NCBI GenBank assembly: GCA_050613775.1
Contig: JBODTK010000112.1
Location: 1 to 64,000, forward strand
Direction of reading: 5' to 3'
Source of the DNA: Neocallimastix sp. 'constans'
Taxonomy: Eukaryota
Length of the DNA stretch: 64,000 nucleotides
Position numbers and translations under genes: made by a program. Position 1 is the stretch's first letter, and every line of letters starts with the position of its first letter. Shown in pieces: positions 1-64,000 of the stretch. The notes below the pieces were generated by a model. The model searched no databases and had not been told where the DNA came from. It was given only the letters and a program-made list of their open reading frames with translations.

Positions 1-194
1 TAATAAAATGTAATTTAGTGGCAAGAACAACTTTTATGCCTTGAAAAAAAAGTATAAATAGTTGTAAATTTTGCTACTAATTTTTAAATATCATCAAATA
101 AAATCAAATAAATTTATAAATAAAAATAATAAATAAATAAATAAAATTTGTGTTTCCTTACTTTATTTTTATTTAATTCTCTAAAACCTTAACA
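1..194 (+). repeat. 3' end of an LTR of the family-A gypsy element (element 0, continues upstream of the window)
   Basis: Matches the last ~194 bp of LTR 199-1056, ends CCTTAACA, and is followed by ACTG and the next LTR rather than by a PBS. Confidence 0.9.
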
Positions 195-198
195 ACTG

Positions 199-694
199 TG
201 ATAAGAATGTACTAAATAATGCATTCTTAATTAAATCTACGATTTATTTCTAATACATTATGTGTACATTATTATTTTTGTACTTTAATAAATTTTTAAA
301 TCCAAAGATCAAAAATTAAATCAAAAATTATATTAAACTTTATATTTTTATATTAAATCTTATATTAATAGTAATATTTTTATATATTTAAAACTTATAT
401 TAGCAATATTAATAATAAATCTTATTTTTTTTATATTAATAATGAAAATTTATATTAATAATATTTTTATATATTGATAATTAAAAATTTATATATTATA
501 TTTTAACTTTTTATTATAAAATTTTATATCGAAATGTTTTATTTTATATTGAAAAATATTTTATTTTATTAAAAACCTTTATATTAGAATAGTATTTTTA
601 TTTTTATTTGAATATTTTAACAGATTGTAATAAAAATTATAGCCAATTAAATAAATTCTTATTAGTAATATTTTAGATATTTTTAAATAAATAA

Positions 695-752
<58 letters not shown>

Positions 753-1056
753 TTTTATTAATATTATAAATGCATTTTATTTATATTGTTATAATTAAAT
801 TTTATATAATTAATTATAAAAATCAATTTAAATTTAATAGTTTCATATAAAAAAAAAAATAATAATAAAATGTAATTTAGTGGCAAGAACAACTTTTATG
901 CCTTGAAAAAAAAGTATAAATAGTTGTAAATTTTGCTACTAATTTTTAAATATCATCAAATAAAATCAAATAAATTTATAAATAAAAATAATAAATAAAT
1001 AAATAAAATTTGTGTTTCCTTACTTTATTTTTATTTAATTCTCTAAAACCTTAACA
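199..1056 (+). repeat. 5' LTR of element 1
   Basis: TGATAAGAATG...CCTTAACA, repeated at 7371, 8008 and 15150; contains an internal poly(A) tract. Confidence 0.95.
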
Positions 1057-1062
1057 TTTATA

Positions 1063-1080
1063 TGGTGGAGATATCGGGGA
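1063..1080 (+). promoter_or_regulatory. Primer-binding site complementary to the tRNA-Ala 3' end
   Basis: TGGTGGAGATATCGGGGA lies 6 nt after the LTR. Its complement ends TATCTCC-A-CCA, giving U70 and A73, consistent with the G3:U70 alanine identity element. Confidence 0.8.
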
Positions 1081-1740
1081 ATTAAATAGAAATAATAGTA
1101 AATAACATAGATTTTTTTTTAATTTTTTTTTTATTTTATATTGATAAACAAGTAAGTCGTTAATCCTTTGATTAACCCATGGCGCTTGTTTGATATATAT
1201 ATATAAAAAAAATTTTTTTTAAATAAGTAAAATTAAGATTCTAAAAAAACAAATTTTGTAAAATTATAACAAGGAGCGGATAGAGCTCATACACAGTGTA
1301 TTCTCAGATAGCAACAAATTAACTCTATTCATAGTAGGTTATTGAATAGTAGTTAATTTGGAGATTAATTGGAAAGTAGACGAAGGTATTTGGTTACCGA
1401 CCCGGTAATAATAGTTCAACCTTCAACGTTTCAACACACGAAGGTGCGGGTACTTTCCAAGCACTGGCGAATAAGGAGCTTACGTCACCGAAGGCGTAAG
1501 ATTGTTTTTTTTATATAATTTTTTTTACTTTTCTTTGTGCTAGTTATAAGGCACTTTATTATATAAAGTATCAGACTTTGGCTAACTTCGCCATTTAAAT
1601 TTTTTTTATTTTTTTTTATTACTGGTACTTTATTTGTTATATAATTCCTGTAATAGAATCTTAATTTACTTTGAAAATATTGTGTTTTTAGTTAATTTTT
1701 ATTAGTTAATAAAAATATTATTGAATACTTTTAAAATTTT

Positions 1741-1915
1741 TTTATTCCGTACATAGATTATCGGATTAAGTTTATCCTACATAGTAATTGGGCTAGTGGG
1801 CTCTGAACTGCTATATTTTATATTGAATATAGTAATCGTGGCACACGCGTGGCATGACACCATTAGGTAAGCTGCACGTCAGACAGTGTGTACTATCAGA
1901 TTGTACGACAATAAA
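1741..1915 (+). ncRNA. Conserved structured cis-RNA motif in the 5' leader (class unknown)
   Basis: Same stem architecture with compensatory changes as 17581-17750 in the divergent element 3. Confidence 0.7.
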
Positions 1916-2077
1916 GATTATTTTTTTGTATTTAATAATTATAATTAATTAATAATTTTATTAGCTATAACAATACAATATTTATCGTTTAAAAAGAAAA
2001 ATTTTTGAAAGGTGAAAATAATAAATAAAACTTTGCTTCTAAATTTATTACTACAAATATACTAAATTACAAAATTC

Positions 2078-2265
2078 AAGTGGTCGATAAAGATTTCGAG
2101 CTTGAAAAATATTCTATTAAGTTGTCGATAAAGATTTCGAACTTAAAATTATTCTATTAAGTTGTCGATAAAGATTTCGAACTTAAAATTATTCTTAAAA
2201 AAGTAGTCGAAAAGAACCTCGTGCTTTATAATTTCTACTAAGTTGTCGATAAGGATTTCGAGCTT
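2078..2265 (+). repeat. Five tandem hairpin repeats (~40-nt period) upstream of gag
   Basis: AAGT(G/T/A)GTCGA-loop-TCG(A/T)(A/G)CTT repeated five times with A/T-rich linkers. Confidence 0.85.
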
Positions 2266-2447
2266 ATACTTACTAAAGAAAGCAAATAAAATTATTATTT
2301 TCAAAAATTACTAAGATATATTGTTTTAAAATTTGATTCGATATTAAATTACTTGTTAAATTATATTTTTAAAGTTGGACTTTCAAATTTATTCGTATTT
2401 AATAACCTCGTTAATTTACAATAAAAAAATTATTAACTAAAAACGAA

Positions 2448-3353
2448 ATGTCTACTAAAAGTACTTTAAGTTTTAAAGAATTAAAGAAAGAATTACGAGA
2501 CATAGTGAAGCTTAGCAAGGACAATTTAGATATAAAGTCCTGGGCTACTGAATTAAAACTTTGGATCAAGATACAAGGTATCACAGATCCGGAAACAATA
2601 TTTAATGCTTGTTTACTTACCAGCTCTGGTGAAGTACAACGCGTTATTGAAGATTTGGGAGAAGATAGTGATGATGAAAGTGATGATTCATCAGATGAAG
2701 AAGAAGATGATGAAGAAGAAAATGTTGATGATGATAAATTTCCTTCTCTTGAAAAAATTATTTCAAGTCTTGAAAATTTTTACGGTATTAAAGAAGACCA
2801 AAATTTACTTCTTAAAGAACTTCGTGCAATGCGAATTAAAAGAAACGAAAAGATTAAAGACTTTAATGTAAGATATAGAACTTTGTACACTAAACTTGAT
2901 AAAAAGAGAAGAAAGCGCATTGGTGTACTAGATTATATTGACTCTATTCAAAATAATTATGAAGCCTGGAAGAAATTATCCCTTAAAGATGATATAAGTA
3001 TGGAGAAAGCTTTCAAAATTGCCGAGAAAGTAGATAGACTTTCTGTAAGGAACAATAATATTAATACCTATAATGTTAATAATTCCCAGCATAATCAAAA
3101 TAATCAAAACAGTACTACTTCAAGACTTTATCCTAAAAGAAGAAACGAAACTTTCCAAACAAGTCAAACAAATAATAAACTGAAACCTCAAGATATTATA
3201 GAAGAATCAACCCAGAAAATGAGAAATTTATCTGTTAAAACTTGCTTCTTCTGTAAGGAAGAAGGTCATTACTCATACTATTGCCCTCAATTAAATAAGA
3301 TTATGGAAAAAAATAAAAAAGAAATATATTCCAAAAAGTCTTTAAACTTCTAA
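2448..3353 (+). CDS. gag: Gag with acidic tract and C-terminal CCHC zinc knuckle
   Basis: 301-aa ORF; CFFCKEEGHYSYYC fits CX2CX4HX4C; lies between PBS and pol. Confidence 0.92.
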   Translation: MSTKSTLSFKELKKELRDIVKLSKDNLDIKSWATELKLWIKIQGITDPETIFNACLLTSSGEVQRVIEDLGEDSDDESDDSSDEEEDDEEENVDDDKFPSLEKIISSLENFYGIKEDQNLLLKELRAMRIKRNEKIKDFNVRYRTLYTKLDKKRRKRIGVLDYIDSIQNNYEAWKKLSLKDDISMEKAFKIAEKVDRLSVRNNNINTYNVNNSQHNQNNQNSTTSRLYPKRRNETFQTSQTNNKLKPQDIIEESTQKMRNLSVKTCFFCKEEGHYSYYCPQLNKIMEKNKKEIYSKKSLNF

Positions 3354-3374
3354 ATGGGAGCAGAAGCACTCCCA
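3341..3374 (+). promoter_or_regulatory. -1 programmed ribosomal frameshift signal (gag-pol)
   Basis: T_TTA_AAC heptamer in gag frame, 7-nt spacer, hairpin TGGGAG-CAGAAGCA-CTCCCA; the -1 frame is open from 3341 into pol. Confidence 0.88.
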
Positions 3375-6300
3375 ATGACAAAACAATAGCTTCATTAAAT
3401 AATTTACAAAATAATACTTTTACCAAGAATACCCCAATTGATAATAATTCCTTTAATAAAGAATCTGAAGAATCTGATTTTAGTGACACAACTGAAAGTG
3501 AGGATAATATCATTATAAATGCTATAAAAAGAAAAATGAATGATAATAACAGCGAAAAGGAAGAAAATAATTCCAAGAAAGTACATAAAAGTTTAAAAGA
3601 TAATCCACGTCCTTTCGCAACTCCTGCTTTAAGAAAGAAGAAAGAAAATGAGCTACATAATAAACCAAATAAAGTTTATAAAAATCAAATACTTCCTTCA
3701 ATTTTAACTCAACCAAATATTAACAAAGAAAAACAAAAAGAAAAGGAATTAAGAAATATAACAAGAGTAAGAAAAAGTAAAGAAGAAAACAACAATTATT
3801 CATCAAAAGGAAAGAAAAAAGTTGAATCTGAAGATATACTCGTAATCGATAATGAAATAGAAGATATAGAAATGAATAAAGATAATCAACAAAATAAAAC
3901 TAATACTTTGGAAAAATTAATTTCAACAAAAACTAAAGAAACTAATAATGGAAATACTCAGTTAGTAAAAAGGAATATTAAAATGATGAATAATAAAGAA
4001 CCTTACAATATTATGGATGATTTAAATAATCTTAAATCCAGTATTACGATAGGTCAACTCTTGAATGCATGTCCGAAAATTCGTTCACAACTAACTCAAG
4101 GTTTAAAGTTAGAAAAATCTAAAATAATTGGAACTGTAGACAATGTAATAGCACGAACTTTATTAGTAAATAACTATGATCATAGCTACATAAGTAAAAG
4201 TAATGAAGTAGCCGAAGAAGACTTAGCAATGGTTGATGCAAGTGTTGACGGAGTACTAGGAAAACTTTTAATTGATTCTTGTAGTAACCTAAGCATCGTT
4301 ACTAAGCAGTATTTTGATAAATTACCTGGTGAATATGAAACAGTTGGAAAAAGTCGTGGAAGAATCCAACTAGCAACACAAGATGAAGAATACTCGGAAG
4401 GAATTATTGTTCGATTACCAGTAAAAATTAATAATTATGAATTTAATGCGGACTTTAGAATTATTGAGAAAGAAGACTCATTTTATGATATGTTAATAAA
4501 CTTTAAAACTCAAATTGATCATTGTTTATTTATTCATCCGACCTTAAACAGTTTATGTAAACTTTTGTCAGAAAGTGAATACGAAGAAATAGCTAAAATA
4601 AATAATCAATATTATGATGAAGAAAGTATAATTTGCACTATTAGAAAAGTTAAAGAAACGAATAATGAAAAGGAAATTATAAAGGAATTAACTCCAATGG
4701 AATTTATTGAGAGTGATGAATTTTTAAGTACCTTAAATAAAGATTATAAAGAACAAATTATTAAAATTCTCAAAGAAATGATTGACATAGTTGCCACTTC
4801 AACAGAAGAACTAACTCCTTCTAAACTTTCACCACATAAGATCCGTTTGAAAGCAAATTCAAAGCCAGTAAAATTAAGAAGTTATAGGTTAACTAAATTA
4901 AAATCAGATATCTTAAAAGAAGAACTTACAAAACTTATTAAGAAAGGATTGATAGAACCATCCTGTTCAGAATGGTCATCTCCAGTAGTACTTATTCTAA
5001 AACACAATGGAAAGTGGCGCTTGTGCATTGACTACCGAAAAGTCAATGATATGACAGAAAAAGATTCTTATTCAGTTCCATATATAGATGAAATTTTTGA
5101 TAGTCTCGGAGGAGCTAAAATATTTACAACTCTTGATTTATTTTCTGGTTTTCACCAAATCTTAATGGATGAAGAAAGCGTAGAAGTAACCACTTTCACT
5201 ACTAAGTTTGGAAATTATCAATTTAAGGTTATGCCTTTTGGACTTACTGGAGCTCCCTCAACCTTCCAAAGAGAAATGAATAAAATTTTATTCCCTTTTA
5301 TTGGTGAATTTGTTTACGTATTTATTGATGATGTTTTGATCTATTCAAAAAGTATCGAAGAACATTTAATTCATATTAAACAAGTATTAGAAGTATTTAA
5401 AGAAAACAAGTTAAAAATTAATATTGAAAAGTGCCATTTTCTTCAAACTGAAGTTGATGTATTAGGTCACAAACTTACTACTAAAGGATTAAGTCCCATG
5501 GAAAGTAAAATAACAGCTATTAAGAAGTGGGAAGCCCCTTCATCAATTCATGAATTAAGATCATTTCTAGGAGCAATAGGGATATTATCGTGACTTTATC
5601 CCTAAATATGCTCAAATTACCTCACCTTTATGTAAATTATTGAAAAAGAATACTAAATATGAATGGAATAAAGAACAACAAGAAAGCTTTGAACTCCTAA
5701 AAGAAAAATTAATCAATGCACCTATTCTAAAATTTCCGTCATTTGACAAACCTTTTATCATTAGAACTGATGCTTCGTATAATGGAATTGGTGGAGTTCT
5801 TTTACAAAAAGAAGAAGAAACCGGTAAGGAGCATCCAATACACTTTATAAGTAGAAGTTTAAAGAAAACTGAAAAGAATTATGGTATTACAGATTTGGAA
5901 GGAACAGCTTTATTTTACTGTATGACTAAATTTAAATCTTATATTGAAGGAAATCCATTACCTACAACTATTTACACAGATCATAAACCATTAGTTGGTT
6001 TATTTAAGAATAAAGAACCTTTGAATGCAAGGCAAACAAGATGGTGTCTAACCGCTGGTATGCTTGGAATTAATATAAAATATGAATCAGGCAAAAAGAA
6101 TGTGTTAGCTGATGCTCTTTCAAGAATGAAAAGTAAGGAAGAGAGAAAGATATTATTAACAAAAATTACTAATGGAAATAATGAAGAATTATTATCTAAG
6201 GTTATAAAGGAATTTATTAATGAAAAGTTTACTGTTATTGATGGTGAAGATTACTTTATCGACAATGGAAATTATAGAAAATTAATAACGGACGAAAATG

Positions 6301-7352
6301 AAAGGTTTAAATTAATTTTAGAAGCTCATAATATTGGCCACGAAGGATATTACAAAACATATCAAAGACTTAAGAAAAACTTTTATTGGAATCATATGAT
6401 TAAAGATATCAAAAGAATTGTTAGTAATTGTGAAAAATGCCAATTAAATCGTCCTCAACCATATCCAGAACCAACCGAAAACCATCCAACTAAAGTGGAG
6501 GGTCCCTTTGTGCATTTAGGATTAGATATTATAGGACCGTTACCAAAAACAAGAAATAATAATCAATATATTATAGTAACTGTTGATTACTTTACCAAAT
6601 GGGTTGAAGCCGAACCCACTGAAAACATAACTTCCTCTGATATAATTAAATTTTTAATAAACGTTTTTGCAAGACATGGTGTACCTCAAGTTATTACTAC
6701 TGATAATGGAGTCCAATTCACTTCTGATATGACTAAAATCTTTCTTGATCTTTATGATGTATATGTTAAATTTGTAGCTACTTACCACCCTGAATCAAAT
6801 GGCCTTACTGAAAATCGAAATAAAGAAATTGGAAAATTACTCCGTTTATTAGGAAGGAAAAATCAAGATTGGGATGAAGTTTTACCTTCTGCTTTATGGG
6901 CACTTCGAACTACCAAAAATACAGCTACTGGACATTCTAGTTTTGAATTAGTATATGGAAGAGAAGACCAACAGCCTTATGATATAGCCATAAGAACAAT
7001 TGAAAATGCAGGTAAATCATATGATGAAATCTTAATGGAAAAATTTGTTCGTCATTATCAATGGACTAGAGAAGCATGCGAAAATGTGAAGAATGCTAAC
7101 AAGTATTGGGCAACAAGACGAGAAGAACAAATAAGTATGAAAAAAGGAAAAGAATTAAAGGCTGGTGATCTTGTTCTTGTTAGAAACTTTAGCCGCACTA
7201 AGCTAGAACCATATTACAATGGACCATTTAAAATTTTAAAAATTCAATTCAACACGGCAACCCTAATCGATCAGAAGACTGGAAAGCAACTCGATAGGAA
7301 TGTTCACTTTAAAAATTTAGTAAAGTTTAACTCCGCTTACAGAGAAGCTTGA
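3341..7352 (+). pseudogene. pol: Pol polyprotein (PR-RT-RNase H-IN) broken by a 1-bp insertion at ~5582
   Basis: RT FIDD, RH TDAS/TDH/ADALSR, IN HHCC and DDE motifs. GGGATATTAT here versus GGGTATTAT in copy 2 splits the ORF into 3536-5593 and 5640-7352. Confidence 0.9.
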
Positions 7353-7370
7353 GTCTTCGTCGGGGCATCT

Positions 7371-7867
7371 TGATAAGAATGTACTAAATAATGCATTCTT
7401 AATTAAATCTACGATTTATTTCTAATACATTATGTGTACATTATTATTTTTGTACTTTAATAAATTTTTAAATCCAAAGATCAAAAATTAAATCAAAAAT
7501 TATATTAAACTTTATATTTTTATATTAAATCTTATATTAATAGTAATATTTTTATATATTTAAAACTTATATTAGCAATATTAATAATAAATCTTATTTT
7601 TTTTATATTAATAATGAAAATTTATATTAATAATATTTTTATATATTGATAATTAAAAATTTATATATTATATTTTAACTTTTTATTATAAAATTTTATA
7701 TCGAAATGTTTTATTTTATATTGAAAAATATTTTATTTTATTAAAAACCTTTATATTAGAATAGTATTTTTATTTTTATTTGAATATTTTAACAGATTGT
7801 AATAAAAATTATAGCCAATTAAATAAATTCTTATTAGTAATATTTTAGATAGATTTTAAATAAATAA

Positions 7868-7919
<52 letters not shown>

Positions 7920-8002
7920 TTTTATTAATATTATAAATGCATTTTATTTATATTGTTATAATTAAATTTTATATAATTAATTATAAAAATCAATTTAAAT
8001 TA
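7371..8002 (+). repeat. Truncated 3' LTR of element 1
   Basis: Matches the 5' LTR up to AATCAATTTAAATT, then jumps to AACTGT. Confidence 0.9.
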
Positions 8003-8489
8003 ACTGTTGATAAGAATGTACTAAATAATGCATTCTTAATTAAATCTACGATTTATTTCTAATACATTATGTGTACATTATTATTTTTGTACTTTAATAA
8101 ATTTTTAAATCCAAAGATCAAAAATTAAATCAAAAATTATATTAAACTTTATATTTTTATATTAAATCTTATATTAATAGTAATATTTTTATATATTTAA
8201 AACTTATATTAGCAATATTAATAATAAATCTTATTTTTTTTATATTAATAATGAAAATTTATATTAATAATATTTTTATATATTGATAATTAAAAATTTA
8301 TATATTATATTTTAACTTTTTATTATAAAATTTTATATCGAAATGTTTTATTTTATATTGAAAAATATTTTATTTTATTAAAAACCTTTATATTAGAATA
8401 GTATTTTTATTTTTATTTGAATATTTTAACAGATTGTAATAAAAATTATAGCCAATTAAATAAATTCTTATTAGTAATATTTTAGATAT

Positions 8490-8539
<50 letters not shown>

Positions 8540-9524
8540 TTTTATTAATATTATAAATGTATTTTATTTATATTGTTATAATTAAATTTTATATAATTGA
8601 TTATAAAATTTAATTTAAATTTAATAGTTTTTATAAAAAAAAAAAATAAATAAAATGTAATTTAGTGGCAAGAACAACTTTTATGCCTTGAAAAAAAGTA
8701 TAAATAGTTGTAAATTTTGCTACCAATTTTTAAAAATCATCAAATAAAATCAAATAAATTTATAAATAAAAATAATAAATAAATAAATAAAATTTGTGTT
8801 TCCTTACTTTATTTTTATTTAATTCTCTAAAACCTTAACATTTATATGGTGGAGATATCGGGGAATTAAATAGAAATAATAGTAAATAACATAGATTTTT
8901 TTTTAATTTTTTTTTATTTTATATTGATAAACAAGTAAGTCGTTAATCCTTTGATTAACCCATGGCGCTTGTTTGATATATATATATAAAAAAAAATTTT
9001 TTTTAAATAAGTAAAATTAAGATTCTAAAAAAACAAATTTTGTAAAATTATAACAAGGAGCGGATAGAGCTCATACACAGTGTATTCTCAGATAGCAACA
9101 AATTAACTCTATTCATAGTAGGTTATTGAATAGTAGTTAATTTGGAGATTAATTGGAAAGTAGACGAAGGTATTTGGTTACCGACCCGGTAATAATAGTT
9201 CAACCTTCAACGTTTCAACACACGAAGGTGCGGGTACTTTCCAAGCACTGGCGAATAAGGAGCTTACGTCACCGAAGGCGTAAGATTGTTTTTTTTATAT
9301 AATTTTTTTTACTTTTCTTTGTGCTAGTTATAAGGCACTTTATTATATAAAGTATCAGACTTTGGCTAACTTCGCCATTTAAATTTTTTTTATTTTTTTT
9401 TATTACTGGTACTTTATTTGTTATATAATTCCTGTAATAGAATCTTAATTTACTTTGAAAATATTGTGTTTTTAGTTAATTTTTATTAGTTAATAAAAAT
9501 ATTATTGAATACTTTTAAAATTTT

Positions 9525-9699
9525 TTTATTCCGTACATAGATTATCGGATTAAGTTTATCCTACATAGTAATTGGGCTAGTGGGCTCTGAACTGCTATAT
9601 TTTATATTGAATATAGTAATCGTGGCACACGCGTGGCATGACACCATTAGGTAAGCTGCACGTCAGACAGTGTGTACTATCAGATTGTACGACAATAAA
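9525..9699 (+). ncRNA. Second copy of the conserved leader RNA motif
   Basis: Matches 1741-1915 by inspection. Confidence 0.7.
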
Positions 9700-10227
9700 G
9701 ATTATTTTTTTGTATTTAATAATTATAATTAATTAATAATTTTATTAGCTATAACAATACAATATTTATCGTTTAAAAAGAAAAATTTTTGAAAGGTGAA
9801 AATAATAAATAAAACTTTGCTTCTAAATTTATTACTACAAATATACTAAATTACAAAATTCAAGTGGTCGATAAAGATTTCGAGCTTGAAAAATATTCTA
9901 TTAAGTTGTCGATAAAGATTTCGAACTTAAAATTATTCTATTAAGTTGTCGATAAAGATTTCGAACTTAAAATTATTCTTAAAAAAGTAGTCGAAAAGAA
10001 CCTCGTGCTTTATAATTTCTACTAAGTTGTCGATAAGGATTTCGAGCTTATACTAAAGAAAGCAAATAAAATTATTATTTTCAAAAATTACTAAGATATA
10101 TTGTTTTAAAATTTGATTCGATATTAAATTACTTGTTAAATTATATTTTTAAAGTTGGACTTTCAAATTTATTCGTATTTAATAACCTCGTTAATTTACA
10201 ATAAAAAAATTATTAACTAAAAACGAA

Positions 10228-11133
10228 ATGTCTACTAAAAGTACTTTAAGTTTTAAAGAATTAAAGAAAGAATTACGAGACATAGTGAAGCTTAGCAAGG
10301 ACAATTTAGATATAAAGTCCTGGGCTACTGAATTAAAACTTTGGATCAAGATACAAGGTATCACAGATCCGGAAACAATATTTAATGCTTGTTTACTTAC
10401 CAGCTCTGGTGAAGTACAACGCGTTATTGAAGATTTGGGAGAAGATAGTGATGATGAAAGTGATGATTCATCAGATGAAGAAGAAGATGATGAAGAAGAA
10501 AATGTTGATGATGATAAATTTCCTTCTCTTGAAAAAATTATTTCAAGTCTTGAAAATTTTTACGGTATTAAAGAAGACCAAAATTTACTTCTTAAAGAAC
10601 TTCGTGCAATGCGAATTAAAAGAAACGAAAAGATTAAAGACTTTAATGTAAGATATAGAACTTTGTACACTAAACTTGATAAAAAGAGAAGAAAGCGCAT
10701 TGGTGTACTAGATTATATTGACTCTATTCAAAATAATTATGAAGCCTGGAAGAAATTATCCCTTAAAGATGATATAAGTATGGAGAAAGCTTTCAAAATT
10801 GCCGAGAAAGTAGATAGACTTTCTGTAAGGAACAATAATATTAATACCTATAATGTTAATAATTCCCAGCATAATCAAAATAATCAAAACAGTACTACTT
10901 CAAGACTTTATCCTAAAAGAAGAAACGAAACTTTCCAAACAAGTCAAACAAATAATAAACTGAAACCTCAAGATATTATAGAAGAATCAACCCAGAAAAT
11001 GAGAAATTTATCTGTTAAAACTTGCTTCTTCTGTAAGGAAGAAGGTCATTACTCATACTATTGCCCTCAATTAAATAAGATTATGGAAAAAAATAAAAAA
11101 GAAATATATTCCAAAAAGTCTTTAAACTTCTAA
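10228..11133 (+). CDS. gag: Gag with CCHC zinc knuckle
   Basis: Protein identical to 2448-3353. Confidence 0.93.
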   Translation: MSTKSTLSFKELKKELRDIVKLSKDNLDIKSWATELKLWIKIQGITDPETIFNACLLTSSGEVQRVIEDLGEDSDDESDDSSDEEEDDEEENVDDDKFPSLEKIISSLENFYGIKEDQNLLLKELRAMRIKRNEKIKDFNVRYRTLYTKLDKKRRKRIGVLDYIDSIQNNYEAWKKLSLKDDISMEKAFKIAEKVDRLSVRNNNINTYNVNNSQHNQNNQNSTTSRLYPKRRNETFQTSQTNNKLKPQDIIEESTQKMRNLSVKTCFFCKEEGHYSYYCPQLNKIMEKNKKEIYSKKSLNF

Positions 11134-14100
11134 ATGGGAGCAGAAGCACTCCCAATGACAAAACAATAGCTTCATTAAATAATTTACAAAATAATACTTT
11201 TACCAAGAATACCCCAATTGATAATAATTCCTTTAATAAAGAATCTGAAGAATCTGATTTTAGTGACACAACTGAAAGTGAGGATAATATCATTATAAAT
11301 GCTATAAAAAGAAAAATGAATGATAATAACAGCGAAAAGGAAGAAAATAATTCCAAGAAAGTACATAAAAGTTTAAAAGATAATCCACGTCCTTTCGCAA
11401 CTCCTGCTTTAAGAAAGAAGAAAGAAAATGAGCTACATAATAAACCAAATAAAGTTTATAAAAATCAAATACTTCCTTCAATTTTAACTCAACCAAATAT
11501 TAACAAAGAAAAACAAAAAGAAAAGGAATTAAGAAATATAACAAGAGTAAGAGAAAGTAAAGAAGAAAACAACAATTATTCATCAAAAGGAAAGAAAAAA
11601 GTTGAATCTGAAGATATACTTGTAATCGATAATGAAATAGAAGATATAGAAATGAATAAAGATAATCAACAAAATAAAACTAATACTTTGGAAAAATTAA
11701 TTTCAACAAAAACTAAAGAAACTAATAATGAAAATACTCAGTTAGTAAAAAGGAATATCAAAATGATGAATAATAAAGAACCTTACAATATTATGGATGA
11801 TTTAAATAATCTTAAATCCAGTATTACGATAGGTCAACTCTTGAATGCATGTCCGAAAATTCGTTCACAATTAACTCAAGGTTTAAAGTTAGAAAAATCT
11901 AAAATAATTGGAACTGTAGACAATGTAATAGCACGAACTTTATTAGTGAATAACTATGATCATAGCTACATAAGTAAAAGTAATGAAGTAGCCGAAGAAG
12001 ACTTAGCAATGGTTGATGCAAGTGTTGACGGAGTACTAGGAAAACTTTTAATTGATTCTTGTAGTAACCTAAGCATCGTTACTAAGCAGTATTTTGATAA
12101 ATTACCTGGTGAATATGAAACAGTTGGAAAAAGTCGTGGAAGAATCCAACTAGCAACACAAGATGAAGAATACTCGGAAGGAATTATTGTTCAATTACCA
12201 GTAAAAATTAATAATTATGAATTTAATGCGGACTTTAGAATTATTGAGAAAGAAGACTCATTTTATGATATGTTAATAAACTTTAAAACTCAAATCGATC
12301 ATTGTTTATTTATTCATCCGACCTTAAACAGTTTATGTAAACTTTTGTCAGAAAGTGAATACGAAGAAATAGCTAAAATAAATAATCAATATTATGATGA
12401 AGAAAGTATAATTTGCACTATTAGAAAAGTTAAAGAAACGAATAATGAAAAGGAAATTATAAAGGAATTAACTCCAATGGAATTTATTGAGAGTGATGAA
12501 TTTTTAAGTACCTTAAATAAAGATTATAAAGAACAAATTATTAAAATTCTCAAAGAAATGATTGACATAGTTGCCACTTCAACAGAAGAACTAACTCCTT
12601 CTAAACTTTCACCACATAAGATCCGTTTGAAAGCAAATGCAAAGCCAGTAAAATTAAGAAGTTATAGGTTAACTAAATTAAAATCAGATATCTTAAAAGA
12701 AGAACTTACAAAGCTTATTAAGAAAGGATTGATAGAACCATCCTGTTCAGAATGGTCATCTCCAGTAGTACTCATTCTAAAACACAATGGAAAGTGGCAC
12801 TTGTGTATTGACTACCGAAAAGTCAATGATATGACAGAAAAAGATTCTTATTCAGTTCCATATATAGATGAAATTTTTGATAGTCTCGGAGGATCTAAAA
12901 TATTTACAACTCTTGATTTATTTTCTGGTTTTCACCAAATCTTAATGGATGAAGAAAGCGTTGAAGTAACCACTTTCACTACTAAGTTTGGAAATTATCA
13001 ATTTAAGGTTATGCCTTTTGGACTTACTGGAGCTCCCTCAACCTTCCAAAGAGAAATGAATAAAATTTTATTCCCTTTTATTGGTGAATTTGTTTATGTA
13101 TTTATTGATGATGTTTTGATCTATTCAAAAAGTATCGAAGAACATTTAATTCATATTAAACAAGTATTAGAAGTATTTAAAGAAAACAAGTTAAAAATTA
13201 ATATTGAAAAGTGCCATTTTCTTCAAACTGAAGTTGATGTATTAGGTCACAAACTTACTACTAAAGGATTAAGTCCCATGGAAAGTAAAATAACAGCTAT
13301 TAAGAAGTGGGAAGCCCCTTCATCAATTCATGAATTAAGATCATTTCTAGGAGCAATAGGGTATTATCGTGACTTTATCCCTAAATATGCTCAAATTACC
13401 TCACCTTTATGTAAATTATTGAAAAAGAATACTAAATATGAATGGAATAAAGAACAACAAGAAAGCTTTGAACTCCTAAAAGAAAAATTAATCAATGCAC
13501 CTATTCTAAAATTTCCGTCATTTGACAAACCTTTTATCATTAGAACTGATGCTTCGTATAATGGAATTGGTGGAGTTCTTTTACAAAAAGAAGAAGAAAC
13601 CGGTAAGGAGCATCCAATACACTTTATAAGTAGAAGTTTGAAGAAAACTGAAAAGAATTATGGTATCACAGATTTGGAAGGAACAGCTTTATTTTACTGT
13701 ATGACTAAATTTAAATCTTATATTGAAGGAAATCCATTACCTACAACTATTTACACAGATCATAAACCATTAGTTGGTTTATTTAAGAATAAAGAACCTT
13801 TGAATGCAAGGCAAACAAGATGGTGTCTAACCGCTAGTATGCTTGGAATTAATATAAAATATGAATCAGGCAAAAAGAATGTGTTAGCTGATGCTCTTTC
13901 AAGAATGAAAAGTAAGGAAGAGAGAAAGATATTATTAACAAAAATTACTAATGGAAATAATGAAGAATTATTATCTAAGGTTATAAAGGAATTTATTAAT
14001 GAAAAGTTTACTGTTATTGATGGTGAAGATTACTTTATCGACAATGGAAATTATAGAAAATTAATAACGGACGAAAATGAAAGGTTTAAATTAATTTTAG

Positions 14101-15131
14101 AAGCTCATAATATTGGCCACGAAGGATATTACAAAACATATCAAAGACTTAAGAAAAACTTTTATTGGAATCATATGATTAAAGATATCAAAAGAATTGT
14201 TAGTAATTGTGAAAAATGCCAATTAAATCGTCCTCAACCATATCCAGAACCAACCGAAAACCATCCAACTAAAGTGGAGGGTCCCTTTGTGCATTTAGGA
14301 TTAGATATTATAGGACCGTTACCAAAAACAAGAAATAATAATCAATATATTATAGTAACTGTTGATTACTTTACCAAATGGGTTGAAGCCGAACCCACTG
14401 AAAACATAACTTCCTCTGATATAATTAAATTTTTAATAAACGTTTTTGCAAGACATGGTGTACCTCAAGTTATTACTACTGATAATGGAGTCCAATTCAC
14501 TTCTGATATGACTAAAATCTTTCTTGATCTTTATGATGTATATGTTAAATTTGTAGCTACTTACCACCCTGAATCAAATGGCCTTACTGAAAATCGAAAT
14601 AAAGAAATTGGAAAATTACTCCGTTTATTAGGAAGGAAAAATCAAGATTGGGATGAAGTTTTACCTTCTGCTTTATGGGCACTTCGAACTACCAAAAATA
14701 CAGCTACTGGACATTCTAGTTTTGAATTAGTATATGGAAGAGAAGACCAACAGCCTTATGATATAGCCATAAGAACAATTGAAAATGCAGGTAAATCATA
14801 TGATGAAATCTTAATGGAAAAATTTGTTCGTCATTATCAATGGACTAGAGAAGCATGCGAAAATGTGAAGAATGCTAACAAGTATTGGGCAACAAGACGA
14901 GAAGAACAAATAAGTATGAAAAAAGGAAAAGAATTAAAGGCTGGTGATCTTGTTCTTGTTAGAAACTTTAGCCGCACTAAGCTAGAACCATATTACAATG
15001 GACCATTTAAAATTTTAAAAATTCAATTCAACACGGCAACCCTAATCGATCAGAAGACTGGAAAGCAACTCGATAGGAATGTTCACTTTAAAAATTTAGT
15101 AAAGTTTAACTCCGCTTACAGAGAAGCTTGA
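11121..15131 (+). CDS. pol: Pol polyprotein (PR-RT-RNase H-integrase, GPF tail, no chromodomain), entered by -1 frameshift at 11121-11127
   Basis: Uninterrupted ORF (1271 aa from the first ATG at 11316) with LDLFSGFHQI, MPFGL, FIDD, TDAS, HHCC, DNG and YHPESNGLTE motifs. Confidence 0.96.
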   Translation, partial: FKLLNGSRSTPNDKTIASLNNLQNNTFTKNTPIDNNSFNKESEESDFSDTTESEDNIIINAIKRKMNDNNSEKEENNSKKVHKSLKDNPRPFATPALRKKKENELHNKPNKVYKNQILPSILTQPNINKEKQKEKELRNITRVRESKEENNNYSSKGKKKVESEDILVIDNEIEDIEMNKDNQQNKTNTLEKLISTKTKETNNENTQLVKRNIKMMNNKEPYNIMDDLNNLKSSITIGQLLNACPKIRSQLTQGLKLEKSKIIGTVDNVIARTLLVNNYDHSYISKSNEVAEEDLAMVDASVDGVLGKLLIDSCSNLSIVTKQYFDKLPGEYETVGKSRGRIQLATQDEEYSEGIIVQLPVKINNYEFNADFRIIEKEDSFYDMLINFKTQIDHCLFIHPTLNSLCKLLSESEYEEIAKINNQYYDEESIICTIRKVKETNNEKEIIKELTPMEFIESDEFLSTLNKDYKEQIIKILKEMIDIVATSTEELTPSKLSPHKIRLKANAKPVKLRSYRLTKLKSDILKEELTKLIKKGLIEPSCSEWSSPVVLILKHNGKWHLCIDYRKVNDMTEKDSYSVPYIDEIFDSLGGSKIFTTLDLFSGFHQILMDEESVEVTTFTTKFGNYQFKVMPFGLTGAPSTFQREMNKILFPFIGEFVYVFIDDVLIYSKSIEEHLIHIKQVLEVFKENKLKINIEKCHFLQTEVDVLGHKLTTKGLSPMESKITAIKKWEAPSSIHELRSFLGAIGYYRDFIPKYAQITSPLCKLLKKNTKYEWNKEQQESFELLKEKLINAPILKFPSFDKPFIIRTDASYNGIGGVLLQKEEETGKEHPIHFISRSLKKTEKNYGITDLEGTALFYCMTKFKSYIEGNPLPTTIYTDHKPLVGLFKNKEPLNARQTRWCLTASMLGINIKYESGKKNVLADALSRMKSKEERKILLTKITNGNNEELLSKVIKEFINEKFTVIDGEDYFIDNGNYRKLITDENERFKLILEAHNIGHEGYYKTYQRLKKNFYWNHMIKDIKRIVSNCEKCQLNRPQPYPEPTENHPTKVEGPFVHLGLDIIGPLPKTRNNNQYIIVTVDYFTKWVEAEPTENITSSDIIKFLINVFARHGVPQVITTDNGVQFTSDMTKIFLDLYDVYVKFVATYHPESNGLTENRNKEIGKLLRLLGRKNQDWDEVLPSALWALRTTKNTATGHSSFELVYGREDQQPYDIAIRTIENAGKSYDEILMEKFVRHYQWTREACENVKNANKYWATRREEQISMKKGKELKAGDLVLVRNFSRTKLEPYYNGPFKILKIQFNTATLIDQKTGKQLDRNVHFKNLVKFNSAYREA

Positions 15132-15631
15132 GTCTTCGTCGGGGCATCTTGATAAGAATGTACTAAATAATGCATTCTTAATTAAATCTACGATTTATTT
15201 CTAATACATTATGTGTACATTATTATTTTTGTACTTTAATAAATTTTTAAATCCAAAGATCAAAAATTAAATCAAAAATTATATTAAACTTTATATTTTT
15301 ATATTAAATCTTATATTAATAGTAATATTTTTATATATTTAAAACTTATATTAGCAATATTAATAATAAATCTTATTTTTTTTATATTAATAATGAAAAT
15401 TTATATTAATAATATTTTTATATATTGATAATTAAAAATTTATATATTATATTTTAACTTTTTATTATAAAATTTTATATCGAAATGTTTTATTTTATAT
15501 TGAAAAATATTTTATTTTATTAAAAACCTTTATATTAGAATAGTATTTTTATTTTTATTTGAATATTTTAACAGATTGTAATAAAAATTATAGCCAATTA
15601 AATAAATTCTTATTAGTAATATTTTAGATAT

Positions 15632-15696
<65 letters not shown>

Positions 15697-17334
15697 TTTT
15701 ATTAATATTATAAATGTATTTTATTTATATTGTTATAATTAAATTTTATATAATTGATTATAAAATTTAATTTAAATTTAATAGTTTTTATAAAAAAAAA
15801 AAATAAATAAAATGTAATTTAGTGGCAAGAACAACTTTTATGCCTTGAAAAAAAGTATAAATAGTTGTAAATTTTGCTACCAATTTTTAAAAATCATCAA
15901 ATAAAATCAAATAAATTTATAAATAAAAATAATAAATAAATAAATAAAATTTGTGTTTCCTTACTTTATTTTTATTTAATTCTCTAAAACCTTAACACTG
16001 TTGATAAATAACAAAATTATTAAATTAAAATAAATAATAAAAAACAAATTCTTGTCTAACTTAACCCAAAAATTAATCCATTCTAAAAAAAATTAAATCC
16101 ATATTTAAGAAAAATTAATTAAATAAAAATAATTAAAATAAAATAATAATAAATTAATTAATCATTAATAATTTTAATTAAAAACTAAAATAAATTAATA
16201 AATAATATTTTTCTAAGACTACAAATAAACAAAATAATAAACAAATTTAATAAATTATAAATAACAAATAAACAAACTTATAAACATCTCAAAATTAAAA
16301 TTAACTAGTTAAATAATTTTTTAAGTTACTTTTATTTAAAATAATGATTATTTTATTTATTTTATAACTCAACTTTTATAAACAAATTGTAATTAAAATA
16401 ACATTTTAAAACTCATCTTTATCAACATTTTAATTGTAAATATTGTTTAATTTAATAATAAATTATTCTTTATTTCTCTTTTATTAATTTTATTATTTTA
16501 ATGTAAATAGTTTAAAATCAAAGAAAAATATAAAAACATGTAAATATTTCTTATAAATTATTCTTTATTATTAATTATTTAATAAATTATTATAAATATT
16601 TTATTAGTTTTAATAATCAAAAAGTATGATTATTAATTATTTAATAAATTATTATAAATATTTTATTAGTTTTAATAATCAAAAGTATGATTATTAATTA
16701 GTTAATAAATTATTATAAATATTTTATTAGTTATTAATAATCAATTTTATTATTAAAATTTAAAATAAATTAGTATAAATAATAAATATTTCATTTTATT
16801 ATTTTATTAGTTTTTAACAATTATTTTATTAATTTAAACAAAATTAATTATTAAATAAATAAAGATTAATATTAAAATAAAAATAAATTTTTTTTAATAA
16901 AACATTTTTGTGTTTAATAATAAAACATATTTATTTTTTTAAATTCCTTAAATCAATTTTTATTCAGTATTTATCCTTTTATTCACTTCTGCAAAATTTA
17001 ATTTTTGTAGATTAAGAATATTAGGTATAAATCAATGGTGGAGAATCCTCTTGTTGCCCCGGTGGTAAGTAAAATTTTTTTAGTTTAATATTAGAATAAG
17101 CCTAGTTATTCAATGGTAATATTAAACAATAATTAATACAATAAATTAGTCTAGTTTTAGAATAACTCTAAATTATTCATAGTAATAGACTCAAATAGAT
17201 TTATCTAAATAATATGCAAATAAAATATTATAGCAATAAATTATTATAAATTAAAGTTATTAATATAAATTAATCAACAAATAATATACGTTAAATAAAC
17301 TGCAAATTAAATTAAATTTATCTTTAATAATTAA

Positions 17335-17388
<54 letters not shown>

Positions 17389-17418
17389 ATTAGAAAAATT
17401 TTAATATAAAAAAATTTT

Positions 17419-17461
<43 letters not shown>

Positions 17462-17580
17462 AATAAAAATAAAAATAAAAATAAAATATAACGGAAGAAC
17501 TTTAAGAAGTTCTATTATAAAATTATTATTTATTTTTCAAAAAAGAATATTGTTGCTTTAGAAGCAATAATATAAGTAAA

Positions 17581-17750
17581 ATAATAAGTGGTTTCCGTGA
17601 TTAGTTTATTCTTTCACAGTCGGCGCGCTGGGAAGCTCTGAACTATTCTACAAACGTATAAACGTGTAGGAGAATCACTGGTACGAGTAGTACATGACGC
17701 CTGAGCAAGTGGGCAAGCTGGCTACGAGTATACTACCTACTTATTACTTA
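17581..17750 (+). ncRNA. Conserved structured leader RNA motif, family-B variant
   Basis: Shares GATTA(A)GTTTAT, GCTCTGAACT, AATC, CATGAC, AAGCTG and TACTA in the same order as 1741-1915, with covarying stems. Confidence 0.7.
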
Positions 17751-17923
17751 TATTATTGGAAAATCGTAATTAATATTCTTTTGAGAATTATTAATAATAA
17801 ATATTTATAATTTAACTTTTTATTCTTCTTTAAATATTCAAATAATAAAAATTTATAAATACCATTATACTACTTAACCTTTTATTTTTTTTAATATTTT
17901 CTAGGATATTATTGTATAAAATA

Positions 17924-17987
<64 letters not shown>

Positions 17988-18421
17988 AATAAATAAATAA
18001 ATATATAATAAAAAAAAATAAAATTAGAAAACAATAAAATTTAAATTAAGGAAAACAAATAAAGAAAAGAAGTATTTTTTTTAGTTGGAGGAACTGCTTC
18101 TGTTCTCTTGATTGATTGATACTTATAGTAGGAATCTCTTACCCTTAATACTAGTGTATTATTGCAGTAAGAGCTAACGGACTGTAGAATAAGAATCAAT
18201 ACGGGGGAGTAGGCGCTGATTATAAGTAGAGATCTACGTTAGGTGTAGACGTAGTGTAAAACTCCTATAATCAGTGGGACCAAACGTCGTATTATTCTAC
18301 AACCGTACTATAAGGACGGGAAATCATTCAAGATAAACTAAAGATAATAAGAATTAATAATTTTAGAAATATTACTACTACTACTAATAATAATAATTAA
18401 CAAAAAAAAAAAAAAAAAAAA

Positions 18422-19354
18422 ATGGAAACAACTACCAAAGCTATTACTTTTAGTAGATTACCAATATTAGGTGAAGAAAAAGTCCAATATGAAGAATGGA
18501 AATTCGCCTTTGAAAATTGGTGTCGAAAATATAAAATTGAAAACGAAGAAAAGAATGAATATTTAATTGCCGTAACTACAGATAAAGCAAGAACTATTGT
18601 TATAAATTCTTTAAATAAAGCACAAGCTGACTCTTATGAAATAATCTTAGAAAACTTAAAGAAAAGATTTAAACCTTGTACTCCAAAGAATGTAAAATTT
18701 TTGGAAATATCAACATTAACCATTAAGAAAGGTGAAAAAGTTTCCGACTTCGATACAAAATTCTTACAACTCTTAAATCAATTACAATTAGATGGAAAGG
18801 ATTATATTAGTACTCCATACTACATAAATGCATTTAGAAACTGGTCTAAAATGTATGAGTATTTGTTAGAATCAGAACCTACTAAATTAAGTGATGCAAT
18901 GGAAATAACTTCAAAAAAGGAAAAAATGCTTAAACTTCTTGAAGACAATAAACCAAAATCTAAAACTCAATTCTCAAATGTAAAGAAGAATCTAAATAAC
19001 ACTAATAATAACAATAATAAAAATACTAATTTTAGATCTTTTAACACCAATTATTACAATAAAATTCCTTTTATCTCTAATACTAGGACTAATGAAAATT
19101 CCAGTTATAATAATAAATTTAGAAATAATAACTATAACAACAATTTTACTACAAATAGAAATTTTTACAACCCTGTAGAATTCAACAAAGGAGTCGAACA
19201 GAGAAGAGCAACTTTAAAAAGTTCTCAATTCACTGATAAAGAACTAGATGATATAACAAAAAAATTATCCGATTTAAAAATCAACCTATGCATAAATTGT
19301 CAGCGTATTGGTCACATTGTTGAAGAATGTCCAGAATTAAACCATTTAAATTAG
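18422..19354 (+). CDS. gag: Gag with CCHC zinc knuckle
   Basis: 310-aa ORF; CINCQRIGHIVEEC motif. Confidence 0.9.
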   Translation: METTTKAITFSRLPILGEEKVQYEEWKFAFENWCRKYKIENEEKNEYLIAVTTDKARTIVINSLNKAQADSYEIILENLKKRFKPCTPKNVKFLEISTLTIKKGEKVSDFDTKFLQLLNQLQLDGKDYISTPYYINAFRNWSKMYEYLLESEPTKLSDAMEITSKKEKMLKLLEDNKPKSKTQFSNVKKNLNNTNNNNNKNTNFRSFNTNYYNKIPFISNTRTNENSSYNNKFRNNNYNNNFTTNRNFYNPVEFNKGVEQRRATLKSSQFTDKELDDITKKLSDLKINLCINCQRIGHIVEECPELNHLN

Positions 19355-20721
19355 TTATCGGGAGTACGCAATCTCCCGAGATAAATAAAATTGCAACAAA
19401 CAACTATGATCAAGAATATACTATAGAATATGAAGGAAACAATAATTATATGATTAATGCAGCCCAAAAGAGAAAATTACTAAGTAAGAATGCATTGGAT
19501 AAAAATAAAATATCACCAAGTAATAAATCTATAGTAAAACCTTCCATTCTAAATCAACCTAATATAAAAGCTGTTAAACAACAGAAGAAAGCCATTAGAG
19601 ATAAAAGAAGAAGAGAAATTACAAATGATATAGAAGACATGGATTTATCTAATAATAATATTACGCATGAAGAATCTAATAATAATAGTGAAAGTGTTCG
19701 TGCAACCAATTTTGACAAACCCCAACCCAATATTCCTAATGAAAATAATTATCAAGATAATAATTCAAATACTATACCAGAAAAAGTTAAAACAAAAGGT
19801 AAGCGAAACATGACCGAAATACAAATGTTAAAACCTGAAAATAAATTCAATATTCTAGAAGAAGCCAATAATTTATATCCTAAAATTAGCCTAACACAAT
19901 TATTATCAGCTAGTCCATCTATAAGAAAAGATCTAGAACAAGGTTGTAAACCACGAGTTGAGAAAATACTTTATACTATTCAAAATTTAAATATTCCTAT
20001 ATTATGTGGAAAAATAGGAAACAAATCAGTCAAAATACTTTTCGACACAGGTGCAAATGTTAACATCATAACTAAAAATTCACTTGAAGAACTAGAAAAT
20101 GTAATCATTAATAATTGTGACCTTTCTGAAACTATTACAATTGCCGATGGTACAATACTCCATACTAATTCTTATATAAATTTAAAATTAACTATAAATA
20201 ATAACTTAACTGTGAATGAGAAATTTTATATAATAGATTATACAAATCCATTCTTTAATATTATATTAGGAAGAGGTATACAAAAGAAGTACAGACTCTA
20301 CATTGATCCAGATGATGATTGCTTATATCAAAAAACAAAAAAAGGAATTAAAAGAATAACTGAAATATATAATAACCATACTTCTTTAAAGACGCCTATG
20401 TGTAATGCAATAATAATAGAAAAGAATAAAGGTATCGGAAGTACTCTTTTGCAAAAGGAGGAAGACAAATTAGAACACCCAACTTGTTGTTTAAGTAGGA
20501 CATTGTCAATCAACAATAACAAACCAATAAAATTTATAACTGATTATAAGCCACTTTTAGGTTTGCTCAAGAAAAATATTCCTAACAACAATAGACATGC
20601 TCGTTGGATAGAAGAATTCAATAAATACAAAACCAACCTAGTTTATCAAAAAAGAAAAAGAAATCTTTTCGATGATGCACTTTCAAGACTATCATCAAAA
20701 GACTCTAAAACAACACTTTAG
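19327..20721 (+). CDS. pol: Truncated Pol: N-terminal extension, aspartic protease, fused RNase H remnants
   Basis: LFDTGAN and IILG protease motifs, then GIGSTLLQ...HP, TDYKPL and DALSR RNase H fragments; no RT motifs. Confidence 0.85.
   Translation: MSRIKPFKLVIGSTQSPEINKIATNNYDQEYTIEYEGNNNYMINAAQKRKLLSKNALDKNKISPSNKSIVKPSILNQPNIKAVKQQKKAIRDKRRREITNDIEDMDLSNNNITHEESNNNSESVRATNFDKPQPNIPNENNYQDNNSNTIPEKVKTKGKRNMTEIQMLKPENKFNILEEANNLYPKISLTQLLSASPSIRKDLEQGCKPRVEKILYTIQNLNIPILCGKIGNKSVKILFDTGANVNIITKNSLEELENVIINNCDLSETITIADGTILHTNSYINLKLTINNNLTVNEKFYIIDYTNPFFNIILGRGIQKKYRLYIDPDDDCLYQKTKKGIKRITEIYNNHTSLKTPMCNAIIIEKNKGIGSTLLQKEEDKLEHPTCCLSRTLSINNNKPIKFITDYKPLLGLLKKNIPNNNRHARWIEEFNKYKTNLVYQKRKRNLFDDALSRLSSKDSKTTL
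19345..19379 (+). promoter_or_regulatory. -1 frameshift signal
   Basis: T_TTA_AAT heptamer directly before the gag TAG; hairpin TCGGGAG-TACGCAAT-CTCCCGA 6 nt downstream; the next ORF is in the -1 frame. Confidence 0.85.
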
Positions 20722-21884
20722 TTCTTGAAGATCCACAAACAGGAAAACTCCTTAAAAGAAATGTTCATATAAAAATTTTTTCCCTTATGTACTACAAGAA
20801 AATGATACAACTTCAAGGGACGAAGTTGACTCTTAAGGGCCGAGAAATTGATAAATAACAAAATTATTAAATTAAAATAAATAATAAAAAACAAATTCTT
20901 GTCTAACTTAACCCAAAAATTAATCCATTCTAAAAAAAATTAAATCCATATTTAAGAAAAATTAATTAAATAAAAATAATTAAAATAAAATAATAATAAA
21001 TTAATTAATCATTAATAATTTTAATTAAAAACTAAAATAAATTAATAAATAATATTTTTCTAAGACTACAAATAAACAAAATAATAAACAAATTTAATAA
21101 ATTATAAATAACAAATAAACAAACTTATAAACATCTCAAAATTAAAATTAACTAGTTAAATAATTTTTTAAGTTACTTTTATTTAAAATAATGATTATTT
21201 TATTTATTTTATAACTCAACTTTTATAAACAAATTGTAATTAAAATAACATTTTAAAACTCATCTTTATCAACATTTTAATTGTAAATATTGTTTAATTT
21301 AATAATAAATTATTCTTTATTTCTCTTTTATTAATTTTATTATTTTAATGTAAATAGTTTAAAATCAAAGAAAAATATAAAAACATGTAAATATTTCTTA
21401 TAAATTATTCTTTATTATTAATTATTTAATAAATTATTATAAATATTTTATTAGTTTTAATAATCAAAAAGTATGATTATTAATTATTTAATAAATTATT
21501 ATAAATATTTTATTAGTTTTAATAATCAAAAGTATGATTATTAATTAGTTAATAAATTATTATAAATATTTTATTAGTTATTAATAATCAATTTTATTAT
21601 TAAAATTTAAAATAAATTAGTATAAATAATAAATATTTCATTTTATTATTTTATTAGTTTTTAACAATTATTTTATTAATTTAAACAAAATTAATTATTA
21701 AATAAATAAAGATTAATATTAAAATAAAAATAAATTTTTTTTAATAAAACATTTTTGTGTTTAATAATAAAACATATTTATTTTTTTAAATTCCTTAAAT
21801 CAATTTTTATTCAGTATTTATCCTTTTATTCACTTCTGCAAAATTTAATTTTTGTAGATTAAGAATATTAGGTATAAATCACTG

Positions 21885-23637
21885 TGTAACTGTAAGAAAC
21901 TCTAATAAAAAGAAATTTTTTTATAAGAGTTTATTTTTTATATTGATTGAGATTATTATTAAAAAAAAAATAAAGAAAAATACTTATATTTAAATAGACG
22001 AAAATTAGAAAAAGTAGAAGAATCGTATATAAAAATAAGTTTTTAAAAACACAAAATTTTATTATTAATAATAATAACTCTTGATTTCTGAAAAAACAGA
22101 AATCAATCGTTATTTTATACTTTTTTATTTATTAATTAATCTTATTTTATATTTATTTATTATTATTATTTTTTTTTTTATCATGTGTCTGTTTAATTAA
22201 TTAATTATTATTATTTATTTTTCATGTGGTTATTTAATTAATAATTATTTAATATAATATATTAATTATTTCTTAATTAAGCTATTGTTTGCTAGTCAGC
22301 TGTTGTATCTTCAGGAAAAGACTAGCAGAAAAACCTGAAGATTTTCTTAATTGTATTAAATTAGAACGAATTATTTCAAAGAAATTTATTATTTAATTTA
22401 ATTTAATTATTATTTAATATTATTGTGAAAATAATTTTAGAATATTAAATATTAATTTTAATTTATTTATTATTTAATATTATTGTGGAAATTATTTAGA
22501 AGAATTTTAAATTTTAAACATAATTGTATTTGTGAAAATTCTATTATTATTTTTTAATATTTAATATTATTATACTTACGTATTTTAATTTTTTAATTAA
22601 TAAAATTTATATTTAGATTAATTTGTAATTAATAAAATTTATATTTAGACTAAGAAATATAGAAAATATTTCTATATTTCTTACAGTAACAGATACATGG
22701 TAACTTCAAGCCTATCCAATGATAGTTCTTTGGTTACGTAACGTATCTCTAAACAGCTAGCAATTTCGGCTAATCAAATAAAATCTTTTGTTACTTTCGT
22801 ACATTAAATTTTATTATTTTATAAATAATTATATAGTTAAATACTTATTTAAATATATTTTATTTAGTGATTAGTAAATTAAGTTAAATTAAATTATTTA
22901 CCAATCATAATATTATTGACATGTATAAATAATAATTGAACTTGTAACTGTAACGCACTAGCGTTACTATTAACGTAAATTGTTATTATAAATATTAATA
23001 TTGATAAATAAAAATATAATTATTAAATAAAAAATATTACTCAGTGTAAGCCCAGTAACTGATAACAAATAGAGTTATAAAGTACTGCGCTATACTCTAG
23101 TGTAATAAGAAATAATAATTATAGAATTAATTAATTTAGTGTTTATTATTAACAACTCGAATAGAGAGGTGTTAAGTTATCTTAGCCTTTAGATTTAATT
23201 ATTATTCGTTATTTTAGTTAATAATAAACTTACCTTTTACAAACTGAGTGGTACGAGACCAAGTGAAAAATTAAAATTAAATAAAATTAAATTTACATAA
23301 AAAAATAGAAAATCAAATTAATCCATAAAAGGATAAATTAAATTGAAATTTATATATAAAGTATAAAATTAGAAATTATTAAGACTCTCTCTTTTCCACA
23401 TATAACTTTATTAAATGTAAAAAATTAGATTGAATGACAATTGATCTAAATTGAGATTTCAATTGATCAAAAATAAAAATTTAATAAAAATTAAATAAAC
23501 AATTTATAAAGTAGAATTTAAGTATTTAGTTATAATTTACAACTTTAGTGTGAATTACTTATTATTGTGAATATTAATATAATTAGATTTAAATTTTAAA
23601 AATTCATTTACATTGCACCACTGAGGATTTCGTTACA
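21885..23637. repeat. Probable LTR (family D, ~960 bp once the solo LTR is removed)
   Basis: Reconstructed ends TGTAAC...GTTACA; the right end cuts the RNase H coding sequence of the minus-strand element exactly at 23638. Confidence 0.65.
21891..22685. mobile_element. Solo LTR (family C)
   Basis: Terminal inverted repeat TGTAAGAAA...TTTCTTACA; 5-bp TSD GTAAC at 21886-21890 and 22686-22690. Confidence 0.88.
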
Positions 23638-26560
23638 CTAGTATAAGATTTCGCCAAGTTAAGAAAGAATCTCTAATAGCTAATAACTCTTTTTCTGTAA
23701 TGGTATAATTTATTTCGGAACCTTGTAAACATCTAGAAAAGTAAGCAATAGAATGTATATTATTATTTTCATCTTTCTGAGATAAAACAACACCTATAGC
23801 ATAGTTACTTGCATCACATTCTACTATGAATGGTTTAGTGACATCTTAATAATGTAGTACTGGTGAAGTAATTAATTTACTTTTTAATAATTTAAATGAA
23901 TTTTCACAATTTTTATCCCAAATAAATTTTATATTTTTTCTTGTTAAATTATGGAGAGGATTAGCTATTTTTGAAAATTTTTTACAAATCTCCTATAGTA
24001 ATTACATAAGCCTAAAAATCGTTGTACTTCTTTAATATTTTTCGGAGTTGACCATTCTTCTATAGATTTAATTTTCTTTGAGTTAGTAGATACACCATCA
24101 CCAGATAAAATGTAACCTAAGAATTCAACTTTTTCTTTATTGAATTCACGTTTTTCAAAATTTGCGTATAAATTATTATTAATTAAGGTTTGTAATACAC
24201 TTCTTACTTGTTTGTGATGCTCTTCTAAATCCTCAGAATAAATTAAAATATCATCCAAATATAAAATAACATATTTTTCTAAATAAGGTCTGATTACAGA
24301 ATTAATAAATGATTGAAAAGTCGCTGGGCATTTTTCAACCCAAAAGGCATTACGAGATATTCGTAATGACCATATTTAGTTCGAAAAGCTGTTTTATATT
24401 CATCCCCCTCTTTTATACGAATTAGGTTATAGGCAGATCTTAGATCTAATTTTGTGAAATATTTTGCACCTTTAATCTTTTCAATAATACCATTAATAAG
24501 TGGAAGAGGATATGAATTTCTAATGGTAACAGCGTTTAACTATTTGTAATCCACACCCAATCTTAAAGAACCATCTTTCTTTTTTTGAAATAAAGCAGGG
24601 TAACCAGCTGGAGATTCCAAATGTCTAATAAAACTTTTTTTTAAATTCTCTTCTATATGTTCCTTAAGTACTTTGTTTTCTTCTTCCGAAAGTGGGTAGA
24701 TAGGACCATAATGAAGAGAAGCATCTTTTTCTAAAACTATTTTACAACGATGTGACAGTAATTTATCTGATTCTTTCTTGCTAAATACAACAGCCAAATC
24801 TCGATGTTGAAGCATAATATTTTCAATTTTTATATCTTCAATATCTTCTTCACAATTATCTTTATTTGTTAAAAATGAATAAATTAAATAATTATAGTTA
24901 AATTTATTATTAATTTTATATTTCTTATTTTGGTGATTGTTTTTTAATTTAAAAAAAATTTTATTGGTTAAAAATTAAATTTTTTATGAAGAAATTCTTT
25001 ATATTTATTAAGTTTAAAATTTAATTTATTTTGATTAAAATTTTGAAATTTTTTAAATTTTTTTTGTATAATTATTTTTTTTTTTTTTTGAATTTATGTT
25101 TAAAAAAATAATTCTTTAAAAATCTTTTTATCACTGAATTAAACCGAGAATAATATTGTGGATTTTTATTAACATTTTTATCAATTTTGTTATAAAAGTG
25201 AGAATTTAAATAAAAATATAGGAAGTTTTTATCATAGTCATAATGAATATTAAACATCCTCATAAATTGGTTTCCAAAAAGTAATTTTGTTGGGATACAA
25301 TTCGAAATTAAAAATTTTTCTCTAAAATTTTTAAAATAAACTCTTTATTTTCATTAATTTTGATTTGAAATTTTAGCCAAACATAATTCTTTATCTGGGT
25401 TGTATCACAAGAAATTCCTTTTACTAAAATTTTTGATTTTAAATTATATTTTTTCAAGTTTAATGTTTTTACTAATTCTTCTGTAATAAAGTTACAAAAG
25501 GAGCCTGAATCTAACATAGATTCAGTTTTTAATTTATTATTATCATTTTTAATATTTTTTACATTATTTGAAAATGTTGTTGGAATATACATATCAAATA
25601 AAAGGAAAGTTGAAGGTAATTTTTTATTTACTGCATTATTAAATGTAGGGAAATTATAATGAAGAATTCTTGTGTTTTTTATTATATTGGACTTCTGTTG
25701 AAGTCCATTGTTTAGTTTTTTGTTTTATTATTATTACTACTAGTTTTATTACTATTATAATTATTATTATTGTAATTATTATTATATATTATATTATAAT
25801 TACTTTTGCTATTATAATTATAATTTTTATTGTGATTAGTATGGGTACTAATATATTTTGAATGTTTATTATAACTTCTTCTAGAAAATTCTGAATTACT
25901 ATTATTTGTTTTTATTTGATTTTTTGTTTTTAATGTATTTTCAAGTAAAATACACTTAGTATAAATGGTACCAAGATCAACAGGGAATTCTTCCATTTCT
26001 TCAATTTCTTCTTGGAATTTTGAGTGTAAGCATTATAGAAAATTAAAACTAAGGCTTCTTCACTAAATCCAAGACCATTCGAAAGAGTTCTAAATTGTTC
26101 AATATAATCATTTATTTTCTCATAATCATGTTTCAATTTTATTAATTGAATCTTAACTAATTTTTGCTTGCAACATTGGAAAAAGCTTTTCTTTATTCAG
26201 TAGTCAATTCAGAAAGAGTTTTTGGGTTATTATCCTTGAACATAGCTAGATACCAATTACAAGCGCCATCTCTTAAATAGGATCTAATAAAGTTAACCTG
26301 ATATCTTCGGTAGCTTCTGAATTTGATTATGTTTTAAAAGTATCTTCGTAAAGTTGACATAATAGATCAGTTTCTTTAGTGTCTCCAGAGAAAAATCCTA
26401 GTTCAGGAACTTGTTGTAAACGGTTTAAAAAACACTTCTCATAATAACATCATTGTCATCATCACGTCTAGTAGTGGTAGATACATTATCCTCTTGCGTT
26501 TGATTAGTAGAAGGAATATCATTTGTAGCAATATTTATATTTATTTTGAATAAAAATTGA
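23638..26560 (-). pseudogene. Decayed Tf2-like Ty3/gypsy gag-pol (Gag, protease, RT, partial RNase H)
   Basis: Fragments YLRDGACNWY (Gag), MLDSGSFCNFI (PR), GPIYPLS/KKKDGSLRL and YLDDILIYS (RT), NYTITEKELLAI (RH); many stops and frameshifts. Confidence 0.88.
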
Positions 26561-27964
26561 TAATTTATTGATAAATTTCTAATGTTAAGATTATTTAATT
26601 ATACTAATTAATTAATTTTAATTGAATATTATTTTCTAAACCATTTTTTCCAATATAGATTTAATAATAAATAACAATTTAAAAAAATTAAATTAATCTA
26701 ATATATCAAAAAGGTGTTTTGGAACCATATAAAATTCAAAAAAAATTTTTTTGGAGTTTTCATAAATTATTTAACTATTTATTTGTAAAATTTTTAATAA
26801 TAATTACTATCATTAATTTATCTAAACTATTTGTAATTCTTTAAGAATATTTAAAGATATTATTAATTATTGATTTTGAATTATTATAATCAATTTACAG
26901 AAAAAATAACTTTATAATTAATTTAAAGATTTATTCTACGAAATTCTAATTTCATATTTAGGGGCCTTCTAAATAATAAATTATAATATATATATATAAA
27001 ATCTTTAATGATCATTATCTCGAGAACTAGTGGACCATATAAGCTGAAATCAATATATATTGTAGATCTCGAGCAGGGCTTCCGAATAAACTTAATTTTT
27101 ACAAATTGAATTTTATTAATAAATATTATTTTAAAAAACATAAAATATATAATTTATAATCTTAATTTTGAGTATTAATATTCTATTTGATTAATTAATA
27201 ACTTTATTTTCATTTTTTTTTATATAAAGTATTGATTATTTAATTTTATATATGAAACTTTGAGTTGAAAGGAAAATTTCAAATATCAAGTAATTTTAAA
27301 TAAAAAAAAATATTAATTATTAATTTGAAATTAAATATAAGTACACAAAACTTTTATAATACTTAATGAATTTAAAACTTAAATTTTTAAAATATAGATA
27401 AACTTTGTTGGAAGAAATAATAAAGATGGAGTTAAGTAAATCCAATAGCAACATTTCCTTTTAGGAGAATTATATAAAAAATATAAAAAAAAATAAAAAT
27501 AAAAAGTAAATTCAACAATTTATAAGTATTAAATTAATGTTCAATTATTTTATTAATTTGTGTTAAATAAAATATTATAAAACTTTATTTTTCATTATAT
27601 GAGTTAATATAAAAATAATCAAATTCAATTATTATTAATTATTTAATTATATAAAATAAATGAATTTCTTTTTAAATAAATTTAATCATATTGAAATAAA
27701 GAAAAATATAATTAATGAATTTTATAAATGTTATTTTTTATATTAATATTATAATTATGTTTATTATATTTAATTTTACTAGTTTAAGATAATTTTGGAT
27801 TTTATTTTCATATTATTGATTGTTATGTTGGTTTTTTGAATTTTGATTGTCTTAATGATCTTGGATATTTAAATTGTATAAATATCCAATATGATAATTT
27901 TTTCTTTAACCCATAAAAACTCTGATTATTTCTTATATAAACATTCATTTGATTTTATTATTCA

Positions 27965-30616
27965 TTAATCGTTAATTTCATCATTATCTATATCATTTAT
28001 TTCATTAAATGTCTTTGCATATTTTTTAACATTAATATTATTTTTTTCATAATAACTTAATGGAACAAAAAATCTTGATAGAAAATTAAAACATAAATTA
28101 ACAATACAATAATTAAATACTATTATGTTTTTTAATAAATAATATTGATTTAGATCAGTATTATAAATTAAACATATAACAATGAATATTATACCAAAAA
28201 TAAATGATAATATATTTGAGCAAAATAATAATTTTATATCAATTTTTAAGAAAATATCCTTCCATTCCATATATATGAAGATAAACTGAGTTAGAATTGT
28301 CAATATTTTATATAATATTAAGATAATCAATACCAATTTGCTGAATATTGTTGGAAATTCACATCTTCGGAAATTTATATCATCGTTTTTGTAATAAATT
28401 TTATTTTCATATTGTGTAAAGATTAATAAAGAGCATAAGGAAATATCTATCCACAATGCTGAACTTAAAATTAGTGCAAAATTTTTTTGGAATGTTAAAA
28501 CCAAATTTGATTTTGAAGGAGCATTGGAGATCAATTTTATACATTGTAATGTTGATGTTAATGTTAAACCAATAGATAAAGTTAATACTTTTACATGGCA
28601 TTTAAAAAGTGTCATTTCACCAATATTGAAAATTAGATAACATATAATTAATCCAATTCCAATTAAATAGATAAACCAGTATGTTTTTGAAAAAAATATA
28701 AATTTTTTACCCCATTTATAGTTAAATATAAGAATATAAAATATTAATATTATAGTTAAGGTAGTTATTGATGCAATGAAGGAAAAACAGCCAATTAGTG
28801 ATTTAAATTCAATATAATGAACCTTTAGTATATTATCAATTTTTTCTAGTGTTCTACCTGCACTAATAGTCGTTTTGTTGTTATAAATATATTCATTAAG
28901 ATAATTTCTTATGTTAGAAGAATATTTCTTATATGATTTAGATATATTATAAGGTCTTACTACGGGCTGGGAATTTAAATATATACCACATATATCTTTA
29001 ACAGCTTCCATACTGCAAAATGTTTTATTGTAATATATGGTATCTAATCCACTTATTTTTGAATGAGTTAATAAAGAATGCATTTGATTTTCATCCGAAA
29101 TAATGAAATCAATTATTTTTCCAGCTATATTTTTAATTTCTCTATTATTTAAATATTTATTAATACCAATACTACGTCCCCCAATAGAAGATGCTGTAAT
29201 GCCTTTTTTATTACCTGGTAATTTACTTATGAAATATTTATCTTCATATCCCTTCTTATACCAATTTTTAATAAATAATATTTTTTTTTCATTATTATTA
29301 TTCTTTTCTTGATCCATATAATTAAATAATTCATTTGAATTTAATTTAAATACTTCATCTATTATATGTATAAATTATTTTTAATGAAAATATTATATAG
29401 TTAATAAAAATAAAAGCATAGATTAATTATTATTTTATTATATATACAATTATTATTAATTATTTAGAGGATAAATGTTTATTATATAATATAATATTAC
29501 CTGTTGAAATTTTTCTTTTTATTTCATAAATCTTTTCTAAAGAAGCTTTGGCATTTTGGCTTCTAAAATTTGGAATGTCATCATTTATATCATCTCTAAA
29601 TGAATACAAAAATTCATATAAAGAACATATAGAATCTTCATCATCCACTTCATAAATTAAATTATATTAATGTATATGATTAATTAAAATGATTATATAT
29701 ATAATAGTAAAAATAATATATATATATATATATATTCTTGAATAAAATTACTTGGCATTAACCCTGCATAACCAGTGATATTTGATTTTTCATCTTTTTT
29801 TTTTTCAGATTTTGTAATTTGCTGCACAGTTTCAATTAATTCATCCCATGTTTCGGGTACAGCTCTTCCATATTTATTTAAATATTCTTTATTTGAGTAT
29901 AAAATTCCGTAATTTAAATATAACGGCTATATGAATATAAAGTATTGTTAAAATAAAATGGAAGATTTTTTTAAAAATATAATATATAAAAATTATATAT
30001 TAAATTGATATTTAATTAAATAATATTTTAAAAATTTAATATTTAATATTTAATAGTATGATATTTAATTCAATAATATATAATATATTATTACCAATGA
30101 ATATACATGATTATTATAAGTACTGATTTTCTTTCCTATTTCTGTTAAATATTTATTAAGACTTTCCACTGGTACAAATAATTTTAAATTTTGTAAATAG
30201 TCCGAGTAATTGGTTAAATATGTATTTTCAAATATTATTAAATCCAATTGATTTGAAGTTTCATTATTTAAGAGATCAGATAATCGGGAATGATATTCTT
30301 CATTACTTAATTTGTCTGAATTAAAATACTCACTTAGGACTATATGAATATCCCAATTATTTTTTATTGATATTTCATTAAATCGTTTTATAAGTGATTC
30401 AATGTATTCAGTTTCATCATCATTATTGTTATATGCAATATAAATTCTTTCAGCCAAAGATATTTCTATAATTAAAAATATTATTATATTAATATGTATT
30501 ATAGTAACTAAATATAAATATTTAAATTTTTAAATTAAATATAATATTTATTTATGAAATGCTATATTACTTATTATGATTAATAAAAAGATTAAATAAA
30601 TATTTATTGGTTTCAT
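27965..30616 (-). CDS. Receptor: signal peptide + solute-binding-protein domain + class C GPCR-like 7TM (about 5 exons)
   Basis: Hydrophobic N-terminus MKPINIYLIFLL, GT-AG introns at positions matching the neighbouring paralog, PETWDEL SBP motif, seven hydrophobic segments with TM3 and ECL2 cysteines. Confidence 0.82.
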
Positions 30617-30826
30617 TATTATTATTATGAATATTTTTTAAATAATAAAATATAAATATAAATATTTTATGTTATATTTCATGGAGCTCGGTAAATTTAT
30701 ATAGTTTCTATATTTTTCCTACTTAAAATTTTTATTTTAAAACAAAAAAAAAAAAATTATAATATATTACAAGGATTGCAATTTAATAATAGTTAAATAT
30801 TATATATTGAAATATATAAATTTATT

Positions 30827-30862
<36 letters not shown>

Positions 30863-30875
30863 ATGATGATAAAAA

Positions 30876-30913
<38 letters not shown>

Positions 30914-31716
30914 GGGATTAACACTATTTGTTATATTAATTGAAGTTATAATATATTTTAAGTAAAATTTTCATTATAATTTAATAAACAGAATTTTGAA
31001 GTAAAATATATTAAATTAAAATTTATTTAAAAAAATAAAATTTAAAATTTTTGAATTTTCGGTATATTCAATAAATATTTATGTTATATAATGAATGATT
31101 ATTATTTTTTTTTTATATTTTATTCATATTTTATTTATTTTATTGTAAATGAATTAAAGTTTTTTATTTTATTTATTTTTATTTTATTTATTTTATTAAT
31201 AAATTTTTTATATATTTTTTCAAATCTACAATATATAAAAATTAGTTCAAATATTATTTATTTAATATGTTAAATAATATTTTTAAAAACTTAAACATAA
31301 GATTAGTTAATTATTAATAAAAATTAATAATTAATTATATTGATTTTTTAGAAACTCTAAAAGTTAAGTTTTTTTGTCTTTATTCTTTATATAGCATTAT
31401 CTAAACATTCTAAATTAATATATTAAACTGAAAAAATATAAAATAAAGTATTATTTTTGTATCTTTTCAATATCAAGTTTATTATATAAAAATAAAGAAT
31501 AGAATATTAATTTATTTACATTAGTAAAACTAAAATAAATAAATAATATAATGATAAATAAATTTTTAAAAACAAAAAAATAAACTATTTATATATTAAA
31601 TAATTATAAATTAATTCATTAATTATAATATGAACAATGAATTTAATTTCTTTAAGTATTGGTTTGAAAATTAATATAATCATATAGTAATTAGCAAGAA
31701 AATTTGCGCAAATATT

Positions 31717-31719
<3 letters not shown>

Positions 31720-31748
<29 letters not shown>

Positions 31749-32001
31749 TATTATTATTATTATTTCCGATGTGTACCGCCTTTGATTTCAGTCCCATCCT
31801 CAGGAGTAGTGGAAATATTGAGATAGTCACATACTTCCTTTTTATAAAGGCAGAATTGTTCCTACTGGACGACTTTATTGAGTGACTCAGTATTGGTGCT
31901 CTGACATGCATATTATTGCTGAGAATTCTACAAGTACTACTTCTCCGAGTGCTTCTCTAATTCGTAATTTCCTTTTGAAGCGAAATCAGTATAACCTAAC
32001 T
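31720..32001 (-). mobile_element. Retroposed insert (SINE-like or 5'-truncated LINE end) with (AAT)n/poly(A) tail
   Basis: GC-richer island with poly(T) at its left end, flanked by the 11-bp direct repeat CAAATATTTAA (31709-31719, 32002-32012). Confidence 0.7.
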
Positions 32002-32506
32002 CAAATATTTAAAGATTATTCTATTAATAATTATTCCATTGGAATAATTATTAATAAAAAATAAATAAAAACTAAATATAACTCAAATTATATAGATGAT
32101 AAAGAAAATAAGTAACATATAATTTATGTAATAATTTTTTATTTTATACTATTTAGTACATATTTTATTAATTATATAAAATTAAATATTTAAATAACGA
32201 CTATTTTTTATATCAATTATTTTATTTATTTTATTTGTTTCATAAAAACTAACAACATATTAAATAATATTCTCATAAATTTATTTATTACATATATGTT
32301 AATAATAATATAATAAAATACAAAATATTAAATAAATAATATTATAACTAATAAATATACGTATTTAATATTATTAATATAAAAAAATATTTTTAAAAAT
32401 TTTTCCTATTTTACATTAATTAAAATTTGATATAAAGGAATAATATACATTTATATAATATCAATACATATAGGATATAAGATATATTGAAATTGTATTT
32501 TATTAT

Positions 32507-35286
32507 TTAGTAATAATTTGAGTTACTAGTTAGTTGAGTAGTAGAGGCGGTTGAAAAGTCAGATGTATTATTAGTGTTCTTTCTGTAATGGTAGTTCAAT
32601 ATTTTAGATGATAATTGATTGGATAAATCTTTACTAGAACTATTATTACTACATGAAGCACTGCCAAATTTATTGCTAGTTGATGAATTCATTAAATATA
32701 CATTTCCATTACTTGATGTATTCTTCCTAAAGTTTTTAAGGAATATTTCATCTTCACTTTCTTTTCCCATTAATGCTCGAATTATTCTAAATCCATATAA
32801 AAATATATAATTTGTTACAGCGAAAAATAGATATATAAAGTCTGGTACACCATAATATACAATATAATTATTGAGGTCCATGAAATTTATAAACATTAAT
32901 ACACCAAATGAAATAATATCCATGTATAGAGCTACTGATAAATATCTAATATCATCACGTGTTAATTCCATATTCCATTCGACAAAAGTGAAAAAGAGTA
33001 TACATAATATGATGATTAATTTTGATATTAATATTAAATATACCATTAGTTTTCCACTTTTTGTAGTTTTGCATTTTTGATAGTTTTGTCCATCATCGAC
33101 TAATTTAGGCTCAATTGTATAAGGAGTATTAAATGATAATGAGTACAATAAGAAATCACAAAGAATGAAAACTGATAAAAATATATATTTATGATTGTCA
33201 ACCCACTTAGATATAGAATTTTCATCAGGGAAATTAGCAATTAATTTACAAAAGACTGGAATTAAACTTAGAGTGAATCCAACAGAAAATGTTAATAATT
33301 TTAGTTGACATTTCAAAAGGGTGACTTCGCCTAAACCAGTAAAGCATGTACACATTATCAAAATACATCCAAATACTGATAATATCCACATATCACCAGG
33401 AATAAATCTAAAATATGGCTTATATTTATTCATATAAATAAATTTTAATGAAAATACCATAGTTAATGTAAGAATAATAAATGATATAATAATTATTAAT
33501 CCAAATGGTGTTTCAGATCTATCTAATGATAAATAATAGAATTTTGATATATCATTAATCTTTTTTAATACATCATAGGCCGATTTATCTCCATATAAAA
33601 ATTCATAAATATAGTTTCTGAATTTTTCAGAATAATTACTGTAATTATTTGATTTTGAAGTTGGTCTTGCAACTAATTGAATACTTTTAAAAAATGCACA
33701 ATCTACAGTAGCACAAACCTCTTCATCATCATATAAACTAGGAATGCCTGAATAAAGTTTATTTTTCATGATAATTTTTTTTTGCATGTCTTTGGATGTT
33801 ATGAACTCAAATGCTGTTACAGCCGCTTGTTTTTTTGAATCATCAATATGATTACTAATACCTAAATTATATCCACCTATTGCTGAACCTGAAATTCCTT
33901 CTCTTACACCAGGAATTGGAGATATAGTATAGTTAGTTACCATCGATAAATACCAAAATTTTAAAAAAACAAATTTTCCATCCATTAATTTTGAACCAGT
34001 ATAACCATCATCATTTTGAAATTGTGACTCTTTATAAACATATATATATATATATATATATGATAGCAATAAAAATGTTAATTTATGTAAAAGATTATTG
34101 TAAATATATACATTTATACCTGTATTAATTTCTTGTGTTAATTTTTTCATCATTTCTAAAGCATCAATAGATTCTTGACTTGGTAATTGAGGATATGGAT
34201 CATTTACTGAATTTCTATAAGAATAAATAAATTCATATAGAGAACATGTTCCAGATTCTAATGCTATATAATAACATTAAAGTTAAATATTAAATTTAAT
34301 TAATTGATTAATATATTAATATAACTAATTTTATCATAATTGTATAATTTAAATTAAAAAATAATATTAAAATAAATTTTATTATTATAATTAATACAAT
34401 TAAATAATCCATTATAAGCGATTAAATCCGTATTTCCGATTTTTGCTTCTTCATTTATAATATATTTTCCTGATTCTAATAATTCTTCCCAAGTTTTAGG
34501 AGCAGGTACATTATATTTATTTGTGTAAAGTGGATTAGAATATATTACAGCAAAATCTATATTAATTGGCTAATATATATATAATAATATTTTGTTTGTT
34601 TTCCGAAAAATATGAAATACATTTTCATGATCGTTATTATTATGTGACATATATATATATTGGAGAAAAATTATGTTTCATATAATGGATCAATGAATCC
34701 AAATATTCCATTTAGTATGATATAATATAAATAATAATAATAATAAATAAAATAAATTTAAAAGATTATATATACATATACTTACAAGTCCAACCCATTT
34801 ATCATTATATACACAGGATTGAGATGCAATTCCTTCTGAATATAAATTTAAATGCTCTTGCGATATCCATTCTTTTATATTTAATAAATGAGGCCCAAAT
34901 TTTGTTGAATATATATTATCATAAAAATAAAGATCATATGAATCTGACTGAATAAGCGAATCTAACATAGATTCATAATCAGTTACTAATGATGTTGAAT
35001 TTTCATTAGTATATAAATCCAAACTTACAGTAATATCTAAATTATTTTGTTTGGCATATTTATTAAATGAATCTATCATAGGTTTGTAAATATCACCACC
35101 TCCATTAAAAGAGAATGATACTGCACTTATATTAATAGCATTTCCAATATCTATATCTATATATTATTAATTTATACAATATTACTAGTTTAATCTATTA
35201 TGTAACATTTAATATTATAGTAAAAAAACTTTTTATCAATTACTTATTAGAAAAAAAAGAAGGCTTATTAATATTATATATTTCAT
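32507..35286 (-). CDS. Receptor: solute-binding-protein domain + class C GPCR-like 7TM; exons approx. 35286-35244, 35150-34786, 34569-34398, 34263-34120, 34029-32507
   Basis: The spliced frame reads through; PKTWEEL and SGSAIGGYNLGIS SBP motifs, 7TM region, Ser/Asn-rich tail. Confidence 0.88.
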
Positions 35287-35306
35287 TTTTCATAAATATT
35301 TAAAAA

Positions 35307-35337
<31 letters not shown>

Positions 35338-35672
35338 GTTATTCGATTATTGTTTTTTTACAAAGAAATTTTTTTTTTTTTATTTTTTTTAAATGAAAAT
35401 AGTTCAACCAAATGAAACCAACAATTGACAAAAAACAAACAAATATAATAAAAAAAAAAAAAAAAAAAAAGAAGATACGTGATATTTAAAATGGTAAAAT
35501 GGTAGAATGTCATAGTTAATTTTAGAATATAATTATATATATTTATAATTATGGAGATTATCTTAATTTATTCAAAATAATTTTTATTTTATTAATAAAC
35601 TTTAAATTATTTAATTTAGATTTTTTTTTTTTTAATACAAAATAAAAATAATTTAAAATATAATAAAAATTC

Positions 35673-35703
<31 letters not shown>

Positions 35704-36479
35704 TACATGAATATAAATATAAATAATATATATAATTATAAATAAAAACTACAAAACAAAATAAATTAATAAAAAGAAAGAAAGAAAGAAAGAAATTATA
35801 TTTATTATTTTTATGGCAAGTAAAGCTATTATTTATATATAATTTTTATTTTTTTTTCTTTATAATATATAAATTTTATATAATTATACTTTTATTTTTT
35901 TATTAAACCTGATCAATATGTATTTTTTTAATCAAAATATAAATAAATAGTTATATAAATAATTCACAAATTACTAAATAAATAATAATACAAATAAATA
36001 TATAAATAATTCACAAATTACTAAATAAATAATAATACAAATAAATAAATAATAACAGATAAATATACAAAGTACTTTATTTACAAAGTCTTATAATTTG
36101 TTATTTATTTTTTATATAATAAAATTTATTAATAGATATTTTTAATCTGTTTTTTTAAATAGTCCTAAATTAGATATAAATTTTTTTTTAATTATATAAC
36201 AGATATTAAGATTTAGATTTATTAATATTGCTTTATAAAATTAAGTTGATTGATTAGTAATTATTATATATTTTAATTACATAAACCAATTTTATTTAAA
36301 ATATTACTTAATTTTGAAAAATATATATATTTAGTTTTAATTTAAAATGCTTATGTATTACTATTTTAATTTATTATTCAAATTTTAATATTTATTATAA
36401 TTATTTTTCAGTGACTATTTTTATTTTATTACAAATTGGGAAACATTTAATATTATTGCTATTATTTTCAAGTTTATTC

Positions 36480-36709
36480 TAAATAAATAATAAATAAATA
36501 CACAATAAATAAATAATAAATACATAAAACATAATAAATAAATAAATACACAATAAATAAATAATAAATACATAAAACATAATAAATAAATAAATACACA
36601 ATAAATAAATAATAAATACATAAATACATAATAAATAAATAAATAAATACACAATAAATAAATAATAAATACATAAATACATAATAAATAAATAAATACA
36701 CAATAAATA
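36480..36709. repeat. AT-rich minisatellite (AATAAATA/ACAC/ACAT units)
   Basis: Visible tandem periodicity; it explains three overlapping spurious ORFs. Confidence 0.85.
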
Positions 36710-36954
36710 GAGAGGTCCAAAACGCCAAATTTTTCACGTGATATATCAAATTTTGAGGCTTTTTAAATTAATAGTTATATGATACTATTTTGTTGTATTA
36801 TTAATTTGTAATTTTTTTCTTAAAATTTATTAAGTGAATAATTAAATAAATTATAATGGTTAGATAAAAATAAATATTTTTTTACAAAAAAAAAAAATAA
36901 AATAAAATATTCAAACAATTAAAAATTTAATATTCAAACAATTAAAAGGTTTAT

Positions 36955-38550
36955 TTTAAAAAAAAAAAATATTAATAAAATACTTTAACAATTATATAGA
37001 TTTATTTATTTAAAAAAAATATTAATAAAATACTTTAACAATTATATAGATTTATTTATTTAAAAAAAATATTAATAAAATACTTTAACAATTATATAGA
37101 TTTATTTATTTAAAAAATATTAATAAAATATTTAAACAACTATTAATAAAATACTTTAGCAATTATATAGATTTATTTATTTAAAAAAAATATTAATAAA
37201 ATACTTTAACAATTATATAGATTTATTTATTTAAAAAATATTAATAAAATATTTAAACAACTATTAATAAAATACTTTAACAATTATATAGATTTATTTA
37301 TTTAAAAAAAATATTAATAAAATACTTTAACAATTATATAGATTTATTTATTTAAAAAAAATATTAATAAAATACTTTAACAATTATATAGATTTATTTA
37401 TTTAAAAAATATTAATAAAATATTTAAACAATTATATAGATTTATTTATTTAAAAAAAATATTAATAAAATACTTTAACAATTATATAGATTTATTTATT
37501 TAAAAAATATTAATAAAATATTTAAACAATTATATAGATTTATTTATTTAAAAAAAATATTAATAAAATACTTTAACAATTATATAGATTTATTTATTTA
37601 AAAAATATTAATAAAATATTTAAACAACTATTAATAAAATACTTTAACAATTATATAGATTTATTTAATTAAAAAAAAATATTAATAAAATACTTTAACA
37701 ATTATATAGATTTATTTATTTAAAAAAAATATTAATAAAATACTTTAACAATTATATAGATTTATTTATTTAAAAAAAAATATTAATAAAATACTTTAAC
37801 AATTATATAGATTTATTTATTTAAAAAAAAATATTAATAAAATACTTTAACAATTATATAGATTTATTTATTTAAAAAATATTAATAAAATATTTAAACA
37901 ATTATATAGATTTATTTATTTAAAAAAAATATTAATAAAATACTTTAGCAATTATATAGATTTATTTATTTAAAAAATATTAATAAAATATTTAAACAAC
38001 TATTAATAAAATACTTTAACAATTATATAGATTTATTTAATTAAAAAAAAATATTAATAAAATACTTTAACAATTATATAGATTTATTTATTTAAAAAAA
38101 ATATTAATAAAATACTTTAACAATTATATAGATTTATTTATTTAAAAAAAAATATTAATAAAATACTTTAACAATTATATAGATTTATTTATTTAAAAAA
38201 TATTAATAAAATATTTAAACAATTATATAGATTTATTTATTTAAAAAAAATATTAATAAAATACTTTAGCAATTATATAGATTTATTTATTTAAAAAATA
38301 TTAATAAAATATTTAAACAACTATTAATAAAATACTTTAACAATTATATAGATTTATTTATTTAAAAAAAAATATTAATAAAATACTTTAACAATTATAT
38401 AGATTTATTTATTTAAAAAAAAAATATTAATAAAATACTTTAACAATTATATATATTTATTTATTTAAAAAAAAAATATTAATAAAATACTTTAACAATT
38501 ATATATATTTATTTATTTAAAAAAAAATTAATAAAATATTTAAACAATTA
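36955..38550. repeat. ~40-bp minisatellite array inside the MULE
   Basis: Unit ~AAAAAAATATTAATAAAATACTTTAACAATTATATAGATTTATTTATTT with recurring short variants. Confidence 0.95.
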
Positions 38551-38893
38551 TTAATAAAATTAATTATAAACATTAATAATAAAATATAAAAATATAAAAA
38601 TATATTATTGATATTAATAATAAAGTATAAAAATATAGGATTATTTATTTTAAAAAAACTATAAATAAAATATTTAAACAATTATTAATAAAATTAATTA
38701 TAATAATAAAATTATAGAATATTTATTTAAACTACATAAATTTTATCAAGTATATAAACATTTTAACTTTTTAATAATTATAAATTTTTTAATTAATAAA
38801 TTTAATTATAAGTTTTTGTATGAAAGAATTTTAATGATTTTTTCTTTTGGAAATTCCTCTGTCATTTCATAATTATTTATTATTAAATAATAT

Positions 38894-40310
38894 TTATAAA
38901 ATATTATTTAAATTAGTTAAACATTCAAACCACAATTTAGAAAGATCACTTCTATCATATTTTATATTAATTAACTTGGCTTCTTTATTTTTGTATTTTT
39001 CAATTAAGATATTAATTTCATCAGTTTTTGTTTTTATTTTTTTTTTCATTCTCCAAATTCCTTTTATTTTCATTTGGTAATCATAATATGATAAATGTTC
39101 CTGTTCTTTTAATTTATTTATTAATTCATAAAAATTTGGTTTCATTGGAAATAGTTTATTTAAAGAATTATTGAGTGATTCTGAAGCATTATTGGTTATA
39201 TGTTCAATATTATTATAATAATTCCAACTTTTCATATCGTAACCAATTAAATATGTTTCATAAAAATATTCTAAAAATTTTAAAAATTGACAAGAATTTT
39301 TTTCAATGGATTTAGTTTTAATTAATGAAAAAATATCCATTATGTATTCAGGGTTGATAAATGGTAAGTTTGAAATTCCTTTGTAATAATTAAATATTTT
39401 TTCATCATCGTTCACTTCATTACGGCACAATTCATTTTTTTTAATTTCTAATAAATTTTTATAATGCCAAATACAATATTTAATATTTATATTAGGAAAT
39501 ATTTTTTTAACTGCTTTGGATATGCCTTTTTCAAAATCGCAATGTACATTTTTTGGTTCAGTTATAATATTATTATTAGAATTTTGTTTTAATTTATTGA
39601 ATAACATTTTATATGTTTTTTGCTTTTTATTTCTTAATATTGCATAAGAAGTAGTATAAAAACTATTCAATTCTTTAACGTAAGTTCTAGTAATAAACAC
39701 TTGTTGACTAAATTTAGGTGCGATATAAAAAGTACCATCCACAAATATATCATTATTTCTTAAATAATTTTGCTTGGAAAGGGGATTGAAAAATTACTAA
39801 ATCAGAATTTTTGAATATCATAAAATCTTCATTTCGTTCAGTTTTATAATATTCAGATTCATTAGGAATTTCATTAAAAGTTGTTACATTGGATGGTAGT
39901 TTTTTATTAATACTTCTTAATATTAGAGTTTTAACTGAAATATATTCTGGACACGGATATATAAATCCCATTTCTTTAGAAATTTCATTATATAGTCTTT
40001 TTCGTTTTATATCAAAAGGATTTGAATGTTTTTTAATTTCATCTTTAATTTTATGTTTCATTACAGATAGGGATACACTGTATTCGTTTCCAGGATGATT
40101 ATGTAAACTCTCATATTTTAAGATTTCTTTCTCATTATTTAAAATAATAAAAGATTTACATTTATTATTTTTTTTATATTCGGTACATTTATAAACTCTT
40201 GAATTATCTTTCCTTGAATGTGAAAAATTAAATTTATATTGTTTATTAATAATGATTTGTTCTTCTCCTTTATTAGACTCACTTATATAAATAGTTATGT
40301 TTTCTTCCAT
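38894..40310 (-). pseudogene. MULE transposase with N-terminal FLYWCH/WRKY-like zinc motif; frameshift near 39755
   Basis: YKC...CKS...HNH motif, then VDGTF, CDFE, CIWH (CxxH) and TNNASES; two adjacent ORFs in different frames. Confidence 0.88.
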
Positions 40311-42129
40311 TTATAAATTTTAATATATAGTTTTTAATTATATCTTTTAAATAATTATATTAATTATCTAAATATTATTTTTTAATATTAATTCTGAACA
40401 ATTAAATATTCAATTTTTTTTAAAAGATAAAAAGTATTTTAATTATTTCTTTTTCTTTTAATTTTTTTTAAAAAAAAAACAGATACATAAAGTATATATG
40501 AAAATATTTTAATTTTTATTATTTAAAAGTAAATTATTTATTTAATGTATATAAAAAAAACTTAATTATTTATTTATTCTAAATTAATATTAATTATTTT
40601 TTTTAATATATACTAATAAAGAATTTATGAATTAATTAATTATTTTATTTATATTATAATCTAATTAAATTATTAACTTTTAAGTCTTTTTAAAACAACA
40701 AATATATATAGCATTTTTTAGCATATAAAGTAGAACTGGGCTTTCTACTGGTTGTTATGTGGCGACTTAATAATCATCTGGTGTCCGGCCAACCCCTGCT
40801 GGTATCTATTCTTGATCTGATTTTCCCGATAGTGTTTGGAGAAAGGGTAAAGGGGTTATAATGGCACAATTTCAGGTAAGTATTAATTCCGCTCCTACCA
40901 TTATTGGATTGCCACGTATTTAATTTCTATATTTGATCACCCATGGCATCCTAGTGTAGTTGTATAGCCTATACTGTGAGGGTTACGAGTTCAATTTCTA
41001 TAGGATAACACGGATGTTATTTGGCAAGACATGTCTACTGGAGCTACCTCTGCTTAGGAATTTGGAGCGCCGACGTCGTACTGATATAGTATAAGATATA
41101 TATACCAAAGTATATATGTTCTTTACAAGCCCATATATATAATATGGGATAGACATGTGAATTCATATGTGTAAAAAACCTATTTATATATCTCTACAAA
41201 ACGGTTGCTGTAATATATAAATAGTAATTGAAATGTGAACAACAAATTTTAATTTTTGAAATTTCAATTTACAGTTATAATTTAAGTCTTATAAAAATAT
41301 TATTTTGTAATTTTTATTATTATTTAATATTTTATTTATAAATTATATATAAAATAAAAGGTTTAATTCTATTATTAATAACAACTAAAGTTTTAGTTAT
41401 AATATAAAAAATTAATATTTTAAATAATATTAATTTAAATATAAATTTATAAAATAAAATTTTTTAATAATAAAATATAAAAATATTATATTGATATTAT
41501 TAATAAAATATAAAAATATTATATTGATATTATTAATAAAATATAAAAATATGAAAATATAAAAATATAATATTAATAGAAAAATATAAAAATATAATAT
41601 CAATAATAAAATATAAAATATAAAAATATAATATAAATATTAATAATAAAATATAAAAAATAAGGTTATAAGGAAAATAATTATTTATCATTTTCCTTAT
41701 AACATGATTGTCAAAAAAAAAAAAATTATATAAAAATATTTTATTTTTTATTGACCTTTTTAATTTTTATTTATTTATTTATTTACTTATTTATTTATAC
41801 ATTTATTTCTTTTTTACTTAAAATTATATTAAATTTTATGGCGTAATAATATAAATTTTAAAAGCCACAAATAAATAGATGGCTTATTAAAATTTCAAAA
41901 AAAAAAAATTGGCGAAATGGACCACATTCAATAAATAATTAATATATAAATACGAATGTGTATCATTTCACAATTGTGCATTTCGCAATGTGGCTTAAAT
42001 TTTTTAAATTAATTGCCACACTATATAATTTTTTCAACCAACCAATAAATAAATAATTAAATAATTAAATAAATAATAAAAATCATTTTTGATTTAAGAC
42101 TTTAAATTTTTTATTATAAAATATTTTTA

Positions 42130-42545
42130 AATAAAAAAATAATAAATAATAAATAATAAATAGTAAATAATAAATAATAAATAATAAATAATAAATAATA
42201 AATAATAAATAATAAATAATAAATAATAAATAATAAATAATAAATAATAAATAATAAATAATAAATAATAAATAATAAATAATAAATAATAAATAATATA
42301 ATAAATAATAAATAATAGATAATAGATAATAAAGAATAAAGAATAAATAATAAATAATAAATAATAAATAATAAATAATAAATAATAAATAATAAATTTA
42401 AATAATAATAAATAAATAATAAATAATAAAGAATAAAGAATAAAGAATAAAGAATAAATAATAAATAAATAAAATAAATAAATAATAAATAATAACAAAT
42501 AATTAATAAATAATAAATAATAAATAATAAATAATAAATACATAA
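42130..42545. repeat. (AATAAAT)n microsatellite
   Basis: 7-bp tandem repeat; a reverse-complement tract lies at ~43050-43300. Confidence 0.9.
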
Positions 42546-44943
42546 ATACATAAAAAAATTTTTAAATAATAGAAATAATATACATTTAATGAAAATTTTC
42601 CTTTGTATCAAAACTTCAACTTTATTTATTAATGAAATTTCAACTTTAATAATTAATTATTATAACCTTATTAGTTGTGTTCAATCTTTTTTTTTTTATA
42701 GACTTTGTATATACCTACATATACTAACTCTCAGGCTTTAATTTTTAGAAAAGGAAGAATATTTAATAAGTTAATAATTTGTGTAATTTAATTACTAAAT
42801 ATATTGTTAGGGAAAAATATGTTTCTCTTACATATGATATTAACAATAAAAAATGAATAAATAAAATATACAATAGAACTTACATTATATAAAAGATTTC
42901 AAAATATAAACGAAAAAGTATATTTAAGAATACTTTGACTAATAAATATTTTTTCATTTATTACATATATTTATGATTTTTATCATAAAATTCTAAACTA
43001 CAAAGTTCTTAAATTTTTTTTTAATGATTTCTAGTCTTTCCATTATTTATTATTCAATTATTTAGTATTTATTATTTATTATTCATTATTCATTATTCAT
43101 TATTAATTATTTATTATTATTTATTATTTATTATTTATTATTTATTATTTATTATTTATTATTATTTATTATTTATTTTTTTTTATATTTATTATTTATT
43201 TATAATTTATTATTTATTTATTATTTATTATTTATTATTTATTATATTTATTATTTATTTTTTTTTTTTTTTATTTATTATTTATTATATTTATTATTTA
43301 TTTTTTTTTTTTTTTAAGTTATTATACATATTAAAAAAAAAAAAAAAATAAGTAATAAATATAATAAATAATAAATTATTATACATATTTAATTAGATGG
43401 TGTTACATATATTTTGTATTATTTTATATGATATTAGAGATACATATTCTAAATATTACATTTCTACATTGTGATGTGTTATTCATTGTTTATTATTACG
43501 GCTTTAGAATTATCATTTCCCTTTTTTTTCAAAAAGTTTTTTTTTTTTAAAAAATAGAAAAAGTTTTATATTATAGATTTATTTTTTTTTAAAAAAAAAA
43601 AAATTAGTATTATAAATGAATTAAATATATATATATTCTTTCTCATTTTATTAATTTATATTTTAATATCAACAATTTTATTTCAATTTAATATATCAAA
43701 AAAAAAAAAAAAAAAAAAAAACAATAGAAAATTTATAATTTGCTGAAACATTTATTTGTTATAAATTTTATTTTTTAAAAATATAAAAAATAAATGAATT
43801 ATTTTATCCTTTTTTTTTTTTTGAATAGTAATTTATATTAAATAAAGTTTATATATATATGTAAATTACACAAATTTAATATCTATAAATTTTTTTATCA
43901 TATATATACTTACATACTTTTTTTTTTTAATATAATATAATATTAATATTGGAATAATCAATTTTTTTTTTTTTTAATTATATTAAATATAGTCTTCAGC
44001 GATATTAAATTATAAATAAATAATAAATTTTATACAAACTTAATTAAAATAAAACAAGATAATATTAAATATTTTAATATATAAATATATATTTTTTTAA
44101 ATATTAATATTAAATAATAAAAATAAAAATAAAAATAAAATTTTATATAATAGAAAGGTAAAATAATATAAATATGTATTTTTTTTGTTTTCCATTAAAG
44201 GGATTTAATATTATTTAAATATTAATATAATAAAATATTTATACAATACATAACTTTAATTTATATTGTAAATTTTCAAATAAATTGAAGAAAAATTCCC
44301 AATTTTTTTTTTTATATTTTATAAAAAACAAAATTCAATATGAATATTTTTAAAGAAATCATGTTATAATAGAAATAATTTTAATTTAACACCAAAAAGT
44401 ATTTTATTCTTAATGAAGTAATAATAATAAATTAATAAATTGAAATAGAATAAAATAGAAAAGTATTATTATATTCAATATTACGTAAATTAAATATTTA
44501 GAATTCAGTTTTACAGTATTGCATATAATTTAATTTAATTATATAAAATTATAATTATATAAAAAGGCTACTAAATATAGATTTTATATATTAATAAGAA
44601 GATATTCAATTCTATTAATATAAATATACAAATAAATTATTCTTTTAGAAAAATTTAATAGTCTTTTTTCTTTTTCTTTTTTGTTTATTTTATTATTATT
44701 TTATTATTTTCAATCAGAAATTTCAAGTAAAAAATTCAAATAACAAAAAAATATCTAGTAAATTTTAATATTAATAATTCCATCAGAAAACAATAAATAT
44801 TAAAATTTAAAAAGAGAATTATATATATTTAAATAAATATTTAACATTATTTAAAAAGTAATGATATAATTAATAATAAAAATAATAAAAAATAATACAA
44901 TATTGAAATTATTTTATAAGAAACTTTAATAAATATTTTTACA

Positions 44944-46413
44944 ATGGCATTAACTTATAAATTATTGGTTGAAACAGTTTCAGATGTTATCAATAAATCA
45001 CAATATTTCAATCCATTATTATCATGGCTGGTAGTAACATTTATTTATTTTTCAATAGGTATACGTTCGGATACAATATGGAAATACCTATATGAAGTTA
45101 CAAATTGGGGTTTTTATGCTAGTTTATTTTCCATAATTAAATTTGTTTCAAAGAATCTTAACTATAAATACATGGAATTATATAGATATTTTGTATGGCC
45201 TGAAACTTATTGTTTTGGTTTTAACGAGTGGGGTCTTGTTTATATTAATTTTATTAAAATTAGATCTTGTATTAAAACGTTAAAGTCAAAAACATGGAAT
45301 TTACTTATTTATGCTTTTTTAGTGTATACTCAAATATGTCGTACTATTATTACCTATCATGAAATAAATGAAGAAAAACAAAAAGAAGATGGTGTCAAAA
45401 ATGTAGAAATATTAAGTGTTAGATATCATGCAATTCTTTATATACCAATGGGTATATTTGAATTAATATTTTTATATTTAATCATAAAAAATATGTTAAA
45501 AGAGAAAGATCAAAAATCAAGAAGCGTTTTAAATGTTCTTCTTCACAGTACTCTTTCAAGAATGTTTATAGGTAACAAATAAATATGTTTTAATAAGTTT
45601 TGGTTAATTATTAATTTTTTATTTTTAAAATAAAATAACAGAAAAAAAATTTTTTTTCTGTTTATTAAAAATTATAATAAATGTATTATTTTAATATTTT
45701 TTTAATTTCATATTTATTAATTATTAAAAAAAAAAAAATTATTAATATATTTTAATATATATATCTTTGATATAGTTTCATTGATATTTTTTTCTATGTC
45801 TATAGTAGTATGGTTTGATAAGGAAGGTGTAGCATTACTTTTTAATAGAATCCTTTGGAGAATGAAAGGTTCACTTAGTATTATATATTTAGTGGATTTA
45901 TTGCTTCTACGTATTGAATTAGATACCACTACAGTAAAGGATATTTCAGAAAAATTAGAAAAGGCAAATATAGAAAATTCAATTATTAATTCTCAAAATA
46001 ATTTCTTTTATGCAACAAATACATTGAATAGTCCTGTGAATAGTTATGTGAATAATTCCATGAATAGTCCTGTGTATAGTCCAAAGATGAATTATTCACA
46101 TCATTCATCTAATTCTAGTTTTATTACTAAGAAACAAGATGTTAATTACCCAAATCATATTCCAACTAGTCCATCCAATACAATTGGGTCAATAAGACTA
46201 TCAACTTTTTCAACAACTAAAAATATGGTTGATAATATACCAAGAGACTCAATGGAATTTCGTAATTCAAAAGAAATGCTTTTAAATACAACTGAATCTC
46301 ATGGAAATATTGATAATAATTTATACAATAATGAAAATAATATTAGAGAATATATTTATAATGATACTACTGTAGAAAAGGATAATCACACACACACAAA
46401 ATCAACAAAATAG
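44944..46413 (+). CDS. Uncharacterised 7TM membrane protein, paralog 1 (exons 44944-45571, 45776-46413)
   Basis: Phase-1 GT-AG intron joins two ORFs; seven hydrophobic segments; homologous to the genes at 50356 and 60870. Confidence 0.85.
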
Positions 46414-46428
46414 TAATAATTATTTTAT

Positions 46429-46463
<35 letters not shown>

Positions 46464-47074
46464 TTAGCTAAAACAATCAAAGAAATATTAAAAAGCATTA
46501 CATAATATAATTTTATACCTTAGATGTATTAAAATTAATAATATATATACATATTTTTTATAAAATAATTTATAAAAACTTTTAAATTAAAAAAATTAAA
46601 TTTTTTAATCATTTTATTATCATTATTAATTTTATGAATTTTCATAAAAATCATGTGATGTAGTAAATAACAAAATTATATTATGATTTTTTATGAATTT
46701 AGTAATTGTATAAAATTATTAGATATTTAAATATATATAATTTATTAAAAAAAAAATTATGAAAATAATACTAATTTTCATTAAAAAGCATTAACAATAG
46801 ACTAAAAACAAAAAGTAAAAAATTAAAAATAAAAATAAAAAATAAGAATAAAAAATAAAAAATTATAAAAATAATAATAATAATAATAAAAAGAGAAAAT
46901 TTTGTTATTTAAATAAATAAAATACTTTAAAAATAAAATAAAATAAAATAAAATAAAATAAATAAATAAAATATATATTATATATGAAAATAAAAATATT
47001 GTACTTATTTTATTTCTTATTTCCTATTATTATTATTCTAATCTATTATTATTCTGTATTTATTCTTAATATAT

Positions 47075-47345
47075 TTTTATTTTTATTTTTGTTTTTATTT
47101 TTATTTTTATTTTTATTTTTATTTTTATTTTTATTTTTATTTTTATTTTTATTTTTATTTTTATTTTTATTTTTATTTTTATTTTTATTTTTATTTTTAT
47201 TTTTATTTTTATTTTTATTTTTATTTTTATTTTTATTTTTATTTTTATTTTTATTTTTATTTTTATTTTTATTTTTATTTTTATTTTTATTTTTATTTTT
47301 GTTTTTATTTTTATTTTTATTTTTATTTTTGTTTTTGTTTTATTT
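47075..47345. repeat. (TTTTTA)n microsatellite
   Basis: Hexamer tandem repeat that yields a poly-FL ORF. Confidence 0.95.
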
Positions 47346-50300
47346 TATTTTATTTTTTTATTCTATATAAATTTTTTATTTTTTATTTTTTTCTTATTTA
47401 TTATATATATAAATTTGTTATTCTGTATAATTTTTTTTTTATTTTTTTTTTATTTTTTTATTATTAATTAATTTTAAATTTTTATTATTAATTAATTTTA
47501 TTTTTAATTACTTAATTAATATAAAAATAATTATTCATAATAATCAAAATAATATAAATGATTATTATTATTATAAATTAATAAAGATTAAAAAAGGAAA
47601 ATTAAAACATACTCTTTTATTAAAATTATTGAAATATAAAATTTAAGTTGAAGATCTTTTTTTTTTTTTTTTTTATATAGAATTAAAATAGATATAAAAT
47701 TAAAAGTAATATTAAACTAAATTGAAAATTTATGGAGTACAAAAAAACTTTTCTTTTTTTTATATATTATTTGCCATGGAAAAAAAAAAAAATAAAAATA
47801 AATAGAAAATAAATAAAATAATAAATAAATAATAAATAAGTAAATAGATAATAAAAGAATACAATTTCCATAATATACTTAAAAATGAATAAAAAAAAAA
47901 AAAGGTACAAATTTCAAAATTAAGAATTTATGGAGAATTTTTAGTTAGAAATCCAAAATCAATCCTGTTATTTTATTTATTCGATATAATTATTTTATTA
48001 TATAGACCAAGAATATAATGTTTAAAAAATATTTAAAACAACAAATATATATAGATATTAAAAAATTTTTTTTTCCTTTGTCATTATGGCTTTCTTAATT
48101 TATAATTTATATGGTTAACTCTTTTTAAATATCATCAATAATATTCAGTGAATATTGTATATAAAGAATAATTCAAAAATAAATAAAATGACATATTCCT
48201 TTCAAAAAAAAAAAAAAAAATTATGAATAATAATGATTAATCATGAATAATATAAATTTTTGTTAAGTTTCTATATATATATCTATTATTTATATTTAAT
48301 ATTTAATATATTGAAATACAGTTTATTCTAATAAAATTTTAGTTTTTTTTTTTTTTCTTTTACTATATTATTTTATCAATAAATAATTAAAAATGAAAAG
48401 GTAGGCTATGATATGTAATGAGTATTGATTTTTTATTATTAAATTATTTTTAATAGTTAATGGGAGAATAATTTTTAATTATTACAAAGATAAAATTTAT
48501 CAAAAAAAAAAAATAAAATAAAATAAAACAAAAAAAAATAAAAAAAAAAAAAATTAAAAATATTACAAATATTACGATATAAGTACTTTAATACAAATTT
48601 AACAAATAGGTAATCCAATAAATTTATTAAAGAAAATTAATAAATAATTCTTTATAATTAGCCCTTTCATAATATATTAAAAAAAATTTTTTTTTATTAA
48701 ATTAATTATTTGTTAATTAAAAAAATTTTATTTCAAAATGGGTAAATTTCTTAGTAAAATGTCTTTACTTCAAAATGAGTATTATCATTAATACGAATAT
48801 ATCTATCTATTCTATTCCGTTAAAAATATATAATACAAAATTTCCTTTTTTTTATATGAGAAGAAATAGTGTAACTTTATTTATACTTATTTTTATCTTT
48901 TTATATAATAATTATAAATAATTATGTTTAGAAAAAAGAACTGTATTATATAATAAATAAATAAAATACAAATATATGAATTATAAAAAAGTAAATAAGA
49001 TAAGCATCTTGTGTTACAATTAAAATAAACTTTAATTAATATATTTATATAAATTAAATATTAAATAAAATTTGTAATTTAAATAACCTTTAATATGTCT
49101 TTTTTTTTTTTTTTTTTCTATGTTTCATTATTTATGAAATTATTGTTTAAAAATGTTATTCAAAAACTTTTTAATTATTGTTTTTTATAATAGATTGATA
49201 TAAAAAGATAATTATTTTGTATTATTTATTTTAGTTTTTTATTTTATTCTATTTCATTTTTTTTACTATATTTACTCTATAATAAAATTAAAATAATATT
49301 ATAATTAATACATTACTTATTATCTTGGTAATAATAATAAATATAACAAATTTTCATAATAAATTGGATAAAGAGAAAAAAAAAATTATATATTGTAGTT
49401 ATAATTAATATTCCTTTGTTTCAGTTTTTTTTATGTATAATTAATATAATTAAACCAATATTAAAATTTTATGAAAAAGAAATCAAAGTAAATGAAAATA
49501 AAATTGTTATTTATAACAAGCTTTTTATTTATATTTTATTTTATTAATTATTTGCAACAAATTAAATATAAATATATAGTATTAATTTAAAATTAAAAAT
49601 AAACAAATAATATATATTTTTAATATAATAAAGTTTAATATATATATTTTTTTTCTTTTTTTTCTTTTTTTTTTTTTTTGTATTTTACAACATTTATTCA
49701 TTAATTAATCTTAAAAACTTTAAATATAAGAAATTATATTTAATTACTTTTTTTTTTTTATTTTTTTATTTTTTTTTTTTTTTTTTAATTTATTTTATTA
49801 TCAATATTAAAATCATCATTGTTATTTATTATCATTGATAATTATTTATAAATTGTTTTTAAAATTAGTAAATAAAAAATATATAAACTGTTTTTATCAG
49901 TTTATATATTTAATAATTTTAAAAAATAGAAATAAAATTATTTTATAATTGAAATTTATTTTAAAAAAAATGTTTATATAAACTAATTAATTTAATTTAT
50001 AATTTGAAATATATAATAAATATTTTTTTTATTTTATTTTTAAAAAAAATAAATTTAACTAATTAATATTAATAATAAGCTCTTTAAAATTAATATTAAG
50101 TATTTTACAAATATTATAAAATTCATTTATTTAAATTTATTTTTTTGTTGTAAAAAAAAAAAAAGAAAAAGAAAAAAAAAAGTAAAATAAAATAAAATAT
50201 ATATAAATAAATAAATATAAAAATTAAAACCATTATTAAAAATTTAAAAATAAACAATATAAAAATTCTTTTTTTAAAAAAAAAAAAAAAAAAGTAAATA

Positions 50301-50355
50301 AATATATATATATATATATATTATAAATAGAAGGTGAAAATATTACAATATTAAA

Positions 50356-51213
50356 ATGAATTCAACATTTATAATAGATTATGAAAATATTAATTGCAAT
50401 TCAACAAATATTAAAAATATAAGTGACTTATTGGGGGAAGAAATTAATAAGGCACAATATTTTAGCCCATTATTTTCATGGTTTGTTGTAACTTACACCT
50501 ATTACACTATTGGAAGAAAAAATGGAACAATATGGAGATATCTCTTTTATGTTACAACATTTGGTTTAATTGCTAATGTATTAGATATAATAAAAAAGGT
50601 ATCTGTAGGGCGTCAATATCATTTTAATGTTTTCATTCAAATTAACTGGATTAGTACCATTTTTTATGGTTTAAACGAGTGGGGATTTGTATATATTAAT
50701 TATTCAAAGATTAGAGCTTGTGTTGAACTTTTAAAAACAAAAATATGGGTTGTTCTTATATATTCATTTTTGTGTTATATACTTATCTGTAGAATTATAA
50801 TTACATATTATAAAAATCAAGAAGAATGGGAAGATTATACCAAATACTGTTTATTAAAGAATAGTAGATTTAGTTCTCAACTTCATGCTTTAATCTATAT
50901 TCCAATAGGTTTATTGGAACTGGGATTAATTATATGTGTTTTAAATCAATATTTAAAAGAGAAAAAAATTTTAAGTTCAACAAAAACAGAACTCTATGTT
51001 TTATTTCATAGTACTATAGGAAGAACAATAATGAGTAAGTAATAAATAAATAAATATATAAATATATAAATATATAAATAAAAAATAAAAAATTATATAA
51101 TAAATTTAATTTATATATATATAATGAATTTTTTAATTTTTGAATACTAAATATTGAATACTAATAAAAAATTATAATTTATTTATTTATTTTATTTTAT
51201 TTTTATTTTATTT

Positions 51214-51248
<35 letters not shown>

Positions 51249-51628
51249 TATCACTTATTTATATTTACATTGCTATTGATGTTCTATTAAAGTCAAATGC
51301 TGTAGTAGAACTTTTGAGAAAAATATTTTGGAGAGTAAAGGGAATTTTTGGTGTGATATTTTTAGTAGATCTTTTACTACTAAAAATTGATATAGATCAA
51401 AATAAAATATTAATACAAAAAGACTTAATAAATATTAAAAATAAATTTGAAATAATTCGTAGTGTACCCACTCATCGAAAGAATTCATTAAAAAGTTTAT
51501 CAAATTATTCTAATTTTTCACAATATCAAAATCTATTACCATCAACAGCTTTAATACATTCTAATGAAAGTTTAAATCATAATTCCACAAATAGTAATAT
51601 ACCTTTAGTAAATCAAAATTATCCATAA
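50356..51628 (+). CDS. Uncharacterised 7TM membrane protein, paralog 2 (exons 50356-51034, 51249-51628)
   Basis: Same intron position and phase; NKAQYFSPLFSWFVV, NEWG and WRVKG...VDLLLL motifs. Confidence 0.85.
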
Positions 51629-52742
51629 TACAAAGAAATGTAAATAAGCAATAAATATATAAATAAATTATAATTATAATTATAATTATAAAATAAAATA
51701 AAAAAAAAAAAAGATCATATAATATAATATTTATGGCTATTTAATATAAAAGAAATAAATTTTAAAAGAAATATATATAATATTTAAATAAATAAATATT
51801 ATATCTTGAATAAATATATATAACAAATACTTTATAAAGTTTAAATTTTGTGATAATATCCTAGTTAAATAAATAAATGAATATAATAAAAAAAATGAAA
51901 ATAATTTATTTTTTTAAATTTTTTTTTTTTTAAGAAAAATTATAAAATTTAAAAAAATAATTATATATAATATTTTTTTTCTTTTTTTTTATTTAATACT
52001 TTAGGATATAATCAAAATAAAACATTAATTAAATAATATTAAATTATAAATAAATATATATATACAAACATCAATATATATCCTATATATATACATATAT
52101 AACAGATAAAATTAATAATATAATGTTATAATAAATAGAATAAATGAATAAATAAAAACCATAAATTAATTTCTTTCTTTTATTTATTTTAGCGGGTTTT
52201 TTTATATATATATAGTTTGTTTTTTTTGTTTTGACTTATTCTGATTTGTGTTATTTTAATTTATTTTTTTTTTATTTTTTTTTTTTGTACTTTTGTTTTA
52301 ATTTATACAACAATAAATATAATTAAAAATTTTTTTTTTCCTCTTATATCAAATAAGCAAAAATTTTCTATATTAATCATAGTTTTAAAATTTTTAATTT
52401 AGTACAATAAATTAATAAATAACATCTATATAATTGATATAAAATGACCATAAAAACCTTAATTATTAATAAATTTTATTTATTAATAATTGCATAAAAA
52501 TAAATTAATAAATCATTTGAGGTCTACATGATATAAATTAAAACGTGAAGTATTATAATGTTATAAAAATAAAATTATGTCACGACATAAAATTATACAA
52601 GAACATAAAATTAATATGAACATAAAAATTTATAACCAAAAGTTTAATGTTTGTTAAAATTGAAAATAAATTATAAATTTCTTTTTATTATTTCTTTTAT
52701 ATTTTATTTTATACTGTTATTTATTTTATTATATTTTTAATT

Positions 52743-52920
52743 GAGTGACATTTCGGAAAAATTTTTAAAAGTTAATAAATAAATAAATTAATAATAAAAT
52801 AATATATATGTAATTTAAATAAAAAAAACTACTGAATTATATATTATTTATAAATTTTTTATTTTCTTAAATATTAAAACAAATTTATTATTTATTTATT
52901 TTATTATTTATTTGTTTAAT

Positions 52921-52959
<39 letters not shown>

Positions 52960-53066
52960 TTTTATTTATTCATCTATTTATTAAAATTTTGAGAAATGAA
53001 CCTTTTCGAAAAATGAAATTTTTATACGAAATTTCCAAAATGAAATTTTCGAAATGTACTTCCCCC
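52743..53066. mobile_element. Possible degenerate MITE; a second copy of its right end lies at ~53620-53715
   Basis: GAGTGACATTTCGGAAAA versus TTTTCGAAATGTACTTCCCC form an imperfect inverted pair; no convincing TSD. Confidence 0.4.
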
Positions 53067-54023
53067 ATTTTTAATTATTTTAAATAATTTTTATTTTATG
53101 CTAGTATTTTATATTTTATTATTTATAATAAATTACTAATAATAATTAGTACTTTACGAATAATATTTTATTTTAATATACTTCAAATACTTAATAATTA
53201 TCATAAAAATTAATTAATTAAATAGTTTATAATGAACTAAGAATATAAAAATAAGAATAATTCTTTATAATTATTCTTTGCTGAAATTGTATGTCAATTT
53301 ATTTAATAATTTCTTTTATATTTTCGAAAATTTTATTATTTTAATATATAATTAAATATTAAATTATTTCTTTTTTTTTAATATTTAATATTTAAATATT
53401 TAAAACTTTTATTTTTTATTTACTAGATAATTAATATTTATTATTATTGTTAAATTTTATTATTATAATGATTATTTTTATTTATTAATTCAGTAATCTA
53501 TGAAAAGAAAAATAATTCTAAAATTATAAACTATTTTTTTTTATTAAAAAATAAAAATATAATAAAATAAAAAATATTTATTTAATTATTTATTATTTAT
53601 AAATTTTTTTATATATCAATATATTAAAACAAATTTATTATTTATTTATATTATTATTTATTTATCTATTTATTAAATTTTTGCGAAATGTACCTTTTCA
53701 AAATACACTTCCTCCAATAAATTATAATTACTTTTTTTTTATAATAAATGAATAAAATTATAACTAAATAAACATAAATCATAAATAAAACTTCTCCCAA
53801 CAAAAGATATTCGAACCATGAGTTATTTATATTAGTTATTTTTTATTTTTATTTAATTTTGGTTTGTTTTATTTTATTTATTTATTTATTATTTTTTTTT
53901 TTCCTTTAAAAAAAAGTAAAAAAAAAAAAAAAAAAGAAAATTAGAAAATTAAATTATATATAATTTATATATAATTTAGTATAGTAAATTAATAAACTTT
54001 TGTGTAATATTAAGTATTAGATT

Positions 54024-54060
<37 letters not shown>

Positions 54061-56033
54061 AAGAATTAAATTATAAAATTTTTTATATGAATAAACTTTA
54101 AATTATAAGATTATATATTTAATTTATAAAGAATTTTATTAAAATATGGCTAATATAATAAAAAAAAATTTTTTTTTTATTATTTTTAAATGTATCAATT
54201 TTTGCAAGTACAAAATAAATAAATAATTAGGTAGTACAAAATTTAAATGAAACCTTTTTCTTAACTAGTTAGTGTAACCGTAATTAATAAAAACTTTTTG
54301 AACATTTTTAAAGCATGATTAATTCAGATTAAATCCAAACTAATACCTAAAAACTTTTTACTTAATCTGCATATCCTTAATTATTTAACAAAAAAGAAAA
54401 AAAAAAAAAAAAAAAGTATTATAATTAAAAAAAAATTTCCCTTGTCATTTATCAATCTTAAATTTAAATATAATTATTTATCATAATAAATTATTCAATC
54501 AATCAATCAAGGGAAATTCATATTATTCCAATAAAGATATTAACATTTATAAATACTAAATAATCTAACAATAATAACTTCTATAATTAAAAAAATTAAT
54601 AATTAATAATTAATAATAACAAACTTTAATATTGAATTATTATATATATTTAATATAATTATATTAAATCTATTAACCATTTAAACATTAATATTTGTTA
54701 ATGTATAAAGCTAAAAAATGGTCTGTATGCTCTTAATAAGGACCTTTTCTAATGGATAAGGTAGATTCTTTTTTTTATGTTAAAAGAAACAAAATAACTT
54801 AATCAATTTTGACCTGAATTAACTCAAGATTATCATTCAACTTAATATCATATTTCATAATGTAATAAAAAATTATGCCAATTTAATTATTCATAAAATA
54901 ACTGACATTTATTCATTTAAATATATATATTTTAATTTATATAGAAATTATAAAAATTATTAATGCCTTTTTTTTTTTTGTTTGTTTGTTTATTTTTTTT
55001 TTTTTTTTAAACTTTAAATATAAATATGAAAATAGTAATAATTACTATCATTTCAGATATTATTAATTATTTTCATTATTAAAATAATAAAACTTTACAA
55101 TAATATGATATCATAAGGTTTAACCATAAATTATATATTATGACATCATAAAATAATGCAATATTTAATATTTATTTATTTATTTTTTGTTTGTTTGTTT
55201 GTTTGTTTTGTTTGTTTTGTTTTTAGTTTTTGGTGATCTATAAATACCAATAGCTTTTTAATATGAATAATAATAATAATAATAATATTTAATATTAAAT
55301 TTTTAGTAATCTGTTTCATTGTAAATTTTTTATTATATCATTATTTTATACATTATTTTTAATAAAAAAAAATAAATAAATAAATAAATAAGCCGTAATT
55401 AAAATTTATAATATTTAATTTTTTTTCTTGGTATTCTATAAATCTATAGATAGAATACATATAAAATTAAAACAATAGTTTTAATATGAGAAAAAAATAA
55501 TAATAATTTATATTGATTTTTTAATTATATATTATTGTAAATTTATATTATTATTTTATATATTATAAATATTAAAAAAAAATAAATAAATATATAAATT
55601 AGAATTAGAAAGTATAAAAATAAAGATTATAATATCAATGATATGCAAAAATAATAGAAATTAAAATATATATTAATGGCTTAAATTAAAATTCTTATCA
55701 ATAAATTATAATATTTTTTGTTAGAATAATTTAATAAATAATTATATTATTTATTAAAAGTTTATTTAAATATACTTGATTTATCCTACACTATAAATTA
55801 GTTATAATATTAATAATAAAAATAATATAAAAGTATATAAAAAAAATTTTTTTTATATCATAAATTATTTTTTTTTATATATTAATAGTAAAAATTATAA
55901 ATTTATTATTTCTCATTTTTGAATAATTATTAATATTTACAGTTTTAGTAATCATTATTTTTAATATTTATGGAAAAAAAAATATTATTAAAAATTAATA
56001 TTCTTATTAGTTATTTGTGTAATACAAAATCAA

Positions 56034-56082
<49 letters not shown>

Positions 56083-59000
56083 ACAATAAATTATAAATAA
56101 AAAATAAATTTTATTTATTTATTTATTTTGTATCTTTTTTTTTTTCTTTAATATAATTAAATGTGAAAGTATAGTTAATTCTTATTTTGTTTAATTATTC
56201 AAGAGAATACAATATTTTTGTTTCCTCATCAAGTTTTGATTTTCTTTGTACATTGATTTGTAATTGTTGATGGTTCTATATTCATTGATGGTTACATTCT
56301 TATTGACGCATTAGAATTCTTTTTAGACTAGTTATTTAATAATTATTTAATTGTTATATATTTTTTATAATATCAAACCGATGAGACTCTTAATCTACTA
56401 ATTTAAACATACACAAATTATAAATAAAAATGGTTTTATGTTTAAATATTTAATTTATTTATTTATTTATTTATTATATAGTTTTATTATAAGAAGACTT
56501 ATTTTTTTTTTAAAGATATAATATTACTTGTTAGTTATATATTATTAGTAATATGGATGTTACATTATAAAATTTATATTAATGTATGTAATAATAATGT
56601 AGTATAATGTATAATGTATATTTACTATATCTTTAAATTAACTCAACAAATTTTTTAATATAAAGATATTTATTTTTTTTTATTATAACCTTTTTTTTTC
56701 TATTATTATTTTATTTTTTCTTTTTTTAATCTTTTTTTTTTTTATTAATATTTTTTCAATATAATTTAAAAATATTTTAAAAGATAAAATATTCCATTGT
56801 AAAAATAATAAATGTATAAATAATATATATGTAATTTTATGAGAAAAAAAAGTATATAAATAATAATATTAATTTATTTATAATTATATATTGTTTTAAA
56901 AGATAAAATATGCCATTATAAAAATAATAAATGTATAAATAATATATAAATAATGAGAAAAAAAAAAAGTTATATAAATAATATTAATTTATTTATACAA
57001 TATTCCATTTGTTAAAAAAAAGTTAATACAAAATTATATATATATGTATAGAATATATATTGATAAAGTACGAAGTTGAGGTTCGGTTCTTTTAAGGTTT
57101 GTTCTTTTAAATGGGGATATAATTTATATGTTTTATAAAAATTATTATATTTAAATTTTATTTATTTAGAAGAATAACATTTACTTATCATTATTTAAAA
57201 TGCAAACTAACATTTATTCCTAAAATTAATATTTATTTTCATATCTTTATCTCAAGAATTACTATAATCTACTATTTATTATTCTTGGACAGAGAAATAA
57301 AACTATTTCTAAGTATTTTTCTCTTTTATAATTATTTACTATAATAAAGTTTTCCTATATTGAAGTATAAATATTAGTTTACTTTCATTAATGGTTAAAT
57401 TAAATAATAAAAATATATAAATTAATTTCTAATATAAATACAATAAAAACTAGATTAATACATAAATTTATGCTTTTACTACATTTCTTAATTAACATAA
57501 ATTTATTATTAATTAGAGTTTTTATTTCTATTTCATATTATTAATATTTAATAAATATTATTTATTATTTGATACAATTAATAAATTAATAAAAGAAATA
57601 AAGTCAATATATAAATAAATTACTATTATTATTATAATTATTTTTTTTTTTTAATGTATAGCTGTAGCAAGTTGTAAACATTTAATTATATATTTTTAAT
57701 ATATGAAATATAAATCATTGTTCTAAAATAGTTCGTAATATTAAAATATATATATATTCATTTAATGTATTGATATATTGTTTAAAAAGTAATCCAACGA
57801 AAAGAAAAAATCTTTTTATTTTATTTTATTTTTATTAATACCTTTATTCTTTTATATTACTTTACTATTTCTTTCATTTTATTTCTATTAATACTTTATT
57901 CTTTTATATTATTTCACTATTTATTTTATTTTATGTTTATTAATACTTTATTTTTCTATATTACTTCACTATTTCTTTTATTTTTATTCTACAATTATTA
58001 TTAATTTTTTTTAAATAAAATAAAAAATTATTATTCCTTCAGTAATATTATTTATAAATATGGTTCTTAAAAACTATATATTTTTAAATTTGAATAATAT
58101 TTAATTTTATATTGTACATTCATTAATTAAAAAAAAAAATGTATAATTGACTGTAAACTTTTATCAAAAAAATATTAATTAAAAATTAAAATAAATTTTT
58201 ATTTTATTAGAGTTAATAATATAATATTACACAAAAATTGTTTTTAATATAAATATATTTCATTTTTCAATTTATTATTATTTATATAAACCAATAATAT
58301 AATTATTAAATTGACAATCAAATTATCATATTTAAAATTTCATTATAAATATTTAATAATCATTTTATTAGAATTATTGTATTAAAATTATTATAATCAC
58401 TATAAAATAATAATTTATTATTCATTATTCACAGTTTTAGATATTCATTATATATTAGTTATTTATTGCTACTCATTACTAATAATATATTTACTGCATA
58501 TTATGAAATATATAGAATATATAGAAGGTAAAAAAAAAAGTTTAATATTTTAATATACTTATATATATCAATTAATAAATTTATATCAAATTCTTTAAAT
58601 TACTCCTTAAATTACTCGTTCATTTTATTTTATAAATATATTATTACCTCTAATTATTGGAATAAAAAAATTTTTTTTTCCTTTAAAATTCATGTGAAAA
58701 GGTTTTTATTTTATTACTGTTCAATAATATCTCTAAATTATTTTAAATATATATATATTGCTTTTTATATATCATATAATTTATATGTATATATTTATTT
58801 TTCCATTATTTAGTATGATATTATATTACATGAAAGTGTAATATAAAAAAAAATTACACTTCTTCTGTTTTTCATTTGTTCTTTCTTATTGTACAACATA
58901 CAGCGTACAATAATTATTATCATCATTATTCTTTTTGAACATAAAAATATATAAATTTTTTTGGTATTTCTATATTATAATATTTTTTAATTACATATAT

Positions 59001-59241
59001 TAAAAAAAATGAAATAAAATAATAAGTAAACAATGAACAATTAAATTAAGATAAAATAATTAATGAAAATTTTAATAAAGGAAGAAGATACAGTATATAT
59101 ATAAAAAAAACCAACAAAGTGTTTGTTGTGTAACATTTTTCAGAAAACGGCTAATTATTTCTAATATCAATGTTAGTAATTTCTCTTTAAATAATAAAAT
59201 AAAAAGTTAATAATTCTCTTACATTTTTTATTACAATTATT

Positions 59242-59275
<34 letters not shown>

Positions 59276-60869
59276 TTTTATTCTTTTTAATACTATCTTA
59301 TCTTATTACTTCTTAGTACATTTTATTATTTTTCATTACTTTTTATTATTGAATTTATTCCATTATAACAATATAATAATATGTTTATTCCTCGTCTAAA
59401 ATATATATAATATATATAATAATATATTTTTTTTTTATAATTTATAATATATCATTAGATTATATAAAAATGACGAATTTAAAAGGAAAATATTTAATTA
59501 AGTATTGTTTTAAAATTTATAAAATTGTAACATCTTTTTATTAATAATTTATATTTCAACTTATTTCCGTTGTTTTAAATTTCATTATTTTATATTTAAT
59601 CTTATTGTTTTTTTTTATATAATATTTTTCTATTATTTTATATTCTATTTAATAAATTATATACTTCATTACACTATATTATATTAATTTATATTTATTA
59701 TTTCATGTTTTATATTTATAATATTTTATTATTTTATACTTTATTACTTATAATTTATTGCTTCATTTATTTTTTTTTTTTTATTATTTAATATTTTGTT
59801 AAATTTTTCTATAATTTTTTATTATTTCATATTTTGATTGTTAAGTATTTCTTTAATTTATATTTACATATTTTAATATAGTTTATTTTTATTTTTATTT
59901 TATTTTATTTTTTTTTTTTTATTTTTTTTTTTTTTCATTATTTATGAATTTATTATTAATTTATTATTAATAGTGATTGTAATAATTCTATTTATAGAGA
60001 CTATTTTTGTAAAAAATAATTAAAAAAAATTTTAATAAAATTCATTGTCGTACAAACTTTATCAATATATATTAAAATAAATAATTAATTTTTTTTTTAA
60101 TACATTTATTCTATTTTAAAATTATTTACTATTATTCAATGTTACTCTTTATCAATTATTATTACATTAAATATAAAAAAAAATAATAATAATAACAATA
60201 ATAATAATAAATAAATAAATAAAAAATTATAATTTCATTCAATTTTATTATATATTAAAGTATTTATATAATTAATTATTTTTTTTATGAACTAAATTGT
60301 ATAAATAAATTTTCATACTTAATATAAAAAATAATAAATAATATATTAAATTTTTTTTTAAATTATTTTAAATTATTTTTTTTATGAACTAAATTATATA
60401 AATAAATTTTCATACTTAATATAAAAAATAATAAAATATTAAATTTTTTTTTTAATTATTTTAGAATATTAAATATACAATAATAAAATATACTAAACAA
60501 TATTATATAATTAATTAATCAGTAAAAAAAGTATATAAATATTGACTTTCCTTTAATAATTTGTGACTTTTTACTTTTTCTATTTACGGTTTATGAAATT
60601 AAAATTATATATAATTTGAACTTTATGATATTAATAATTATCACTACAAAAAAATAAAACGAAATAATAAAAAAGAAAAAATTTAAAAAAATAATGAACT
60701 AAAAAAATATAGAACATACCGAAATTTATAAAAATAAAATATAAATATAAATTGAATAATTAAATTTCTTTTTATTTTATAATTTAATTAAAAAAAGAAA
60801 ATAAAAAAAAATAAGAAATAAAAAAAAAAAAAAAATTAAAAATAATAAATACCACTAAAATAATAAAAA

Positions 60870-62186
60870 ATGACTAATTGTAATATTCCAAAAGATATTT
60901 GGACATATTTAGGAAATGATGTAAATAAATCTCAATATTTTAATCCAATATTTTCATGGTTTGTTGTTGCATATACATACTATGCTGTTGGAAGGAATAG
61001 TGGTAGTATTTGGAAATATCTTTATTATGTAACACTATTTGGTCTTCTTGCTAATATAGTTGTAATTATAAAAGAATATCTATATTTAAAAAATTACCAT
61101 ATAGAATATGTAAAATATACAGTATGGCTTGAAACCTATTTATATGGTATAAATGAATGGGGATTTGTATTTATTAATTTTCAAAAAATAAGATCATGTA
61201 TACCTTTTTTAAAAAAGAAATTTTGGATGATATTTATATATATACTATTAGTGTACACTATTTTCTGTCGTACAATGATAGCTTATTATAAAATTGGTGA
61301 AGAATATGAAAAATTTAGAAATTGCCATCTCAAAGTGGAGCAAGATTTAAATGTTACTACTAAAAGTACAAAATTTCATGCTACCCTATATATTCCTATT
61401 GGTGTAGTCGAATTAATATTTATTTTAAGTGTACTAAGAGAATACTTTAATGAAAAGGCTAATACTATTAAAAAAGAATTGTCAGCATTATTACACAGTA
61501 CATTATTTAGAACATTGATAAGTAAGTATTAAATGAATCAATATTGATAATTTTTTTTTTTAATAATAATAAAAAAAAAAAAGAAAAAAAATTCTTTGTA
61601 TCATTCTATTTGCTAATATAAATAAAACTTTTTTCCCTCCTTTTTATATATATTTATTTAATAATATAAAATTTGTGCAGTTTCTGTAATATATATTCTT
61701 ATCGCTATTGATGTTCTTTTTGAAAAAGTTGGAGCTGTTGATTTTTATAGAAAATTACTTTGGAGAATAAAAGGAATATTTGGTATTATATTTTTAGTAG
61801 ATTTATTACTTTTAAGAATAGATCTTGATAGTAATACATTAATAATGCAGAAACAAGAAATAGAAAAGCAAAAGAAAGAAATAGCACTCTATGGACCATA
61901 TAGTAGTACTGAAAGAAATAGTAATGAATATGATCTTAATTTGAATTTTGATACAAATAATAAAAATTTAACATTATCCCAAAGTTCATCAATTTGTCTT
62001 CCCTTAATTACAAAGATGCCATATATATATCCTCAATCAAAAGAAAATAATAGTCAAATAAATTCAGTATATCGAAACCATGAAAATAATGAAAATATAT
62101 CGCCCAATTTGGAGTATTACATGAACAATTCATTTAGTTCATATAGCAATGAAACTTTAAATTATAATAGAAAATTAAGTCATTAA
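60870..62186 (+). CDS. Uncharacterised 7TM membrane protein, paralog 3 (exons 60870-61521, 61681-62186)
   Basis: Same intron position and phase, and the same conserved motifs as paralogs 1 and 2. Confidence 0.85.
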
Positions 62187-62704
62187 TACAAATAATAAAA
62201 GAATTTTATGTACAATAATATTTAAATAATTAAAATTATAACCATTAATAAAAAAAAAATAAAAAAAAAATTTTAGAAATTAAATAGTTATTATGATAGA
62301 TAATTGTTTTAATTTGTTTTTATATTTTATTTTATTTTTATTTTTTATTTTTATTCTTTTATTCATTTAGATTTTTATGCAATATAAACGTAAATAAATT
62401 GTATAGTTCGATTAAAGTATTTGGTTATAATATACATATATTATAAAATGATTAATAGAGTAAAACAATGAAAATATATATATATTATATATATATATTT
62501 TATAAGAAAATATTTTATTGCATATATATATTATAATAGATAGCTTAATAGTTTTAGTGTATTAATTATTAATTATTTTATAAGATAATAGAATAGATTT
62601 ACATAGAAAAAAAGTAAAATAAAATAAAAAACTAATTATAGTAGTAAAAAAAAAACTAATTATTATAGTAGTACAAAAAAAAAAACAAATTAATATATAA
62701 ATAT

Positions 62705-62758
<54 letters not shown>

Positions 62759-63918
62759 AAAACTACCAATAAATACAATAAATAGAAAAAAGTAAATTTT
62801 TTTTTTTTATTGAGAAAAAAAGAAAAGAAATATTCATGATAGAATTTTAAGAATTAAAAAATTATATATATATATAAGTAAATTAAATGTATAAAATTAT
62901 AAAATTATTATTATATTATTTTTTTAATCTATAAATAATAAATTATACAATAATATAAAAATTGTATTATATTAAATATATATTAAATTATTACCATACT
63001 ATATTAAAACTTTAAACTTTAAAAGAAATTAAATAAAATAAATAGAAACTATAATTAAAAAAACATCTTAATTTTATAGAATTTTTTATATTCAACCATG
63101 AATAAATTATTAATTGTATATATAATTAATTAAAAAAAATAATAATAATAATAATTTAAAAAAAGTTTCACATGTTTATATAAATATAAAAATAAATAAA
63201 TATAAAAAAAAAAAAAATTGAAAATAATATATAAATTTCAAATGTTTAAATAAATATAAAAATAATAAATATAATAAATAAATATAATAAATAAATATAA
63301 AACTAATATAAATAATAAATAAATGTAAAAAAAATAAAAAAAATAAAAATAAAAAATATATTTCATAAATTTAAATAAATATAAAAAAATAGAAAAAATA
63401 AAAATATTATCAAAACAACTTTATTATATTGTTTTAATGATAATCAAAAATAAAGTATAATTTTTTTTAAATATTATTTTTTTTTAAATATTTTATTGCT
63501 TTATTATATTATAATTCTTATGATATTTTTATAATTGTAATTTACTATAATTATAATATCTTTATTTAATTTTTTCATATTAGAAATTCTAAATAACTTT
63601 TCTTTATAATTATAATAAAATATATATTAAAAAAATTTTTTTCTTGAATTGCTTATTATAATAACAACTTTATTATAAATTTTTTCTTGAATTATCTATT
63701 ATAATAACAACTTATTTTATCATTTTTTAAAAAAAAAAACTAATTTAAATAATAAATATTAATCTTAATTATTTTTTATTATTTCATTTTTTTTGTGTAA
63801 CGTTTAAACTTATTAATATTCTAATTTTTTTTTTTTTTTTTAAAAAATCAATTTTTTATAAATATTAAAATTTATAAATCTTATATTACATTTTTAATTA
63901 ATAAATATTAAATTTGTA

Positions 63919-63959
<41 letters not shown>

Positions 63960-64000
63960 AAATAAAATAAAAATAAAATAAATAAAAAATTAAAAAAGAT

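Follow-up and report, generated by a model that had tools for sequence, protein, structure and literature searches.

A covariation-supported RNA fold in the leaders of divergent fungal Ty3/gypsy retrotransposons, with a possible role in packaging

The Locus and Its Retrotransposons

The window analysed here, a single stretch of 64 kb with a G+C content of 17.6%, carries three Ty3/gypsy elements, A1, A2, and B, arranged in a head-to-tail stack (Table 1). Their class is indicated by LTRs, a primer site, a gag with a CCHC knuckle, and a PR-RT-RNase H-integrase order, and among solved structures the RT is closest to that of Ty3 (E 4.3e-82 to 1.4e-99). Named relatives of both Gags belong to Orpinomyces, Neocallimastix, Anaeromyces, and Piromyces, which makes an anaerobic gut fungus the most likely host. 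The complement of the A primer site ends like a tRNA-Ala acceptor (the G3-U70 rule); no tRNA genes were found in the 64-kb window. The 3' LTR of A1 is truncated at about 8003. Element borders carry CTGT at 8004-8007, 15998-16001, and 21882-21885 and ACTG at 195-198, and because the same 4-bp word lies between the elements of this head-to-tail stack, repeated, sequence-directed insertion at LTR ends is suggested. Elsewhere the window holds a third, decayed gypsy-like element (about 21890-27270, minus strand) with gag and pol remnants and without the fold described below, a class C GPCR-like (7tm_3) gene (32507-34276, minus strand), and a MULE/FLYWCH transposase remnant (38894-40310, minus strand).

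Table 1. Features of the three elements and of the predicted fold; L123 to L127 are metagenome leaders described in the text.
Feature	Position	Strand	Remarks
5' LTR of A1	199..1056	+	
Primer binding site of A1	1063..1082	+	A2 counterpart at 8847
Consensus donor GTAAGT	A1 1152..1157; A2 8935; B 17065; L123 364	+	30-90 nt after primer-site start
Fold copy A1	1741..1915	+	covariance-model score 188.9 bits
P1 in A1	1748-1753 with 1902-1907; 1756-1758 with 1895-1897	+	closes both domains
Domain 1 in A1	1761..1841	+	P2 1761-1767 with 1834-1841
Arm P3 in A1	1769-1809	+	borne by P2
GCUCUG	A1 1800..1805; B 17635-17640	+	CUC side of U/CUC internal loop and U-G wobble
Variable hairpin P4 in A1	1811-1832	+	borne by P2
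Domain 2 in A1	1842..1894	+	P5, bulged purine 1852, 4x4 internal loop 1855-1858 / 1869-1872
5' splice-site-like UAG/GUAAGC	1864..1872	+	in P5, +1 at 1867 (A2: 9651)
UACU junction strand in A1	1891-1894	+	kept in 7/7
gag of A1	2448..3353	+	301 aa, single CCHC knuckle with aromatic residues
pol of A1	3317..7352	+	split by frame break near 5590
Element A2	8008..15997	+	LTRs 8008-8840 and 15150-15997
Fold copy A2	9525..9699	+	identical to A1
Open pol of A2	11097-15131	+	RT, RNase H, integrase
Element B	16002..21881	+	LTRs 16002-17034 and 20849-21881, 99.9% identical
Primer binding site of B	17036..17049	+	first 9 bases as in A
UUAGAAGC in B	17558..17565	+	5' of P1; common to L124 and L127; absent from A, L123, L125, L126
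Fold copy B	17581..17750 (core 17590-17737)	+	covariance-model score 110.8 bits
UGG/GCAAGC in B, matching UAG/GUAAGC	17710..17718	+	+1 at 17713; weak, GC type
GGAAAAU in B	17758..17764	+	3' of P1; common to L124 and L127
Candidate 3' splice site in B	17874..17904	+	branch-like TTAAC, T-tract, CTAG; 192 nt after donor-like word
gag of B	18422-19354	+	intact; B pol without RT and integrase

The first-pass annotation had placed three copies of one structured RNA in this window, and all three are present, with every helix that it named. A1 and A2 are identical over 1736-1920 and 9520-9704, so the window holds two independent versions of the fold. The Gags of the A and B elements are, as had been claimed, very different (18% identity by BLASTP, 24% in a multiple alignment), and BLAST of the window against itself yielded no match between A and B over 150 nt at E 1e-20. 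Taken by itself, folding energy supports the fold weakly, with z scores of -2.3 for A and -0.9 for B and about the same values on the minus strand; because this energy is unremarkable, more families were required, and the support comes from covariation in them.

Further Leaders and Covariation

Metagenome contigs were scanned with an alignment of A-clade Gags, which returned at least 10 loci, and among the matches listed were five whole Ty3/gypsy leaders, L123 to L127, chosen by protein and not by RNA. Their Gags are 88% (L123), 54% (L124), 53% (L125), 51% (L126), and 47% (L127) identical to that of A, and the fold is present in all five. One further locus, L122, has 64 nt only upstream of gag. 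Four others, L128 to L131, come from G+C-rich contigs and match Gag weakly, at 32-35% across some 60 residues; these were discarded as unrelated, as was L121, a plant pararetrovirus-like contig obtained with an RT query.

A covariance model, which the first-pass annotation had proposed as a check, was built from A, B, L123, L125, and L126, and it found both of the leaders that were held out (L127 at E 6.5e-10 and L124 at E 5.9e-6); the next match in 94 kb, at E 0.8, is noise, and E-values from this model are to be read as rough. The same model found the fold nowhere else in the 64-kb window, the decayed gypsy-like element included, and matched none of 85 control loci (80 pattern matches and L128-L132). 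Two strict patterns had no match in viral contigs, and a loose pattern gave at least 120 chance matches there, of which 80 were scored with the covariance model, none matching; Gag alignments found no viral relatives. The prokaryote scan returned one chimeric contig, L132, with a B-type gag fragment and without a leader, and no model match in its genome. In this contig, from a rumen bacterial genome bin, the fungal fragment (4998-5393) is fused to bacterial sequence at the contig end, and it is probably an assembly chimera. A BLAST search of phages gave just 24-nt chance matches in 4 records.

The seven related sequences (A, B, and the five metagenome leaders) are too few for an R-scape-grade test, and covariation was assessed by several routes. 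When the seven were aligned with plain MAFFT and folded with RNAalifold, both domains came out, and 22 of 42 pairs showed changes in both partners. In a sequence-only alignment of five, 91% of cells are paired, versus 30-40% with slid partners, and 17 pairs show double changes, versus 7.2 in shuffles. Higher figures come from a model-fitted alignment of the seven, which leans towards structure (96.6% of cells paired, 33 of 52 pairs double-changed), and from a hand segmentation, also fitted, in which 256 of 259 cells pair over 37 core pairs and 21 of these pairs are changed on both sides, in keeping with the compensated stem variation first reported. Where L126 and L125 can be compared with A unambiguously, 7 of 7 double changes preserve the pair. 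The core pairs of the seven sequences include 24 G-U cells and no A-C cells, which bears out the earlier view that G-U pairs favour the sense strand and points to a sense-strand RNA. On this covariation, we regard the RNA fold of 150-175 bases as real.

Searches of Rfam 15 with the window gave no match at the gathering threshold; the best E-values, 7.9 and 4.9, both lay outside the fold, and searches of five loci gave nothing at E<=1. The fold is thus not a member of any family tested, and the failure to match hammerhead, HDV, twister, pistol, or hatchet, first noticed by eye, holds in this search and extends to the IRES, riboswitch, and retroviral leader families of Rfam 15. Covariation and the Rfam result together support the broader proposal of a functional sense-strand RNA structure that is common to divergent families and absent from Rfam.

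Anatomy of the Fold

The predicted architecture is a tandem three-way junction closed by the outer stem P1. Both domains of the two-domain fold originally drawn are recovered, but P1 and a 2-bp YC/GG helix had been overlooked. Around the lower junction follow P1, UW, P2 (whose first pairs are YC/GG), P5, and UACU; the upper junction bears P3 and the variable P4. P3 is built of a wobble-rich helix, a U/CUC internal loop, 5 bp, a bulged A, and an apical loop, and P5 of a variable asymmetric loop, a bulged purine, CA/UG, the 4x4 loop, and RCC/GGY. P3a is a U-rich:purine helix, UUU(A)/UGRA, with a U-G pair in 6 of 7 sequences.

Loop nucleotides had been described as fixed, and this is so for part of them. 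CUC, GG, UACU, GG, and UG are invariant in all seven, whereas the 4x4 loop and all apical loops vary: TGAC/AAGC, once called invariant, is replaced by AGAC/AAGC in L125, UGAA/GAGC in L124, and AAA/GAAG in L127. All seven keep the CUC of the U/CUC loop, and six of them the U-G wobble and CUCUG; by analogy with retroviral sites, GCUCUG is a candidate nucleocapsid site. The invariant junction bases make tertiary structure likely, although no conserved pseudoknot is common to all seven folds and no kissing or other loop-loop pairing common to them exceeds 3 bp. Two words flank the fold in B, L124, and L127 and are missing in the other four: UUAGAAG, 32-38 nt upstream of P1, and GGAAA, 20-25 nt downstream of this stem.

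Position in the Leader and Translation

Every one of the seven distinct leaders examined has the fold between primer site and gag, a position that is the strongest guide to its function. Retroviral packaging signals lie in this leader region. Within it the fold floats, with the primer site 112-679 nt upstream and the gag AUG 166-1383 nt downstream, in leaders of about 500-1800 nt from primer site to AUG. Other structured or repeated segments occur in the same leaders. A second G+C-rich structure (z -4.0) is specific to A leaders (1265-1505 and about 9049-9289; L123 500-735), and its last hairpin has a block of compensatory changes relative to L123. Element B has its own G+C-rich structured block before gag (18084-18330, z -2.6), preceded by a T-tract and TAG. 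Three leaders share a TCGA-flanked short dyad repeat in 3-5 copies between fold and gag (2084-2260 and 9868-10045; L123 1294-1490; L127 1160-1285), possibly DNA-level factor sites.

The fold could be a translation element, either an IRES or a closed structure past which ribosomes would be shunted during scanning, and the length of the leaders counts for this. On the sense strand, 7 AUGs are seen 3' of the fold where dinucleotide shuffles lead to an expectation of 52, 5 of these 7 are no farther than 120 nt from where the fold ends (p about 0.002), and 6 of 7 leaders tolerate an AUG inside it. This crowding near the fold end would be explained by a shunt or by a short intron. AUGs are depleted 5' of the fold as well (6 seen versus 24 expected; leaving out L123, a near-copy, gives 5 versus 16.3, p about 0.001), whereas the LTRs are not depleted (9 versus 9.6 and 5 versus 5.8 expected). 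The last LTR AUG of A1 is at 898, and the transcript would be expected to start beyond it. With AUGs depleted on both sides of the fold, the leader looks like one that ribosomes scan from the cap, which leaves no need for an IRES. An IRES would have a fixed spacing to the start codon and no need of an AUG-free 5' region, but the spacing here is as variable as given above, the stem is not preceded by a conserved short ORF, and no Rfam IRES family matches. A conserved short ORF starting from the in-fold AUG was also considered and rejected, because L125 has AAG at this place and loop lengths shift the frame. A variant in which the fold is perhaps a translation/packaging switch draws on the flanking word GGAAAAU, which in B, L124, and L127 is predicted to pair with the UUUCC junction strand at -5.5 to -12.4 kcal/mol, an alternative pairing that makes a switch possible. 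Taken together, we consider a translational function unlikely.

A Donor-Like Word in P5

The 3' strand of the 4x4 loop resembles a 5' splice site, with G/GYRAG in 6 of 7 sequences (L127 is without the +5 G) and G-[UC]-purine-A kept at +1 to +4 in all seven. As a donor the word appears moderate: it matches 5-7 of 9 consensus positions, ranks from 1 to 27 within its leaders, and is top-ranked in 1 of 7 and 27th of 71 in B. A consensus donor, GTAAGT, lies closer to the primer site in A1, A2, B, and L123, where its placement resembles that of the retroviral major splice donor; it was not found in L125 or L126.

If folding of P5 set the use of this buried donor, possibly under ligand or protein control, the fold could be a splice switch that yields a spliced mRNA beside the genome. 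B and L124 have a branch-like sequence, a T-tract, and a YAG at 192 and 214 nt, spacings that match two host introns of 206 and 215 nt read from the window, and the AUGs that remain are concentrated immediately downstream of the donor-like word. These are, however, the only 2 of 7 leaders with a good acceptor within 250 nt downstream; none lies within 300 nt of the word in A, L123, L125, L126, or L127, and acceptor-like sites are equally common on the antisense strand. The account of Ty1 and Ty3 in PMC4974528 further states that splicing of their RNA has not been detected. Such a switch seems to us very unlikely.

A Possible Packaging Signal

The function that the fold most likely resembles, by analogy, is that of a core encapsidation signal, and the reading that it selects full-length RNA for packaging is the one we favour, at a little less than even confidence. 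The functions first listed as candidates are narrowed accordingly by the observations above and below: packaging or export fits best, an IRES is disfavoured by the AUG depletion, and a ribozyme by the position and by the missing substrate hairpin. Several features would be expected of an encapsidation signal. In all seven leaders the fold is found upstream of gag on the sense strand, and covariation predicts a multibranched structure with weakly paired G residues. Element B retains the fold despite the loss of RT and integrase, as expected for a signal that acts in cis.

If the fold is a packaging signal, the unspliced RNA would be scanned from the cap and translated into Gag, and closure of P1 would make the module a self-contained unit. 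Gag would then bind the weakly paired UUU(A)/UGRA helix and the CUCUG adjoining the upper junction, in the mode of retroviral nucleocapsids on labile G residues. P5 would bury the donor-like site, so that folding could suppress splicing, and RNA spliced at this word would lose P5 and P1 and would, on this proposal, therefore not be packaged.

The closest parallel in design is the HIV-1 psi-CES, described as about 150 nt long and folded into a tandem three-way junction, with the splice donor sequestered and with bases downstream of that donor also required (PMC7599994); its first nucleocapsid site is placed in a labile UUUU:GGAG wobble helix beside a junction (PMC7395439). As far as those descriptions extend, the fold is alike in size, leader position, tandem junction, paired donor-like site, dependence on bases 3' of this site, and U:purine wobble helix. 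The match is architectural and without sequence homology; the fold includes neither U5 nor the gag AUG, floats in position, and belongs to fungal Ty3/gypsy elements. It also differs in having no conserved palindromic dimer loop, an idea that we tried and found unsupported, as strict 6-mer palindromes at L3 occur in 2 of 7 sequences, at chance level (0.19-0.65 with a shuffled loop).

The nucleocapsid of MoMuLV, which has a single knuckle, is reported to bind UCUG (PMC7395439, PMC7599994), and the elements here have a single-knuckle Gag and a UCUG word in 6 of 7 folds. Among PDB entries, the A-clade Gag profile matches the MoMuLV nucleocapsid best, at weak significance (1u6p, E 0.012). In the fold, UCUG sits in an internal loop and wobble helix and not in a linker, and Rfam gives no match. 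The MoMuLV packaging signal, of the type that Rfam names Gammaretro_CES, has GACG kissing hairpins, whereas the fold has none. Ty3 is the closest element class; according to a 2016 review, its UTR contributes to packaging and its gRNA packaging requires the zinc finger, and that review treats its RNA structure as uncharacterised and its packaging sequences as not precisely defined (PMC4974528). The pseudoknot and palindromes of Ty1 were not seen in the fold.

The main difficulty for packaging lies in the Gag proteins. In A-clade knuckles, F or Y stands second after the first Cys in all 43 found, which would fit an aromatic G-binding cleft in 43 of 43; in B-clade knuckles this residue is N or Q in 28 of 28 and no aromatic residue follows His in any of the 28, which would leave no such cleft at those positions, yet B has the same fold. 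The CCHC motif of the B-clade Gags (P0063-P0101) is mostly C-[ILV]-N-C...H-[VI], without aromatics, which is unusual for an RNA-binding nucleocapsid. Just one B-clade leader was seen, that of element B, since L132 is chimeric and has no leader. The lack of a conserved palindromic dimer loop, the moderate strength of the donor-like word with a good acceptor in so few leaders, and the purely architectural match to the psi-CES also weigh against packaging. Separately, at the 3' end of gag, all seven elements have LN(x)-stop and, next to it downstream, an inverted pair, GGGAG...CTCCC, that is conserved (3320-3375, 19324-19385, and the gag ends of L123-L127), where pol overlaps in another frame; the inverted pair is likely a frameshift signal.

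Across 21 non-independent pairs, fold identity does not track Gag identity (Spearman 0.11), which also counts against packaging. A and L126 share 90% fold identity at 52% Gag identity, and this comparison, together with the Gag tree, suggests that the fold module has been exchanged between element families, but the data do not reject a tree that groups the four A-type folds together (AU p 0.10). The fold tree has no supported branches.

A Host Factor as a Possible Partner

The lack of a correlation between fold and Gag identity is easier to reconcile with a host partner than with a Gag that evolves along with the fold, and the B-clade knuckles without aromatic residues make a host-factor role, in export or through U1, a real rival to packaging. 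By analogy with a CTE, the fold could let unspliced RNA leave the nucleus or survive. The 4x4 loop might bind Mex67/Nxf1 or another host protein, and the donor-like word might bind U1 snRNP without splicing and so guard the AATAAA-rich leader, which has 5-17 AATAAA, against early polyadenylation. The fold is kept across Gags 18-24% identical with unlike knuckles, and the pattern that all seven keep at +1 to +4 of the donor-like word would suit U1. CTEs are described as having an internal loop that binds protein and, near it, a conserved 5' splice site proposed as a U1 site (PMC4338338), and the murine retrotransposon MusD as having a structured transport element (PMC3362945). The likeness to these elements (the CTEs of MPMV and NXF1 intron 10, and MusD), so far as those sources portray them, would be a stem whose internal loop is conserved and lies close to a word resembling a 5' splice site.

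The loop itself fits less well. The CTE inner loop is given as 6x6 (PMC4338338) and the gamma-CTE as carrying AAGACA (PMC7551171), whereas the loop here is 4x4, is without AAGACA, and varies in L127; the word beside it has the wide range of ranks noted above. Domain 1, with half of the conserved bases, would be left unexplained. The fold differs further in being multibranched and in lying in the 5' leader, whereas the transport elements of simple retroviruses usually lie 3'; PMC7551171 describes such a 3' placement. A host-factor element of this kind is, in our judgment, somewhat improbable.

A Conceivable Ribozyme with the VS Helix Order

The helix order of the fold is that of stems II-VI of the Neurospora VS ribozyme, with two three-way junctions in the order II-III-VI / III-IV-V and an internal loop in the last arm (PMC5573960, PMC4536322), and a self-cleaving ribozyme of a new class could be envisaged. 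Within what those papers depict, size, closing stem, and the bulge and internal loop of the last arm are alike, and UACU, GG, and CUC are invariant junction bases. In B, L124, and L127, UUAGAAGC lies 5' of P1, where VS has its substrate hairpin, but this word is absent in 4 of 7. The fold has no conserved substrate stem-loop or kissing loop, the VS ACAA turn and the A730/A756 and A730/G757 loop features are not reproduced, junction and loop sequences differ, and the arm that corresponds to VS stem IV ranks with the best-conserved parts of the fold. No Rfam ribozyme matches. Cleavage between the primer site and gag would split the genome, parting the primer site from gag-pol, and would uncap the mRNA, which argues against a ribozyme. 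Given this position and the missing conserved substrate hairpin, kissing loop, and pseudoknot, self-cleavage seems very unlikely.

A bolder combination would make the fold a self-sufficient, Gag-independent catalytic or switchable RNA with the VS helix order, passed between families, in which a UUAGAAGC hairpin and GGAAAAU would serve as substrate or switch strand and the hidden donor would decide between the fates of genome and mRNA; we give this quite a low probability.

Novelty and Implications

The fold lies outside every family tested and is new as a motif, with a function that is probably of a known kind. A search of the literature on these fungi and on retrotransposon RNA structure, which took in few subscription papers, found no description of it, and with this coverage an earlier one may exist.

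Packaging and export signals are usually unalignable between distant families. Here one compact fold persists across Gags about 20-60% identical, with flanks that cannot be aligned. The packaging and export signals of LTR retrotransposons are portrayed as poorly defined, even for Ty3 (PMC6844567, PMC4974528), and the fold offers a covariation-defined target for the question of how a retrotransposon picks its own full-length RNA. In either a packaging or a host-factor role, the fold qualifies as a candidate for a new Rfam family. Should its partner be a host factor, fungi would have their own counterpart of the CTE; should it serve in packaging, fungal Ty3/gypsy elements would have reached a tandem-junction, buried-donor design of the HIV-1 type, by convergence or by old descent.
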